Source of the DNA: an uncultured Acidobacteriota bacterium
GTDB taxonomy: Bacteria > Acidobacteriota > Polarisedimenticolia > J045
Direction: 5' to 3'
Length of the DNA stretch: 64,000 nt
Assembly (NCBI GenBank): GCA_963702425.1
Contig: CAVPCQ010000006.1
Span: 160,001-224,000, forward strand
Of this stretch, positions 1 through 64,000 are shown piece after piece (the stretch's first letter is position 1; every line of letters starts with the position of its first letter). The notes under the pieces are model-generated. The model saw nothing but the letters and a program-made list of their open reading frames with translations. It did no database searches and had not been told where the DNA came from. A program made the translations under genes and the position numbers.

Positions 1-2
1 AG

Positions 3-254
3 GTCGAGACGTTGGAGGAACTCGACGAGGCGCTGGCCGGCGGCGCGGGCTGGATTCTGCTCGACAACATGCCGCTCGGCGCGATCCGCGAGGCGACGCG
101 GCGGAGCGCCGGACGGGCCCGCCTCGAGGTCTCCGGCGGCCTGCGCCCCGGCCGGCTTCGCGCGCTCGCCGAGGCCGGCGTCGATCGCCTCTCGCTCGGG
201 GCGCTGACTCACGGCGCACGCTCGATGGACGTCGCGCTCGACCTCCGGACGTGA
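3..254 (+). CDS. nadC: Nicotinate-nucleotide pyrophosphorylase, C-terminal part (5' truncated by window)
   Basis: ILLDNM, LEVSGG and SLGALTH motifs; sits in nadC-birA-coaX order. Confidence 0.9.
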   Translation, partial: VETLEELDEALAGGAGWILLDNMPLGAIREATRRSAGRARLEVSGGLRPGRLRALAEAGVDRLSLGALTHGARSMDVALDLRT

Positions 255-1063
255 GCAGGGCGGAGGACCTCGAGCGGTCGATCGCCGGCGCGCTCGCGCC
301 GGGCGGGATGGGCGGCCCGCTGGTCGTATTGGAAACCTGCCCGAGCACGATGGACGAGGCCCGGGAGCGGGTCGCGGCGGGCGCCGGGCCGGGCCTGGTC
401 GTCATCGCGCTCGAGCAGACGGCCGGGCGCGGGCGCCACGGCCGGATCTTCGTCTCCCCACGCGGCGGCCTTTACCTGACCGCCGCCGTCCGGCCCCCGG
501 CGGATCCCGCCCTCGCCTGGCGCCTGGGGTTCGCTGCGGCCCTCGCCGCGCGCGACGCGGTCGCGGCCGCGGGCGCCCCTCCACCCGGATTCGAGTGGCC
601 CAACGACCTCGTCCTCGGGGGACGGAAAGTCGGCGGCGTTCTGGCCGAGTTGCTCGGCCGCGGCGGCCCCTCGGGGAGACCGATCGTGCTGCTCGGGATC
701 GGCCTGAACCTCGGTCCCGACCCGCGCTTGTTCGACCCCGGGCGGGCCGGACCGGCCGGCCCGATCCCATTCCCGGAACCGGACCGCGCGCTTCCCGCCG
801 TGGCGGTCGCCCTGCTCGAGGCTTTGCCCAGGTGGGCGGCGGCCGTCGGCGACGAAGCGGGCTGGACGGATGCGCTAGAATCAGTGCGTGCCGCGTCGGC
901 GGCGTCGCGCGGGGCGCCGGTTCGTGTCCAGGAGCCGGACGGTCGCGTGGTCGAAGGGGTGGGAGAGGGGATCCGGGACGACGGGGCGCTGTTGGTCCGC
1001 ATCGCGCAGCGCGCGGGCGGAGGGATCGTGGCGGTCCGGTACGGAGAGCGCCTGTGGGGGTGA
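251..1063 (+). CDS. birA: Biotin--[acetyl-CoA-carboxylase] ligase
   Basis: STMD, QTAGRGR, WPND and RKVGGVL motifs. Confidence 0.9.
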   Translation: MSRAEDLERSIAGALAPGGMGGPLVVLETCPSTMDEARERVAAGAGPGLVVIALEQTAGRGRHGRIFVSPRGGLYLTAAVRPPADPALAWRLGFAAALAARDAVAAAGAPPPGFEWPNDLVLGGRKVGGVLAELLGRGGPSGRPIVLLGIGLNLGPDPRLFDPGRAGPAGPIPFPEPDRALPAVAVALLEALPRWAAAVGDEAGWTDALESVRAASAASRGAPVRVQEPDGRVVEGVGEGIRDDGALLVRIAQRAGGGIVAVRYGERLWG

Positions 1064-1067
1064 AGGC

Positions 1068-1829
1068 GTGCTGCTCGCGGTCGACATCGGGAACACCAAC
1101 ATCGCGATCGGCTGCTTCGAGGGGGAGCGGCTGGCCCACTCCTGGCGGCTCTCCTCGCGCCGCGACCTGACCACGGACGAGGCCACCCTGACGCTGCGCG
1201 GGCTGCTCGGCGCAGCCCCGGTGCGCGTCCGTTCGGGCATCGTCGCCTCGGTCGTTCCGCCGCTGACCGGAGTGCTGCTCGAGGCGCTGCGCGGGCTCGG
1301 AGTCTCGGACCCGCTCGAGGTCGCTCCGGGGATCCGCACCGGGATCCGGATCCGCTTCGACAATCCGCAGGAAGTCGGCGCCGACCGGATCGTCAACGCG
1401 GTCGCGGCCCACGCGCGCTACGGCGGCCCGGCCGTGATCGTCGATCTCGGCACCGCCACCACGCTGGACGTGATCACCGCCGACGGCGAGTACATCGGCG
1501 GCGTGATCTGCCCCGGCCCCCTGCTGGGCGCGGAGGCGCTCGCCGCGCGCACCGCGCGCCTGCCGCGCGTCGACCTCGTGCTGCCGCCGCGGGTGATCGG
1601 CCGCAACACCGTCGACTCGATCCGCTCCGGCCTCGTGTTCGGCCACGCGGCGATGATCGAGGGGCTGGTCCGGCGGATCGAGGAGGAACTCGAGACCTCC
1701 GTGAAGTTGATCGCCACCGGCGGGCTCGGGCACGCGCTACACTCCGTGCTGCCGCGGATCGACAGCTTCGACCCGGATCTCACGTTGGATGGCCTGCGGT
1801 TGCTCTGGGAACGCAACGCACCCCGATGA
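1068..1829 (+). CDS. coaX: Type III pantothenate kinase
   Basis: AVDIGNTN, VGADR and DLGTATT motifs; GTG start at 1068 within ORF 888..1829. Confidence 0.92.
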   Translation: MLLAVDIGNTNIAIGCFEGERLAHSWRLSSRRDLTTDEATLTLRGLLGAAPVRVRSGIVASVVPPLTGVLLEALRGLGVSDPLEVAPGIRTGIRIRFDNPQEVGADRIVNAVAAHARYGGPAVIVDLGTATTLDVITADGEYIGGVICPGPLLGAEALAARTARLPRVDLVLPPRVIGRNTVDSIRSGLVFGHAAMIEGLVRRIEEELETSVKLIATGGLGHALHSVLPRIDSFDPDLTLDGLRLLWERNAPR

Positions 1830-2284
1830 AGATCCTCTTCGTCTGCACGGCGAATGTCTGCCGCTCCCCCGTGGCCGAGCACTACCTGCGCCGACTCGTC
1901 GAGCGCCTGGGGCCGAGCGTGGTGGAAATCGCCTCCACCGGGACGCACGCGGTGAGCGGACTGCCGTCGGACGGGATCGCCGCGCGGCTCGCGGCCGACC
2001 GGGGTTGCGATCTTGCGCAGCACCGCAGCCAGCCGATGCTGCCGCAGGACGTCGCGGTCGCCGACCGGATCGTCGTGATGGAGCGCCGCCACCGGCAGTT
2101 CTTCGCCGAGTACTACCCCGACGCGTTACCCAAGGTCCAGCTGCTGCTCGCCGGGCCGGACGGAACGGGAGGGCGCGATCTCGCCGACCCGACCGGTGGC
2201 ACGATGGCGGACTACAGGCGCTGCTTCGACCAGCTGTTCGACGCGATCGAGCGCATGGCGCTCTCGTTCCGGTTCCCGCGGTGA
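1826..2284 (+). CDS. Low-molecular-weight protein tyrosine/arginine phosphatase
   Basis: CTANVCRS P-loop and DLADP. Confidence 0.88.
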   Translation: MKILFVCTANVCRSPVAEHYLRRLVERLGPSVVEIASTGTHAVSGLPSDGIAARLAADRGCDLAQHRSQPMLPQDVAVADRIVVMERRHRQFFAEYYPDALPKVQLLLAGPDGTGGRDLADPTGGTMADYRRCFDQLFDAIERMALSFRFPR

Positions 2285-3003
2285 TCGACGAGGAGGGCGA
2301 TCCGCCGCAAGTGCTCCCGCCCGGCACCGCCGAGGAGATCGAATACGTCCGCGCGGTGGAGGAGCGGTTCCGGGCGCTGCGCGAGCGACCGCTGATCCTC
2401 TCCCCTGAGGATCTGGCGCGGGTGGTGGCGTGGCATCGCCGCGGCCTGCCGCTGTTCCTCGTGATCGACACGCTGGAAGAGGTCTTTCGCGAGGCGGCCG
2501 CGAGGCGGCCGCCGCGACGGCCCCGCTCCCTCGCCTACTGCGAGCCGGCGATCGAGGAGGCGGAGCAGGCGTGGCGCGAAGCGGTCGTGGGTCGGCACAC
2601 CGACTCGGCAGCGGCCATCGACGCCGCGACGCTCGCGATGCGCGCGGGGTCCGCGCTGGCTACCTCCGCCGCGCCGGCCGGGCTCGTCGCGCAAGTCCTG
2701 GCGCAACTCGCGAGGAGCGGAGAGGGTGGTCTCCCGGCCGTGCGCGTCGCGGCCCTGCAGCGGGAGCTCGTCGACGGCTGCGCGGCAACGCTCGCAGCGA
2801 CGGAGCGTCAGGAACTCGAGGCCGAGGTCGAGCGGCTCGTCTCCCCCTACGCGGGTGGGATGCCCCCCGAGGTCCGGGAGCGCACCCGGGTCGCGCTGCG
2901 CGACCGCCTCCTGCGGCGGCGTTTCCGCCTGCCGGACCTGACCCTGCTGGCGCTGGTCGAGGCACCGTTCCCGGGCCCGGGAGACTCCCCTTCGGTGGAC
3001 TGA
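2281..3003 (+). CDS. Hypothetical protein, possibly DnaD-like helical domain
   Basis: GTG overlaps upstream stop; LSPEDL..W...GLP and SLAYC pattern. Confidence 0.6.
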   Translation: MIDEEGDPPQVLPPGTAEEIEYVRAVEERFRALRERPLILSPEDLARVVAWHRRGLPLFLVIDTLEEVFREAAARRPPRRPRSLAYCEPAIEEAEQAWREAVVGRHTDSAAAIDAATLAMRAGSALATSAAPAGLVAQVLAQLARSGEGGLPAVRVAALQRELVDGCAATLAATERQELEAEVERLVSPYAGGMPPEVRERTRVALRDRLLRRRFRLPDLTLLALVEAPFPGPGDSPSVD

Positions 3004-3036
3004 GCGGGCCGTCCCCTCCGGCCTCAGGCTGACCGG

Positions 3037-5283
3037 ATGGGACAAGCGACGGGTCTGCTCCTCCTGGCTGCCGCGGCGCTCTGGTCGGGAACGGCGTGCG
3101 GTCCCGCTGCGCCGGCGGCCGCGGCAGGGCCGCTGGCGCTCGCCGCCGGCCTGGCCGCCTGGTGCGCCGCGCGGCGGCGCGAGGGTGGCGCGATCGCGTG
3201 GGCACTGGCCGGGTTCGCGCTCGCGGGCGCAGCGCTCGGCGCCCTCGATGCCGGGGAACGGACCGTGTCCGAGACTGCCGGTCCCGCGCGCGGACGGTGG
3301 ATCGACGCGCGGCCGGTGCGCGGGGGGACCCTGGTCGTGCTCGACGGCCGGGGCCCGGAACGCGTGTTCGTTCCGCGCACGGGCCAGGACTGGCTCGACC
3401 GCCTTCCCGACGGTGCCGCACCCGGGGCGACGATCGAGATCCCGCTGCGCCGCGCGGAGGGAACGGGCACGCCGCGCGCACTCTCTGCGTCGTCGATCGT
3501 CGTCCGCACGCCGGCGCGCGGTCTCGCACGGCTCACCGCCCTCGCCGCGGCGGCCCGCGCCGGCTTCCTGCGTCGCGCGACCGAGCGCCTGGTCAGGGCC
3601 GCGGACGAGGAGCAGGGCGACCCGGCCGGAGCGCTCCTGCTGGCAATGGTCGCCGGCGAGCGCGATGCGCTCGCGGCGGGAGACTGGCGTGCGCTCCGTG
3701 CCTCGGGCCTGGCCCACCAGGCCGTCGTCTCCGGCGTCCAGGTCGGGCTGATGGTCCTGGCCGCGGCGTGGGCCCTGGCTCCGCTCGGCGGCCCCCACGG
3801 CGTCGGCCGGCGCGTCGTCGCGCTGGCCGCGGCGGCGGCGGCCCTGCTGCTGCTCCCGGCCGAGCCGCCGGTCCGGCGAGCCGGCGTCGCGGTGCTGGTC
3901 GCGCGCGCGGGGCGGCTCGCGGGCCGGGGCTCCTCGCCGGCGTCGGCGCTCGCCGGAGCGGCCGCGGTGCTTCTGGCGCTCGATCCGTCGCTCGCGCGCT
4001 CGCTCTCCTTCGCGCTGACCGTGGCCGCCACGGCGGCGATCGTGTGCGGGGCGCGCGGCACGGGCTGGGGTCCGCGGGTGAGGCTCTTCTTCGGCCCGAT
4101 CCTCGCGACCTGGCCGATCCTGGTCGCGATGACCGGCTGTGCCGGCGTCTGGTCTCCCGTGGCCAACCTGCTCGCCGGTCCGGCCGCCGCACCGGCGCTG
4201 CTCTTCGGCTGGCTCGCGGTCCTGCTCCCCGCCGGATCGACGCCGGCAGCGGCGGCCGAGGCGATCGCACGCCTGGGTGCCGAGTGGTTCCTGGTCGTCG
4301 CGCGGGCGGTCTCGGCATGGCCCGGCTCAGGGCAGATCGCCGCCCCCGCCGGCTTGGCGTGGCTCGTGCTCCACGAGGTGCTCTCGTTCGCCTGGCTCGC
4401 CGCCCGGGGACGCGCTGCGATCGCCCTCGGGCTGCTCGCCCTGGCCTCCTTCGGGTGGCCGCTGCGCCCGGCGGCCGCGCCCCCGCCCGGCGCGTCGCTC
4501 GAGGTGCTCAACGTCGGCCAGGGCCAGGCGGTGCTCGTGCGCTCGGGACCGCACGCGCTGCTGATCGACTCGGCCGACGACCGCGCTCGCGACGGGACCC
4601 GGGCCCTGGTCCACGCGCTGCGCGAGCGCGGCGTGTCGCGGCTCGATGCGCTCGTGCTGACGCAGAACGACCGCGACCACGCGGGGGGAGCGCTCGAGCT
4701 GCTGGCGGCGGCACCGCCCGAGCGCCTGCTTGTCGGTGAGAACCTGCTCGACGATCCGGAACTGCGGCCGCTCTACGCGGCGGCGGCGGGTCGCGCGGTT
4801 CCGGTCGTCCCGCTCGCCACCGGGGCGCGCTTCGAGCTCGGCCAGGTCGAGCTCGCGGTGCTCCATCCGCCGCCCGGCGTCTTCGTCCGCGACAACGAGC
4901 ACTCGCTCGTGGTGCGCCTCGCCGGCGAAGGGCTCGACGCGCTGGTGACCGGCGACGCGGGGCTGGCGGCCGAGCGCGTGATGCTCGCAAGCGGCCTGGT
5001 CCGACGCGCGCCGGTGCTCGTGGCGGGTCACCACGGCTCGAAGGGCTCGACCGGCGACGCGCTGCTCGAGGCGCTCGCCGCCCGGGTCGCGCTGATCTCC
5101 GCCGGCAGGGACAACAGCTTCGGTCACCCACACCGGGAGACGCTCGCCCGCCTGGCCGCGCGCCGCGTGCCGTGGCTGGTCACGGCCCGCGACGGCAGCC
5201 TCGCCGTGCGCGCCTGGGCCGGCACGACGACGGTCCGGGGCGCGAACGAAGCGCCAGGCGCGGAGCTCAGGGTACGAAAGTGA
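3037..5283 (+). CDS. comEC: ComEC/Rec2 competence protein (membrane domain + metallo-beta-lactamase)
   Basis: SGLAHQAVVSG, LNVGQG, DRDHAGG, TGD, HHGS and NSFGHPH motifs. Confidence 0.85.
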   Translation: MGQATGLLLLAAAALWSGTACGPAAPAAAAGPLALAAGLAAWCAARRREGGAIAWALAGFALAGAALGALDAGERTVSETAGPARGRWIDARPVRGGTLVVLDGRGPERVFVPRTGQDWLDRLPDGAAPGATIEIPLRRAEGTGTPRALSASSIVVRTPARGLARLTALAAAARAGFLRRATERLVRAADEEQGDPAGALLLAMVAGERDALAAGDWRALRASGLAHQAVVSGVQVGLMVLAAAWALAPLGGPHGVGRRVVALAAAAAALLLLPAEPPVRRAGVAVLVARAGRLAGRGSSPASALAGAAAVLLALDPSLARSLSFALTVAATAAIVCGARGTGWGPRVRLFFGPILATWPILVAMTGCAGVWSPVANLLAGPAAAPALLFGWLAVLLPAGSTPAAAAEAIARLGAEWFLVVARAVSAWPGSGQIAAPAGLAWLVLHEVLSFAWLAARGRAAIALGLLALASFGWPLRPAAAPPPGASLEVLNVGQGQAVLVRSGPHALLIDSADDRARDGTRALVHALRERGVSRLDALVLTQNDRDHAGGALELLAAAPPERLLVGENLLDDPELRPLYAAAAGRAVPVVPLATGARFELGQVELAVLHPPPGVFVRDNEHSLVVRLAGEGLDALVTGDAGLAAERVMLASGLVRRAPVLVAGHHGSKGSTGDALLEALAARVALISAGRDNSFGHPHRETLARLAARRVPWLVTARDGSLAVRAWAGTTTVRGANEAPGAELRVRK

Positions 5284-6259
5284 GCGGGACCGGCATGAAG
5301 CTCAGCACGAGGATCAGCAGCGCGACGAGCGCCAGCAGCGAACGGCCCGGCCCGAGTTCGCTCTCCCACGCGCCGGGCGGCGGGTGCCGGCGCCCGAACA
5401 GCAGGATCAGCGCCGACCAGGTCGCCCAGAGGATCACGGTCGTCCACTCGCCGTAGAGCAGGACCCGTGTTGCGGCGATCGACAGGAGGAACGCCGGAAC
5501 GAAGTAGGCTGCGCGCGCGTGAACCCGCGGCGATGCGGCGTAGAGGATGTGGCCACCGTCGAGCTGACCAGCGGGCAGCAGGTTGAGCGCCGTTGCAAAG
5601 AGCCCGACCCAGCCGGCGAGGTAGGTCGGGTTCAGGATCAGCACCGCGTCCCGGGCGTCGGGCCTGAGCATCCAGGCGAGGAGCCAGGTGAGCAGGGAAT
5701 CGCCGAAAAGGAGCGCACCGCGGGGGATCGGGGCCGCCGGCTCGGCGGGCGCCTGAAGGACACCGGCGATCACCAGCGGAACCGCCACCACGAACCCGGC
5801 CAGCGGTCCTGCGATCCCGATGTCGAACAGCGCACGGCGCGACGGGATCCGTCCCCGGATCCGGATCACGGCGCCGAAGGTCCCGATCAGCGAGATCGGG
5901 GACGGGGCCGGGATGAAGTAGGGGAGCGTGCAGTCGACGCCGTAGTGCCGGCAGGCCAGGTAGTGGCCCATCTCGTGGGCCATGAAGAACCCGAGCAGCG
6001 CGACGACGTACGGCAGGCCGCTGAGCACGAGCGGGAGGAGGATGTCAACCAGTCCCGTGCGACCGCGCATCCACTGGTCGATCAATTCCTGGCCGCGGAA
6101 CGACGTCTCCGCCCCGACTTCGAGGGTGGTCAGCACGGTCAGCCCGAACATCACGATCGCCAGCCACGGCAGGCGAGTTCGCGGGGCCGGTGCCGGCGAG
6201 GAGGTGGGAACCTCAGGCGGGACGGGACGGAACTGGGGGGGGGCGTACGGTCCGCTCAC
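5267..6259 (-). CDS. Site-2 protease (M50 family)
   Basis: HEMGH, IAGPLAG and NLLPAGQLDGGH; GTG start at 6259. Confidence 0.9.
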   Translation of the reverse strand: MSGPYAPPQFRPVPPEVPTSSPAPAPRTRLPWLAIVMFGLTVLTTLEVGAETSFRGQELIDQWMRGRTGLVDILLPLVLSGLPYVVALLGFFMAHEMGHYLACRHYGVDCTLPYFIPAPSPISLIGTFGAVIRIRGRIPSRRALFDIGIAGPLAGFVVAVPLVIAGVLQAPAEPAAPIPRGALLFGDSLLTWLLAWMLRPDARDAVLILNPTYLAGWVGLFATALNLLPAGQLDGGHILYAASPRVHARAAYFVPAFLLSIAATRVLLYGEWTTVILWATWSALILLFGRRHPPPGAWESELGPGRSLLALVALLILVLSFMPVPLTFVP

Positions 6260-6266
6260 CAGTCCC

Positions 6267-6605
6267 TCACGGACCGATGTCGCGCAACTCTTTGCCCGGC
6301 TTGAATCGCACGGTGCGACCCGGCGGGATCTTGACCTCGCGCCCGGTCCGGGGGTTACGACCGACACCGCGTTTCCGGGGCTTGACCTGGAAGACCCCGA
6401 AGCCGCGGAACTCGATCCGTTCGCCGCGAGCCATCGCGTCCTTGAGCGACGCGAAGAGGGACTCGACCGCCTCGACCACGAGCCCATGTGAGACGCGACG
6501 TGCCCCCTCGGCAGGTTCCTCGCCAAGGGGAAGCTCGTGCCGGCCTTCGCGCTGGTGCTCCAGCAGGGCCTGATGGACGCGATGGATGAGGTCCGCCTTG
6601 ACCAT
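6267..6605 (-). CDS. HU/IHF-family DNA-binding protein with N-terminal-region insertion
   Basis: KADLI, IEFRGFGVF, GRNPRTG and FKPGKEL motifs. Confidence 0.9.
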   Translation of the reverse strand: MVKADLIHRVHQALLEHQREGRHELPLGEEPAEGARRVSHGLVVEAVESLFASLKDAMARGERIEFRGFGVFQVKPRKRGVGRNPRTGREVKIPPGRTVRFKPGKELRDIGP

Positions 6606-6773
6606 CGAGGGCATCTCCGCCGCCGGATCGGTCGCCGGGGCCGGGGAAGTCTAGGGGGAACGCTCCTCGTGGTCAAGGTAAAGTCTGGAAACAGAGGGGC
6701 TTGCGCGACCGGGCCTCGTGGCGCGGAGGCCCCCGGGGGATTAGGCTCCCCCGGCCTCACTTGGAGAACCCCG

Positions 6774-8156
6774 ATGTCCGACCGCGAAAGCCCCGGCCGC
6801 CCCCGCGCCCTGCCGCGCGTCGCGATCGTCGGTCGCCCGAACGTCGGGAAGTCGAGCCTGTTCAACCGCCTGCTGCGTCGGCGCGAGGCGATCGTGCTCG
6901 ACCGACCGGGCGTGACACGGGATCGGCTGGAGCGTGACGGGCGGCTGGCCACGCGCCGCGTCGTGTTCTTGGACACGGGCGGAATCGTGCCCGGGTCCGA
7001 GGACGACCTCTACAAACAGGTCTCGCGGCAGGCTGTGGCCGCGCTCGACGGAGCGGACGTGATCGCGCTGGTCGTCGACGCCCGGGCCGGTGTGACCCCG
7101 CTCGATGAACAGGTCGCCGAGGTCCTGCGCCGCGCGACGGTGCCGGTGGTCCTGCTCGCGAACAAGGTGGACAGCGAGCCGCAGGAGGCACTGGTCCACG
7201 ACGCCTGGCGCCTGGGGTTGGGCGAGCCGATCCCGGTCTCCGCCGAAACGGGCCGCGGGATCGAGGAGTTCGCGGAACTGGTCGAAGCGCTGCTGCCGCC
7301 GCTCGCAGAAGGAGAGACGGTGGCCCCGGAGGCCGATGACGAGAGACTTCCCGATCCGAGGGAGGAACTCTGCGTCTCGGTCGTGGGGCGGCCGAACGTC
7401 GGCAAGTCCTCGCTCGTCAACCGGCTCGCGGGCGAGGAGCGGGTCACCGTCAGCCCCGTTCCGGGGACGACGCGGGACGCGGTCGACGTGATCCTCCGGC
7501 GCGATGGCCATCGGATCCGGCTGGTCGATACCGCCGGGATCCGGCGCCGCGCCAAGGTCGATTCGCGGGACGAATCGGTCGGCATCCTGATGACGCGGCG
7601 GCGCCTGGCGCGCAGTCACGTCGCGGTTTTCGTCGTCGACGCGATCCAGGGGATCACGAGCGGCGACGTTGCGATCGCGGGAGAAATCCTCGAGACGGGC
7701 CGCCCGATGGTGCTGGCGCTGAACAAGTGGGACCTCGTCACGGACCCGGAAACCCGGGTGGGCGAGCTGGACGCGGAGCTGGAGCGGCGGCTGGCCTTCG
7801 CCCCGAAGATCCCCCGGGTGACGGTGTCGGCCACCTCCGGGCAACGCGCCTTCAAACTCCTCGACCTGGCCCGCGAGCAGGCCCTGGCGGCGACCCGGAG
7901 GATCCCCACCTCCGAGCTGAATCGTTTCCTCGAGCGCTCGCTTGCCGAGCTACTGGCCGGGGGCGGCTCCACGACGAAGATGCTCTACATCACCCAGACC
8001 GGGACTTTGCCGCCGCGTTTCGCGATCTTCTGCCGCGACCCGGAGGGGGTCGACCCCTCCGTCCGACGCTACCTCGAGAGCCGGATCCGCGAGGAGTTCG
8101 ACCTCGGCCCGATCCCGGTCGTGGTCGACCTCAGACTCTCGCCGCGCCGGCGCTGA
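6774..8156 (+). CDS. der: Ribosome biogenesis GTPase Der (EngA)
   Basis: Two GRPNVGKSS domains, DTGG/DTAG, NKVD/NKWD and a C-terminal KH-like domain. Confidence 0.95.
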   Translation: MSDRESPGRPRALPRVAIVGRPNVGKSSLFNRLLRRREAIVLDRPGVTRDRLERDGRLATRRVVFLDTGGIVPGSEDDLYKQVSRQAVAALDGADVIALVVDARAGVTPLDEQVAEVLRRATVPVVLLANKVDSEPQEALVHDAWRLGLGEPIPVSAETGRGIEEFAELVEALLPPLAEGETVAPEADDERLPDPREELCVSVVGRPNVGKSSLVNRLAGEERVTVSPVPGTTRDAVDVILRRDGHRIRLVDTAGIRRRAKVDSRDESVGILMTRRRLARSHVAVFVVDAIQGITSGDVAIAGEILETGRPMVLALNKWDLVTDPETRVGELDAELERRLAFAPKIPRVTVSATSGQRAFKLLDLAREQALAATRRIPTSELNRFLERSLAELLAGGGSTTKMLYITQTGTLPPRFAIFCRDPEGVDPSVRRYLESRIREEFDLGPIPVVVDLRLSPRRR

Positions 8157-8234
8157 GGGTCCCCGGGACGGTCCGGAGGGGGTCCGGAAGGGCCGGGCCG
8201 GTCCCCGGGCCTTTCGATGCTGGTCGACCCCGTT

Positions 8235-8264
8235 TTGACACCGCCGCTCCGACAGCCCTATGTT
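8235..8264 (+). promoter_or_regulatory. Putative sigma70 promoter for the MglA-like gene
   Basis: TTGACA-N18-TATGTT. Confidence 0.5.
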
Positions 8265-8334
8265 TGCCCCGCCGGCGGGAAGGCCCCCTCGACGGGAGCC
8301 GACCTGCGCGAGCCACTCCCGTGGAGCACCGGAC

Positions 8335-9789
8335 ATGGTGGTCTTCAACTATTCGACTCGCGAGCTGACGACGAAGGTCGTGTTCTACGGTCCCGGCCTG
8401 TGCGGGAAAACGACCAACCTGCAGTTCATCTACGACCACATGCCGCAGGGCGTGCGCGGCAAGATGCTGTCGCTCGCCACGAAGAGCGACCGCACGCTGT
8501 TCTTCGATTTCCTGCCGATCGACCTCGGGCAGATCCAGGGGATGAAGACCAAGGTCCAGCTCTACACGGTCCCGGGCCAGGTCTTCTACAACGAGACGCG
8601 GCGGCTCGTGCTCAAGGGAGCGGACGGCGTCGTCTTCGTCGCCGACACCCAGGAGAACATGGTCGAAGCGAACATGGATTCGTTCCGCAACCTCGAGGAG
8701 AACCTCGCGGCGCACGGGATGTCGCTCGAGGACACGCCGCACGTCATTCAATACAACAAGCGCGACCTGCCGAACGCGATGCCGATCGAGCCGATCAACG
8801 ATCGGCTCAACAAGTACAACGCGCCGTTCTACGAGGCGATCGCCACCACCGGCGTCGGGGTCCAGGAGACACTGCGTCACATCACGAAGCTGGTCCTGCT
8901 CAAGCTGAACGAGCGCTACGGCGCGGAGCGACCCGGCGCCGCCCGGCGCGAGCCGGCGAAGCCGCCCGCCGCCGCGGAGTTCGTGCCGGCCCCCGCGGCC
9001 GAGGTGTTCGCGCCTCCGGCGCCGCCGCTTGCGCCGACGATCGAGTCGCCCGTGGCTGCGGTCGCGGCCGGGGCGCCGTTGTTCGACGAACCGGTCGAGC
9101 GCTTCGAGGCGCCGGTGGCCGCCGAGCCGGCCGAGTCGTTCGCGATGCCGAGCGGGCAGGTCTTCGTCGCACCGGCGTTCGCCGGGCGACCGGCGATGCC
9201 GGTCCCTCCGGCTCCCGTTGCCGCACCGGCAAGACCGCCCATCGAAGCCTTCGCTTCGGCGGCGTCCCCGATGAGCGAGGCTCCTTCCGAGTTCGACTTC
9301 TCGATCCCCTCGGAGCGGGTCCGGACCGAGATGCCGACGCTCGCCACGCCGCAGGCCGTGATGCGCGCAACCGTTGAGACCACGGCGGCTCCCGCGCCCG
9401 CCGCTTCCCCGGCGCTCGAGTCCGAGCCGTTCAGCCTGCCCGCCCGTCCGGAGCGTCCCGGTACGGCAGCCGTGCTCGAGGAAGAGGACGTGCTCGGGCT
9501 CGCGCCGCCCGCCGCCGCGCCCACGTCGACCGTGAAGATCGACCGCGCCGTGCTGGATGCCGCCGTTCCGGCGGGAGCAGCGTCGAGGATGCCGGCCAGC
9601 CCGACGGCGCTCGCCTCCGCCCGGATGATCGAGGTCGGCGCCGCCGACGCGCTGTTCGCCGACGACTCGGTCGAGCTGACGCGGCTCGCGGTCGGCGATC
9701 CGCAGGAGATCCTGGTGCCGCTCGAGTTCGCCACGGCGACCGGGACGCGGCGCTACCGACTCGTCATCCGGCTGGAACTCGCCCCGTGA
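8335..9789 (+). CDS. MglA-family small GTPase with long Pro/Ala-rich C-terminal extension
   Basis: YGPGLCGKTTN, DRTLFFDF, TVPGQ and NKRD MglA motifs, followed by about 280 aa of mostly low-complexity tail. Confidence 0.88.
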   Translation: MVVFNYSTRELTTKVVFYGPGLCGKTTNLQFIYDHMPQGVRGKMLSLATKSDRTLFFDFLPIDLGQIQGMKTKVQLYTVPGQVFYNETRRLVLKGADGVVFVADTQENMVEANMDSFRNLEENLAAHGMSLEDTPHVIQYNKRDLPNAMPIEPINDRLNKYNAPFYEAIATTGVGVQETLRHITKLVLLKLNERYGAERPGAARREPAKPPAAAEFVPAPAAEVFAPPAPPLAPTIESPVAAVAAGAPLFDEPVERFEAPVAAEPAESFAMPSGQVFVAPAFAGRPAMPVPPAPVAAPARPPIEAFASAASPMSEAPSEFDFSIPSERVRTEMPTLATPQAVMRATVETTAAPAPAASPALESEPFSLPARPERPGTAAVLEEEDVLGLAPPAAAPTSTVKIDRAVLDAAVPAGAASRMPASPTALASARMIEVGAADALFADDSVELTRLAVGDPQEILVPLEFATATGTRRYRLVIRLELAP

Positions 9790-10370
9790 GCGCGGGGTTC
9801 GCGCGCGGCTCGCGGCGGCGCTTCGTCTCGGTTCCGGCCGGGACCTACCCCGCACCCGCGCCGCCCTCCGCTGCACCGCGCCTCGAGGACGACCTCTTCG
9901 CCAGCCCGGCGAAGCGGGCATCGTTCGGCGACCCGCTATTCGACGACGAGGGCGGGATTTCCTTCTCGCCCGCCGTGGCGTCCGCCGTCGCGGTCCGCGG
10001 GGCCCCCCCGGCGGCTCCCCTGGAAGCCGAGCCGTACGAGGACTTCGCGTCGAGCGCCTTCTCCACGACCGAGCCGGATTCTCCCGCGGAGCCGGCGCCG
10101 CGCCGTGCTTGGGCCGCGGGGCCGACAGCGCGGGGAACACTCGGTATCCTCGTGGGGGCCGCGATCGGGGCGATCGTCGGACTGATCCTCAGTACGGCGA
10201 TGCTGGCGCTGTACGCTCCTTCCGACTTCGCCCAGGCGATCATGGACCCGGTGGCGCTGTGGACCGAAATCGACGACTGGAAGGTCTTGGCGGGCGCGCT
10301 CTTGATCGCCATCGGTTTCGCCGTGCTCGGAGCCGGGCAGGGAGCCCAGCAGCGCGCGGCGCGCGCCTGA
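9786..10370 (+). CDS. Hypothetical membrane protein (2 TM, disordered N-terminus)
   Basis: GTGA coupling to upstream gene; two hydrophobic segments. Confidence 0.65.
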   Translation: MSAGFARGSRRRFVSVPAGTYPAPAPPSAAPRLEDDLFASPAKRASFGDPLFDDEGGISFSPAVASAVAVRGAPPAAPLEAEPYEDFASSAFSTTEPDSPAEPAPRRAWAAGPTARGTLGILVGAAIGAIVGLILSTAMLALYAPSDFAQAIMDPVALWTEIDDWKVLAGALLIAIGFAVLGAGQGAQQRAARA

Positions 10371-11323
10371 GCCGCTCACAGCGCCCGCTCCGGGCGATCC
10401 TCGCCGTTCTCGTCGGGCTGGTGAGTGGCTTCTCGCTCATCGTAGTGGGTCCCGTGCGTGCTGCCGCGGACGACGACCAGCCGGCTCTTCCACGCGATGG
10501 TGCCGAACTCCTCACGCGGATCTCCGCCGGACCGATCGTCGTCCTGGCGACCGTCATCCGGGTGGAGACCAAGGCGGCATTGACGGTGCGCGAGGTCCTG
10601 CGCGGCGGGAGCCTCCCGCCGACGATCCGCCTCGCTTACCGCGGCAACAACCTGATGCGGCAGCCCGGCAGTGCGCCCTTCGCGACCCGCGACGGCGAGA
10701 CGGCGGTCTTCGTCCTCACCCCGTGGGTCGACTCCCGTGGCCGCCAGCCGAAAGCCGATCTCTTCATGCCGGCCGGCTTCGCGGGGGCCAGGATCCCGCT
10801 GCCTCCCGAGGGCGGGGACGCGCTGCTGGAAGCGGTGCGGGGGATCGTGGTCCACGAGGACGATGTGGAGGCGGGGCAGGAGGCCCGCGTGCTGCGCTGG
10901 ATCAGCGGGCCGAACCCGTGGCTGATCGACGCCGGACTGGTGATCGCGGGCCAGTTGGTCATGGCCGACGAGGACTGGGTCCCGGTGCTGCTCGAGCGGC
11001 TGCGGGACGTCCGGCCGGAGCGGCGCTTGCGGACCGTCGACGTGATGGCCGGGGCGATGGCCCGCGGGCGGATCGGGGACCCCGCCGGCGACCTGGAGAT
11101 CGACGAGCGGGTGGAGGCCTGCCAGGAGGCGATCGTCCGCCTGGCCCGGACCGACCCGGAGTTCGAGATCCGCGCCGCGGCGGTCAAGGGCCTCGCCAAG
11201 GCCGGGATCCCGGGGGCTCGCGAGATCCTGGCGACGATCGCCAAGGACGACCCCAGCCAGGACGTCCGCTACGAAGCCGCTGCGGCGCTGGTGAAGGGGG
11301 TCCGGGGCGATCCGTCCCGTTGA
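10367..11323 (+). CDS. Secreted HEAT-repeat protein (start uncertain)
   Basis: Signal-like N-terminus; C-terminal HEAT/PBS-like motifs (DPEFEIRAAAV, DPSQDVRYEAA). Confidence 0.65.
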   Translation: MSRSQRPLRAILAVLVGLVSGFSLIVVGPVRAAADDDQPALPRDGAELLTRISAGPIVVLATVIRVETKAALTVREVLRGGSLPPTIRLAYRGNNLMRQPGSAPFATRDGETAVFVLTPWVDSRGRQPKADLFMPAGFAGARIPLPPEGGDALLEAVRGIVVHEDDVEAGQEARVLRWISGPNPWLIDAGLVIAGQLVMADEDWVPVLLERLRDVRPERRLRTVDVMAGAMARGRIGDPAGDLEIDERVEACQEAIVRLARTDPEFEIRAAAVKGLAKAGIPGAREILATIAKDDPSQDVRYEAAAALVKGVRGDPSR

Positions 11324-11434
11324 CCCTATTGCCGCGGAAAACCTATATTCGCCGTGACTTCGCGGTTTCTCCCGAGTCGGGCAGAAAGCCCGCTGTGGGG
11401 ACTGCGGCGTGCGCGCGAGCGTGACGGATCGAGC

Positions 11435-12205
11435 ATGGCGACCGATCCCCTGAAGGCTCTGGCCGTGAACTACCTGGCCGGCGAACGCATCGTCGCCGCG
11501 GCCGAGGCGGGGGCTTGCATGTTCCTCGTCCAGTCCGGGAGCGTGCGCCTCTCGCGTCCGGCGAGCGGCGGCAGCGCTCCGGTGGAGATTGCGACGCTCG
11601 AGAAAGGCGACTTCTTCGGGGAACGGACGCTGCTCGAGGGCGGGACCTACGGCGTCAACGCCGAGGCGCTCGACGCCTGCGAGATCATCGAGATCGGCCC
11701 CTCGACCTTCCACCGCCTGCTGCGCGCCCACCCCGAGATCTCGGTCCGTCTGCTGCGCAAGCTCGCGGCCCGGGTCGAGCGCCTCGAGCGCCGCCTGTCG
11801 ACCGAGGGGGGCGAAGAGACGCTGGTGGTCGCGCGGCCAGCGGTGGCCGCTCCGGTCCGGCCACACGCCGCTCCGGCGCGCGGTTCCCGTGCGTCGCTGA
11901 TCGTGGAGGGTGGGGGACCGGTCTTCCCCCTCGTCGGCGAGGAAGTGCTGCTCGGCCGGTACGACCCCGTCACCGAGATCCAGCCGGAAATCGACCTCAC
12001 GGACATCGATACGAAGCGCTCGGTGTCACGTCGTCACGCGCGGATGACGCTGCGCGACGGCGCCTGGTACGTGGCGGAAGAGGTCGGAGCGCTGAACGGG
12101 ACGTTCGTCAACGGGACCCGGCTGCTGCCAGGCCGCGGCGCCCCGCTCTCGCCGGGCGACATCGTCAGCGCCGGCATGGTGCGCCTGGTCTTCCGCCTGG
12201 AATAG
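11435..12205 (+). CDS. cNMP-binding domain + FHA domain protein
   Basis: GDFFGE cNMP fold; LGR..SVSRRHA..LNGTFVNG FHA motifs. Confidence 0.88.
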   Translation: MATDPLKALAVNYLAGERIVAAAEAGACMFLVQSGSVRLSRPASGGSAPVEIATLEKGDFFGERTLLEGGTYGVNAEALDACEIIEIGPSTFHRLLRAHPEISVRLLRKLAARVERLERRLSTEGGEETLVVARPAVAAPVRPHAAPARGSRASLIVEGGGPVFPLVGEEVLLGRYDPVTEIQPEIDLTDIDTKRSVSRRHARMTLRDGAWYVAEEVGALNGTFVNGTRLLPGRGAPLSPGDIVSAGMVRLVFRLE

Positions 12206-12214
12206 AGTAGCGGG

Positions 12215-12742
12215 GTGAAGCAGCTGCTCCTCGCGCTCGCGCTCGTCGCTTCCGGAGCGGTTCCAGCCGACGCCCCGGCCGCGGAGGAGCGTGTCCCTGC
12301 ACAGTTGACGGTCACCGCCGTCCGGGGCGTCCCGGATCTCGAGCGCCTGCTCCTCGAACGCGAGATCCTTCGGCGGGTCGAGGCCCGCAGGTGCGGCCTG
12401 CGCCTGCCACGGCCGGACGAGACCCCGGCGTGGCGGGTCGAGGTCGCGCTGCTCTACTGGCGCGAGAGCGAGAGCCCCGGCGGCGTGCCGGTCTTCGATC
12501 CGAGCCGCGGGACCTATCTTCCCGGCCGGCGGCGGGAGATCGAGACGGTCTACACGCTGCGCGTCTACCGCAGCGAGACGCCCCCGCCGCCCGACTCTCC
12601 GGTCAAGCAGCACACACTGCGGGTCCACGCGGAGAGCAAGCCGAACATCAGCTACGAGCCGCGCGAGCAGGCCTCGCGCATGCTCCGCGAACAGCTGGGC
12701 GAGGAGGTCAGCCGCGGCGTGTGCCGCGCCGTGCGCGACTGA
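12215..12742 (+). CDS. Hypothetical secreted protein
   Basis: Signal peptide-like N-terminus; fills the gap with typical codon usage. Confidence 0.6.
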   Translation: MKQLLLALALVASGAVPADAPAAEERVPAQLTVTAVRGVPDLERLLLEREILRRVEARRCGLRLPRPDETPAWRVEVALLYWRESESPGGVPVFDPSRGTYLPGRRREIETVYTLRVYRSETPPPPDSPVKQHTLRVHAESKPNISYEPREQASRMLREQLGEEVSRGVCRAVRD

Positions 12743-12809
12743 ACCTTGCCGCGCGCGGGCCGCGGGTGCTAGGCTCGCTGGCTTTCTCGCCCCGGAGGGT
12801 CTGCGCACG

Positions 12810-13625
12810 ATGTCCGAGTCGGGGTTCGGCGACGAGTTCCTCGCCAACGGCGAGCCGCCGCCCGTGGTCAACACGGGGCGGGCACCCCTCACCCTGACGC
12901 TGCCGCAGTTCGAGGGGCCGCTCGACCTGCTCCTGCACCTCGTCCGTTCGAACGACATGGAGATCCTCGACATCGCGATCGTCGAGATCGCGCGGCAGTA
13001 CAACTTCTACCTCGACCAGATGCGGGAGCTCGACCTCGAGATCGCCTCCGAGTACCTGCTCATGGCCGCGACGCTCGCGCACATCAAGTCGCGCATGATG
13101 CTCCCGCCCGATCCGAGCGACGAGATCGAGGATCCGCGGGCCGAACTGGTTCGCCAGCTCCTCGACTACGAGCGCTACCGCAAGGCAGCCGAGGGGCTCG
13201 CAGCGCTCGAGAGCGGCCGGGACCTCGTCTTCTCGCGCCCCGGCCCGGCGCCTGCGGACCTGGCCGGCTACGAGACGATCAAGGCCGATCTCGGGGACCT
13301 GGTCAAGGCTTTCGAGCGCGTGCTCCGGCACCTCGAGATCGAGGAGCGGGTCGAGGTCATCCGGCGCGAAGACGTCAAGATCCAGGACATGATGCAGCGT
13401 CTGCTCGACGCGGTGGAGTCCGGCCGGTCGCTGTCGTTCCGCGAACTGCTGCTGGCCTGCCGCACGCGCCTCGAACGCGTGGTCCTCTTTCTCGCGCTGC
13501 TCGAGCTGATCCGCCTCGGGGCGATCGATGCCTGGCAGAGTGCGGCGCGGGAAGACATCACGCTCGAAGGGCGGGCGGGCGTTGCCATCGATCTGGCAGC
13601 GGAGGAGTCCGAGAGTGAGCACTGA
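12810..13625 (+). CDS. scpA: Segregation and condensation protein A
   Basis: FEGPLDLLLHL, IKSRMMLP and FLALLEL motifs. Confidence 0.95.
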   Translation: MSESGFGDEFLANGEPPPVVNTGRAPLTLTLPQFEGPLDLLLHLVRSNDMEILDIAIVEIARQYNFYLDQMRELDLEIASEYLLMAATLAHIKSRMMLPPDPSDEIEDPRAELVRQLLDYERYRKAAEGLAALESGRDLVFSRPGPAPADLAGYETIKADLGDLVKAFERVLRHLEIEERVEVIRREDVKIQDMMQRLLDAVESGRSLSFRELLLACRTRLERVVLFLALLELIRLGAIDAWQSAAREDITLEGRAGVAIDLAAEESESEH

Positions 13626-14334
13626 TCGCGCGACCCCGGGGTCGGAGTCAGAGCCCGAGCAGGAGGCCGAGGGCCTCCGCGTCCTGGCCGTGCTGGAAGC
13701 GATGCTCTTCGCCTCGCCGGAGCCGCTCAGCCCCGAGGAGATCCAGGCCGGTCTGCCGCAGATGCCGCGCGAGGAGATCGAACGCGGACTGGACGCCCTG
13801 GCGCGCGCGCTGGGGCACCCGGACCGCGGATTCCGGCTGGAACGCGTGGCGGGCGGCTTCCGGCTCGTGACCCGGCCCGACCTGGCGGAGCCGCTGCGGG
13901 CGCTCTTTCGCTTCCGCAACCAGCGCCGGCTCACTCCGGCTTCGCTCGACGTGCTGGCGATCATCGCCTACGCCCAGCCGATCACCGCTCCCGAGATCCA
14001 GGACATCCGCGGGACCGACCCGGCCCACTCGGTGCGGGTGCTGCTCGACCGCAAGTTGATCCGGATCGTCGGCCGCAAACGGGTGGTCGGTCGCCCGATC
14101 CTGTACGGCACGACGCGCGAGTTCCTGATCCACTTCGGGCTCGACAGCCTGGAGGACCTCCCGCCGGTCGAGGGGTATGGAACGCGCGTCGTCCCCGCGC
14201 AGGGTCGGCTCTTCCCGGTCACCGCGTTTCCGGCCGACGAGTTCGACCCCGAAGTGGGCCCGGAGATCGAGTTGTTCGAGGGGGAAGGGAACGGGTCGAG
14301 CGGTGCCGGAGAGGCCGCTCGGGGAGACGCCTGA
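13615..14334 (+). CDS. scpB: Segregation and condensation protein B
   Basis: EAMLFAS, IAYAQPIT, GRPILYGTT..FL..FGL; GTG start at 13615. Confidence 0.95.
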   Translation: MSTDRATPGSESEPEQEAEGLRVLAVLEAMLFASPEPLSPEEIQAGLPQMPREEIERGLDALARALGHPDRGFRLERVAGGFRLVTRPDLAEPLRALFRFRNQRRLTPASLDVLAIIAYAQPITAPEIQDIRGTDPAHSVRVLLDRKLIRIVGRKRVVGRPILYGTTREFLIHFGLDSLEDLPPVEGYGTRVVPAQGRLFPVTAFPADEFDPEVGPEIELFEGEGNGSSGAGEAARGDA

Positions 14335-14335
14335 G

Positions 14336-15196
14336 ATGCCGGAAGAGCGGTTGCAGAAGATCCTCGCCCGCGCCGGCATCGCGTCGCGGCGCGCGGCCGA
14401 GCAGTTGATGCGCGAGGGGCGGGTAACGGTCAACGGAAGCGTGGCCGACCGCCTCGGAATGCACGCCGACCCCGAGCGTGACCACATCAAGGTCGACGGA
14501 CGACGGCTGCGCCCGGCCAGTCCGGTGCGGCACTATCTCCTGGCGTTCAAGCCGCGCGAGATGATCACCTCGCTGTCCGATCCGGAGGGGCGCACCACGG
14601 TGGCCGATCTGCTCTCCGCCCACCGCGTGCGGGCCCGGGTCTTCCCGGTCGGGCGGCTCGACTGGGACGCCGATGGCCTGCTCCTCCTGACCGACGACGG
14701 CGACCTCGCCCACCGCGTGATGCATCCGCGGAGCCACCTGGCGAAGAGCTACCGCGTCAAAGTCCGGGGCCTGCCGGACGACCGGGCGATGGACCGAGTC
14801 CGGCGCGGGGTCGTCATCGACCGCGGGATCCGGACCCTGCCCGCCGAGGTCGCGATCGAGGAGGAGGGGGAGAACGCGAGCTGGCTCAAGGTGGTCCTGA
14901 CCGAAGGGCGCCAGAACCAGATCAAGCTGATGTTCGCCCGGGTCGGCCACCCGGTGCAGCGGATCCGGCGGACGGCGATCGGACCGCTCCGCCTCGGCCG
15001 GATGAAGGTCGGGGAGTTGCGCCAGCTCGCACCGGGCGAGTTGGACGCCCTGCGGCGCGCCCTCGACGCGGCGGAATCCCGGCCGGCCGGGGGCCGGGGG
15101 AGGGGCGCCGAGCCCCCCCGACCGGTTCGGGCCCCGGCCGGGCCCCGAACCGGGCCGGCCCGCGGGCGGCGAAGCGCCGGAAAAAGAACCACTTGA
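14336..15196 (+). CDS. rluB: rRNA pseudouridine synthase (RluB/RsuA family)
   Basis: S4 domain ERLQKILA..ASRR, VGRLD and EGRQNQI; follows scpAB. Confidence 0.85.
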   Translation: MPEERLQKILARAGIASRRAAEQLMREGRVTVNGSVADRLGMHADPERDHIKVDGRRLRPASPVRHYLLAFKPREMITSLSDPEGRTTVADLLSAHRVRARVFPVGRLDWDADGLLLLTDDGDLAHRVMHPRSHLAKSYRVKVRGLPDDRAMDRVRRGVVIDRGIRTLPAEVAIEEEGENASWLKVVLTEGRQNQIKLMFARVGHPVQRIRRTAIGPLRLGRMKVGELRQLAPGELDALRRALDAAESRPAGGRGRGAEPPRPVRAPAGPRTGPARGRRSAGKRTT

Positions 15197-15221
15197 CCGG
15201 CCTGCAGAGCACTCCTAACAT
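15193..15221 (+). promoter_or_regulatory. Putative sigma70 promoter of rpsA
   Basis: TTGACC-N17-TAACAT. Confidence 0.6.
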
Positions 15222-15349
15222 GCGCGGTTCGCGGGTGTGCCATGGAATCGCTCGCTGAAGCCTCGACGAGGTGATGGGGGGGTGCGCCCCCCCGGACGGG
15301 TGGTCCGGCCAATCCAAGACCCGCAGTAGTTCGGAGGTAGCGCCTAGTC

Positions 15350-17152
15350 ATGGAGATCCAGACCGGTTCAGCGCAGCAGCAGCCAGTCAGTGTGCCCGAC
15401 GCGGAGCTCGACTTCGCCGCACTCCTCGACGCCTACAGCCCCTCGGCCGAGGTCCGCGAGGGAGCCGTCGTTCACGGCCGCATCGTCAAGGTGCTGGCCG
15501 AGATCGTCCTGATCGACATCGGCTACAAGAAGGAAGGCTCGATCGCGAAGAGCGAGTTCGTCGCAGCCGATGAGGCCGCGAAGCTCTTCGTCGGGAACAC
15601 CATCGAGGCGGTCATCGAGTCGCTCGACGAGGCGGACGACTACATCCATCTGTCGAAGGACAAGGCCGAACGCCTGAAGGTCTGGGAGAAGATCGAGAAC
15701 GCGTATCGCACGGGCGAGACCGTCGTCGGCCGGGTGATGGACCGCATCAAGGGCGGCCTTTCGATCGATATCGGCGTCCGCGCGTTCCTGCCTGGCTCGC
15801 TGGTCGACGTCCGGCCGGCCCGCAACCTCGAGAGCTACAAGGACCAGGATGTCCGGGTCCGCGTGATCAAGATGAACCGCCGGCGCGGCAACATCGTGGT
15901 CTCGCGCAAGCACGTGCTCGAGGAGGAGAACGCCGAGAAGAAGAAGGTCACGCTCGAGACAATCGAGGAAGGCCAGCGGATCCGCGGCACGGTGAAGAAC
16001 ATCACCGAGTACGGGGCATTCGTCGATCTCGGCGGAATCGACGGCCTGCTGCACGTGACCGACATGTCGTACCGCCGGGTGAATCACCCCTCCGAGGTGG
16101 TCAACATCGGCGACGAGGTCGACGTCACGGTGCTCAAGTTCGACCGCGACAAGGAGCGCGTCAGCCTCGGCATGAAGCAGCTCCAGACCGATCCGTGGGA
16201 GAACGCGGCCGAGAAGTACCCGATCCTCTCGCGCGTGCGCGGCAAGGTCGTCAGCCTCACCGACTACGGCGCCTTCGTCGAGCTGGAGGAGGGGATCGAG
16301 GGGCTGATCCACGTTTCCGAGATGTCCTGGACCAAGCGGATCAAGCACCCGTCGAAGATGCTCAACCCCGCCGACATGATCGAAGCCGTGGTACTCGAGG
16401 TCGACGAGGAGAACCGCCGGCTCTCCCTGGGCCTGAAGCAGACGACCCCGAACCCGTGGTCGGTGATCCAGGAGAAGTACCGCGTCGGCGACATCATCAA
16501 GGGCGTGGTCCGCAACATTGCTGACTTCGGCGCATTCATCGAGGTCGAGGAAGGGGTGGACGGCCTGGTCCACATCTCCGACCTGACCTGGAACCGCCGC
16601 GTCAAGCACCCGGCGGAGATCCTGAAGAAGGGACAGGAAGTCGAGGCCAAGATCCTGAAGATCGACACCGAGAACCAGCGGCTGTCGCTCTCGGTCAAGG
16701 ACCTGATGCCGGACGTCTGGCAGGAGTTCTCGCGCCGCTACCGCGTGGGCGACATCCTCGAGGGCAAGATCGTGCGGCTCGCCGACTTCGGCGCATTCGT
16801 CGAGCTGTCGGAGGGGGTCGAGGGCCTGGTCCACATCTCAGAGATGGCTCACGAACGGCTCGAGAAGCCCGGAGACAAGTTCCAGCCGGGGCAGTCGGTG
16901 CGGGTCAAGATCCTGCGCGTCGACCCTGAGGAGCGGAAGATCGGCCTCTCGGTCAAGGCGGCCCAGGACGAACTCGGCTCGGGCGACCTCAAACAGTACC
17001 AGAGCGCTCGCCAGGAAGAGGCGTCGCGCTCCTCGATCACGCTCGGCGACGTGGCCGGCGACCTGTCCGCGCTGCGCGAGCGCGCGGCCCAGCGCCAGGC
17101 CGACGGCGAGCCGGCAGGCGAGCCGGGCGACGAGAAGGGCTCGGAGGGCTGA
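15350..17152 (+). CDS. rpsA: 30S ribosomal protein S1
   Basis: Six S1 repeats (YGAFVDLGG.DGLLHV and related). Confidence 0.97.
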   Translation: MEIQTGSAQQQPVSVPDAELDFAALLDAYSPSAEVREGAVVHGRIVKVLAEIVLIDIGYKKEGSIAKSEFVAADEAAKLFVGNTIEAVIESLDEADDYIHLSKDKAERLKVWEKIENAYRTGETVVGRVMDRIKGGLSIDIGVRAFLPGSLVDVRPARNLESYKDQDVRVRVIKMNRRRGNIVVSRKHVLEEENAEKKKVTLETIEEGQRIRGTVKNITEYGAFVDLGGIDGLLHVTDMSYRRVNHPSEVVNIGDEVDVTVLKFDRDKERVSLGMKQLQTDPWENAAEKYPILSRVRGKVVSLTDYGAFVELEEGIEGLIHVSEMSWTKRIKHPSKMLNPADMIEAVVLEVDEENRRLSLGLKQTTPNPWSVIQEKYRVGDIIKGVVRNIADFGAFIEVEEGVDGLVHISDLTWNRRVKHPAEILKKGQEVEAKILKIDTENQRLSLSVKDLMPDVWQEFSRRYRVGDILEGKIVRLADFGAFVELSEGVEGLVHISEMAHERLEKPGDKFQPGQSVRVKILRVDPEERKIGLSVKAAQDELGSGDLKQYQSARQEEASRSSITLGDVAGDLSALRERAAQRQADGEPAGEPGDEKGSEG

Positions 17153-17544
17153 TGACCCGGGCCGAGCTCGTCGAGAGGCTGGCGGAGTCCGTCAACCGCT
17201 GGATGCTCGAGGAGAAGCAGCGCCGGGAAGGCATGGCCGGAGAGGCGAACGAGCTCGGACCGCGCGAGAAATTCACCCAGTCCGAGGCCGAGGTCGTGGT
17301 CAACACGGTGGTGGAGTCGATCATCGAAGCCCTGCGGCGTAGCGAGAAGATCGAGCTGCGGGGCTTCGGCTCCTTCCGCCTGCGAACGCGACGCCCGCGG
17401 CAGGGCCGGAACCCGAAGACGGGCACGAAGGTCGAGGTACCCGGGAAATCCGTGCCCTACTTCAAGCCGGGCAAGGAACTCCGCGAGCTGCTCAACCCGG
17501 CGGGCGCGGCGAACGGGCCGGACGACGAACCAGCCCGGGATTGA
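17152..17544 (+). CDS. ihfB: IHF beta/HU-family protein with insertion
   Basis: IELRGFGSF, GRNPKTG and VPYFKPGKELRE; directly after rpsA as in the canonical rpsA-ihfB order. Confidence 0.8.
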   Translation: MTRAELVERLAESVNRWMLEEKQRREGMAGEANELGPREKFTQSEAEVVVNTVVESIIEALRRSEKIELRGFGSFRLRTRRPRQGRNPKTGTKVEVPGKSVPYFKPGKELRELLNPAGAANGPDDEPARD

Positions 17545-17545
17545 C

Positions 17546-18076
17546 GTGGACCACGTCTTCGCGCCCTGGCGCCGCGCGTGGGTCACGTCGGCCGCCGCGA
17601 CCGCGGTCGGAACGCCGATGCCGTGCCTTTTTTGCCGGGTCTGGGACGAGTCCGAGCGAGACGAGGAGAACCTCGTCGTCACGCGCGGCGAGCGGTGCCT
17701 CGTCATGCTCAACCGCTACCCCTACACCGGCGGCCACCTGCTCGTCGCGCCCCGCGAGCACGCGGCGTCGGTTTCGGCACTCGATCCCGACACCCTGGCG
17801 GAACTGATGCAGGCTTCCGCGCGCGCTGTGGCGGTGCTGGAGCGGGTGTTCGGCGCGCACGGGTTCAACCTCGGGATCAACCAGGGCCGCCCGGCCGGCG
17901 CGGGGATTCCCGACCACATCCACCTGCACGTGGTGCCCCGCTGGTCCGGCGATACGAACTTCATGACCACCGTCGGCGAGACGCGCGTCGTCTCCGAGGA
18001 CCTCGCGACGGCACGACGGGCGATCCGCGACGGATTCGATACCCTCGCGTCGCGTGCCGGAGACGGCCCTCGATGA
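17546..18076 (+). CDS. HIT-family hydrolase
   Basis: CLFC, NRYPY..GH and HIHLHVVPRW motifs. Confidence 0.92.
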   Translation: MDHVFAPWRRAWVTSAAATAVGTPMPCLFCRVWDESERDEENLVVTRGERCLVMLNRYPYTGGHLLVAPREHAASVSALDPDTLAELMQASARAVAVLERVFGAHGFNLGINQGRPAGAGIPDHIHLHVVPRWSGDTNFMTTVGETRVVSEDLATARRAIRDGFDTLASRAGDGPR

Positions 18077-19422
18077 GTCGTCTCTATTGGATCGAGACCT
18101 GGGGCTGCCAGATGAACGAGCACGACTCGGAGAAGCTCGCCGGGACCCTCGAGGGGCTCGGGTACGAGCCGGCTCCCAGCCTCGGCGCCTCGGACATCGT
18201 GCTCCTGAACACCTGCGCGATCCGCGAGAAGGCGGAAGAAAAGGTCTACAACCTGCTGGGGCAGCTCGCGCCGCTCAAGGCGAAGCGCCCCGGAATGGTC
18301 GTCGGGGTCTGCGGCTGCGTGGCCCAGATGACGGGGGAGGGGGTCCGCGAGCGCGCACCGCTCGTCGATCTCGTCTTCGGCCCGCGCGCCGCAAGCCGGC
18401 TTCCGGAACTGCTCGCGCGCCTCGAGGAAGAGAAGGGCGTCGTCGACACGACGCTCTACCAGGACAGTCTCGTCGAGGCGGCCAGGGCGGTGCGCGAGAC
18501 CCAGCGCGCCAAGGCCTGGGTCACCGTGATGGAGGGCTGCAACAAGACCTGCACCTACTGCGTGGTCCCGGCGACGCGGGGTCGTGAAACCAGCCGACGC
18601 CTCGCGGAACTGCTTGCCGAGGCCCGCGAACTGGCGGGGGCCGGATTCCTCGAAGTCGAGTTTCTCGGCCAGAACGTGAACGCTTACCGTTGCCCGGAGA
18701 CGAAGGCGGGACTTTCCGACCTGCTTCGCGCTGCGGGTCGCGTACCGGGGCTGCGGCGCCTGCGGTTCACGACCTCGCACCCGCTTCATCTGCGGAGCGA
18801 CATCATCCGCGCGATGGCGGAGGTCCCGGGCGTCTGCGATCACCTGCACCTGCCGGTCCAGAGCGGATCGTCGCGGGTCCTGCTCGCGATGCGCCGCGGC
18901 TACGACCGCGAGAAGTACCTCGCCAAGGTCGACGAATTGCGGCGCGAGGTCCCCGGGATCTCGCTCTCCACCGACGTGATCGTCGGCTTCCCCGGCGAAA
19001 CGGAAGACGACTTTCAGGAGACGCTGACCCTCGTCCGCGAGGTGCGGTTCGACCAGATGTTCTCGTTCGTCTTTTCCGCGCGTCCGGGAACGGTGGCCGG
19101 ATTGCTCGCCGATCGAACGCCCGGCGAGCGCAAGATCGAGCGCCTGATGGAGCTCCAGGCCCTGCAGAAAGCGATCCAGCTGGAGTCCAACGCGCGGTTC
19201 GTCGGCCGCGTCGAGGAGGTCCTGGTCGAGTCCCCAAGCCGTCGCGCCGCCCACGAGTGGGCCGGGCGCACGACGAGCAATCGCGTGGTCAACTTCGACG
19301 CACCGGGTGCCCGACCCGGGGAGTTCGTGCGAGTCCGGATCACGGCCTCGGGGGCCAACAGCCTGCGCGGCGTTCCGCTCGACGGCGCTGCCGAAGGGCC
19401 CTCGGTGGCCCTCGTGGGGTAG
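18073..19422 (+). CDS. miaB: tRNA-i(6)A37 methylthiotransferase
   Basis: TWGCQMNEHDSE, CNKTCTYC radical SAM motif and TRAM domain. Confidence 0.95.
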   Translation: MSRLYWIETWGCQMNEHDSEKLAGTLEGLGYEPAPSLGASDIVLLNTCAIREKAEEKVYNLLGQLAPLKAKRPGMVVGVCGCVAQMTGEGVRERAPLVDLVFGPRAASRLPELLARLEEEKGVVDTTLYQDSLVEAARAVRETQRAKAWVTVMEGCNKTCTYCVVPATRGRETSRRLAELLAEARELAGAGFLEVEFLGQNVNAYRCPETKAGLSDLLRAAGRVPGLRRLRFTTSHPLHLRSDIIRAMAEVPGVCDHLHLPVQSGSSRVLLAMRRGYDREKYLAKVDELRREVPGISLSTDVIVGFPGETEDDFQETLTLVREVRFDQMFSFVFSARPGTVAGLLADRTPGERKIERLMELQALQKAIQLESNARFVGRVEEVLVESPSRRAAHEWAGRTTSNRVVNFDAPGARPGEFVRVRITASGANSLRGVPLDGAAEGPSVALVG

Positions 19423-19448
19423 CCTCCCGGCCGTTCGAGGCCGTTGTC

Positions 19449-19477
19449 TTGACTTGACTTCGGGCGGTCAGTATTGT
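19449..19477 (+). promoter_or_regulatory. Putative sigma70 promoter
   Basis: TTGACT-N17-TATTGT upstream of the DUF151 gene. Confidence 0.5.
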
Positions 19478-19524
19478 CGCACTTGGGTCGACGGAACGGA
19501 TCGTTCCTCGGGAGGCGGTGCGCC

Positions 19525-20010
19525 ATGCCGGTCGAAATGCGGATCCAGGGCCTCATGCTCGACCCCATCACGCAGGGTCCGCTCATCGTGCTGCGCGACC
19601 CCCGGACGGATGCCAAGCTCCCGATCTGGGTCGGCGCGTTCGAGGCCAACGCGATCGCCACCGAGATGGAGCGGATTCGCATGCCGCGGCCGTCGACGCA
19701 CGATCTCCTGCGCGACGTGATCCAGGAACTCGGTGCGCGGCTGACGAAGGTGGTCGTCACGGACCTGCAGGACAACGTGTTCTTCGCGAGCCTCTTCCTC
19801 GAGACCGCGACAGGGCCGAAGCAGATCGATGCGCGTCCCTCCGACGCGATCGCGCTCGCGCTGCGTTGGGACGCTCCGATCTTCGCGACGCCGGAAGTCA
19901 TCCAGGCGGCCCAGGACATCGACCTCACGCAGGGGTACAAGGACACCGAGCGCTTCCGGCAGTGGCTCGAGAGCCTGGACGAAAGCGACCTCGGCAAGTA
20001 TGAGATCTAG
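19525..20010 (+). CDS. Bifunctional nuclease family protein (DUF151)
   Basis: LPIWVG.FEA.AI, RPSTHDL and DARPSDAIALA motifs. Confidence 0.92.
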   Translation: MPVEMRIQGLMLDPITQGPLIVLRDPRTDAKLPIWVGAFEANAIATEMERIRMPRPSTHDLLRDVIQELGARLTKVVVTDLQDNVFFASLFLETATGPKQIDARPSDAIALALRWDAPIFATPEVIQAAQDIDLTQGYKDTERFRQWLESLDESDLGKYEI

Positions 20011-20049
20011 GCGTCTGCCTGCTTCGTCGCGCGTCTCGCTGCACTGTCG

Positions 20050-20078
20050 TTGATTCGCCCCCTCAACTCGCCTACGAT
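20050..20078 (+). promoter_or_regulatory. Putative sigma70 promoter of parAB
   Basis: TTGATT-N17-TACGAT. Confidence 0.55.
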
Positions 20079-20205
20079 AGCCGCAACGCGGGGCTGTTTC
20101 GCTTTTTATTCGCTTCGGGGCTCCTTGAGAACAACATGACCGCGTTCAACTTCTCCGGTTACGCCCGTTCCGGGCCGACCGGATCACCTCCATGGGTGCC
20201 GCGGA

Positions 20206-20961
20206 ATGATCATCGCGATCACGAACCAGAAAGGCGGTGTCGGGAAGACGACCACCGCAATCAACCTCGCCGCCGCACTCGCTCAGAAGGGCTCGAGCAC
20301 GCTCCTGATCGACCTCGATCCGCAGGGCAACGCGACGCTTTCCTTCATTGATCTGAGCGCGATCGGGCGGTCGATGTACGAGGTCTTCGTCGATCCGGCG
20401 CTCGCCCTTCTGGACGTCGTCGTCCCAGCGCAGCAAGCGAATCTCTCGGTCGCCCCGGCGAGACTGTCCCTGGCGAAGGTCGAGCCGTCCCTGGCCGGGC
20501 AGCTCGATGCGCATTTCCGGCTGAAGGACAAGATCGGCCCGGCCCAGGCCGCCTACGATTTCATCGTCATCGATACGCCTCCGACACTCGGCATGCTGAC
20601 GGTCAACGCGATGATCGCGGCGACCCACCTTCTGGTCCCGATTCAGCCCTCCTACTTCGCGCTGGAAGGGACCGACGACCTGGTCGAGACGTACGAGCGG
20701 ATCCGGGTCCGAGCCAACCCCGACCTGCAGTTCCTGGGAGTCGTGCTGACGATGTACGACCGGCGTACGATCCTGGCGCGCGACATCGAGCGGCAGATCG
20801 GCGAGGTCTTCAAAGAGAAGTTGTTCCAGACCCGCATCAGCAAGAGCGTCCGGCTCGAGGAATCACCCGCCTACAAGGAGTCGATTTTCACGTTCGCGCC
20901 CTCGTCGAAGGGAGCGGAGGAGTACTATCGGCTTTCCGAGGAGGTACTGAAGCGTGGCTAA
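20206..20961 (+). CDS. parA: ParA/Soj-family ATPase
   Basis: NQKGGVGKTTT deviant Walker A, DLDPQGN and DTPP. Confidence 0.93.
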   Translation: MIIAITNQKGGVGKTTTAINLAAALAQKGSSTLLIDLDPQGNATLSFIDLSAIGRSMYEVFVDPALALLDVVVPAQQANLSVAPARLSLAKVEPSLAGQLDAHFRLKDKIGPAQAAYDFIVIDTPPTLGMLTVNAMIAATHLLVPIQPSYFALEGTDDLVETYERIRVRANPDLQFLGVVLTMYDRRTILARDIERQIGEVFKEKLFQTRISKSVRLEESPAYKESIFTFAPSSKGAEEYYRLSEEVLKRG

Positions 20962-21916
20962 GGGAAGGGGACTGCCTCCCGACGTAAGAACCCGGGCGGA
21001 CGCGCACTACGTGGACGCGATCACGTCCGGGCGGATGGGCTCGGTCGGGCGAATGATCGACATCGAGCGCCTGGTGCCAAACCCGACCCAGCCTCGCAAG
21101 AGCCTGCGGGACATCGATGCGCTCGCCGAGTCGGTCCGGGAGCGTGGAATCCTCGAGCCGATCCTGGTCCGTCCTACGGAGGACGGCCGTTTCCAGATCA
21201 TCGCCGGCGAGCGGCGGTTTCATGCAGCCAAGCAGGTCGGCTTGACGATGGTGCCGTGCGTGGAGCTCGACGTCGACGAGCGGGGCTGCCTCGAGATCAG
21301 CCTGATTGAGAACCTCCAGCGGCGGGACCTGACGCCGTTCGAAGAAGCCGAGGCGATCGCGAGGCTCGTTGAGGACTTCCAGTACACACACGAGCAGATC
21401 GCCCGGAAGCTGGGGCGATCGCGCAGTTCGGTGACCGAGCTGCTGAGCCTCAACCGGATGCCCGAGTCGGTGAAAGAAGCATGTCGGCGCGCCGACATCA
21501 TGACGCGGACCGTCCTGATGGAGATCGTTCGCCAGGAGTCTGAGGAGGACATGCTGGCACTGGTGGACGCGGTCTTGTCCGGGAGCTTGACCCGGGATGA
21601 AGTGCGGGAGCTGAAGCGGAACCCGGGGGCCAGCGCGCCAGCCCGAGACGATGCGCGCGGACGTCCCTATGTGTTCCGCTACCGCCCGCCGAACCGCGAC
21701 TTTCAGTTGAGCCTCCGGTTTGAGCGCGAGGTCGTCGAGCCGAGGGAGCTGCTCGATATCCTGGAGCAGATCGTTTCTGACCTGAAGTCCCAGGTCGCCG
21801 ACGAGCGGCCCAGGGTCTCGACACCGCGTCCGGCCAGCATTTCCAACGAAGACGCGGGCGGGGCTGCGGCGAGCGGGAGAGGTCGCGTGTCGGTCGGTCC
21901 CGAGACCTCCCACTAG
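20954..21916 (+). CDS. parB: ParB/Spo0J-family CTPase, non-canonical paralog
   Basis: NPTQPRK, IIAGERR, ENLQRRDL and HTH (THEQIARKLGRSRSSVTELL). Confidence 0.88.
   Translation: MAKGRGLPPDVRTRADAHYVDAITSGRMGSVGRMIDIERLVPNPTQPRKSLRDIDALAESVRERGILEPILVRPTEDGRFQIIAGERRFHAAKQVGLTMVPCVELDVDERGCLEISLIENLQRRDLTPFEEAEAIARLVEDFQYTHEQIARKLGRSRSSVTELLSLNRMPESVKEACRRADIMTRTVLMEIVRQESEEDMLALVDAVLSGSLTRDEVRELKRNPGASAPARDDARGRPYVFRYRPPNRDFQLSLRFEREVVEPRELLDILEQIVSDLKSQVADERPRVSTPRPASISNEDAGGAAASGRGRVSVGPETSH
21481..21498. promoter_or_regulatory. Perfect 18-bp palindrome inside parB, candidate parS-like site
   Basis: ATGTCGGCGCGCCGACAT. Confidence 0.5.
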
Positions 21917-21973
21917 GATCGGTTCAGAAGGAGGGACGAAGCGTCGTCACCCTTCTCTTTGCTGGCTTTCATT

Positions 21974-22001
21974 ATTTGACATAATCATCATTATCGGACA
22001 T
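21974..22001 (-). other. dif: dif-like XerC/XerD recombination site
   Basis: Minus strand ATGTCCGATAA-TGATGA-TTATGTCAAAT, 11-6-11 layout; XerD arm matches E. coli TTATGTTAAAT at 10/11; lies in an AT-rich intergenic patch. Confidence 0.85.
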
Positions 22002-22060
22002 TGTGGAAAACGGTGCAGGGCGGTGACCTGCGGTAGAATCCGGGTCCCCCGAGGCATGCG

Positions 22061-24499
22061 ATGAGGCTCTGGACGCGGCTCGACCGCTACGTGACCCGCG
22101 AACTCGGGCCGCCGCTCCTACTCGGCTTCGCCGGTTTTACCCTGGTCCTTCTGCTGCAGGCGCTCTTCATGATCGCCCGCCAGACGATCGAGAAACGCGT
22201 CCCGTTCAGCCTGCTTCTGGGCTTCGTCGTGGCCGAGTTGCCCCGGCTCTTCGCCTTCACGATCCCGATGGCGATCCTGCTGGCGGTCCTGGTGGGGATC
22301 GGCCGGATGGCATCCCAGGGCGAGATCACGGCCCTCCGGGCGGCGGGCGTCGGCCCGTCGCGGATCCTCCGCCCGGTCCTCGCCGTCGCTTCGCTCCTCG
22401 TGCTGCTCTCCCTCGCGAACGCCCACTATCTCGTGCCGATGGGCCAGATGAAGCGCCGCGCCCTCGTCCAGGAGATCGTCCGCGCCCGGGACCTCTCCCG
22501 CGAAACCGAACCGGGGGTCTTCTATCGCGGCCTCCCCGGGGCCGTGCTCTACGTCCGCTCCGTCTCCCAGTCGACCGAGGGGCCCGTCTTCGAAGGCGTC
22601 CTCCTCCAGCGACAGACCAACGAGTCGTCCGACTTGATCGTCGCCCGCCGGGGCCGGCCGATCTTCGACCGTGAATCCGGGCGGATCAGCTTCCTCCTCG
22701 ACGACGGCGAATGGCACATGTCCCGCCCCGACCGACCAACGACCTACAGCCGGGTGCGATTCGAACGTCACACGCTCACTTTCCCGCCCGACCCGGCTTT
22801 CCGCGCTTTCACCCGCTCGCGCTTCGAGGACCCGGGCACGCTCGCCGGGCCCCAGCTCTACGAGCAGGTGCGGGAGCTCGACGCCCGGGCCGCCGCGGCG
22901 ACCGAGACGGGCGCGCGGATCGCCGCAGAGCGCAAGGGACGGCTGACTCGGATCGAGTGGCAGCGTCGCTGGGCTATCCCGCTCGCGTGCCTCGCGCTGG
23001 CCTTCGCCGCTTTCCCCCTCGCGATGCGTCACCGCCGCGGCGGCATGTTCGCTGGACTTTCGCAGACCATGATCGTTATCTTCTTCTACTACCTCGTGTT
23101 ATCGACCGGACAGGGGTTCGCGGAACAAGGCACCTGGCCCCCGTGGCTCGCGGCCTGGATACCAGACATCGTTGCCGTCGGATTCGGACTTCTCGCGTGG
23201 CGTGTCGCGGCACGGCCGGAGCGGACCCGCTCACTGGCCGGAGCCCTTGCAGACCTATTCAGACGCCGCCCCAGGGAGACCCGTCTCCCGGGCGCCGTCG
23301 AGGCCACGAAGGCGGCCTCGGGGCCGCAGAGTCCTCCCCCGCCCGCCCCCGAACGGGCGACCGCTCCGCCCCGGCGTCGCCCGCGCTTCGGGCTTCAGAC
23401 CATCGACCTCTACCTCGCGGGCAGCTTCCTCCGCATGACCGCCGCGGTCCTGTTCGTGCTGCTCGTCCTGGCGCTGGCGATCGAGTTCAAGGGAGCGGTG
23501 GACAACGTGCCCGACGACGCCAAGGACTTCCCCTGGCGCTCCGTCCTGGCCTACGTCTTGCTCTCGATCCCCGGCCAGCTCCGCCTCATGGTCCCGATTG
23601 CGGCCCTCGTCGGGGTCTCGATCGCCCTCTCAGCCCTGGCGCGCGCCAACGAGCTGATCGCCATGAAGGCCTCGGGAATCGGTCCGGTCCGGATTGCGGT
23701 TCCGATGGTGGTTGCGGCGGCCGGGATCTCGCTGCTGCTGGTCGCGGTCCAGGAGCGCATCATCCCCGCCGCGGAACGCGAATCGCGCGCGGAACTCGAC
23801 CGGATCGCCGGCAAGTCGAGCGCCCGCGAGGCCGACGGAGGGCGGCGGTGGATCGTCGGCCATGACGATCGTCTGTGGGCGTATCTCGATGTCCCCGCGG
23901 GAAGCGCGGCCCTGGTCGAGCCCGGCGTGGTGGCCGTCGACTGGCCCAACGCGAGAATCCTCGAGCGAATTGAAGCCCGCGAGGCGAACTACGCCGACGG
24001 AACCTGGGACTTCCTCCAGGGCTGGCGCCGCTCGTTCGATGCTCAGGGCGCCGAGAGCTACGAAGCCTACCCGCGCTGGCGCTCCCGCGACACCGAGTCG
24101 CCCGAGCTCTTCGGAGCGGTTCGGAGCGGGATCGTCTTCGGACGCCGGATCGCCGACCAGATGAGCTTCCAGGAGCTTCGCAGCCATCTCCGCCGGATGG
24201 CCAACGCGGGCTACGACGCCGCACCGCTGCTCGTCGGCCTCAACGAGAAGCTCGTGATGCCGTTGCTCCCGATCGTCCTGGTGCTCGTCGCGATCCCGCT
24301 GACGGTATCCGGCTGGTCGCGGCGCGGCTCTCTGGCCGGGTTCGGCTACGCGCTCGTCATCGTCTTCGTCTTCTGGGTGATGTGGGCCGTTTCGACTTCG
24401 CTCGGGAGTGAATCGATCATCGACCCCGTGCTGGCGGTCTGGAGCCCCCCGATCCTGGTCGGCGTGTTCGGGATCTGGCTGCTCGGTCGCGCCCGTTGA
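22061..24499 (+). CDS. Fused LptF-LptG LPS export permease
   Basis: Two tandem YjgP/YjgQ units (LDRYV..GEITALRAAG; IDLYL..NELIAMKASG) joined by a Pro-rich linker. Confidence 0.88.
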   Translation: MRLWTRLDRYVTRELGPPLLLGFAGFTLVLLLQALFMIARQTIEKRVPFSLLLGFVVAELPRLFAFTIPMAILLAVLVGIGRMASQGEITALRAAGVGPSRILRPVLAVASLLVLLSLANAHYLVPMGQMKRRALVQEIVRARDLSRETEPGVFYRGLPGAVLYVRSVSQSTEGPVFEGVLLQRQTNESSDLIVARRGRPIFDRESGRISFLLDDGEWHMSRPDRPTTYSRVRFERHTLTFPPDPAFRAFTRSRFEDPGTLAGPQLYEQVRELDARAAAATETGARIAAERKGRLTRIEWQRRWAIPLACLALAFAAFPLAMRHRRGGMFAGLSQTMIVIFFYYLVLSTGQGFAEQGTWPPWLAAWIPDIVAVGFGLLAWRVAARPERTRSLAGALADLFRRRPRETRLPGAVEATKAASGPQSPPPPAPERATAPPRRRPRFGLQTIDLYLAGSFLRMTAAVLFVLLVLALAIEFKGAVDNVPDDAKDFPWRSVLAYVLLSIPGQLRLMVPIAALVGVSIALSALARANELIAMKASGIGPVRIAVPMVVAAAGISLLLVAVQERIIPAAERESRAELDRIAGKSSAREADGGRRWIVGHDDRLWAYLDVPAGSAALVEPGVVAVDWPNARILERIEAREANYADGTWDFLQGWRRSFDAQGAESYEAYPRWRSRDTESPELFGAVRSGIVFGRRIADQMSFQELRSHLRRMANAGYDAAPLLVGLNEKLVMPLLPIVLVLVAIPLTVSGWSRRGSLAGFGYALVIVFVFWVMWAVSTSLGSESIIDPVLAVWSPPILVGVFGIWLLGRAR

Positions 24500-24505
24500 A
24501 CGGAT

Positions 24506-27500
24506 CTAGGGCCGGCCGTAACGCGCCCCGTGGGGCCCGAGCAACTCCTCCAGTGCAGCGACCAGGGGGCGTCCGGCGCGGACCCGGCGGTGCTCGTCGG
24601 CCTGTAGCACGACGCGGTAGGCGCCCGGCCGGATGACTTCGAAGAAGACCGGCACCGGCCCCGGGTGGTCGGCCAGGATCTCGTTCACGCGCCGGAGCCG
24701 GTCGTCGCCGACGAGCGCGGCATCGATCCGGATCGTGAAGGCCTCGATCGGCCGCAGGGTCGCTGTGTCGAGCGGGACCACCCCCTCGGCGAGCAGCCGG
24801 ACGGGCCCCTCCTCCCCGTCCGCCCGCCCGCGCACCACCACCGCCCGTTCGTCGGCCAGGGCCTCGCTGACGTCGCGGTAGAGCTTCGGGAAGACGACGA
24901 CCTCCACGCTCCCCGTCATGTCCTCGAGGTGGAAGGTCGCCATCCAGTCGCCCTTGTTGGTGCGCTTGCGCTTGAGCCCGGCGATCAGGCCGCCGACGGT
25001 CACCTCGCCGCCGCCGCGCAGCGCGGAGACGGTGTGCGTCGCGACCTCCTCCAGCCGCTCGCGCAGCGCGTCGAGCGGGTGTCCCGAGAGGTAGAAGCCG
25101 AGCGCCTCCTTCTCCCCGGCAAGCCGGTCGCGGTCGGGCCACGGCGGCACCTCCGGCAGCCTCGAGGCCGACGTCGGCGCCAGCGGCTCGTCGCCGCCGA
25201 ACAGGGAGTGCTGCCCGGTCGACCGCGCGGCCGCGACCCGCGCGGCGCGCTCCATCGCGGCCTCGACGGCGGCGAAGAGCCGCGACCGCTCGCCGAGCGC
25301 GTCGAGCGCGCCCGACTTGATCAGCGCCTCGAGCGCGCGCCGGTTCAGCAGGCGCCGGTCGACCTCCAGGCCGAGCTCGTCCAGGCTGGAGAAGCTCCCC
25401 AGTCGCCCGCGGGCCTCGAGGATCGCGTCGACGGTTCCCTCCCCCACGCCCCGCAGCGCGGCCATCCCGAACCGCACCGCCTCCCCCTCGACCTCGAAGT
25501 AGCGCCCCGAGCGGTTGACGTCGGGCGGAAGGACCGGGATGCCCATCTCACGGCACTCGCCGAGGTACTCGACCAGCTTGTCGGTGTTGTCCTTCTCCGT
25601 GGTCAGGAGCGCCGCCATGAACGCCACCGGGTCATGGGCCTTCAGGTACGCCGTCTGGAAGGCAACCAGCGCGTAGGCTGCCGAGTGCGATTTGTTGAAG
25701 CCATAGCCCGCGAAGTGCTGCATCAGGTCGAAGACGTGCGCGGCGTCATCCGTCCGGACGCCCTTCCCCCCCGCCCCCTGGACGAACCCCTCGCGCTCCG
25801 ACGCCATCGCCTCGGCCTTCTTCTTGCCCATCGCGCGCCGCAGCTGGTCGGCCTGTCCCAGCGAATACCCGCCCAGGACCGAGGCGCACTGCATTACCTG
25901 TTCCTGGTAGACCATCACGCCGTAGGTCGGCTTCAGGATCGGCTCGAGCAACGGGTGCGGATAGGCCACCTTGACCCGGCCGTGACGCCGCTGGATGAAA
26001 TCGTCGATCATCCCGGCCCCGAGCGGCCCGGGGCGGTAGAGCGCGTTCAGCGCGATCAGGTCGTCGAAGCGCTCCGGCTGCATCCGGCGCAGGATGTCGC
26101 GCATCCCCGATGATTCGAACTGGAACACGCCCGCGGTGTGCGCCGCGCGAAACAGCGCGAAAGTCTTGGGGTCGTCGAGCGGCAGGTGGTCCACGTCGGG
26201 GGGCGTGCGGCCAGTCTTCGCGATCAGCGCCACGCAGTCGGCGATGAGCGTCAACGTCTTCAGGCCGAGGAAGTCCATCTTGAGCAGGCCGACGGCCTCG
26301 ATCTCGTCCTTCGCCCACTGGGTGGTGATCTCGTCGCGGTTCGACTGCGTCGACAGTGGTGCGAACTCCACGACCGGACGCGGCGTGATGACGACTCCGG
26401 CCGCGTGGGTGCTGGCGTGCCGCGACAGCCCCTCGATCCGCAGCGCAATGTCGAGCAGCTCCTTCTCCCGGCCTTCACCCTCCTGCAGCAGCTTGAGCCC
26501 CGGCACCTCGCGGATCGCGTCCTCGAGCCGCTTGCCGAGCTCGTCGGGCACCAGCTTCGCGATCCGGTCGGCGTCCGCGTACGGGAAGCCCAGCACGCGG
26601 GCCGCGTCGCGGATCGCGGCCTTGGCGGCCATCGTGCCGAAAGTGATGATCTGGGCCACGTTCTCGCGGCCGTACTTGCCGCGGACGTAGTCGATCACCT
26701 CCTCGCGGCGGCGGAAGCAGAAATCGATGTCGATGTCCGGCATCGACACGCGCTCGGGGTTCAGGAAGCGCTCGAACAGCAGGTCGTACTGCAGCGGATC
26801 GATGTCGGTGATTCGCAGGCAGAACGCCACCAGCGACCCGGCCGCCGAGCCGCGTCCGGGGCCGACCGGGATCCCCTGCTCGCGGGCATGCCGGATGAAG
26901 TCCCAGGTGACGAGGAAATAGCCGGCGAACCCCATCTGGACGATCGTGCCCATCTCCCAGGCCAGCCGCTTCTCGTACTCCTCGAGCGGGTGCCGCAGCA
27001 GCCCCGCCTGCTCCGCCGCGTGCCAGCCCGGCCGCCGCGCCTCGAACCCGCGCCGCACCTCGGCCCGGAAGGCGCTCTCGAGCGTCTCGCCGGGCGGGAC
27101 CGGGAAGTCCGGCACGAGCGTGCGTCCCAGATCGAGCTTGACGTCGCAGCGTTCGGCGACTTCCAGCGTGTTCTCCAGCGCGTCCGGCCGCCAGGCGAAG
27201 CACTCTCCCATCTCGTCGGCGGTCTTGAAGTAGTGCTCGGTCGTGTAGTGCATGCGGTCGGTATCGTCGCGCTTCTTGCCCGTGCCGATGCAGACCAGGA
27301 CGTCGTGCGCCGCGTGATCCTCGCGCTGCAGGAAGTGCGTGTCGTTGGTCGCGACCAGCGGGAGTCCGGTCTCCTCGTGCAGTCTGACCAGCCCCTCGTT
27401 GACGATCTTCTCCTCGGGGATCCCCTGGTCCTGCAGCTCGAGGTAGACGTTCTCGGGGCCGAAGATCCCCACCAGTTCGTCCAGCGCCTCGCGGGCGCGG

Positions 27501-27964
27501 GCGTGGTCGCGCTGCCGCAGGTAAGTCGGGACCTCGGCCGCCAGGCACCCCGAGAGCGCGATGATCCCCTCGGCGTGCTCGCGCAGCAGCTCCTTGTCGA
27601 CGCGCGGGCGGTAGTAGTACCCCTCGAGGTAGCCGAGCGTCGAGAGCCGGGTGAGGTTGGAGAAGCCGGTCGAGGTCGCGGCGAGCAGGGTGAGGTGGTA
27701 GTAGGGCTTGCGCCCCGGACCGCCCGGCGAGCGGTCGAAACGGCTGCCCGGCGCAACGTAGACCTCGCAGCCGAGGATCGGTTTGATTCCGGCCTTCAGC
27801 GCCGCCTGGTAGAACTTGATCGCGCCGTGCAGGTTGCCGTGATCCGTCATCGCGACGGCCGGCATGCCCAGTTCCTTGGCCCGTGCCACGAGCCGTCCGA
27901 CGGGCTGGGCCCCGTCGAGCAGGCTGAACTCGGTGTGGTTGTGCAGGTGGACGAAGGAACTCAC
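24506..27964 (-). CDS. dnaE: DNA polymerase III alpha subunit
   Basis: FVHLHNHTEFSLLDG PHP domain, PDIDIDF, YGFNKSH and OB fold; GTG start at 27964. Confidence 0.97.
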   Translation of the reverse strand: MSSFVHLHNHTEFSLLDGAQPVGRLVARAKELGMPAVAMTDHGNLHGAIKFYQAALKAGIKPILGCEVYVAPGSRFDRSPGGPGRKPYYHLTLLAATSTGFSNLTRLSTLGYLEGYYYRPRVDKELLREHAEGIIALSGCLAAEVPTYLRQRDHARAREALDELVGIFGPENVYLELQDQGIPEEKIVNEGLVRLHEETGLPLVATNDTHFLQREDHAAHDVLVCIGTGKKRDDTDRMHYTTEHYFKTADEMGECFAWRPDALENTLEVAERCDVKLDLGRTLVPDFPVPPGETLESAFRAEVRRGFEARRPGWHAAEQAGLLRHPLEEYEKRLAWEMGTIVQMGFAGYFLVTWDFIRHAREQGIPVGPGRGSAAGSLVAFCLRITDIDPLQYDLLFERFLNPERVSMPDIDIDFCFRRREEVIDYVRGKYGRENVAQIITFGTMAAKAAIRDAARVLGFPYADADRIAKLVPDELGKRLEDAIREVPGLKLLQEGEGREKELLDIALRIEGLSRHASTHAAGVVITPRPVVEFAPLSTQSNRDEITTQWAKDEIEAVGLLKMDFLGLKTLTLIADCVALIAKTGRTPPDVDHLPLDDPKTFALFRAAHTAGVFQFESSGMRDILRRMQPERFDDLIALNALYRPGPLGAGMIDDFIQRRHGRVKVAYPHPLLEPILKPTYGVMVYQEQVMQCASVLGGYSLGQADQLRRAMGKKKAEAMASEREGFVQGAGGKGVRTDDAAHVFDLMQHFAGYGFNKSHSAAYALVAFQTAYLKAHDPVAFMAALLTTEKDNTDKLVEYLGECREMGIPVLPPDVNRSGRYFEVEGEAVRFGMAALRGVGEGTVDAILEARGRLGSFSSLDELGLEVDRRLLNRRALEALIKSGALDALGERSRLFAAVEAAMERAARVAAARSTGQHSLFGGDEPLAPTSASRLPEVPPWPDRDRLAGEKEALGFYLSGHPLDALRERLEEVATHTVSALRGGGEVTVGGLIAGLKRKRTNKGDWMATFHLEDMTGSVEVVVFPKLYRDVSEALADERAVVVRGRADGEEGPVRLLAEGVVPLDTATLRPIEAFTIRIDAALVGDDRLRRVNEILADHPGPVPVFFEVIRPGAYRVVLQADEHRRVRAGRPLVAALEELLGPHGARYGRP

Positions 27965-27988
27965 GGCGCTCTTCCTGAAGTCTTGACT

Positions 27989-28168
27989 GTAGGGCCGCCC
28001 TCTGTGCCGCCGCTCGGGCCGGCACGGAGGCCGGCCCCTACATCCGTCTGCCGCGGCGGCCGGCCTCGTGCACCTCGGGCGCAGGCCGCTACTCCGGGCC
28101 TCGGCACGGAGGCCGGCCCCTACATCCGTCTTGCACGACCGCGGGCCGGCACAGAGGCCGGCCCCTAC
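27989..28168. repeat. Cluster of GTAG-type REP-like palindromic elements
   Basis: Three to four copies of GTAGGGGCCGGCCTC(C/T)GTGCCGGCCCG in both orientations, some degenerate. Confidence 0.85.
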
Positions 28169-29712
28169 TCCCACTCGATTGTAGCAGGGGGCTTCGAGGT
28201 GATGTCGTAGACCACGCGGTTGACGCCGCGCACCTCTCCGACGATGCGTCCGGCCGCGCGCGCGAGCAGATCGTGCGGCAGCCGCGACCAATCGGCGGTC
28301 ATGAAGTCGTCGGTGTTGACCGAGCGCAGCGCGATCACGTGCTCGTAGGTCCGGCCGTCGCCCATCACGCCGACCGTCTTGAGCGGCAGGAAGACCGCGA
28401 AGGCCTGCGAGGTTCGGTCGATCCAGCCCGATTCCTGGAGTTCCTCGCGGAAGATCGCGTCGGCCTCGCGCAGCATCAGCAGCCGCTCCTCGTTCACCTC
28501 GCCGATGATCCGCACCGCGAGCCCCGGCCCGGGGAAGGGGTGCCGGTGGACGAAGGCGTGGTCCAGCCCCAGCCGCTCGCCCAGCTCGCGCACCTCGTCC
28601 TTGAAGAGCCACGCCAGGGGCTCGATCAGCCCGAGCTTCATCCGCTCCGGCAGGCCACCGACGTTGTGGTGCGTCTTGATCGTCGCCGAGGGGCCGCCGC
28701 TGACGGTCTTCGACTCGATCCGGTCGGGGTAGATCGTCCCCTGCGCCAACCACGTCGCGCCGCTCCGCGCGGCGTACTCCTCGAACACCGCGACGAACTC
28801 GCGGCCGATGATCCGGCGCTTCTGCTCGGGCTCGGCGACGCCGGCGAGTGCGTCGAGGAAGCGCTTCCGTGCGTCGGCCCGCTGGACGTGCAGCCCGTAG
28901 CGTCCGCGGAAGGTCGAGACGACCTGCTCGGCCTCCGCCTTGCGCAGGAGGCCGTTGTCGACGAACACCGCTTCGAGCCGCTCGCCGATCGCACGGTGGA
29001 CGAGCAGCGCCATCACGGACGAGTCGACGCCGCCGGACAGCGCGCAGACGACGCGCCCCTCGCCTCCGACCTTGCGCTGGATCTCCGAGATCGCCTCGCG
29101 CTCGTAGGCGGCCATCGACCAGTCGCCCGAACAGCCGCAGACGTCGAGCGCGAACCGCCGCAGGAACGCGCTGCCGTGTTCGGTGTGCCGCACCTCGGGG
29201 TGGAACTGCACGGCGTAGCGGTGGCGCCGGGGGTCTTCGGCCGCCGCGAACGGCGTGCTCGAGGTCCTGGCGACAGCGTGCATCCCGGGCGGGAGGGCGG
29301 TGATGCTGTCGCCGTGGCTCATCCAGACGACGCTCTCACGCGGCCAGTCGGAGAAGAGCACGGAGGGCGCCCCGTCGAGCTCCAGCGTGGCGCGGCCGAA
29401 CTCGCGCTCGGGAGCCGGCTCGACCCGTCCGCCGCAGCGGTGCGCCAGGATCTGCATTCCGTAGCAGATCCCCAGCACCGGCTTCCCGGTCGCCAAGACC
29501 TCGTCGGTGACGGTCGGGGCGGTCGGCTCGTACACCGATGCGGGGCCGCCGGAGAGCACGATGCCCCGCACTTCCGGCGCCGCGATGCGCGCCGCCGCCT
29601 CGGCCGGCGGAACGACGACCGCGAACACGCCTGCCTCGCGGATCCGGCGGGCGATCAGCTGCGTCACCTGGCTGCCGAAGTCGATCACCAGGATCGTTTC
29701 GTGGAGCGCCAC
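28165..29712 (-). CDS. guaA: GMP synthase (glutamine-hydrolyzing)
   Basis: DFGSQ, GICYGMQ, QFHPEV, SGGVDS and KPPATIEWE. Confidence 0.97.
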   Translation of the reverse strand: MALHETILVIDFGSQVTQLIARRIREAGVFAVVVPPAEAAARIAAPEVRGIVLSGGPASVYEPTAPTVTDEVLATGKPVLGICYGMQILAHRCGGRVEPAPEREFGRATLELDGAPSVLFSDWPRESVVWMSHGDSITALPPGMHAVARTSSTPFAAAEDPRRHRYAVQFHPEVRHTEHGSAFLRRFALDVCGCSGDWSMAAYEREAISEIQRKVGGEGRVVCALSGGVDSSVMALLVHRAIGERLEAVFVDNGLLRKAEAEQVVSTFRGRYGLHVQRADARKRFLDALAGVAEPEQKRRIIGREFVAVFEEYAARSGATWLAQGTIYPDRIESKTVSGGPSATIKTHHNVGGLPERMKLGLIEPLAWLFKDEVRELGERLGLDHAFVHRHPFPGPGLAVRIIGEVNEERLLMLREADAIFREELQESGWIDRTSQAFAVFLPLKTVGVMGDGRTYEHVIALRSVNTDDFMTADWSRLPHDLLARAAGRIVGEVRGVNRVVYDITSKPPATIEWE

Positions 29713-29716
29713 GTCC

Positions 29717-30748
29717 TCACCTCCGCGGCAGCGCGAACGCCTGCACGACGCCCGCGAGCGCCTGCCAGGCGTCGCCGCCGGACTTGAGCCGCCCATCGGC
29801 GGCGACGCAGGCGGCCATCGCGTCGCCCGCCCGCGCGCCGACCTTGCGCGCCGCCTGCGCGTACTTGCCCGCCGTGAATGGGTGGCAGCCGAGCGCCTCC
29901 CGCACCTCGTCTGCGCCGCCGCCGCGCCCGACGACGTCGTACGCGGCGGCGAGCCGCCTCGAGATCGACGCCAACTGGCCGAGCAGGACGAGCGGCGCGC
30001 TGCTATCCGTCCCGACCAGGCGCCGCCCGAGGATCTCGACAGCCCCCGCGGCGTCTCCCCCCAGGAGAGCGTCCTCGAGGGCAAAGGCCCCGACCGCTCG
30101 CCCGGGGCCCAGCATCTCCTCGACCGTCTCGACGCCGATCCCCTTCCCCGCCGCCGAGCCGGAAGCGCCCGAGACGAGCGCAAGCTTGTCGAGCTCCCGC
30201 TCGGCGATCGCGGTGTTGGTTCCGACCGCCTCGGCCAGCGCGCGGGCCGCGGGTCCGGTCAGCTTGAGGCCGCGCTCCGACGCCTTCGCGGCGACCCAGG
30301 ACGCCATCTCGCGCTCCTTCGGGAGCGGGCAATCCACCACCAGACCGACCGCCTCGAGACGCTTGATCACCCTGAGGCGCCGGTCCGTCTTCTCGACGAC
30401 GAAGACCAGCGTGGCGTGCGGCGGCGGGCGCTCGAGGTACTGCTCGAGCGCCTCCTGGGGGTCGATTCCGCCGCCACCGCTCGCCGCCAGCCCCTGGGGC
30501 TCGACGGCGATCACGATCCGCCGGCCCCCCAGCAGCGTGCGGGTGCGCGCGGCATCGAGCGCCCGCGCCAGCGGCGCGTCGGTGAGACGGTCGACGCCGG
30601 TCAGCCGCTCGTCCTCGGGCAGCCCCGCGACCAGCGTGTCGACCACGTGCCGCGCGGCGACCTCGTCCTCGCCGACCACGAGCACCACGGGCGGCCAGCG
30701 GCCGGCCGCGAGTTCTCGTGCGAGCGGACTGCGCGGCGCTGCCGTCAC
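29717..30748 (-). CDS. holA: DNA polymerase III delta subunit
   Basis: Follows lptE; ELDKLAL and ADGRLKSG pattern. Confidence 0.8.
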   Translation of the reverse strand: MTAAPRSPLARELAAGRWPPVVLVVGEDEVAARHVVDTLVAGLPEDERLTGVDRLTDAPLARALDAARTRTLLGGRRIVIAVEPQGLAASGGGGIDPQEALEQYLERPPPHATLVFVVEKTDRRLRVIKRLEAVGLVVDCPLPKEREMASWVAAKASERGLKLTGPAARALAEAVGTNTAIAERELDKLALVSGASGSAAGKGIGVETVEEMLGPGRAVGAFALEDALLGGDAAGAVEILGRRLVGTDSSAPLVLLGQLASISRRLAAAYDVVGRGGGADEVREALGCHPFTAGKYAQAARKVGARAGDAMAACVAADGRLKSGGDAWQALAGVVQAFALPRR

Positions 30749-30750
30749 GG

Positions 30751-31347
30751 TCAGAACCCCTCGAGGATCGCGGTCACGACCGACCGCGCGAAATCGCGTG
30801 CGATCTGGTCGGTGGCCACGATCACCTGATCGACCGGGGCGTCGGGAACGCTGGGAATGTCGTACTGCTGCGTGAAGACGAAGTTGTCGCGGCTCCAGAG
30901 GACCTTCTCCGGCACCGTCTGCACCAGCCGCATGCGGGCCGTAATGACCACCTCGGAGCGCTCCGACCGGCCGCCCTGCGAGAAACTGATCGGGTTGGTG
31001 CGGAAGGAGAGCACCACCCCCTCGAGGACGACCTGGGCGTCCTTCTCGTCGGGTACTGCGCGGTAGCGGCCGCGCACCACGAACTCGTTGATCAGCGCCT
31101 CGGTGACGCGCTGCGCGATCTCCGGGCGGGTCGTCTCGTTCTCGACCAACGGGATCGCGATCGTTTCGGTCCCCGGCGGGATCACCGACTGCACGCCGCC
31201 GGTCCCGGCGAGGCGATAGCCGCAGCCGGCGCCGGCCAGCGCGACGAGCCCGGCGACGGCGACCAGGCCGCGGCCCCGCCGCGCCTCCCGCGGCCGCGGG
31301 CTCGCGGTAGGCCGGTCCCGGCAGAGCGTGCTGGAGAACGCGTTCAT
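30751..31347 (-). CDS. lptE: LPS assembly lipoprotein LptE (start uncertain)
   Basis: Lipobox GAGCGY; ENETTRP; upstream of holA. Confidence 0.8.
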   Translation of the reverse strand: MNAFSSTLCRDRPTASPRPREARRGRGLVAVAGLVALAGAGCGYRLAGTGGVQSVIPPGTETIAIPLVENETTRPEIAQRVTEALINEFVVRGRYRAVPDEKDAQVVLEGVVLSFRTNPISFSQGGRSERSEVVITARMRLVQTVPEKVLWSRDNFVFTQQYDIPSVPDAPVDQVIVATDQIARDFARSVVTAILEGF

Positions 31348-31462
31348 GGGCGGCATCGACCCCGAAGCCCCGACGGCGCGCGAGCGCCACGCGCGGCGGG
31401 AAAGGGTCACGATAGCCGCCCGGGAACGCCGTGCCAAGCCCCGCCGGGTATACTCCCGCGCC

Positions 31463-34306
<2,844 letters not shown>

Positions 34307-34313
34307 GGCGCGC

Positions 34314-34751
34314 CTACCGCCGCACCAGTTCGCCGCTCTCCAGCCGGCGCCGGATCCCGTCGACGAGACCGTTGACGAAGGCGCCCGACTCCGGGCCGCC
34401 GAACAGCTTGGCCAGCTCGATCGCCTCGTCGAGGATCACGGCGGCCGGGGTGTCGGGCTCGTCGAGCAGCTCGAACAGGGCGATCCGCAGCACGTTGCGG
34501 TCGACGGCCGCCATCCGCTCGAGGCGCCAGTTGGTGGAGCCGGCGCGGATCAGGCCGTCCAGCTCCCCCATCCGCCGCACGACGCCGCGCACGAGGTGCT
34601 CGGCGAAGCGGCGCGCCTGCGGGTCGAGCTTCTCCTCGGCCAGGCCGCCCTCGAGGTAGCTGGCGATCACCTGCTCCGTCCCGTCGCCCGAGAGTTCGCG
34701 CTGGTAGAGCATCGCGAGCGCGGCCTCGCGGGCCTGGGTCCGGGCGCGCAT
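34314..34751 (-). CDS. nusB: Transcription antitermination factor NusB
   Basis: AREAAL..LY, NWRLERM..VDRNVLR and EAIELAK..FVNG. Confidence 0.95.
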   Translation of the reverse strand: MRARTQAREAALAMLYQRELSGDGTEQVIASYLEGGLAEEKLDPQARRFAEHLVRGVVRRMGELDGLIRAGSTNWRLERMAAVDRNVLRIALFELLDEPDTPAAVILDEAIELAKLFGGPESGAFVNGLVDGIRRRLESGELVRR

Positions 34752-34756
34752 CCGGC

Positions 34757-35230
34757 TCAGCCGGCGAGCTTCTTGAGCTGCGCCATCTCGACGGCGGTCA
34801 GCGCCGCCTCGAACCCCTTGTTGCCCGACTTCCCGCCCGAGCGCTCCATCGCCTGCTCGAGCGTGTCGGTCGTCAGCACGCCGTCGGCGACCGGGATCCC
34901 GGTCTCGGAGGCGACCGCCGCGAGGTCGCGCGTGACGGTCATCGCCAGCTGGTCGAAGTGCGGCGTCTCGCCGCGGACCAGCGCCCCGAGCGCGATCAGC
35001 GCGTCGGGCGCGCTCTTGCCGCGCGCGAGCATCCGCAGCCCCTGGGTGATCTCGAACGACCCCGGCACGCGGACGACGGTCACGTTGTCGCGCGACCCGC
35101 CCAGCCGCGTGATCCCGTCGAGCGCCCCGTTCAGCAGCACCTCGGTCACGCGGCTGTTGTAGCGCGAGAGGACGATCCCGAACGTGAGACCCTTGGCGTC
35201 GAGCTTGCCGGCCAGTTCCTTCATCGACAT
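34757..35230 (-). CDS. ribH: 6,7-dimethyl-8-ribityllumazine synthase
   Basis: VPGSFEI, RGETPHF and NKGFEAA. Confidence 0.95.
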   Translation of the reverse strand: MSMKELAGKLDAKGLTFGIVLSRYNSRVTEVLLNGALDGITRLGGSRDNVTVVRVPGSFEITQGLRMLARGKSAPDALIALGALVRGETPHFDQLAMTVTRDLAAVASETGIPVADGVLTTDTLEQAMERSGGKSGNKGFEAALTAVEMAQLKKLAG

Positions 35231-35324
35231 GGTTGAACCTCACCGGGGCCAGAGCGGCTTCGGGCCGGGCCCACGAGCGGGCGGAGTCTAGCACCCGGGC
35301 CGGGGCTCCACGAACCGCCCCGCC

Positions 35325-36038
35325 TCAGATCTCGATTCCGGCGGCGCGCCGGAGCAGCGCGGGCCAGTGGGGCGCCAGCAGACCCTTCAGGACCAGGTCG
35401 GCCCCCCACAGCGCCGCGGCGAACGCCAGCCGTTTCCGCTCCGCGTACAGCCAGGCCGGCGGCGGCATCCGCTCCAGGAGCAACCGCGACAGGCAGACCC
35501 CCAGCAGCACGAAAGCGGCCACGCGCAGGATCGACCAGGGGTGCCAGGCAAGGGCGACGGCCGCCAGCGGCCGCTCGGCGAGGCTGGCCGTCATCCCGAC
35601 GTAGAAGGACATGAAGCCGAGCAGGTAGGCGCCCAGCACGAGCCCGCCCCAGCCGCCGGTCACCGCGGCCAGGACGACGAAGGCGACGAGGTGCAGCAGA
35701 TGCTGGGGGACGAAGGCCGCCGGCGAGGCCTCCGGGCCGACGCCCGTCTCGAGCCACGGGCGCATCTCGTTCCAGTAGCTGCGCGCGTGCGGAATGACCC
35801 GCGCCGCGGTCTCGGGCGCGGCCGCCGTCAGGGCTACGAACGACAGCGAGAGCGCCGCCGCCCACGCCAGGAGCCAGCCCACGAGGCCGGGCCGGGTCCG
35901 GTCGCGGCGCGACGCGAGGAACCAGAAGGCCAGCGAGCCGGCGGCCAGCGGCGCGCTCCAGCGCCAGCCGGTCACGAACGGCAGCGCCGCGGCGAGCGGC
36001 GCGGAGAGCACCAGCCAGGCTCCCGGCTCGCGCTTCAC
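35325..36038 (-). CDS. Integral membrane protein (possibly SpoIIM-like)
   Basis: About six hydrophobic segments; GTGA coupling to mtnP. Confidence 0.65.
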   Translation of the reverse strand: MKREPGAWLVLSAPLAAALPFVTGWRWSAPLAAGSLAFWFLASRRDRTRPGLVGWLLAWAAALSLSFVALTAAAPETAARVIPHARSYWNEMRPWLETGVGPEASPAAFVPQHLLHLVAFVVLAAVTGGWGGLVLGAYLLGFMSFYVGMTASLAERPLAAVALAWHPWSILRVAAFVLLGVCLSRLLLERMPPPAWLYAERKRLAFAAALWGADLVLKGLLAPHWPALLRRAAGIEI

Positions 36039-36913
36039 GCGTGGTGCGCGAGCAGCGGGCCGAGCCGCAGGACCGTCGCCTCGGGCCACGCCGCACGGGG
36101 GGTGATGATCGCGAACCGCAACGCGTCGGCACATCCGCAGGACCGGGCCGCCGGCAGGTCGGCCGCCAGGGTGCGGACCGCGTCCTGCGCCCGCTTCGCG
36201 TTGACGTGCAGCCGGTCGACGATCTGCTCGACCGAGACCGGCTCCTCGTCCGTCTTCCAGCAATCGTAGTCGGTGACCAGCGCCATCGAGGCGAAGCAGA
36301 GCTCGGCCTCGCGGCAGAGCCGGGCCTCCTGCATGTTCGTCATCCCGATCACCGAGGCGCCCAGGCTGCGATAGAAGCGCGACTCGGCCCGCGTCGAGAA
36401 CTGCGGCCCCTCCATGCAGACGTAGGTTCCGCCCTCGTGGACGGTCGCCCCGGCGCCCCGGGCCGCGATCCCCAGCCGGCCCGCGAGGTCCGCGCAGACC
36501 GGGTCGGCGAGCGAGACGTGGGCCACGATCCCGTCGCCGAAGAAGGTGTCGGGGCGGTGCCGGGTGCGATCGAACATCTGGTCGGGCACGACGACGTCGA
36601 GCGGGTGGATCTGCTCGGCGAGCGACCCGACCGCCGACACCGCCAGCACGAACTCCACGCCGAGCGACTTGAGCGCCCAGACGTTGGCGCGGAAGTTGAT
36701 CTCGGTCGGCAGGATCGTGTGCGACGGGCCGTGCCGCGCCAGGAACGCAACGCTCGCGGGACCGAGACGGCCGACCACGATGGGCGAGCTGGGCGCACCG
36801 AACGGGGTCTCGACTCGCAGTTCCTGGGCGCTCGCGAGCCCTTCCATCCGGTACAGGCCGCTGCCGCCGATCACTCCCAGTCGCGCCCGCCGCTCGCCCC
36901 CAGCCCCGCTCAT
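36035..36913 (-). CDS. mtnP: S-methyl-5'-thioadenosine phosphorylase
   Basis: IGGSGLY, ARHG, EGPQFSTRAES and VTDYDCW. Confidence 0.93.
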   Translation of the reverse strand: MSGAGGERRARLGVIGGSGLYRMEGLASAQELRVETPFGAPSSPIVVGRLGPASVAFLARHGPSHTILPTEINFRANVWALKSLGVEFVLAVSAVGSLAEQIHPLDVVVPDQMFDRTRHRPDTFFGDGIVAHVSLADPVCADLAGRLGIAARGAGATVHEGGTYVCMEGPQFSTRAESRFYRSLGASVIGMTNMQEARLCREAELCFASMALVTDYDCWKTDEEPVSVEQIVDRLHVNAKRAQDAVRTLAADLPAARSCGCADALRFAIITPRAAWPEATVLRLGPLLAHHA

Positions 36914-38811
36914 CGGGGGATGCCCGGGCGTCCGGCGCCGGCCTTGGGAGGCGGAGGTGCCTTGGCGTTCCGGGCCGCGACGACGCGCTCCCGCAGGGCG
37001 GCCAGCGCGCCGCGCACGGTCGCCGGGTCCGTCAGCCGCGGCGACTCGAGCCCCTCGTAGAGCGCCATGAGCGCGGCGCCGGGGGTGATCGCGAGCCCGA
37101 CGGATCGCATCCTCTCGGCATCGGTCGCGGGATCGAGGGTCAGGATCGTGACGAACGGGAAGTCAGCCCCGAGCGCGGCGCGGCGCAGGGCGTCCCCCGC
37201 CGGTTCGCCCGCGCGAGCGGTGACGACCACACGGATCGGCGGAGAGTGGTACTCGTAGGCCGCGAGGCCATACGACGGCATGAGCAGCGCAGCCCGCCGG
37301 TAGGACTCGGCGAACGCCCGCAGAATGTCCCGGGCCGCGTCGGCATAGCGGCGCTCCCCGGTGAGCCAGAAGAGCCGGACCAGACCCCGTACCATGTGGC
37401 TGTTGGCCTCGAGCGGAAAGAGCGGGTACCGCAGCAGCCCCGGCTCCGCGGGGTCGCTCACCCGATCGGCGAGCGCTCCGGTGCCCGCCTCGCGCAGATT
37501 GGTGACCGCCACCTTGGCGACGTCCGCCGCCGCGTCGAGCCAGGCCTTCTGCCCGGTGATCTCGTACGCGCTGATGAACGCCATCGTCACCTCGGCCAGG
37601 TCCTCGAGGTAAACCGTCAACACGCCTTCACGGTCGACGACCGCGTGCGCCACCCCCCGGCCCGCGCGCCAGCGCTTCTCCTTGAGGAAGCTCGCCGCCG
37701 CGACTCCCCGCTCGACGAGCGCCGGCTCCGCCAGCGCCGCACCGGCCCGCATCAGCGCGGCGGCCGCAACGGCGTTGGCGCCGGACAGGACCGTTTCATC
37801 GCGTCCGCCGGGACAGGCCGCACAGAGCGCCGCGGCGAAGGACCCGTCGGCGTTCCCCAACGAGCCGGTGAGGAAGGCCGCGGTCCTCAGCGCCTGGTCC
37901 CGGACCGACCGGCGCCCGTTGGTGCGGAAAGCCAGCGTCTGGAGCTCGAGCAGCCTCGCGTTCCGGTCGAGCAGCTTCTCCTTCTGCGGATCGCTCCAGT
38001 CGAGTCCCGACGCCATGCGAAAGAGCCCGCCATCGGCCGGATCGGTCAGTTTCGTCGTGAGCGTCTCGAGCGATGCCGAGCCCATCGTGCGCCAGGGCTC
38101 GCCCCGCTCCGCCCCGAACTCGATCATGAACTCGATCAGGTCGAACCGCGGCAGCCGCGGAGGCCCGCCGAAGTAGCGCGCCTCCGGGTCGAAGGTCGAC
38201 TGGAGCTGGGTCGCGATTCCCAGCGTCATCGCGTCCTCGATCTTGCCCGAGGTCGGGCGGGCGGTTTCCCTGATCTGAGCGACCTGCTTGCGCGCGATCT
38301 CGACCGCGCGCGCTCCCTCGACCTCGTAGTAGACGCGGGCCTCGTTGAGCAGCTGTGCCATCGCTTCCGGCCGCAGCAGCGTGGCGGTCATCCGGCGCGG
38401 CTCCCCCTTCCCTTCCTTGGGCAGGAAGAACAGCGGCGTCCCGTCGGGCAACAGGATGTTGATGTCCGGCCAGGCCTCGGCCGGATAGCGTGCGCGCAAG
38501 TCCGGACGGATGTCGGCCCGGACCCGGACCGGAAGATACCCGGCGCGAACCGCCTCGATCACGGCCGCGTCGGTGAAGACCGTCTCGTTGGCGGCCTTCA
38601 CCGCCTCGCTCCACGGGACCTCGAGGACCATCAGCAGCAAGCGATCTTCCGCCAGGGCGCGTCGGATCGTACCCGGCGCCAGGTCGAGCCATTCGATGCC
38701 CGCGGCGAGGGGCGGAGCAGACGGAGCGGGCGAGGAGCTCGTCGCCGCGACGGCGGGCAGCGCCAACGCGAAGAGCAGACAGAGAGACGTCAGGACCGAG
38801 CGGGAAGACAT
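36910..38811 (-). CDS. Secreted YyaL/DUF255-like protein (thioredoxin-like + alpha/alpha barrel)
   Basis: RPDL..RY...WP, W..PQKEKLL.RNA and YLED motifs; signal peptide. Confidence 0.7.
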   Translation of the reverse strand: MSSRSVLTSLCLLFALALPAVAATSSSPAPSAPPLAAGIEWLDLAPGTIRRALAEDRLLLMVLEVPWSEAVKAANETVFTDAAVIEAVRAGYLPVRVRADIRPDLRARYPAEAWPDINILLPDGTPLFFLPKEGKGEPRRMTATLLRPEAMAQLLNEARVYYEVEGARAVEIARKQVAQIRETARPTSGKIEDAMTLGIATQLQSTFDPEARYFGGPPRLPRFDLIEFMIEFGAERGEPWRTMGSASLETLTTKLTDPADGGLFRMASGLDWSDPQKEKLLDRNARLLELQTLAFRTNGRRSVRDQALRTAAFLTGSLGNADGSFAAALCAACPGGRDETVLSGANAVAAAALMRAGAALAEPALVERGVAAASFLKEKRWRAGRGVAHAVVDREGVLTVYLEDLAEVTMAFISAYEITGQKAWLDAAADVAKVAVTNLREAGTGALADRVSDPAEPGLLRYPLFPLEANSHMVRGLVRLFWLTGERRYADAARDILRAFAESYRRAALLMPSYGLAAYEYHSPPIRVVVTARAGEPAGDALRRAALGADFPFVTILTLDPATDAERMRSVGLAITPGAALMALYEGLESPRLTDPATVRGALAALRERVVAARNAKAPPPPKAGAGRPGIPR

Positions 38812-38836
38812 CGAGGGCCTCGCGTGGCGCACGGCA

Positions 38837-39331
38837 TCAGGGGGCCGCGCCGATAGTGATCGTCATCCGGGTGTCGCCGACGCGGATCTCGTCCCCGTCC
38901 TGGAGTTGGCAGCTCGAGCTGCGCCGCCCGTTGACCCAGGTGCCGTTCGTGGAGCCGAGGTCCTTGAGCAGGACGCAGGTGGCGCCGTAGATCTCGAGGC
39001 TGGCGTGACGGCGCGAGACACGTGGGTCGGAGAGCGGCACCTCGCAGCCCCCGCGACCGATCAGTACGCGCGAGCGGGTGACGCGGTAGTGCGCGCCGGA
39101 CTCGGCCCCTTCGACCACCTCCAGCAGGATCTCCCACCCGGACGGCAGCGGGACCCGGGCCAGGTCGTCACCCGACGGTTCGGGCGCGACCCCTTCCGGT
39201 TCGCTGCCTGGGATGCGCACGATCAGCGTCTTGCTGCGGCGCGGCCCGGAGGAGGCGTCGCTGCAGACGCCGCACACGCCGGTCTCCTCCAGCGGTCCCC
39301 CGCAATCGGTGCAGCGCGTGCGGTCGTTCAT
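38837..39331 (-). CDS. Zn-ribbon + FHA domain protein
   Basis: CxxC...CxxC; IGR, VSRRHA and DLGSTNGT. Confidence 0.85.
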   Translation of the reverse strand: MNDRTRCTDCGGPLEETGVCGVCSDASSGPRRSKTLIVRIPGSEPEGVAPEPSGDDLARVPLPSGWEILLEVVEGAESGAHYRVTRSRVLIGRGGCEVPLSDPRVSRRHASLEIYGATCVLLKDLGSTNGTWVNGRRSSSCQLQDGDEIRVGDTRMTITIGAAP

Positions 39332-40098
39332 GGAAGATGACCCTCCCCCGCGAGCGCGTCGAGCAGCGGCACTCCGGTGCGCTCGGTGAATTGGCGGCCG
39401 AACGACGGGAGGTCGGGCGCGTCGTCGTCGGCTTGCAGCTTCTCGACCCGCGCCAGCGGGAAGAACTGGAGCGACGGCGTGAGCGGCCCGCGCTCCCGAC
39501 GGGCCCACTGCGCGACCCAGTCGTCCCAGGCGTCGAGGTCGAGCCCGAGCAGCGCCACGCCGACCCCGTCGAGCGACCGGACGGCGCCGATCATCCGGGC
39601 CCGCGGCTCCTTCACGTAGAGCACGGCCAGCGTCCCCGTCGCGAAGGGGTGCGCGTCGGCGGCCTCAATCGCGTTCCCCTTCGCGCCGGGCGGGCGCTCG
39701 GACAGCTCCAGCAGCACGCCGCCGGTGTCCTTCGGGTGCAGGAAGGCGACGCGGCAGCCGCCGGCCCCGGGCCGCGCTCCGCCACCGATCGCCTCGATCC
39801 CGTGCGCGGCGAGCCGCGCCAAGGCGGCCGCGATGTCGTCCACCGCCAGGCAGAGGTGGTGGATCCCCTCGCCCCGCTTCTCGAGCGCGCGCGCGACCGG
39901 CGAGTCGCCGGAGAGCGGCTCGAGCAGCTCGATGTGTCCGCCTCCGAAGTCCAGGAACCAGGTCCTGACCCCTTCGGTCGGGACGACCTCGGCCCGGTCG
40001 AGCGGCAGCCCCAGGGCCTCCGCCCAGAGCGGCAGCCGCTGGCGGGGATCCCTGACCGCGATCCCGACGTGATCCAGACCGAGGACCCTGCCCTTCAT
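39328..40098 (-). CDS. mce: Methylmalonyl-CoA epimerase fused to an unknown C-terminal domain
   Basis: DHVGIAV, IELLEP, GEGIHH and FLHPK.TGGVLLEL, then about 115 extra aa. Confidence 0.85.
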   Translation of the reverse strand: MKGRVLGLDHVGIAVRDPRQRLPLWAEALGLPLDRAEVVPTEGVRTWFLDFGGGHIELLEPLSGDSPVARALEKRGEGIHHLCLAVDDIAAALARLAAHGIEAIGGGARPGAGGCRVAFLHPKDTGGVLLELSERPPGAKGNAIEAADAHPFATGTLAVLYVKEPRARMIGAVRSLDGVGVALLGLDLDAWDDWVAQWARRERGPLTPSLQFFPLARVEKLQADDDAPDLPSFGRQFTERTGVPLLDALAGEGHLP

Positions 40099-40099
40099 C

Positions 40100-41077
40100 T
40101 CACGCCTCCCGGCGGGCGACCGTCGGTCCCACCGCGCCGCTCGCGGCAAGCACCTCGTCGGCTGCGCTGTAGGGATCGATCTCGCGCGCCGCGAGGCGCT
40201 CGATCGTGCGCTCGAAGCCCGCCTCGCCGAGACCCGTCTCGATCGTGCGGCGCAGCAGGGCCCGGACCAGGATGTCGGTCAGCCGGCCGCGCGCCCGGGC
40301 CCGCGCGCGGTCCGCCCGCCGGGCCCGCGTCTCGGGCGCGGTCCCCTGCTTCTCGATCGCCTCGACCAGCTCGTCGACGCCGTCGCCGCGGATCGCGACC
40401 GTGCGCAGGATCGCCGGCCGAGGCCGCGCGTCGTCGACCAGCGCCATCATCTGCCGCAGCTCGGATTCCAGCTTGTCGGCCCCGTCGCGGTCGGCCTTGT
40501 TGATCACGAACAGGTCGGCGATCTCGAGGATCCCGGCCTTGATCGCCTGGATGTCGTCCCCCATCCCCGGCACGAGCACGACCAGCACGGTGTCGGCGAG
40601 CCGCGCGATGTCGACCTCGGCCTGCCCCACGCCGACCGTCTCGACGATCACCACGTCCTTGCCGCTGGCGTCGAGCAGGTCGATCACGTCGCCAGTGGCG
40701 CGCGACAGCCCGCCCAGGAAGCCGCGCGTCGCCATCGAGCGGATGAAAACCCCGGGGTCGGAGGTGTGGCGCATCATCCGCACCCGGTCGCCGAGGATCG
40801 CGCCGCCCGAAAACGCCGAGGACGGATCGACCGCGACCACGCCGACAGTCCGGCCACGCGTCCGCAGCGACTCCACGAGGCGGTCGACCAGGCTCGACTT
40901 CCCCGCCCCGGGCGCCCCGGTCACGCCGATCGTCGCCGCGCGGCCGGCGCGCGGGTAGAGCTCGCGCAGCACCTCGACCGCCAGCGGGTGGTCGTTCTCG
41001 ACGTGGCTGATCGCGCGCGCCAGCGCGCGCACCTCGCCCGCCTGCACCCGCTCCGCGATCTCCCGGCCGCTCGTCAC
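40100..41077 (-). CDS. meaB: Methylmalonyl-CoA mutase-associated GTPase MeaB/ArgK
   Basis: GAPGAGKS, DPSS..SGGAILGDR.RM, ETVGVGQ and NKAD. Confidence 0.93.
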   Translation of the reverse strand: MTSGREIAERVQAGEVRALARAISHVENDHPLAVEVLRELYPRAGRAATIGVTGAPGAGKSSLVDRLVESLRTRGRTVGVVAVDPSSAFSGGAILGDRVRMMRHTSDPGVFIRSMATRGFLGGLSRATGDVIDLLDASGKDVVIVETVGVGQAEVDIARLADTVLVVLVPGMGDDIQAIKAGILEIADLFVINKADRDGADKLESELRQMMALVDDARPRPAILRTVAIRGDGVDELVEAIEKQGTAPETRARRADRARARARGRLTDILVRALLRRTIETGLGEAGFERTIERLAAREIDPYSAADEVLAASGAVGPTVARREA

Positions 41078-41084
41078 TTCGTCC

Positions 41085-42239
41085 TCAGTGCTTGTCGAGC
41101 CGGCCGAGCAGCTGGCGCGCGATCACCATCCGCTGGATCTCCGAGGTCCCCTCGCCGATCGTGCAGAGCTTGGCGTCGCGGTAGTACTTCTCGACCGGAT
41201 AGTCCTTGACGTAGCCGTAACCGCCGAAGACCTGGATCGCGTCGTTGGAGACGCGGACCGCGACCTCGCTCGCGTACAGCTTGGCCATCGACGACTCGAG
41301 CGTCGTCGGCTTCTTCTGGTCCTTCAGCCACGCCGCGCGATAGGTCAGGAGACGCGCCGCGTCGGTCTCGGTCGCCATGTTGGCGAGCATCGCCTGCACC
41401 GCCTGGAAGGCGCCGATCGGCTGGCCGAACTGCTTGCGCTCGCCGGCGTACTTGATGGCGTGCCCCAGCGCCCCGGCCGCGATCCCGACCGCCAGCGCGG
41501 CGATCGAGATCCGCCCGCCGTCGAGCACCTGCATCGCCTGCTTGAAGCCGGTGCCGGTCTCGCCGATCAACTGTCCCTTGGGAATCCGGCAATCCTGCAG
41601 CACGACCTCCGAGGTGTCGGAGGCGCGCATCCCGAGCTTGTCCTCGTGCTTGCCGACCGAGAACCCGGGCGTCCCCTTCTCGACGATGAAGGCCGAGATC
41701 CCGTGGTGGGCCTTGGAGGGGTCGGTCGAGGCGAACAGGACCGCGACCTGGCCGACGCCGGCGTGGGTGGTGAAGGTCTTCGAGCCGTTGAGCACCCAGT
41801 GATTGCCGTCGAGGACCGCCGTCGTGCGGGTCCCGCCGGCGTCGGAGCCGGCGGTCGGCTCGGTCAGGCCCCAGGCCCCGATCCACTCGCCCCGGGCGAG
41901 CTTCGGCAGGTACTTCCGCTTCTGCTCCTCGCTCCCGAACTGCAGGATGTGGCCGGTGCCGAGGCTGTTGTGGGCGGCGATCCCCAGGCCCACCGAGGGG
42001 TCGACGGCGCTGACCGCGTCGATCACGGCGACGTACTCGACGTAGCCCAGGCCGGCCCCGCCGTACTCCTCCGGCACCAGGATCCCGAGGAAGCCGAGTT
42101 CGCCCGCCTTGCGGTAGACGTCCATCGGAAAGGTCGCGTCGCGGTCCCACTCCCGGATGTGGGGGGCGATCTCGCCCGCCGCGAAGTCGGCGGCGGCCTT
42201 GCGGATCTGTTCCTGCTCCTCGGTCAGTCGAAAGTCCAC
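41085..42239 (-). CDS. Acyl-CoA dehydrogenase
   Basis: LTEP.AGSD, NGSKTF and [18 protein letters not shown]. Confidence 0.95.
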
Positions 42240-42344
42240 GGCGTCCTCCGGCGGGCGTCGAAACGGGGCGACGGCTCTGTCGGTGCAAGAAGGGATGGCG
42301 GCGGAACGGGGGATGATACCGCCGCGGGCGGCCGTCCGCCGCGC

Positions 42345-43484
42345 TCAGAGCAGGTCGACGAAGAGCTCGTCGGCGATCAGGAAGCCGGCCGCGGTGAGCC
42401 GGACCCGGGTCCCGTCCCGAAACGCCAGGCCGAACCGTGCCGCCTGCGCCAGCGCCCCTTCCCGCGCCCCGATCACGGCGTCCCCGTAACGCGCCGCGAG
42501 CGCCGCGAGGTCGACCCCCTCGGCCGTTCGCAGGCCGAACACGAGGGCCTCCCCGGCGCGCCGGTCGGGGTCGTACGGCTCGGCCGCGGGCGGCGGGAAG
42601 CCGGCCCGCGCGGCGGCCTCGTAATCGGAGAAGCGGCGCGGGTTGGTCCAGCGCATCCCGTCGACGTACGAGGCCGCCGACGGCCCGAATCCGGCGTACG
42701 GCAGATCACGCCAGTAGCGTAGGTTGTGGCGGCTCAGGCGGCCCGGGAGCGCGAAGTTCGAGATCTCGTAGCGGGCCAGGCCGGTCCGCTCCAGCGCGGC
42801 CACGGCGGCGTCGTACATCTCGGCCATCAGGTCCGGATCGGGGCGCGGCAGCGCGCCCCGCTCGATCGCTCGGACCAGCGGGGTGCGGCTGGTCGTCTCG
42901 AGCGCGTAGATCGAGACGTGGTCCGAGCCCAGCTCGATCGCTTGGGCCAGCTCGCCGGCCCAGCCCGCGAGCGACTGCCCCGGCCAGCCGAAGATCAGGT
43001 CGATCCCGAGCGACGGGATCCCCGCGGCGCGCGCCGCGTCCACCGCCCGGATCGACTCCGCTGCGCTTCCCGGCCGGCCCAGCGCCGCCAGCCCCTCCGC
43101 GGTCAGCGACTGGATCCCGATCGTCAGGCGGTTCACCCCCGACGCTAGCCACGCCGCGAGCGTCTCCGCCCGCACGTCTTCGGGGTTCGCCTCGAGGCTG
43201 ACCTCGCCGCCCTGGTCGAGCCGGAAGGCGCCGCGCACCGCCTCGAGTGTCCCCGCGATGACCGAGGGTGGGACGCGCGACGGCGTCCCGCCGCCGAAGT
43301 AGACGCTGTCGGCCGGGCGGGTGCCGAAACGGGCGCCGAAGGCGGCGATCTCGGCCGCCAGCGCGTCGGCGAAGTCCGGCACCCGGCGGTCCTGGCCGGT
43401 GACGATCGCGAAGTCGCAATAGGCGCAGCGCTGGCCGCAGAACGGCACGTGGAGGTAGACGCCCAGCGAGCGGTCGTCGCGCAT
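42345..43484 (-). CDS. hemW: Radical SAM heme chaperone HemW
   Basis: YLHVPFC..RC.YCDF, GGGTPS and YEISNF..HNLRYW. Confidence 0.92.
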   Translation of the reverse strand: MRDDRSLGVYLHVPFCGQRCAYCDFAIVTGQDRRVPDFADALAAEIAAFGARFGTRPADSVYFGGGTPSRVPPSVIAGTLEAVRGAFRLDQGGEVSLEANPEDVRAETLAAWLASGVNRLTIGIQSLTAEGLAALGRPGSAAESIRAVDAARAAGIPSLGIDLIFGWPGQSLAGWAGELAQAIELGSDHVSIYALETTSRTPLVRAIERGALPRPDPDLMAEMYDAAVAALERTGLARYEISNFALPGRLSRHNLRYWRDLPYAGFGPSAASYVDGMRWTNPRRFSDYEAAARAGFPPPAAEPYDPDRRAGEALVFGLRTAEGVDLAALAARYGDAVIGAREGALAQAARFGLAFRDGTRVRLTAAGFLIADELFVDLL

Positions 43485-43515
43485 CGGGCCGCCATTGTGC
43501 GCGACAATCGCGGCG

Positions 43516-44313
43516 ATGCCCGCCGACTCTCACCCGAACCGCCCGCTCCGGCGGTTCGGCCAGAACTTTCTCTCGGATCGCGTGCTGGCCGAGCGGCTGG
43601 TCGAGCTGTTCGACCCCCGCCCGGACGAGACGGTGGTCGAGATCGGGCCGGGAACGGGCGCGTTGACCGGGTTGATCGCGCCGCACTGCGGGCGCTTCGT
43701 CGCGCTCGAGCTGGACGAACGGCTGGTGCCGGGGATTGCGGAGCTGCTCGCCGGGCAGCGGGGGGCCGAGGTCCGGCGGGTCGACGCACTCTCCGTGAGT
43801 TGGGACGCGCTGGCGGAGGAACTCGGCGCGGCCCGCCTGCGCGTGATCGGCAACCTGCCCTACAACGTCGCCACGCCGATCGTGCGGCGGCTCCTGGCCT
43901 CGGACCGGGTGGGCGACCTGCAGGTCGTGCTGCAGCGCGAGGTCGCCGACCGCTTCCTCGCCGGCCCGGGAACGAAGGACTACGGCCCGGTCTCGATCGT
44001 CGCCGCGCTCCGCGCGGAGGGCCGACGCCTGATCACGCTCGGGCCCGGCGCCTTCCGGCCCCGCCCGAAGGTTACCAGCACCGCGATCGCGTTCGCGCGG
44101 CGGGACGGTCCGACGCTCCCGGCGGCCGAGATCCCGGCGCTCGAGCGCTGCCTGTTCCGTGGTTTCGGACACCGCCGGAAGATGCTCGCGAACAACTTCG
44201 GCGCCGACGGCGCGCGCGTGCGCGCTTTCCTAGCCGGGCACGGCCTCTCGCCCGACGCACGCGCCGAAGCGGTCCCGGCCGCGGTCTGGCTGGCCCTCTC
44301 GCGGCACCTATAA
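43516..44313 (+). CDS. rsmA: 16S rRNA dimethyladenosine transferase
   Basis: FGQNFL, EIGPGTG and NLPYN. Confidence 0.95.
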   Translation: MPADSHPNRPLRRFGQNFLSDRVLAERLVELFDPRPDETVVEIGPGTGALTGLIAPHCGRFVALELDERLVPGIAELLAGQRGAEVRRVDALSVSWDALAEELGAARLRVIGNLPYNVATPIVRRLLASDRVGDLQVVLQREVADRFLAGPGTKDYGPVSIVAALRAEGRRLITLGPGAFRPRPKVTSTAIAFARRDGPTLPAAEIPALERCLFRGFGHRRKMLANNFGADGARVRAFLAGHGLSPDARAEAVPAAVWLALSRHL

Positions 44314-44322
44314 TCCGCGACG

Positions 44323-46002
44323 ATGCGCGGAGCCGACGACGTCGAGATCTACTCCCTCGGGGGCTGCGGCGGCTTCGGCATGAACGCCACGCTCTACGTC
44401 TGCGGCGACGACGGGCTGCTGGTCGACTTCGGGCTGGGGCTGCCCAAGAGCCCGTCGCTCGGCGTGAGCCAGATCGTCCCCGATCCCTCCCCCCTGCTCG
44501 CGCGCTGCCCGCGGCTCGTCGCGGTTCTCCTGACCCACGCCCACGACGATCATGTCGGGGCGCTGGCGCACCTCCCCGTTGCCTGGCGGACCGCCCCGGT
44601 TTACGGCCCGGGGCTGGCCATCGACGCCGCGAAGGACCGGCTCGATGACGCCGGGGTCCCGGCCCCTCCCCTGCACGCGGTTGCCGCGGGCACCCGGCTC
44701 GAGTTGGGGCGCTTCAGCGCGACGCTGGTCCACGTCACGCACTCCGTCCCGGAGACGCGGATCGTCGCGCTCGACACCCCGGCCGGCCTGGTCGTCCACC
44801 TGAGCGACTTCAAGCTCGACCCGACGCCGGTCCAGGGCCCGCCGACCGACCTCGCGGCGCTGGCCGAGCTGGGGAAACGCGGCGTAAGGCTGGCGCTCTT
44901 CGACAGCACCGGCGCGCTGCGCGAGGAGCGCACCGCGAGCGAGCGGAGCGTCGTCGGGCCGCTCGAGTCGGTGATCCGCGAATGCGACGGGCAGGTCGTC
45001 GTCTCGACCTTCGCCAGCCACCTGCACCGGATCCAGTCGCTCTGTGCGATCGCCGCGCGCGGCGGCCGCCGGCCGGTCCCGATGGGCCTGCGGATGACGC
45101 GCACCGTGCGGCACGGGCTCGACCGCGGCCTGTTCGACGCCCCGGCCGGGCTGCTGCGCGACCGCGACGAGCTGCCGCAGATCCCCCAGCGCGCCCGTCT
45201 CGTGATCGCCGGCGGCTGCCAGGGGGAGCGCGACTCGTCGCTCAACCGGATCTCGCTCGAGAACGAGCCGCGGATCGCGCTCGGCCACGGGGACCTCGTC
45301 GTGATCTCGGCCAGCATCATCCCCGGCTGCGAGGTGAACGTCGGCCGGATGACCGACCGCTTCCTGCGCCGCGGCGTCTCGGTCGTCCACGCCGCGGAAG
45401 TCCGCGACCTGCACGTCTCCGGCCACGGCGGCCGCGAGGAGATCCGCGAGGTGCTCGCGCTGCTGCGGCCCGAGGCGGCGGTCCCGATCCACGGCGACCG
45501 GACGCATCTCGAGACGGCGGCCCGGCTGGCGGAGCGGCTCGACGCGCCGCCGCGGCAGGTCGAGGTGATCGAGCTGGGCGAAGGGCTCCGGCTCGGCCCG
45601 CGCGGGCTCGCACGGGGTGAGCGGATCGAGCTCGTGCCGCGCTACCTCGACGAGACCGGCCGGCAGGTCCCGGGAGAGGTCCTCAAGGACCGCTTCCGGA
45701 TGTCGGAAACGGGGGCGGCCACCGTCTTCGCATCGCTGCGCCGCGGCCGGGACGGGACCCCCGAGGCGGAGGTCCGGATCGCGGCCCTGGGGGTGTCGGG
45801 CTGGACCGGCGACGGGAGCCGCCGGGTGCGGGAGCTGGAGGAGGCGGTGCGGCGGCTGCTGGTGCGGCTCGGCACCCGTCCGGGGAACGGAGAGAAGGTC
45901 AAGGACGAGATCGCCGGCCTGGTCGCACACGCACTCCGCGAGGGGAGCCGGCGCAAGCCGAAGGTGGTCGTGCTGCTGGACGACACGCGGGAGCGCCCGT
46001 GA
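44323..46002 (+). CDS. rnj: Ribonuclease J
   Basis: THAHDDH, THSVPE, DFKLD, HVSGH and PIHG. Confidence 0.9.
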   Translation: MRGADDVEIYSLGGCGGFGMNATLYVCGDDGLLVDFGLGLPKSPSLGVSQIVPDPSPLLARCPRLVAVLLTHAHDDHVGALAHLPVAWRTAPVYGPGLAIDAAKDRLDDAGVPAPPLHAVAAGTRLELGRFSATLVHVTHSVPETRIVALDTPAGLVVHLSDFKLDPTPVQGPPTDLAALAELGKRGVRLALFDSTGALREERTASERSVVGPLESVIRECDGQVVVSTFASHLHRIQSLCAIAARGGRRPVPMGLRMTRTVRHGLDRGLFDAPAGLLRDRDELPQIPQRARLVIAGGCQGERDSSLNRISLENEPRIALGHGDLVVISASIIPGCEVNVGRMTDRFLRRGVSVVHAAEVRDLHVSGHGGREEIREVLALLRPEAAVPIHGDRTHLETAARLAERLDAPPRQVEVIELGEGLRLGPRGLARGERIELVPRYLDETGRQVPGEVLKDRFRMSETGAATVFASLRRGRDGTPEAEVRIAALGVSGWTGDGSRRVRELEEAVRRLLVRLGTRPGNGEKVKDEIAGLVAHALREGSRRKPKVVVLLDDTRERP

Positions 46003-46820
46003 GCGCGCCGGGACCGCTCGGGCCGCTCGAGGCCGCGCTGCTGGGCTTGGTCGAGGGCCTGACCGAGTTCCTCCCGGTCTCGTCGACCGGGCACCTGATC
46101 CTGACCTCGTGGCTGCTGGGACGGACCGGCGACGCGGGCCTCGAGGCCTACGAGATCGTGATCCAGTCGGGTGCGATCCTCGCGGTGCTCGGGCTCTACC
46201 GCGAGCGGGTGGCGGAGATGCTGCGCGGCCTCGCCGGGCGCGACCCGGCCGGCCGGCGGCTACTCGTGAATCTCGCGGTCGGCGTCTTCCCCGCCCTGGT
46301 CCTCGGGGTCCTGCTCAAGAAGCCGATCGATCGCTGGCTGTTCCACCCCGGCCCGGTCGCCGCGGCTCTCGCGATCGGCGGGCTGGTGATGCTCGCCTGC
46401 GAGCCGCTGCGCCGCCGCCGGGTCGAGGACGGGGTCGGCCTCGAGCAACTCGGCTGGCGCCAGGCGCTGGCGATCGGGCTGGTGCAGTGCGTCGCGATGT
46501 GGCCTGGAACCTCGCGCTCGCTGGCGACGATCCTCGGCGGGCTCGCGGTCGGGCTCCGGCCGCCGGCCGCGGCGGAGTTCTCGTTCCTGCTGGCGCTGCC
46601 GACGCTGCTGGCCGCGACCGGCTACTCGCTGCTCAAGGACGGCCCCCTGATCGCGGCCTCCGTCACCCCGCTCTCGGCCCTCGTCGGGATCGTGGTGGCG
46701 ATGGTCAGCGCCGGTCTGGCCGTGAAGGGGTTCGTGCACTGGCTGGGCCACCACGGGCTCCAGCCCTTCGCCGTCTACCGGATCCTGCTCGCGGCGGCGG
46801 TCCTTTTCGCCCTGCACTAG
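45999..46820 (+). CDS. uppP: Undecaprenyl-diphosphate phosphatase
   Basis: EGLTEFLPVSSTGH, PGTSRS and AEFSFLL. Confidence 0.95.
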   Translation: MSAPGPLGPLEAALLGLVEGLTEFLPVSSTGHLILTSWLLGRTGDAGLEAYEIVIQSGAILAVLGLYRERVAEMLRGLAGRDPAGRRLLVNLAVGVFPALVLGVLLKKPIDRWLFHPGPVAAALAIGGLVMLACEPLRRRRVEDGVGLEQLGWRQALAIGLVQCVAMWPGTSRSLATILGGLAVGLRPPAAAEFSFLLALPTLLAATGYSLLKDGPLIAASVTPLSALVGIVVAMVSAGLAVKGFVHWLGHHGLQPFAVYRILLAAAVLFALH

Positions 46821-46869
46821 GCCGCTGCCCCCTACCCATCTGCTGTTTACGGCGTTACCATCGCGTTCG

Positions 46870-49308
46870 ATGCTGCGCGATCTGCTCGACGCCCCGCGGG
46901 GCCGGGAAGCGGTGGGGATCCTGTTGACGGGGGCCGCGGTGCTCTGCGCGCTGGCCCTGTCCACCTTTACCCCGACCGACCCCTCCTTCTTCGCCTCCAG
47001 CAGCACCGGCGCGACGCACAACTGGATCGGACCGGCAGGAGCCCAGGTCTCGGCCGCGCTCTACGAGACCTTCGGCCTGGCCGCCTGGTTCCTGCCGTTG
47101 ATCCTGATCGCTGGGGCGCTCCGGCAACTGCGGCGGAGCAGCGAGACGCTGCGCGGCTCGGCGGTGCTGGGGCTGGTCCTGGTCGGCCTCGCGACCGCGA
47201 TTCTGATGTGCCTGATCGCCGGCCGGATCCGGCTGCGCGGCGCGTCGATGATGGCCGGGGGACTGGTCGGCAGCCTGTTCTCCCAGGGCCTGACCGCGAT
47301 CGCCAGCGACGTCGGCGCGGTGATCGTGGCCGGGACGATGCTGCTGGTGGGCTTGGCGCTGGCGGCCCGCTCGTCGCTGGCCGACTCAGCCGAAGACGCG
47401 AGCCGGGTGGTGCGGCGCGCCGTTCCCAAGGGGACCGGCCCGGCGCTCCGTCGCGGCGCGTGGCGCGTCACCGGATCGCTCGGGAGCGGCCTCGCGGGGG
47501 CGGGACGGGCGCTCGCCCGCCTGCGGCCCGCCCGGCCGCGGCCCGCGGTCCCCGTCGCCTCGATCGAGCCGGAGCCGCTCGACCTCGGCCCGGTCGCTGT
47601 GCTCGCCTCGGCGCTGCCGAGCGCGCCGGTCGCGGACGAGCCGGTCCTCCTGCCGCCCGACCTGGCGCTCCCGGAGGAACCCGCCGACGAGGACCTAGAT
47701 GACGCGACTGCCGCGGCTGCGGCCCCGGCCGGCCGGCGTGCCGCGAAGCGTGCCGGCCACCGGAGCACCCAGGCCTCGCTGCCGGTCGACATGCCCCTGG
47801 CGCACGCCAAGCTCCCGCCGCTCGAGCTGCTCGGCTCCCCCCCGCCGCAGGCCCCTCCCGACCGCCAGGAACTGCTCGCGATCGCGCGCCACATCGAGCG
47901 CCGCTGCGCCGAGTTCCAGGTCGAGGGGCAGGTCACGGAGTTCCACCCGGGCCCGGTCGTCACGACCTACGAGTTCCGCCCCAATGCCGGGATCAAGCTG
48001 GCCCGGATCACCTCGCTCTGCGACGACCTGGCGCTGGCGCTCGAGGCCGACAACGTCCGGATCGACCGGATCCCGGGGCGCCCGACGGTCGGGATCGAGG
48101 TCCCGAACCGCCGCCGCGAGCTGATCGCGCTGCGGCCGCTGCTCGAGCACGAGAGCTTCCGCCGGCCGAACGACCCGCTGACGATCGCGGTCGGGCGGAC
48201 GCAGGAGGGCGAGGTCTTCGTCACCTCGCTGTCCAAGATGCCGCACCTGCTGGTCGCCGGCTCGACGGGGTCGGGCAAGAGCGTCGGGCTCAACACGATC
48301 ATCACCTCGATCCTCTACCGCGCCCGGCCGGACCAGGTGAAGTTCATCATGGTGGACCCCAAGATGCTCGAGCTGGGGATCTACCAGGGGCTGCCGCACC
48401 TGCTGGTCCCGGTCGTCACCGACATGCGGCTGGCGACCAACGCGCTCAAGTGGGGGGTGCGCGAGATGGAGCGGCGCTACCGGCTGCTCGCTTCGTGCAA
48501 CGTGCGCGACCTCGAAGGGTTCAACCGCCACGTCGAGGAGGACCCGGAGGGCGTCCGCAAGGCGATCGAGAGCATTCCGCGCCGCGGCGAGGGGGAGCGC
48601 TTCGAGGTCAAGACGCTCCCCTACATCGTGGTCGTGGTCGACGAGCTGGCCGACCTGATGATGACCACCGGCCACGAGGCCGAGGAGGCGATCGCGCGGC
48701 TGGCGCAGAAGGCGCGCGCGGTCGGGATCCACCTCGTGCTGGCGACGCAGCGCCCGTCGGTCGACATCCTGACCGGCACGATCAAGGCCAACTTCCCGGC
48801 CCGGATCGGCTTCCGCGTCGCCTCGCGCATCGACTCGCGAACGATCCTCGACGGCTCCGGCGCCGAGCGCCTGCTGGGCCAGGGCGACATGCTCTTCCGG
48901 CTCCCCGGCAGCTCGCGCCTGCAGCGCGTGCACGGCGCCTACGTTTCCGAGGAAGAGGACCTCCGGATCGTGCGCTGGCTGCAGACCCAGGCCAAGGCGG
49001 AATACGACAAGAGCGTGCTCGAGGATCAGCCCGAACCGGCCTCCGAGAACGGTGGCGGGCTGGGCGAGGCGTTCAACCCGAACGACCCCGTCTACCGCGA
49101 CGCGGTCCGGCTGGTCGTGCAGTCGGGGCAGGCCTCCACGTCGTACCTGCAGCGCCGGATGAAGCTCGGCTACTCCCGCGCCGCGCGGATCATCGACCAG
49201 ATGCAGGAGGACGGGGTCGTCGGCCCGCCGGACGGCAGCAAGCCGCGGCAGATCCTGGTCGAGACCGACTACCTGGAGCGGTTGAACGACCCGCGCAACG
49301 ACCTGTAG
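46870..49308 (+). CDS. ftsK: DNA translocase FtsK
   Basis: 4TM N-domain, AGSTGSGKS, DELADLM, ATQRPS and gamma domain. Confidence 0.96.
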   Translation: MLRDLLDAPRGREAVGILLTGAAVLCALALSTFTPTDPSFFASSSTGATHNWIGPAGAQVSAALYETFGLAAWFLPLILIAGALRQLRRSSETLRGSAVLGLVLVGLATAILMCLIAGRIRLRGASMMAGGLVGSLFSQGLTAIASDVGAVIVAGTMLLVGLALAARSSLADSAEDASRVVRRAVPKGTGPALRRGAWRVTGSLGSGLAGAGRALARLRPARPRPAVPVASIEPEPLDLGPVAVLASALPSAPVADEPVLLPPDLALPEEPADEDLDDATAAAAAPAGRRAAKRAGHRSTQASLPVDMPLAHAKLPPLELLGSPPPQAPPDRQELLAIARHIERRCAEFQVEGQVTEFHPGPVVTTYEFRPNAGIKLARITSLCDDLALALEADNVRIDRIPGRPTVGIEVPNRRRELIALRPLLEHESFRRPNDPLTIAVGRTQEGEVFVTSLSKMPHLLVAGSTGSGKSVGLNTIITSILYRARPDQVKFIMVDPKMLELGIYQGLPHLLVPVVTDMRLATNALKWGVREMERRYRLLASCNVRDLEGFNRHVEEDPEGVRKAIESIPRRGEGERFEVKTLPYIVVVVDELADLMMTTGHEAEEAIARLAQKARAVGIHLVLATQRPSVDILTGTIKANFPARIGFRVASRIDSRTILDGSGAERLLGQGDMLFRLPGSSRLQRVHGAYVSEEEDLRIVRWLQTQAKAEYDKSVLEDQPEPASENGGGLGEAFNPNDPVYRDAVRLVVQSGQASTSYLQRRMKLGYSRAARIIDQMQEDGVVGPPDGSKPRQILVETDYLERLNDPRNDL

Positions 49309-49326
49309 CGCGCCGAGCGTTTCGCG

Positions 49327-50874
49327 TCAGTAGCCCGCGATCGTCGTGTCCGGTCCGAGGTCCTGCGGCTTGACGCCGAGCAGCGGCGTCCCCTCGACGA
49401 CCAGCACCGAGCCGACCGGCCACCCCTTGGCGAGCTGCAGGTAGGCCTGCACGGCGTAAGGGGCCAGGATCGCGACGTTCGCGGTCCGGCCGGTGAGCCG
49501 GCGCTGCGGCTCCGCGGGCTGGAACGGGAACGGGTCGATCATCGCGCTCGCCGATTGCGGCCCGAAGGCTTCGGCGACGATCTGGAACCGGCCGACCCGC
49601 CGGTCCGCGCGGCCGTGCGCTTCGAAGGCGGACGCCACGGTGGCGCCGGTCGCTTCGAGCACCGTGCTGGCCGCGCGCCCGGCCATCTCCCACTGCGGGT
49701 AGCGCCAGAGCAGCGGCGTGCCGGGCAGGAGCGCCAGCAGCAGGCCCAGCGCCAGCAGCAGCGCCGGCGCCTTGCGCAGCGTCGCGCTGCGCGCGGCCGG
49801 ATCGGTCGCGGCCGCGCGCGCCGCGATCAACGCTGCACCGACGCCGGCCCCGGCGAACACGGCCAGCGGGGCGAGCAGCCCCTCCCCGTAGCGCAGCCGG
49901 AAGACGGGCGCCGCGATGAAGCTCGCCGTTCCGAGCGCGAGCCAGACGAGACAGGCCTGCCGCACCGGGACCCAGGTCGTTGCCGGCGCGGGGACGACGG
50001 CCGCCCGCCGCATCACCAGCCAGAGCAGGAAGGCCGACGTGAGCAGAGCGGCGACGGCCGGTGCGAGACCCCAGCGCTGGTGGTCGAGCAACCCGGCCGA
50101 CAGCTCGCGCACGGTCTCCCGGAGCGGCATCGGCAGCTCGCGTTCATAGCGGCCGATCGTGCCCAGCAGCGTGATGCGATACAGGAGGTGCGCGCCGAGC
50201 CCGACGGCGAGGACCGCGCTCGCGCCGACGGCCGCGCGGCGCCCCGGCCGGACGCGCCAGGGCTGCAGCACGACGATCGCGAGCAGTGGCGCGAGCAGCG
50301 CGGGCTCCTTGACCGTCGGGGCCAGCAGCGCCAGCGCCACGCCGAGCGCGAGCCGCCCCCGTCCGAGCGGCTCCGTCCCGGTCAGGGCCACCAGCGCGCC
50401 CAGGACCAGCGCCGTCGCCAGCGTGTCGGCGTCGCGCGAGGTCACGGGGACCGTCTCGGCCTGCAGCGGGTGCAGCGCGTAGACCAGCGCGGCGACGGTC
50501 CAGGCGAGCCGCGGCGCGGCGCCATGGCGCGCGGCGAGCGTACCCGCCAGCGCCGCTGTGGCGACCAGCAGCGCCAGCCGCGCGAAGTGATAGCCGAACG
50601 GCTGCTCCCCGAACGCCGCGAACTGCAGCGCCGTGAAGGCGGTGAGGCCCGGGCGCCAGAACCGCGCCCCTTCCCAGAGCCCCTCGAGGTAGCGCTGCGT
50701 GAACAGAATCGACGGGTCGGCCAGCGCGGCCTTGGCTTGCGCCAGGATCGGCCAGACGTCGACGCCGGTGAGCGGCATTCGCAGCGTGGACCCCCACGCC
50801 ACGGCCACCAGCACGAGGAGCAGCGCTGGCGGCAGCAGGCGCGCTGCGCGCGGCCCGGTCGGGCCGCCGCTCAA
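49327..50874 (-). CDS. Polytopic membrane protein, GT-C/ArnT/TMTC-like
   Basis: D..W..RP, YH, HPL.AE.V and KE motifs typical of GT-C fold; TTG start overlaps upstream stop. Confidence 0.65.
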   Translation of the reverse strand: MSGGPTGPRAARLLPPALLLVLVAVAWGSTLRMPLTGVDVWPILAQAKAALADPSILFTQRYLEGLWEGARFWRPGLTAFTALQFAAFGEQPFGYHFARLALLVATAALAGTLAARHGAAPRLAWTVAALVYALHPLQAETVPVTSRDADTLATALVLGALVALTGTEPLGRGRLALGVALALLAPTVKEPALLAPLLAIVVLQPWRVRPGRRAAVGASAVLAVGLGAHLLYRITLLGTIGRYERELPMPLRETVRELSAGLLDHQRWGLAPAVAALLTSAFLLWLVMRRAAVVPAPATTWVPVRQACLVWLALGTASFIAAPVFRLRYGEGLLAPLAVFAGAGVGAALIAARAAATDPAARSATLRKAPALLLALGLLLALLPGTPLLWRYPQWEMAGRAASTVLEATGATVASAFEAHGRADRRVGRFQIVAEAFGPQSASAMIDPFPFQPAEPQRRLTGRTANVAILAPYAVQAYLQLAKGWPVGSVLVVEGTPLLGVKPQDLGPDTTIAGY

Positions 50875-51797
50875 CGCGCGGTTCCGGAGACCGCGGCCGC
50901 CGCCACGGGGTTGCCGGTCAGGGGATCGATCGGAAACGCCCCTTCCACCGTCACGGCGCTCGCCTCGAGCAGCGTTCCCGTGCGGTCGAGCGCGACGCGC
51001 CCGAGCTGCTGGCCGAGCAGGCCGACCCACAGCGTCGGCGCATCGAACCCGGCCTCGGGCCGCGTGCTGATCGTCGACCCGCTGCTGGCGAAGACGGCGT
51101 CCACGCCGGGCGCCGCGCGGAGCAGCTCGGCCAGATCGGTGTAGCCGGCGTTCGAGAGCAGCACGACGCGCGCGCCCTCCCCTTGCAGCCGCGCGACGAG
51201 CGCCGGAACGATCTCGCGCGCGTCGACGGTGACGACGGTGCCGGTCCGCGGGCCGCCCCAGACCGCCGTCAGGTCGTGCGCGATCACGCCGATGAAGGCG
51301 ATCTTCCCGGACGGGGTGTCGAAGATCGCGGCCTCCTCGACCAGCGGGCGGCCGGTCTCGAGCACGCGCAGGTTGGCGGCGAGCAGCGGAAACGGCGCGG
51401 ATTTCGCCGCCGCCGCGATCCCCTCGGCCCCGACCGCCTCGAGATCGAACAGCCCGACCGCGACCGCTGCATAGGGGACGGTTCCGTAGAAGGCGATCAT
51501 CCCGGAGAGCGGAACCTGCTCGTCGACGGTCGGGTCGACGAGGTTCCCGGTGCTCACCCAGAGCGGCTTCGCCTCCGGTTCGGTGTCGCGCAGCCACTCG
51601 GTGAACGCGGGCCGATAGAGCGCGCCCCCCATCCGCCCCTGGCACCCCTTGGGGTGGATGAACCCGGTGTCGCCACCGGTGGCCAGAAGCACCGTCGCAG
51701 TCCCGCCGGGGAGCGGTTCCCAGGCCCCCTTCCCCGCCGCCGCGACGGGCGGGCCGGCCAGGGCGAGGATCGCGACGAGAGCGTGCAGGCGGCGCAT
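50871..51797 (-). CDS. Secreted 5'-nucleotidase/metallophosphoesterase-like protein (degenerate)
   Basis: Signal peptide; G.I.P.GC...GG..R, FPLLAANL and GKIAFIGV. Confidence 0.65.
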   Translation of the reverse strand: MRRLHALVAILALAGPPVAAAGKGAWEPLPGGTATVLLATGGDTGFIHPKGCQGRMGGALYRPAFTEWLRDTEPEAKPLWVSTGNLVDPTVDEQVPLSGMIAFYGTVPYAAVAVGLFDLEAVGAEGIAAAAKSAPFPLLAANLRVLETGRPLVEEAAIFDTPSGKIAFIGVIAHDLTAVWGGPRTGTVVTVDAREIVPALVARLQGEGARVVLLSNAGYTDLAELLRAAPGVDAVFASSGSTISTRPEAGFDAPTLWVGLLGQQLGRVALDRTGTLLEASAVTVEGAFPIDPLTGNPVAAAAVSGTAR

Positions 51798-51891
51798 CGG
51801 AGAGAGCATAGTCTCGACCGCCCGGGCGGCCAAAAGGCCCGGGACGCGCGCACTTGGGCGGTCTGGCGGCATGGTACGATCTGCGCACCGG

Positions 51892-52641
51892 ATGTCGCCC
51901 CGATCGCGCCGGTCAGGATGTCCCGCCGTGCCGAAGTCCAAGGGGGAGGGTTCGGATACTCTCGGCGCCATCGAGCGTGCGCTGGGGTATTCCTTCGTCG
52001 ATCGCGAGCTGCTGGAACGCGCGCTGACGCACCGCTCCGCGGCACACGAGGCCCGGTCCGTCGGCCACAACGAGCCGCTCGAGTTCCTGGGCGACGCGGT
52101 CCTCAGTTTTCTGGTCGCGGACCGAATCGTGCGGCGCCGCTCCGACCTCGACGAAGGGGCGATGACGCGGCTGCGGGCGTCGATGGTCAACACGCACCGG
52201 CTGGCGAAGGAGGCCGAGCGGCTCGACCTCGGTCTCGCGGTGCGCCTGGGCAAGGGCGAGGACCGCTCGGGCGGCCGCCGGAAGCTGTCGATCCTGGCCG
52301 ACACGACCGAGGCGGTGATCGGGGCGATCTACCTCGACGGCGGGATCCGACCCGTGCGCTCGCTGATCCTGCGGCTGTTCGGCAAGGAGATCGACAGCGC
52401 GGGCACGCGTCCGGCCGGCAACTGGGACCCCAAGACGCGGCTGCAGGAACTGGTGCAGTCGCGCGGCCTCGTCGTGCCGGAGTACCGGCTGGTCTCCGAG
52501 ACGGGACCCGATCACTCGCGCGAGTTCGTGATCGAGGTGCTGGTCGAAGGCGAGGTGATCGGCCGCGGAACCGGCTCCGCCAAGAAGCGCGCCGAACAGG
52601 ACGCCGCCTCCGAAGCGCTCCGCACCCTCAAGCAGGCCTGA
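51892..52641 (+). CDS. rnc: Ribonuclease III (start may be 51928)
   Basis: ALTHRS, LEFLGDAVL, EAVIGAIYLD and dsRBD (DPKTRLQE). Confidence 0.95.
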   Translation: MSPRSRRSGCPAVPKSKGEGSDTLGAIERALGYSFVDRELLERALTHRSAAHEARSVGHNEPLEFLGDAVLSFLVADRIVRRRSDLDEGAMTRLRASMVNTHRLAKEAERLDLGLAVRLGKGEDRSGGRRKLSILADTTEAVIGAIYLDGGIRPVRSLILRLFGKEIDSAGTRPAGNWDPKTRLQELVQSRGLVVPEYRLVSETGPDHSREFVIEVLVEGEVIGRGTGSAKKRAEQDAASEALRTLKQA

Positions 52642-52659
52642 CCCGGTCGTCCACCGCCC

Positions 52660-52783
52660 TGTGGGGGCCGGCCTCCGTGCCGGCCCGGAACGCGTGACGT
52701 CATGCACCTGTAGGGGCCGGCCTCCGTGCCGGCCCGAAACGCGCATCGGCGTCGGACGGGCCGGCACGGAGGCCGGCCCCTAC
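52660..52783. repeat. Second GTAG-type REP-like cluster (2 forward + 1 inverted)
   Basis: GT(A/G)GGGGCCGGCCTCCGTGCCGGCCCG twice and its reverse complement, between convergent genes. Confidence 0.85.
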
Positions 52784-54260
52784 GGCAGCCGTTGGAGGCA
52801 GCGCTGTGGACCGTCCGGCGCGCAGGGCTGAAACACCTGCAGGTCGCCAAAGGCGTCGTGCTTGTACTTCGTCGGGTCGGGCAGCGCTTCGCAGACGATC
52901 TCCGCCCCCTGGCTCGCCTGCCCTTTCGGGGCCTGCACGTAGCCGATCGAGCGCAGCGCCGCTTCGGTCTCGTCGATCAACTCCTGCGGGAGCATCGCGT
53001 GCGGGACCTTCGCGGCGGCGATCGCGTCGAGACGCCCGCGAAGAGTCGCCCGCATCGCGGCCAACGCCTGCGATTCCCGGGGCGCGACGTCGCTCGTTTC
53101 ACCGGGGTCGGAGGAGAGATCGAACAGCGTCTCGCCGCAGGTCCGGTGGTCGAGCTGGTACTTCCACTTCCCCTGGACCAGCCCGGTGTAGCAGCCCATG
53201 CGCAAGCGTCTGGGTCAGGGCCGTGGAGTCCTGCGACCGCGTCCGCGGGCGCGAGCGGCAGCGGCTTGACGAGCCCGAAGTCCTCGTACGGGAGCCCGGC
53301 CAGCTTGAGCAGCGTCGGCCCGATCTGCGCGATCTCCACCGCCCCGCCGATCTCCGCCGGCGCGAGGTGGCCGGGCCAGCGGATCATGATCGGCACGTGG
53401 GTCATGTCCTGGTCGACGCGGATCGTGTGGCCCAGCCAGCCGTGTCCCTGGAACGACTCGCCGTGGTCGCCGAGGATGACGACGATCGTGTCGTCGGCGC
53501 GGCCCAGCTCCTGCAGGTGCTCGAGGATCTCGCGCACGAACTTGTCGGTGTAGGCGATCTCGCCGCGGTACTGGCCGTGGAGGTAGAGCGCTCCGTCCGG
53601 CGGGAGCGGGTTCTCGATCCACTTCAGGCACTGGACGTCCTGGCGGGCCGGCTCGACGCCGATCCGGAACTGCTCGTCGTACGGCGCGGGCGGGATGTAG
53701 TTGTAGTGCGGGTCCCAGAAGTGGACCCAGACCAAGAAGCGGTCGTCCTTGTAGCGGTCGAGCAGGTGGAGCGTCTTGCCCGACAGCTTGGGCGAGGTGA
53801 CGACGTCGTGCCCGAGCGGCTCGAACTCGTAGTCGTCGAAGCCGCGCGCGAAGCCGTACTCGGGGCGCAGCGTCAGCGCCGGGGAGACCGCCCCGGTCCG
53901 CCAGCGGGCCTTCTGGAGCCGCTCGGCGAGCACGGGGACCGACGGCGCCAGCGCGCGATCGTGCTCCTCGACGCCGTGCGCGGGGGCCGGGAGCCCGGTC
54001 ATCACCGCCATCATCGAAGGGGTCGTCCACGGGGCGGCGGAGAGCGCGTTCGGGAAACGGACCGATTCGCGTTCGAAGGCGGCGAGAGTGGGCGCCACGG
54101 GGCGGCCGTTCTCGACGCGAGCGACCTCGTCGGCGCGCAGCGAGTCGATCGAGATGATCAGGATCGAGGGCTTCGGCTTCTTGCAGCCGGTACAGGCGAG
54201 GACGGCGACGGCCACCAGGGCCGCGACGGGGACGAGGGCGGCGCGCTTCGGGAAGGTCAC
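52780..54260 (-). pseudogene. Sulfatase/AlkP-superfamily lipoprotein with apparent frameshift near 53200-53240
   Basis: IDSLRAD, HFWDPH and DHGE in one frame; C-terminal WKY, LFDL..DPGE and LRSIGY in another frame. Confidence 0.7.
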
Positions 54261-56440
54261 GGCGTCCCCGCCTGTTTCCCTGCGACGCTGCGCTGCGTCG
54301 GGGGCTTCACGCGCGCCTCTCCGCGCCCCTCGAACGCCTGCGCCCGCCGGGCGAGCGCGCTCTCCGGGCCTGCCTTGGCGAAGACCTTGTCCGCCCGGAC
54401 CGTCTCCGTGACCTGCGGGCCGGCGATCGGCTCCGCCTTGTCGAGCGCCGCGATCGCAGCGGTCTCGTTGCCGGCTGCGGCCTCGACGCGGGCCAGCTCG
54501 ACCCAGGCCTGGGCCACTCCGGGCTGCGCTGCGAGGATCGCCTGCAGGCGCTTGCGGGCGTCGTCGTGCCGGCCACCCGCGCCCATCATCCGCGCCAATC
54601 CGAGCTGCAGCGCGAGGTTCTGCGGGTCCTTCGCGAGCGCCTCGTCGACGATCGTCGCGCCGTAGGCGAGCAGCCCGGCGCGCTCGAGGACCCGCGCCTG
54701 GTTCAGCGCGTCCTGCGCCGGGTCGCCCGTCGCGCCGACCGACTTCAGCAGCGCGGTGGCGGCCTCCCCTTCCTTCCCCTGTGCCAGCAGGATCTCCGCC
54801 GCGCGGGTGTAGGGGTAGCGGTAGGACGGGTCGAGCCGCGTGGCCTCGGCGTAGCGGGCGAGTGCGGCATCCTTCTCACCGAGGTCGACCAGCGTGTTGC
54901 CCAGCTTGGCGACGAGGCCGGCCGAGCGCTGGCGCGGCGACTCCAGCGCCTTCTCGTAGGCGACGCGCGCGCGGTAGGCGTTCTGGGTCTGCATGAAGAG
55001 GTCGCCCTGCCATTCGTACAGCTCGGGCGCGTCCTTCTCCTCGTTGATGAGGAGCTGGACCTGCTCGATCGCGGCCTCGGTGGCGCCGATCGTGGAGAGC
55101 TGCTCGGCCACGGCGACGCGCTCGCCCGGGGTGAGCCGGCCGGCCAGGAGTGGGTCGAGGAACGCGCGGGCTCCCGCGTCGTCCTCGGCCCCGGTCAGCG
55201 TGCGGGCGACGTCGATCCGGCGAGCGACCGACTCACCGGCGATCGCTTTCAGTTCCTCGAGGACCGGGGGGCGCTCCGTCGGCGGCAATAGCTGCACGAG
55301 GAGCGCGCGTGGAGCGATCGCGGCCGGTGCGAGACGCGCCGCCTCGCGCAATGCCGCGACGGCGTCTGGAAGCCGGTCCGCGGCGAGTGCCTGGTGGGCC
55401 TCCCCCATTCTGGCGAGGACCTCGGCCGGAGCGGCGTCGCCGGCGTTGGAAATCAGCGGGGGTGCCGGTTCGCCGGCAGCACGGCGCAATCCCGGCCAGC
55501 CATAGAGGCGCTGCGGGAGGTTGGTCACTGCGACCGCTTGCGACGCCCCCGTGCGCGGCGCCCTGCCGGCATCGATGCCGAGGATGTCGAGGACCGCGTC
55601 GTGCAGGCCCGCCAGCGAAGCCGGTGGGGTGACGCGCCCGGCTCCGCTGCCGAGCAGCGTCACGGTCTCGAGGGCGACGGGATCGGAGAGGGTCAGCCCG
55701 AAGCGCTGCTCCCCCTGCTCACCCAGCCCCATTCCGTACAGCGGTGCGACGACCATCGTCGTGCGCCCGGCGAGGCCGTAGGAGTCGAGCGCGTCGCGCA
55801 GCAGGCCGATCGCTTCGTTGACGTCCTTCAGCGCCGCGTCGTACGCGGCCCGGGGTTGGCCCGGATCGAAGCGCCCGGCCGGGTCGCCGAGGTGGATCCA
55901 GACGAAGAGCGGGTTCTGGTTCGGTCGCGAGCGCAGATAGGAGAGGAACTGCGAGGCGACCTGCTGGGCGGGGACGAATCCACCGCGCCAGGGCCGCATG
56001 CGGCCACTCTCGTCGGCGGCGATCGCGGTCAGCGTCGGGCTGGAGGGACTCTCGAAGACGTCGAAACCGCGCGAGAGACCGGAGAGGGTCGAGATCGAGC
56101 CCTCGCCCAGGTAGGCGCGGGTCTCGTAGCCCTCGCGCTTCAGGATCTCGGCCAGTGTCAAGGCACCGGGGGGGACGCGCGCCATATCCCCTTCCCCGGC
56201 CCAGGAAGGGGTGCCTGGCAGCGCGCCGGTCATCACCGCGGCCGCCGCTCCGGCGCTGTCGGGGACGGGGCTCAGCGACTGCCCGGCCTTCGGAGCGGCC
56301 CCGGCGCCGGCGACGATATCCGCGCCGCGGGCAGCCCCGACGGTGACGAGGAGGACCGACTCCCTGGGACGGCTGCAACCGACCGTGAGACCGGTGAAGA
56401 GGGCGAGGATGAAGAGGAGGGTCCGCGTGGCACGAGGCAT
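54257..56440 (-). CDS. Degenerate sulfatase-like domain + TPR repeat lipoprotein
   Basis: Lipobox TVGC; TLAEILK.GY.T and LFVWIHL; C-terminal TPR helices. Confidence 0.75.
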   Translation of the reverse strand: MPRATRTLLFILALFTGLTVGCSRPRESVLLVTVGAARGADIVAGAGAAPKAGQSLSPVPDSAGAAAAVMTGALPGTPSWAGEGDMARVPPGALTLAEILKREGYETRAYLGEGSISTLSGLSRGFDVFESPSSPTLTAIAADESGRMRPWRGGFVPAQQVASQFLSYLRSRPNQNPLFVWIHLGDPAGRFDPGQPRAAYDAALKDVNEAIGLLRDALDSYGLAGRTTMVVAPLYGMGLGEQGEQRFGLTLSDPVALETVTLLGSGAGRVTPPASLAGLHDAVLDILGIDAGRAPRTGASQAVAVTNLPQRLYGWPGLRRAAGEPAPPLISNAGDAAPAEVLARMGEAHQALAADRLPDAVAALREAARLAPAAIAPRALLVQLLPPTERPPVLEELKAIAGESVARRIDVARTLTGAEDDAGARAFLDPLLAGRLTPGERVAVAEQLSTIGATEAAIEQVQLLINEEKDAPELYEWQGDLFMQTQNAYRARVAYEKALESPRQRSAGLVAKLGNTLVDLGEKDAALARYAEATRLDPSYRYPYTRAAEILLAQGKEGEAATALLKSVGATGDPAQDALNQARVLERAGLLAYGATIVDEALAKDPQNLALQLGLARMMGAGGRHDDARKRLQAILAAQPGVAQAWVELARVEAAAGNETAAIAALDKAEPIAGPQVTETVRADKVFAKAGPESALARRAQAFEGRGEARVKPPTQRSVAGKQAGTP

Positions 56441-56477
56441 CTTGGGGGTGTCCGAGCTCCGTTTGGAGGCCGGTAGC

Positions 56478-59282
56478 TTAGCGTCCCTTGACCGGCGGCG
56501 CCCCCGCCCCTTCCGCCCCGGTGAGGTCCATCAGCCAGATGTCGGCCTCGTTCTCGACGACGGTGGTGAAGGCGTCCCCCGTCTTGCGATCGATCGACAG
56601 GGCGGCAGAGAACTTGCGCGGTGCGACGTTGGCCAGGACGCGGGTCTTGCCGGTCGCCGGGTCGAGGGCCTTCAACTCCGAGCCGTCCGTCACCCACAGT
56701 TCGCCGGATCCGGTCCAGGCACCGCCCTGGGCTTTGCTGGGCAGCTCCGTCTCGTGGCCCGTCCGGAGGTCGAGCAGGCTGGCGTAGCGATCGCGGCCCA
56801 CGAGCAGGAGCCTTCGACCGTCGGGGGACCACGCGTGCGGGACCGCGACTGGGTCTTTCAGGCTACTCGTTGCGAGCAAGATGCGCGGCGCACGGGGCGC
56901 CGGCGCGGAGGGGGCGATTTCGAGGATCCCCTGTCCTCTCACCCCGTACGCCAGCCGGCTCCCGTCCGGCGACCAGACGGGCGACAGGGCGCTCCCCTCC
57001 ACCGTCTCGGTCAGCCGCTCGGCCCCCGTGCCATCGGGACGCATCCGCCAGAGCTCGAAATTCCCGGTTCGGTCGGAGGCGAACGCGATCCACTGAGCGT
57101 CGGGCGACCAGCGCGGGGTGCGCTCCTCGTACGTGTCCTGGGTCAGGTTCCGGCGGTCGCTGTTGTCGGTGCGGACGAGGACCAGGTCGGAGGGGCCATC
57201 CTGGACCGAGAGCGCGAGCCAACTGCCATCGGGGGAGAGGTCGGGGGAGGATTCGACGCGAGTGTCGCCGGTTACGGCACGCGGACTGCTCAACTCACTC
57301 GACCCGGATGACACTCGGTACGCCCCCTCACCCCGTTTCCAGCTAACAAGTGCGAGGTGCTGTCCATCCTTCGAGATCGACGGATTCTGTTGCGCCTCCG
57401 CGAGGGAGCGAACCACCGGGAGTTGCTCCCTGCCGCAAGTACCGCTTCGCTCGTCGATCGCGATCGCGCGAATATCGCTCGCTCCGCTGAGTCGACTTGT
57501 CACGACAAGGCTCTTTCCTGAGCGCGACCACACGGGATCCTTCAGAAGGCCTTCGATCTCGGCGCAGAGCACAACGTCATCGCCGTTCGCGCTGGAGGTC
57601 CACAGTCCCATAACCCCTTCTTGCCGACCAACGAAGGCAATTCGCGTCCCTGCGGGTGACCATGCAGGCTGCACTGCGTCCGTCGCTACTAGGCGCGATG
57701 ATCCTCGAGAGGCGACATGGACGGTCCAGATCTCGCTATTGAAGTTCCGTGGCGAGCGCCCAACCCCGAATACTTGCTCTGTAGAGACTGCTACCGACTC
57801 TCCATCAGATGACCAGTTCGGGTGATACCCAAAGTCGAGGAGCTTCTGGACCTGCCGCGTTGCAAGATCGATCATGAAAATTCCGCCCCCTTCTCGCTCC
57901 GAGCGGAACGCGATCATCCGCCCGTCCGGAGAGAAGGCCGGTTGAGCGTCCGCAAATGTCGAATCTTCGGTGAGATTCTCTGGGCGCTGTTCTCCCGTCC
58001 GATCTAGGTAGATATCCCAGTCGCCGTCGATTTCGCTGGCGTACGCGATCCAGGTGCTGTCTGAGGACAAGGACGGCGAGACTTCGATACCCGGAGTTGC
58101 GGTAATCCGAGTTAGCGGTCGCAAACCGATCCTTTCGAACTCCACACTTGCTTGACTGCCAGACAGAATCCATGGAAAGAACAACGCAAGTGCCCCGACG
58201 AAGCCTGAGAGCGTCATAGCAATGAAAGACGCCGCAGCGATCCTTCTCCGCTTACGGGACGACGCACGTCGCTCCGCGCTAGTCCGTCGCCCCTCGAGAA
58301 AGTCTCCCAGATCGTCAGCGAAAGCTCGTGCACTCGTGTACCTATCTGCGGGAGACCTAGCTAAAGCACGATCACACACCGCAGCCAGGGCTGGCGGCAC
58401 CTCCGGTCGCACCTCCCGGAGACTCCGCGGAGATTCTGTAAGTAATCGCGAAAGGACCGCAGAAGGGAGATTGCCTTCGTACGGAGGTCGCCCGGCCAGC
58501 ATGGCGTATAGCACGGCTCCGAGGCTGTAGACATCGTGCTCAGGCCTCGGATCGTCTCCGCGGGCTTGCTCGGGCGACATGAACGCAGGTGTTCCCAAGA
58601 TGGTCGCGCTAAGCGTCAGCTTTGTGGCCGACTCGTCGTAAACGAGTCCGAAGTCGGAGAGCTTTGGAAGCTCATTTGCGTCCAGGAGGATGTTGGAAGG
58701 CTTCACGTCCCTATGGATGAACCCAGCATCGTGCGCCGCTTGCAACGCGTTGGCCACGGCGCCGATGATCATCACCGCCCGTTGAGACTCGATCGGCCCC
58801 TGCTCGAGCAGAGCCTCGATCGAGGGGCCATCCACCAGATCCATCGCGATAAACTGCCAACCGTCTCTCTCGCCACTCGCGTGTACGGTAACAATGTTCG
58901 GGTGCTTTAGTCGCGCCGCTGCGCGGGCCTCGCGGACAAACCGCTCGGATTGAATGTCGTGAAGTGCAGCAGCCGTCGAGAGCACCTTGAGGGCGACTCG
59001 GCGGCCAAGCGGTTGTTGGATCGCCTCGTAGACGATCCCCATGCCTCCGCGACCGATCTCCCGGACCACTTCGAATTCCCCGACTCGCTCTGGCATGGAA
59101 GACGTTCGGTCTGGTGTGACAGTGTGACTAGCCAGGACACCTTTCTTAGTTAGGAAGTCGGACAAGGACAGATGGGGGGCCTCTTGGGAGCGTTTCGCCT
59201 CGGCGGCGGCGATCTCCTGCGGCGAGAGGAGTCCCCGCTGCACAAGCAGTTCACCCAGGAGCTTGTCCTCGCGGGAGAGCAC
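56478..59282 (-). CDS. Ser/Thr protein kinase with TM and PD40/TolB-like beta-propeller
   Basis: GRGGMG, VALK, HRDVKPSN, DFG and GTPAFMSPEQ; repeated P.(W/F)SPDG. Confidence 0.92.
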   Translation of the reverse strand: MLSREDKLLGELLVQRGLLSPQEIAAAEAKRSQEAPHLSLSDFLTKKGVLASHTVTPDRTSSMPERVGEFEVVREIGRGGMGIVYEAIQQPLGRRVALKVLSTAAALHDIQSERFVREARAAARLKHPNIVTVHASGERDGWQFIAMDLVDGPSIEALLEQGPIESQRAVMIIGAVANALQAAHDAGFIHRDVKPSNILLDANELPKLSDFGLVYDESATKLTLSATILGTPAFMSPEQARGDDPRPEHDVYSLGAVLYAMLAGRPPYEGNLPSAVLSRLLTESPRSLREVRPEVPPALAAVCDRALARSPADRYTSARAFADDLGDFLEGRRTSAERRASSRKRRRIAAASFIAMTLSGFVGALALFFPWILSGSQASVEFERIGLRPLTRITATPGIEVSPSLSSDSTWIAYASEIDGDWDIYLDRTGEQRPENLTEDSTFADAQPAFSPDGRMIAFRSEREGGGIFMIDLATRQVQKLLDFGYHPNWSSDGESVAVSTEQVFGVGRSPRNFNSEIWTVHVASRGSSRLVATDAVQPAWSPAGTRIAFVGRQEGVMGLWTSSANGDDVVLCAEIEGLLKDPVWSRSGKSLVVTSRLSGASDIRAIAIDERSGTCGREQLPVVRSLAEAQQNPSISKDGQHLALVSWKRGEGAYRVSSGSSELSSPRAVTGDTRVESSPDLSPDGSWLALSVQDGPSDLVLVRTDNSDRRNLTQDTYEERTPRWSPDAQWIAFASDRTGNFELWRMRPDGTGAERLTETVEGSALSPVWSPDGSRLAYGVRGQGILEIAPSAPAPRAPRILLATSSLKDPVAVPHAWSPDGRRLLLVGRDRYASLLDLRTGHETELPSKAQGGAWTGSGELWVTDGSELKALDPATGKTRVLANVAPRKFSAALSIDRKTGDAFTTVVENEADIWLMDLTGAEGAGAPPVKGR

Positions 59283-59320
59283 CTGCTGAGGATACGGAGA
59301 TCGGGGTGAATGGTACAGAC

Positions 59321-59352
59321 AAAAGAAGGGGGCCGGTGTACCGGCCCCCTTC
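59321..59352 (-). terminator. Rho-independent terminator
   Basis: GAAGGGGGCCGG-TACA-CCGGCCCCCTTC hairpin followed by TTTT on the minus strand. Confidence 0.85.
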
Positions 59353-59373
59353 CCAGGAACTTGCAAGCTCTGG

Positions 59374-60633
59374 CTAGCGCTGCGGCTTGGCCGTGCGCTG
59401 CTTGATGATGGCACTACGGTCCGGACCCGGCAGCTGCGCCTTTGTCGGACCATACTCGACGGCGTTGTCGTCGATGTCGATCGTCTCGACCTTATACCAG
59501 AGCCCTGTGGCCTTCACAGCGCCGGCAGGCACCTGGACGGCATCAATGAAGCTGTAGGCCGAGGCCTCGCCCTTGGCGGCGATCAGCTCGGATACACGCG
59601 AGAACGGACCGTTCTGCGTAGTGGCGCGGCTAACGTAGAAGCCCCGGACACCATCCTCAAGAGAGGTCTTCCAGGAGACCTCGACGTTCGTCTTGCCCGC
59701 GTACTTCGCGGCGAGCTCGTAGACGCTGGCAGAAAGGCCGCCGCCAAGGAAGCACTGACCATTGGCGGACAGGAACCGCGTCGACACGGTGTTCCCGCCT
59801 GCGGCGGGGAACCGGACCTTGAGAGCGAATGTGAACGCCGCGCCAGACCCCGGAACCTCTCCAGCATCGATCGTGGCCGACGTCCCATTCACCAGGCGAA
59901 CGAATGCAAACTGGCCTGCGGTCGCCGCTGTGGCGCAATTCGCGGCGCGTGCACCCCAAACTTCGTAGCCGACCGGCGCGACACCAGCAGCCTCGCCGAC
60001 CGACGAGATGGCCCCCCAGGAAAGATTGAACGCCGTCTGGGTGCTTCCAGGAGCCGCCTTGGGCACCGGAATCGGGCTCAGGCCACCCAGACTCGGAATA
60101 CCAGGCCCGCCGGAGCTCGCGGGCACACCACTTGCCTCAGACCGGGCGTTGCTGGCAGTCGCGACGCCGAGGCAATCGGTCCCGTTGGAACCGGTGCAGG
60201 TCGCTTCATTCCACAAACTCGTCGAGTTGATCGTGACGGCGCCGCGAACCCATCCGTAGAAACCCTGGTGGTTGCCAGCGCCCGTGTTCCTCTCATAGTC
60301 AAACACAGAGTTGAAAACGGTTCCGTCACCAACGCCAAAGTTGAAGATGTCCTCGCTGTACCCACGGTAACCGCTCAGACCCTTGGCATTGAAGATGAGT
60401 TGGCAGGAGGGCTGTCCAGCGATGAGCTGATCACAGGGCTTGGTCGGGCACGCGCCCTCGCAACCCGGATTAATCGTCGTCTTGCTTTCGGTGTAGTAGC
60501 GCTGGAAAACTGCATTCCCGGTCGGGACCTGAAGCACCGAAGCCTCGAACGGGTATGCCTGCGCGTTCGCGACAGTCGGGGCCATGACCGCGACAGCCGC
60601 GAGAACGAGGCTAAGAATCACGAGCTTACGCAT
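59374..60633 (-). CDS. Secreted Cys-containing protein with C-terminal FN3/Ig-like domain(s)
   Basis: SD GGAGG, signal peptide (ANA-Q), W.T..E....GF.V.R and Y.F.D pattern. Confidence 0.75.
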   Translation of the reverse strand: MRKLVILSLVLAAVAVMAPTVANAQAYPFEASVLQVPTGNAVFQRYYTESKTTINPGCEGACPTKPCDQLIAGQPSCQLIFNAKGLSGYRGYSEDIFNFGVGDGTVFNSVFDYERNTGAGNHQGFYGWVRGAVTINSTSLWNEATCTGSNGTDCLGVATASNARSEASGVPASSGGPGIPSLGGLSPIPVPKAAPGSTQTAFNLSWGAISSVGEAAGVAPVGYEVWGARAANCATAATAGQFAFVRLVNGTSATIDAGEVPGSGAAFTFALKVRFPAAGGNTVSTRFLSANGQCFLGGGLSASVYELAAKYAGKTNVEVSWKTSLEDGVRGFYVSRATTQNGPFSRVSELIAAKGEASAYSFIDAVQVPAGAVKATGLWYKVETIDIDDNAVEYGPTKAQLPGPDRSAIIKQRTAKPQR

Positions 60634-60677
60634 CTTTCTACCTCCGTGGAGAATCCCTCGTTTTTTGTGGCTGCTAC

Positions 60678-61319
60678 TCAGTAGTGCGGCCAGACATAGC
60701 CGGACTTCGTCTGCGCCGGGAAGATCACCACGCCCATCCCGAGGTCCAGGTTGAAGTTGTTCACCGGCGCCGCGCCGCTGAACCAATTAAGAAGTGTGGA
60801 ATTGCCCTGGAACTTCGAAATGCGGTTGATCGAACCCGCTCCGAGTTTGGTGTTCAGGTCGTTATAGAGCTGGTTCGCCTTGGTGAAAGTCTGGTGGTAC
60901 GGCGCAGCGGCGTTGAACGCCTGATTCGCAGTGAAGCTAAAGGTGAAGTTCGGATCGTGAGAACCGACCACAACCGCGGCGGAAACTGGGCCAGACGCAG
61001 CTGCAAACACAACGTAAGACTCACCCTTTACAACATTGAAGTTGTTGGTCGGCGCGGCTCCCGAGAACCAGTTCAGGAGCGTCGAATTTGCCTGGAACTT
61101 CGAGAGCCGGTTCACGTCCGCATCCTGTCCATCGAGGTCATTGAACAGCTGATTCGCTTTCGTGAAGTTGTTGTTCCACGGCACAGACAGGTTGAACGCC
61201 TGGTTCGCCGTGACGTTCGGCACGAACTTGAAGCCCATGTTCGATGCCGTTGCGAAACCGCCGACAAGGAGGGCAACGCCGGCCAGCCCCGCGAGGATTC
61301 CCTTCAGGTACCGATTCAT
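60678..61319 (-). CDS. Secreted Asn/Phe-rich protein with two internal ~70-aa repeats
   Basis: SD GAGGAGG, signal peptide, duplicated ANQAFN..FTKANQL.NDL..SKFQ.NSTLLNWFSGAAP.NNFN. Confidence 0.8.
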   Translation of the reverse strand: MNRYLKGILAGLAGVALLVGGFATASNMGFKFVPNVTANQAFNLSVPWNNNFTKANQLFNDLDGQDADVNRLSKFQANSTLLNWFSGAAPTNNFNVVKGESYVVFAAASGPVSAAVVVGSHDPNFTFSFTANQAFNAAAPYHQTFTKANQLYNDLNTKLGAGSINRISKFQGNSTLLNWFSGAAPVNNFNLDLGMGVVIFPAQTKSGYVWPHY

Positions 61320-61538
61320 CCAAACCTCCTCACGCTATTGGACTTCACCTCGGAGCCCGTCGCTCCCACCCGGCCACCCGCCGCCCGGAACTCGGCAAGG
61401 CTGCCCGGCCGGGCAGATGGAGCGCGGGTCTCCGCGGCTACGTCCGGGTACAGGTACGGTGTGTCCTGCCCGCCGGCAACGGGTTTCCGGATGCTCCGTG
61501 CCGGCGGGAGGTTATCGTCATGTAAGTCTGCTGCTCCT

Positions 61539-62024
61539 TCAGTCGACCCGGTAGAAGACTACGGTCCCGGGCCGGATATCGTCCTGCCGGTCCACGAACT
61601 GGCGGCCTGCCGCCGCGTGGACCCGCGCGTCATGCCCATTGGTCGGGCTGCTCGATGAAACCACCTTCTGGATCGGCGTCCCGTCCTGGTAACGGATGAC
61701 CACCGTCCCGTCGGCCGAGCGGGCGACCTGGAGCGGCGTTCCATCCTGTTCGGCCATCATCGGGACGCGCAGGCCGACCAAGCCCGCCACGCTGGTCACG
61801 GCCAGGAGGACGGTCGCCGCAAGTCCGGCGGCCAGCGACATGGCGTGCCCCCGCCAGCCGGTGGCCGGGGCGGACGCGGCACGGATCCGGTTGCGGAGGC
61901 GGGCTACCTCGAACTCGTTGACGGCCGGGGCCGTGGCGCGGACCTTCCCCGCCATCGCCTGCCAGCCGGGTTCGCTCTCGAAGGTCATCGTCGGTTGCTC
62001 CGGGGGCTCGGGATCGCCCCTCAC
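61539..62024 (-). CDS. Putative anti-sigma factor-like single-pass membrane protein
   Basis: One TM segment; directly downstream of an ECF sigma. Confidence 0.55.
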   Translation of the reverse strand: MRGDPEPPEQPTMTFESEPGWQAMAGKVRATAPAVNEFEVARLRNRIRAASAPATGWRGHAMSLAAGLAATVLLAVTSVAGLVGLRVPMMAEQDGTPLQVARSADGTVVIRYQDGTPIQKVVSSSSPTNGHDARVHAAAGRQFVDRQDDIRPGTVVFYRVD

Positions 62025-62069
62025 CCGGTCATACCCGGGTCCGGGGCGGGGCGTTCATCCCCGGGACGA

Positions 62070-62654
62070 CTATTTTTCGGGGCCCAGGAGTTCCGGCCGG
62101 TGGGACCGGAACCAGTCCATGACCTTCCGCCGGGCGTCCGACGACTGGCGGCGGACGGTGACGTCGGCCACCTGGAAGACCTCCGCGATCACGGCGACCT
62201 CCAGACCCTCCACGTCCCGGAGCAGGAAGACCTCCCGCTCCCGCTCGCTGAGGACCCGGGAAGCCTCCGTCAGCGCGACCCGGAACTGCGCCTCCTCGAC
62301 GGCCCGCCCCTGGTCCGGGGCCGCGGACAGCTCCGCCCCGGCCGCCTCGAGCCCGTCCTCCCGCCGCCGCGGCGACCGGGAGCGGGCCGACTTCGCCGCG
62401 TTGAGGGTCAGCCGCACCAGCCAGGCTTCGAGCGGCCGCTCCGGGTCGACCCGCCCGATCGTCCGGATCAGCCGGACGAAGACCTCCTGAGCGACGTCCT
62501 CCGCGTCCTCCCGGTGGCGGGTCACCCCGCGGGCGACGGAGAGCACGCGCCGGCCGTGGCGCGTGACGAGCTGGTCGAGCGCGTCGCGGTCGCCGGCCTG
62601 TGCGGCGCGGACCAGCTCGGCGTCGGACGGCTCCGGGTGACGAGGGGAGTCCAT
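62070..62654 (-). CDS. ECF RNA polymerase sigma factor
   Basis: DAELV, DAEDVAQEVF, WL.R and LS.REREVFLLRDVEG. Confidence 0.92.
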   Translation of the reverse strand: MDSPRHPEPSDAELVRAAQAGDRDALDQLVTRHGRRVLSVARGVTRHREDAEDVAQEVFVRLIRTIGRVDPERPLEAWLVRLTLNAAKSARSRSPRRREDGLEAAGAELSAAPDQGRAVEEAQFRVALTEASRVLSEREREVFLLRDVEGLEVAVIAEVFQVADVTVRRQSSDARRKVMDWFRSHRPELLGPEK

Positions 62655-62691
62655 GAGAGCGCGACGGTATACTCGCACGCCCGGAGCCCGC

Positions 62692-64000
62692 GTGACGTCC
62701 GCACGATCCGCCCTTCTCCCCCTGGTCCTCACGCTCGGCGCCGCTTCGGCCACGGGTTGCGGCGCGCTTTCCGGCCCGCCCCCGCGGCCGGTCATCCTGG
62801 TCACGGTCGACACCCTCCGGGCCGACCGCGTCGGCCTCCACGGGTTCGCCTTCCCCACCCCCGCCCTCGACGCCTTCGGCCGCGAGGGCGCCTGGGCCTC
62901 GACTGCGTACGCCCCGTTCCCGCGCACGACCCAGTCGGTCGGCTCGATCCTGACCGGCCTGCACCCGCTGCAGCACGGCGGCGACGGCCTGGGGATGCGC
63001 CTGCCGGACTCCGCGACGACCCTCGCGGAGCGGTTCCGCGAGCGGGGCTACGACACCGCCGCGTTCATCACCAACATCGTCCTGCAGCCCGGCTTCGGGT
63101 TCGAGCAGGGCTTCGACCTCTTCTCGAACCCCGAGCCGCGCTGGGTCGGCGACTCGGCCTTCTCGCTGACCGGTGAGGCAGTGGCGTGGCTGCGATCCCG
63201 GCCGAAGGACGGGAAGCCCTTCTTCCTCTGGATCCACTACCTCGATCCGCACTGGAGCTACGAGCCGCGGCCCGAGTTCGCCCGCCGGACCGACCCCTCC
63301 GGCGCCGGCGCGGGCGACCTGGCCCAGCGCGTGGAATCGGGCGCGATCCCGTGGGGCCAAATGCTCTTCGACGCTCCATCGGTACTGACTCCGGCCGAGC
63401 TCGAGCAGGCCCGCCGGATGTACGACGCCGAGGTGCTGCAGACCGACGCCGCCGTGGCCCAGCTCGTCGCCACGCTGAAGGAGCTGGGGTACTGGGACGG
63501 AGCGGTGCTGGCCTTCGCGTCGGACCACGGCGAGAGCCTGGGCGAGCACGACTACTGGTTCGGGCACGGCGAGTACCTCTACGACACGACGCTGCACGTC
63601 CCGCTGATGCTGCGCGCCGCGGGACAGGTCCCGCCGGGGACGCGGATCGACGGCGTGGTGCGGGTCGAGGACCTGGCGCCGACGATCCTCGCGCTCTCCG
63701 GCGCACCGGTCCCCGCCGGGCTCGACGGCGTGGACCTCGCGCCGCTCCTGCGCCAGGGCGGCACCGTCGCGTCGCCGCGACCGACCGCGGTGCACCTCAC
63801 CGATCACCTGCTGATCCGCAACGAGAACCCGCGCCGCCCGGTGGCCGGCCGCGAAGGGCGCTGGTGGGCCCTGCACGACGGCGCGCAGAAGCTGATCCGG
63901 ATCCCGAGCGGGCCGGGCGCGTGGGATGAGGAGCTGTACGACCTCGCGGACGACCCGGGGGAGACGACGAACCTGGCCAGCAGTCGGGCCGCCGAAGCCC
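62692..64000 (+). CDS. Sulfatase/AlkP-superfamily lipoprotein (3' truncated; absent from ORF track)
   Basis: Translated by hand: ATGC lipobox, VILVTVDTLRAD, WIHYLDPH, SDHGE and ELYDL..DPGE. Confidence 0.85.
   Translation, partial: MTSARSALLPLVLTLGAASATGCGALSGPPPRPVILVTVDTLRADRVGLHGFAFPTPALDAFGREGAWASTAYAPFPRTTQSVGSILTGLHPLQHGGDGLGMRLPDSATTLAERFRERGYDTAAFITNIVLQPGFGFEQGFDLFSNPEPRWVGDSAFSLTGEAVAWLRSRPKDGKPFFLWIHYLDPHWSYEPRPEFARRTDPSGAGAGDLAQRVESGAIPWGQMLFDAPSVLTPAELEQARRMYDAEVLQTDAAVAQLVATLKELGYWDGAVLAFASDHGESLGEHDYWFGHGEYLYDTTLHVPLMLRAAGQVPPGTRIDGVVRVEDLAPTILALSGAPVPAGLDGVDLAPLLRQGGTVASPRPTAVHLTDHLLIRNENPRRPVAGREGRWWALHDGAQKLIRIPSGPGAWDEELYDLADDPGETTNLASSRAAEA

Follow-up and report, generated by a model that had tools for sequence, protein, structure and literature searches.

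A candidate second ParABS system beside the dif site of Acidobacteriota chromosomes

Why should a bacterial chromosome carry a parA-parB pair immediately beside its dif site? In the standard view, as presented in a review (PMC7333895), chromosomal ParABS segregates origins. We analyzed a 64,000-nucleotide stretch of contig C6 (hereafter, the window) from the 5.1-Mb assembly of an uncultured Acidobacteriota bacterium, in which such a pair, parA2-parB2, abuts a dif-like element. The terminus is otherwise handled by FtsK/XerCD, topoisomerase IV, and lineage-specific organizers, and we know of no description in model bacteria of active ter partition by ParABS. We also found no report in the literature of a terminus-dedicated ParABS of this kind. 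An earlier note on this DNA had read the pair as a second ParAB dedicated to ter, a reading that our analysis of the sequence supports.

A parA-parB pair at the replication terminus

The arrangement described in the earlier note, in which parA and parB are followed by an 11-6-11 dif-like site 57 bp past the parB stop codon (TAG, 21914-21916), was confirmed at its coordinates (Table 1). The dif site lies on the minus strand with its XerD-like arm TTATGTCAAAT last, and this arm therefore faces parB2. The element has the 28-bp 11-6-11 layout and inner inverted repeats of dif sites and, like them, occurs once per chromosome: it is unique in the assembly, where the next best match has 5 mismatches over 18 arm positions, and the XerD-arm-like word TTATGTNAAWT has a single occurrence in the genome. 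Counted by hand, it matches the Frankia alni dif quoted in PMC3025954 at 20 of 28 positions. Among relatives, the 28-mer forms a conserved island within otherwise unalignable spacers, with conserved arms and a variable central spacer.

Table 1. Coordinates of features in the window
Feature	Position	Strand	Description
BFN gene	19474-20010	+	Bifunctional-nuclease domain (PF02577), Pfam 1.1e-39; conserved neighbor 5' of parA2 (miaB-BFN-parA2)
parA2	20206-20961	+	251 aa; Soj-type deviant Walker-A ATPase
parB2	20954-21916	+	320 aa; ParB/Spo0J family; GTG start overlaps parA2 stop
parS2, candidate centromere	21481-21498	.	Perfect 18-bp palindrome ATGTCGGCGCGCCGACAT; 16-bp core at 21482-21497
dif, XerCD dimer-resolution site	21974-22001	-	28 bp, 11-6-11; ATTTGACATAA-TCATCA-TTATCGGACAT
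lptF-lptG fused permease gene	22061-24499	+	Pfam LptF_LptG 1.4e-138 in two stretches; conserved neighbor 3' of dif (synteny)
Cumulative G-C maximum of 445-kb contig C6	22078 (C6:182,078)	.	Taken as replication terminus
ftsK	46870-49308	+	860-aa open frame; gamma domain (KOPS-reading) at about 49078-49260; 25 kb from dif

The switch in GC skew and KOPS polarity, which the earlier note proposed to look for at about 22 kb, falls at dif. The cumulative G-C maximum is 77 bp away, with a skew of +0.023 on the left arm of contig C6 and -0.020 on the right arm. The KOPS-like motif GGGNAGGG flips in polarity at the same site, its plus:minus counts going from 36:9 in the left arm to 16:61 in the right arm; those of GGGAGGGG go from 20:0 to 4:21. 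Skew and KOPS-like motifs also switch at dif in one genome of the same genus and in one Vicinamibacterales genome, and the distance from the skew maximum to dif is 129 bp in genome G004 and 3.3 kb in G042. G041, an Aminicenantes chromosome, gives a less clear picture: its skew maximum lies 23 kb from dif, the right arm is noisy, and GGGNAGGG shows no polarity. Gene orientation was counted from crude GC3-filtered open reading frames, which gave 14 plus-strand and 0 minus-strand genes to the left of dif in the window and 6 plus-strand and 12 minus-strand genes to its right. The change from mostly plus to minus genes claimed earlier was therefore borne out, but its position is near 22.0 kb, not 24.5 kb, with lptFG just beyond it.

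The enzymes expected to act on dif are encoded in this genome: a XerD at C6:137,290 that scores 344.5 bits, above the model cut-off, a second Xer recombinase on contig C4 (308 bits), and an FtsK whose gamma domain matches PF09397 at 103.7 bits. Upstream of the pair, the stretch between the BFN gene and parA2 contains a terminator-like hairpin with a trailing T run (20088-20102), and a promoter scan found no sigma-70-like promoter upstream of parA2. The BFN gene and parA2 probably belong to separate transcripts.

The window contains no oriC-typical genes, as had been noted before; dnaA, mnmG, rsmG, and mnmE are all on contig C24. There, a mnmE-rsmG-mnmG-parA1-parB1 cluster lies 22 kb from dnaA and provides the separate canonical parAB, with canonical parS, that the earlier note proposed to look for. 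Canonical parS was found at two sites only, C24:38,248 and C24:38,295, and none was found near parAB2. An ordinary ParA1-ParB1-parS set thus serves the origin, whereas parAB2 has neither the origin-proximal location nor the TGTTNCACGTGNAACA-type parS of canonical ParABS.

Features of ParA2, ParB2, and the parS2 palindrome

ParA2 carries the deviant Walker-A motif KGGVGKT of the ParA/Soj family at residues 9-15, matches Pfam AAA_31 (2e-52, 178 bits) and CbiA (5e-25), and shares 42% identity with the origin-linked ParA1 along the entire protein. ParB2 matches ParB_N (4.6e-26) and HTH_ParB (1.1e-16) in Pfam and TIGR00180 in NCBIfam (151 bits, cut-off 58). It is laid out as an N-terminal peptide, a CTPase-type N domain, an HTH, a linker, a beta-beta-alpha C-terminal domain, and a disordered tail. 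The CTPase motifs GERR and ENLQR, pointed out in the earlier note, are present and, together with QPR, invariant in an alignment of 28 orthologues. The N-terminal RGL peptide that it reported is part of a conserved K-x-R-G-L-P peptide, though this region is disordered in the AF2 model. The segment DIMTRTVL indeed stands in place of GHARALL, aligning to that sequence in T. thermophilus Spo0J and to GHGRALA in the genome's own ParB1, so that the recognition segment of ParB2 differs from both.

The AF2 model of ParB2 contains a beta-beta-alpha unit at residues 239-283 (pLDDT 83-91) that aligns with the C terminus of ParB1, and this ParB-like unit is predicted to be a ParB-type dimerization domain. 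The top Foldseek match of the model is 6t1f, a ParB-parS structure (TMt 0.81); the Foldseek matches are all C-terminally truncated structures, none of which covers the C-terminal unit. Sequence matches in the PDB are 1vz0, 6t1f, and 7ng0, and structural matches to Noc are also good. The best sequence and fold matches of ParB2 are proteins of chromosomal ParABS systems (Soj/Spo0J-parS of B. subtilis and T. thermophilus, and those of C. crescentus and M. xanthus), with which parAB2 shares protein families, domain order, CTP-clamp motifs, and a parA-parB operon.

The change in DNA specificity that had been deduced from the altered segment agrees with a distinct palindrome tied to the parAB2 locus. 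We first spotted this palindrome by eye in the spacers of relatives and then ran a pattern search; an inverted-repeat scan of 19900-22200 returned none. Its core, TGTCGGC-NN-GCCGACA, lies inside parB2, 476 bp upstream of dif, where it encodes a conserved C-R-R-A-D-I, and the palindrome has one copy in the whole assembly (G000). The origin parS TGTTCCACGTGGAACA and parS2 TGTCGGCNNGCCGACA are different palindromes within one genome. B. subtilis spo0J, itself a parB gene, carries one parS copy, a placement shared by the 16-bp palindrome inside parB2 as a candidate centromere.

A class-wide pattern search returned 38 parS2 sites in 35 of 41 genomes, 37 of them at the parAB2 locus, and 0 matches to a reversed-pattern control. 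The palindrome was not found in the 4 assemblies without ParB2 in that search, nor in 5 ParB2-less genomes that we tested. Its codons are fixed as TGT CGG CGC/T GCC GAC in 22/22 orthologues; for comparison, the other conserved cysteine is encoded by TGC 21 times and by TGT 7 times, and 31% of arginine codons elsewhere are CGG. Among 55 related loci, 51 have arms without a mismatch. At four loci where the coding copy has drifted (L033, L034, L035, and L037), the palindrome is found in the parB2-dif spacer instead, and the Aminicenantes carry it about 90-100 bp 5' of parA2. In larger genomes there are several copies around the terminus, all 5 within 77 kb of parB2 in G141 and all 7 within 246 kb in G042, while G125, G267, G043, and G082 have a single one at the parAB2 locus. 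In family f75, the palindrome is off-locus, at a distance of 452 kb in G215 and of 410 kb in G248, and a search of G206 found none. Genome G107 has only copies with 1 mismatch, and at loci L186 and L195 neither palindrome nor dif was found within 1.5 kb. On these patterns, the palindrome qualifies as a candidate cis-acting centromere of ParB2.

ParA-family ATPases partnered with ParB can also regulate FtsZ, as MipZ does in Caulobacter. By this precedent, a ParB2 complex at ter might recruit or activate ParA2 as a MipZ-like or Noc-like regulator, with unsegregated termini holding back or placing the divisome and no movement of DNA (division licensing, or 'terminus occlusion'). Consistent with such a role, ParA2 weakly matches the MipZ Pfam family (2.1e-12), the Noc model TIGR04285 is the best NCBIfam match of ParB2 by E-value, and ftsK is nearby. 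However, the MipZ match of ParA2 reaches 47 bits against 178 bits for AAA_31, in a protein with the identity to ParA1 given above. The Noc-model match (153 bits, cut-off 315) is generic because ParB1 scores higher (228 bits), and the 1-7 palindromes confined to ter are unlike the many scattered sites of Noc, which is not known to have a ParA partner. We therefore consider division licensing unlikely as the function of the pair. Noc was also tried as an identity for ParB2 itself and rejected on the TIGR04285 score, the 1-7 sites at ter, and a parA gene adjacent in 54 of 55 loci.

Distribution and ancestry of the module

Of 251 sampled Acidobacteriota genomes, each with a completeness of 90% or more, 144 encode ParB2, always as a single copy; counted by genus, it is present in 115 of 166. 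The other 107 genomes do without ParB2, which means that the lifestyle of the phylum does not require it. Where single-contig or chromosome-scale genomes allowed us to measure it, parB2 was 41-50% of the chromosome away from dnaA (9/9 genomes); G006, whose one contig has a completeness of 74% and no dnaA, was left out of this origin-terminus geometry. The adjacency of parA, parB, and dif, which the earlier note had singled out for comparison among relatives, is kept in 46 of 55 related loci from several acidobacterial lineages, with dif orientation preserved in 44 of the 46. Across the same 55 loci, parA2 (50-97% identity) is directly 5' of parB2 in 54, the parB2-dif distance is at most 300 bp in 38, and BFN lies 5' of parA2 in most. 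The order miaB-BFN-parA2-parB2-dif-lptFG is the same over most of the phylum. The ParB2-less genome G072 has miaB-BFN-dif with no parAB2, and its dif is still beside BFN.

Such tight and oriented linkage to dif would also be expected if ParB2 were an accessory of DNA transactions at the terminus. In that case, ParB2 clamps arrayed about dif would influence decatenation or the resolution of dimers by XerCD/FtsK, or load or unload SMC, and ParA2 would be secondary. The presence of XerD, a second Xer, and an FtsK gamma domain is compatible with this role, as is the loading of SMC by ParB at origins described in PMC7333895. Against it, the extra parS2 copies of G141 and G042 lie tens to hundreds of kilobases from dif, which fits a regional centromere better, and roles of this type need no conserved ParA partner. 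Moreover, dif works without ParB2 in the 107 genomes that lack it, and keeps its place beside BFN in G072. Taking these points together, we regard a purely accessory role as quite unlikely.

In a phylogenetic tree, ParB2 forms its own clade (SH-aLRT 100) on a long stem apart from acidobacterial ParB1. The tree took in 61 of 73 other ParB loci, with L062 as a long-branch row, and its ParB1 rows came from 6 of 12 fetched regions plus the ParB1 of G000 (open reading frames of 230-420 aa); built by a quick method with SH-aLRT only, it does not settle the attachment point of the ParB2 clade. In a wider contig search, generic ParBs predominated among the matches listed, and 7 of these 80 loci were ParB2-type. 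The closest plasmid ParBs in PLSDB have about 31-44% partial identity to ParB2.

The long stem raises the question of whether the module is an evolutionary relic, derived from a plasmid, a chromid, or a dif-integrating (IMEX-like) element that entered at dif long ago, which now lacks any role for the chromosome and persists as a selfish or autoregulated cassette. Xer-exploiting elements do insert at dif, and some carry parAB (e.g., the gonococcal genetic island); the miaB-BFN-dif order in G072 is also compatible with an insertion at dif. Nevertheless, there is only one dif-like site, the next best match having mismatches at 5 of 18 positions, and the module is single-copy within housekeeping synteny that is constant over most of the phylum. 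Its ParB2 keeps invariant functional motifs, parS2 has been relocated where the coding copy was lost and extra copies have been recruited around ter, and no plasmid ParB in PLSDB is any closer than the partial identities above. A relic is, in our judgment, very improbable. The specific case of an IMEX or other dif-integrated element was rejected on the single dif-like site, the housekeeping flanks, and conservation across 115 of 166 genera.

A possible terminus centromere

The account that we favor is that parA2, parB2, and parS2 form a complete second ParABS whose cargo is the replication terminus, and we think this probable. The anatomy of such a terminus ParABS is well supported at the level of sequence, and the best-supported reading of its function is that the ParB2 system positions or segregates ter. 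A broader proposal, for which we see roughly even chances, is that many Acidobacteriota chromosomes are bi-centromeric. ParA1-ParB1-parS would be the centromere of the origin and ParA2-ParB2-parS2 an orthogonal one at the terminus, each with its own ParA motor, and the ParA2 motor would hold dif at the division plane and then part the sister termini. In the bacteria studied to date, this task is known to fall to FtsK, MatP-like organizers, or passive mechanisms.

Under the account that we favor, ParB2 dimers would load at parS2 as CTP-gated sliding clamps and spread over neighboring kilobases, so that dif would come to lie inside the ParB2 complex. The K-x-R-G-L-P peptide would stimulate nucleoid-bound ParA2-ATP, and the resulting diffusion-ratchet would keep a single terminus at mid-nucleoid. 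Once the terminus is replicated, the ratchet would separate the two sister complexes in the manner of plasmid equipositioning. The dif site would thereby be kept at the closing septum for FtsK/XerCD, and the termini would then be cleared from the septum. The distinct parS2 and N-terminal peptide may insulate ParAB2 from the origin ParABS.

The mid-nucleoid and equipositioning behavior that we propose for the terminus is drawn by analogy from plasmid ParABS (F SopABC and P1 ParABS), for which the proposed mechanism is the same, with one cargo at mid-nucleoid and two at quarter positions on a ParA gradient. A plasmid is a free cargo, however, whereas the terminus locus stays linked to the rest of the nucleoid. 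Compared with canonical chromosomal ParABS, which is origin-proximal, ParAB2 sits at the terminus beside dif and coexists with the canonical system on one chromosome, with a changed palindrome, recognition segment, and N-terminal peptide. Vibrio cholerae chromosome 2 (ParAB2-parS2) and other secondary replicons also provide their cells with a second, orthogonal ParABS that has a parS specificity of its own. Systems of that type serve the origin of a separate replicon, while the two acidobacterial systems share one chromosome, about half a genome apart.

MatP/matS in enterobacteria and ZapT in Caulobacter also mark ter in a sequence-specific manner, and parS2 sites are likewise confined to ter; a possible link to the divisome or FtsK may be a further feature in common with ParB2. 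The MatP and ZapT protein families are not known to be related to ParB2. To our knowledge, MatP has no ATPase motor partner, and the putative terminus ParABS differs from it in being a triad of motor, adaptor, and centromere. Noc, a ParB paralogue, reportedly underwent a switch in DNA specificity (Jalal et al.), as ParB2 may also have done. In Firmicutes, Noc has no known dedicated ParA, many chromosome-wide sites that are rare at ter, and a membrane-targeting N terminus. ParB2, in contrast, is paired with a ParA, and its sites are restricted to ter.

If the terminus ParABS proposed here is real, it would be the first motor-driven terminus centromere, and it would mean that a single chromosome can host two versions of ParB DNA specificity and of ParA-ParB pairing that are insulated from each other. 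The proposal makes clear predictions about a defined site, present once per genome in many species and with ParB2-less relatives for contrast. The parA2-parB2-parS2 set is also a candidate orthogonal partition cassette and ParB/parS labeling pair. A real terminus ParABS would also offer a natural system for studying how the position of the terminus is coupled to septum closure and dimer resolution.

The terminus-side partition locus

An earlier note on this DNA had described a parA-parB pair followed after 57 bp by a dif-like 28-mer, dif being the XerCD dimer-resolution site. This arrangement held in the source assembly (5.10 Mb, 42 contigs, ~71% G+C), of which the window spans C6:160001-224000; we refer to the genes as parA2 and parB2. 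The pair is preceded by rpsA, an IHF-like gene, a HIT gene, miaB and BFN, a bifunctional-nuclease-domain gene, and followed by fused lptF-lptG and dnaE. The lptF-lptG gene, the first beyond dif, is head-on to the right-arm fork. The dnaE ORF carries a ~270-aa Arg/Gly/Ala-rich N-terminal extension ahead of its PHP domain, and the true start is probably internal to the listed ORF.

Features of the dif-side partition locus and its surroundings, in window positions
Feature	Position	Strand	Description
BFN (PF02577)	19474-20010		gene ahead of parA2
parA2	20206-20961		intact; Pfam AAA_31/CbiA
parB2	20954-21916		intact; GTG start overlaps parA2 stop; Pfam ParB_N + HTH_ParB
candidate parS2 palindrome	21481-21498		within parB2; 476 bp from dif; ATGTCGGCGCGCCGACAT
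dif	21974-22001		ATTTGACATAA-TCATCA-TTATCGGACAT; 57 bp past parB2 stop
fused lptF-lptG	22061-24499		single 812-aa ORF, two LptF_LptG domains
dnaE ORF as listed	24506-28753	minus	
ftsK with KOPS-reading gamma domain	46870-49308		~25 kb from dif, within the window

The 28-mer, like the XerD-arm-like word, occurs once in the 5.1-Mb assembly; the next best match to the 28-mer has 5 mismatches over the 18 arm positions. By hand count, 20 of 28 positions are identical to the Frankia alni dif given in PMC3025954, and the outer XerC arm and the central spacer account for the mismatches. The cumulative G-C maximum of the 445-kb contig C6 lies at C6:182,078, 77 bp away from dif, the left and right arms having skews of +0.023 and -0.020. 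The octamers most skewed towards dif are G-rich (GGGAGGGG, 41:4), and the KOPS-like GGGNAGGG switches polarity at the site, its left-arm counts (plus:minus) being 36:9 and its right-arm counts 16:61. ORF strands (+:-), in a crude GC3-filtered count, are 26:1 in the 50 kb left of dif and 8:13 in the 50 kb right of it. Skew, polarity and gene strand thus all behave as the earlier note had expected near a terminus.

The genome also encodes two Xer recombinases, one of them a XerD that exceeds its model cut-off, and an FtsK that has a gamma domain. The xerD gene (C6:137,290-138,153) lies outside the window, 44 kb from dif on the side opposite ftsK; with ftsK ~25 kb away, the dimer-resolution genes are therefore terminus-proximal in this genome. 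Given the unique site, the skew peak, the polarity and the Xer and FtsK genes, the 28-mer therefore has every in silico property of a dif at the replication terminus (ter). Elsewhere in the assembly, two runs of three adjacent same-strand tyrosine-recombinase genes (C17:11985-14766 and C19:124203-126933) look like recombinase-in-trio elements, and several DnaA-like/IstB-like AAA matches are also found on C17.

In a genome of the same genus (G004) the skew maximum is 129 bp from dif, and in a Vicinamibacterales genome (G042) the distance is 3.3 kb; GGGNAGGG polarity reverses at dif in both. An Aminicenantes chromosome (G041) is a less clear case, with a maximum 23 kb from dif and a noisy right arm. 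Expressed as a share of approximate, rounded genome size, the dnaA-parB2 distance was 47.5% (G125), 46.4% (G107), 47.2% (G141), 49.6% (G267), 41.8% (G206), 46.8% (G215), 47.3% (G248), 49.1% (G042) and 40.7% (G041) of the chromosome.

ParB2 and the origin-side pair

The source genome contains two ParB_N genes. The second belongs to the classical array mnmE / rsmG-mnmG / parA1-parB1 of contig C24, 22 kb from dnaA; the genome's skew minimum falls on the same contig. Canonical-type parS (TGTTCCACGTGGAACA) is present there in two identical copies, at C24:38,248 and 38,295 (47 bp apart), in the interval separating parA1 from mnmG; none was found in the rest of the assembly. The separate canonical parAB near dnaA that the earlier note had proposed to look for does exist. 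ParB1-type genes are 8-22 kb from dnaA in this genome and in three others (G004, G030 and G033).

ParA2 is 42% identical to ParA1 over its full length, and ParB2 is 40% identical to ParB1 over a match limited to the N-terminal 175 residues. ParB2 is accepted by the ParB/Spo0J domain model TIGR00180 (151 bits) and by none of the equivalog models; the solved structures closest to it are those of T. thermophilus Spo0J, C. crescentus ParB and Noc. In an AlphaFold2 model based on an alignment of 28 orthologues, the N and HTH domains and a beta-beta-alpha C-terminal unit (239-283) are confident, the linker (223-236) has low confidence and the ends are disordered. Foldseek matches this model best to 6t1f, the ParB-parS complex of C. 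crescentus (TM 0.81 on target). The CTPase motifs GERR and ENLQR, which ParB2 had been said to keep, are invariant in the alignment, as is QPR. The RGL peptide proposed to be of the ParA-activating type is likewise conserved, within M-S-K-x-R-G-L-P...R-M-R-A-D-x-H-F-V, though modelled as disordered, a combination in keeping with a ParA-contacting motif.

Of the 96 rows in a quick maximum-likelihood tree, the 28 ParB2 proteins group as a single clade (SH-aLRT 100) whose stem is long (1.02) and whose attachment point the tree does not fix; the 7 acidobacterial ParB1 proteins fall apart from it, among other chromosomal ParBs. No plasmid ParB in PLSDB was closer to ParB2 than 31-44% partial identity.

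A candidate centromere within parB2

Comparison of relatives' spacers revealed a GC-rich palindrome, which we then recognised inside parB2 of the source genome as the candidate parS2. It encodes the conserved C-R-R-A-D-I just ahead of the altered recognition segment of ParB2, and its arms (TGTCGGC/GCCGACA) occur once in the assembly. A pattern search of 41 same-class genomes returned 38 copies in 35 genomes, 37 of them at the parAB2 locus (the exception is on G010:C24), and the reversed-pattern control gave no match. Four of the 6 genomes with no palindrome are assemblies where ParB2 was not found; G015 has a copy with 1 mismatch. The altered DNA specificity suggested for this ParB is supported by a distinct palindrome tied to the parAB2 locus, with canonical-type parS confined to C24.

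The codons TGT CGG CGC/T GCC/A GAC are used in 22/22 orthologues having CRRADI; for comparison, the other conserved Cys is TGC 21 times and TGT 7 times, and CGG accounts for 31% of the gene's Arg codons. This codon usage indicates that the palindrome is under selection at the DNA level. Loci whose peptide has changed to CREAGI or CRSAGI show drifted codons as well, with a palindrome copy in the parB2-dif spacer instead (L033, L034, L035 and L037); locus L020 has one genic and two spacer copies.

In Aminicenantes/Saccharicenans, the palindrome lies ~90-100 bp upstream of parA2. Genome-wide searches of large contiguous genomes found one palindrome inside parB2 in each of G125 and G267, one at most 1 kb from parB2 in each of G043 and G082, five in G141, all within 77 kb of parB2, and seven on the 6.6-Mb Vicinamibacterales contig of G042, all within 246 kb. 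None was found in five ParB2-less acidobacterial genomes, which served as a negative control, nor within 1.5 kb of loci L186 and L195; G107 has copies with 1 mismatch only. ParB2 matches are weakest in family f75 (~180 bits, from residue 33 on), which may rely on a variant site: the single palindrome is 452 kb from parB2 in G215 (C1:4117636) and 410 kb in G248 (C1:1520693), and G206 has no perfect copy.

Conservation and interpretation of the module

We compared 55 distinct ParB2 loci, the window's own included (L009-L045, L179-L196). That parA-parB-dif adjacency is kept in relatives was borne out: parA2 is directly upstream of parB2 in 54/55 loci, the remaining one ending at a contig edge, and a dif-like site follows within the fetched flank in 46 (L022 among them), downstream sequence being <400 bp in 3 of the 55. 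Perfect palindrome arms are present in 51/55. The dif site is at most 300 bp from parB2 in 38 loci and has the same orientation in 44 of the 46, L040 and L193 being inverted; its arms are conserved, and the 6-bp spacer and all flanking DNA are variable. Named relatives among the matches listed are either unclassified or Acidobacteriota, the latter comprising Vicinamibacterales, Ca. Aminicenantes, Ca. Saccharicenans and uncultured members of the phylum. One locus, L029 (G033:C6, parB2 at 1495-3099), has a 535-aa open frame versus 273-321 aa in the others and no dif-like site in the 753 bp after it; a C-terminal fusion or a fault in the assembly may account for this.

In a sample of 251 Acidobacteriota genomes with completeness of 90% or more, 144 genomes from 115/166 genera carry a ParB2-type gene (E at most 1e-45), always in single copy; it is missing from whole families (e.g. 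0/19, 0/8 and 0/4 genomes). Most of the phylum, though not Aminicenantes, shares the order miaB-BFN-parA2-parB2-dif-lptFG. At most ParB2 loci BFN is the gene ahead of parA2. The link between miaB-BFN and dif persists without ParB2: in G072, which lacks ParB2, a dif-like site lies 280 bp past BFN. All compared genomes are assemblies or MAGs, and relatives are non-independent samples. Two genomes are flagged as unpublished: G034, the source of L038 and L215, was counted in the ParB2 survey, the 251-genome sample and the same-class palindrome search, and G063 in the 251-genome sample; no conclusion rests on either.

A domesticated relic of a dif-integrating replicon may describe where the module came from, but leaves unexplained why 115 genera keep it in single copy, why its catalytic motifs are invariant, why the palindrome is relocated on decay of the coding copy and why extra copies were recruited around ter. 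We rank this reading below ParABS partition, and likewise the ideas that ParAB2 licenses division at the terminus or assists Xer/FtsK or SMC transactions at dif.

Full-text literature searches turned up neither a ParABS located at the terminus nor the parS2 palindrome. In the portions drawn on here, the review PMC7333895 treats ParABS as an origin-proximal system, and Kono et al. 2011 (PMC3025954), who predicted dif sites for three Acidobacteria, make no mention of par genes. The anatomy is very likely that of a complete ParABS (motor, adaptor and candidate centromere) whose centromere marks the terminus. For its function, the mechanism that we moderately favour, and the most economical one, is the known ParABS chemistry acting on the terminus as a new cargo: ParB2 clamps would load at parS2 and cover dif, and nucleoid-bound ParA2 would centre a single ParB2 complex and separate two.
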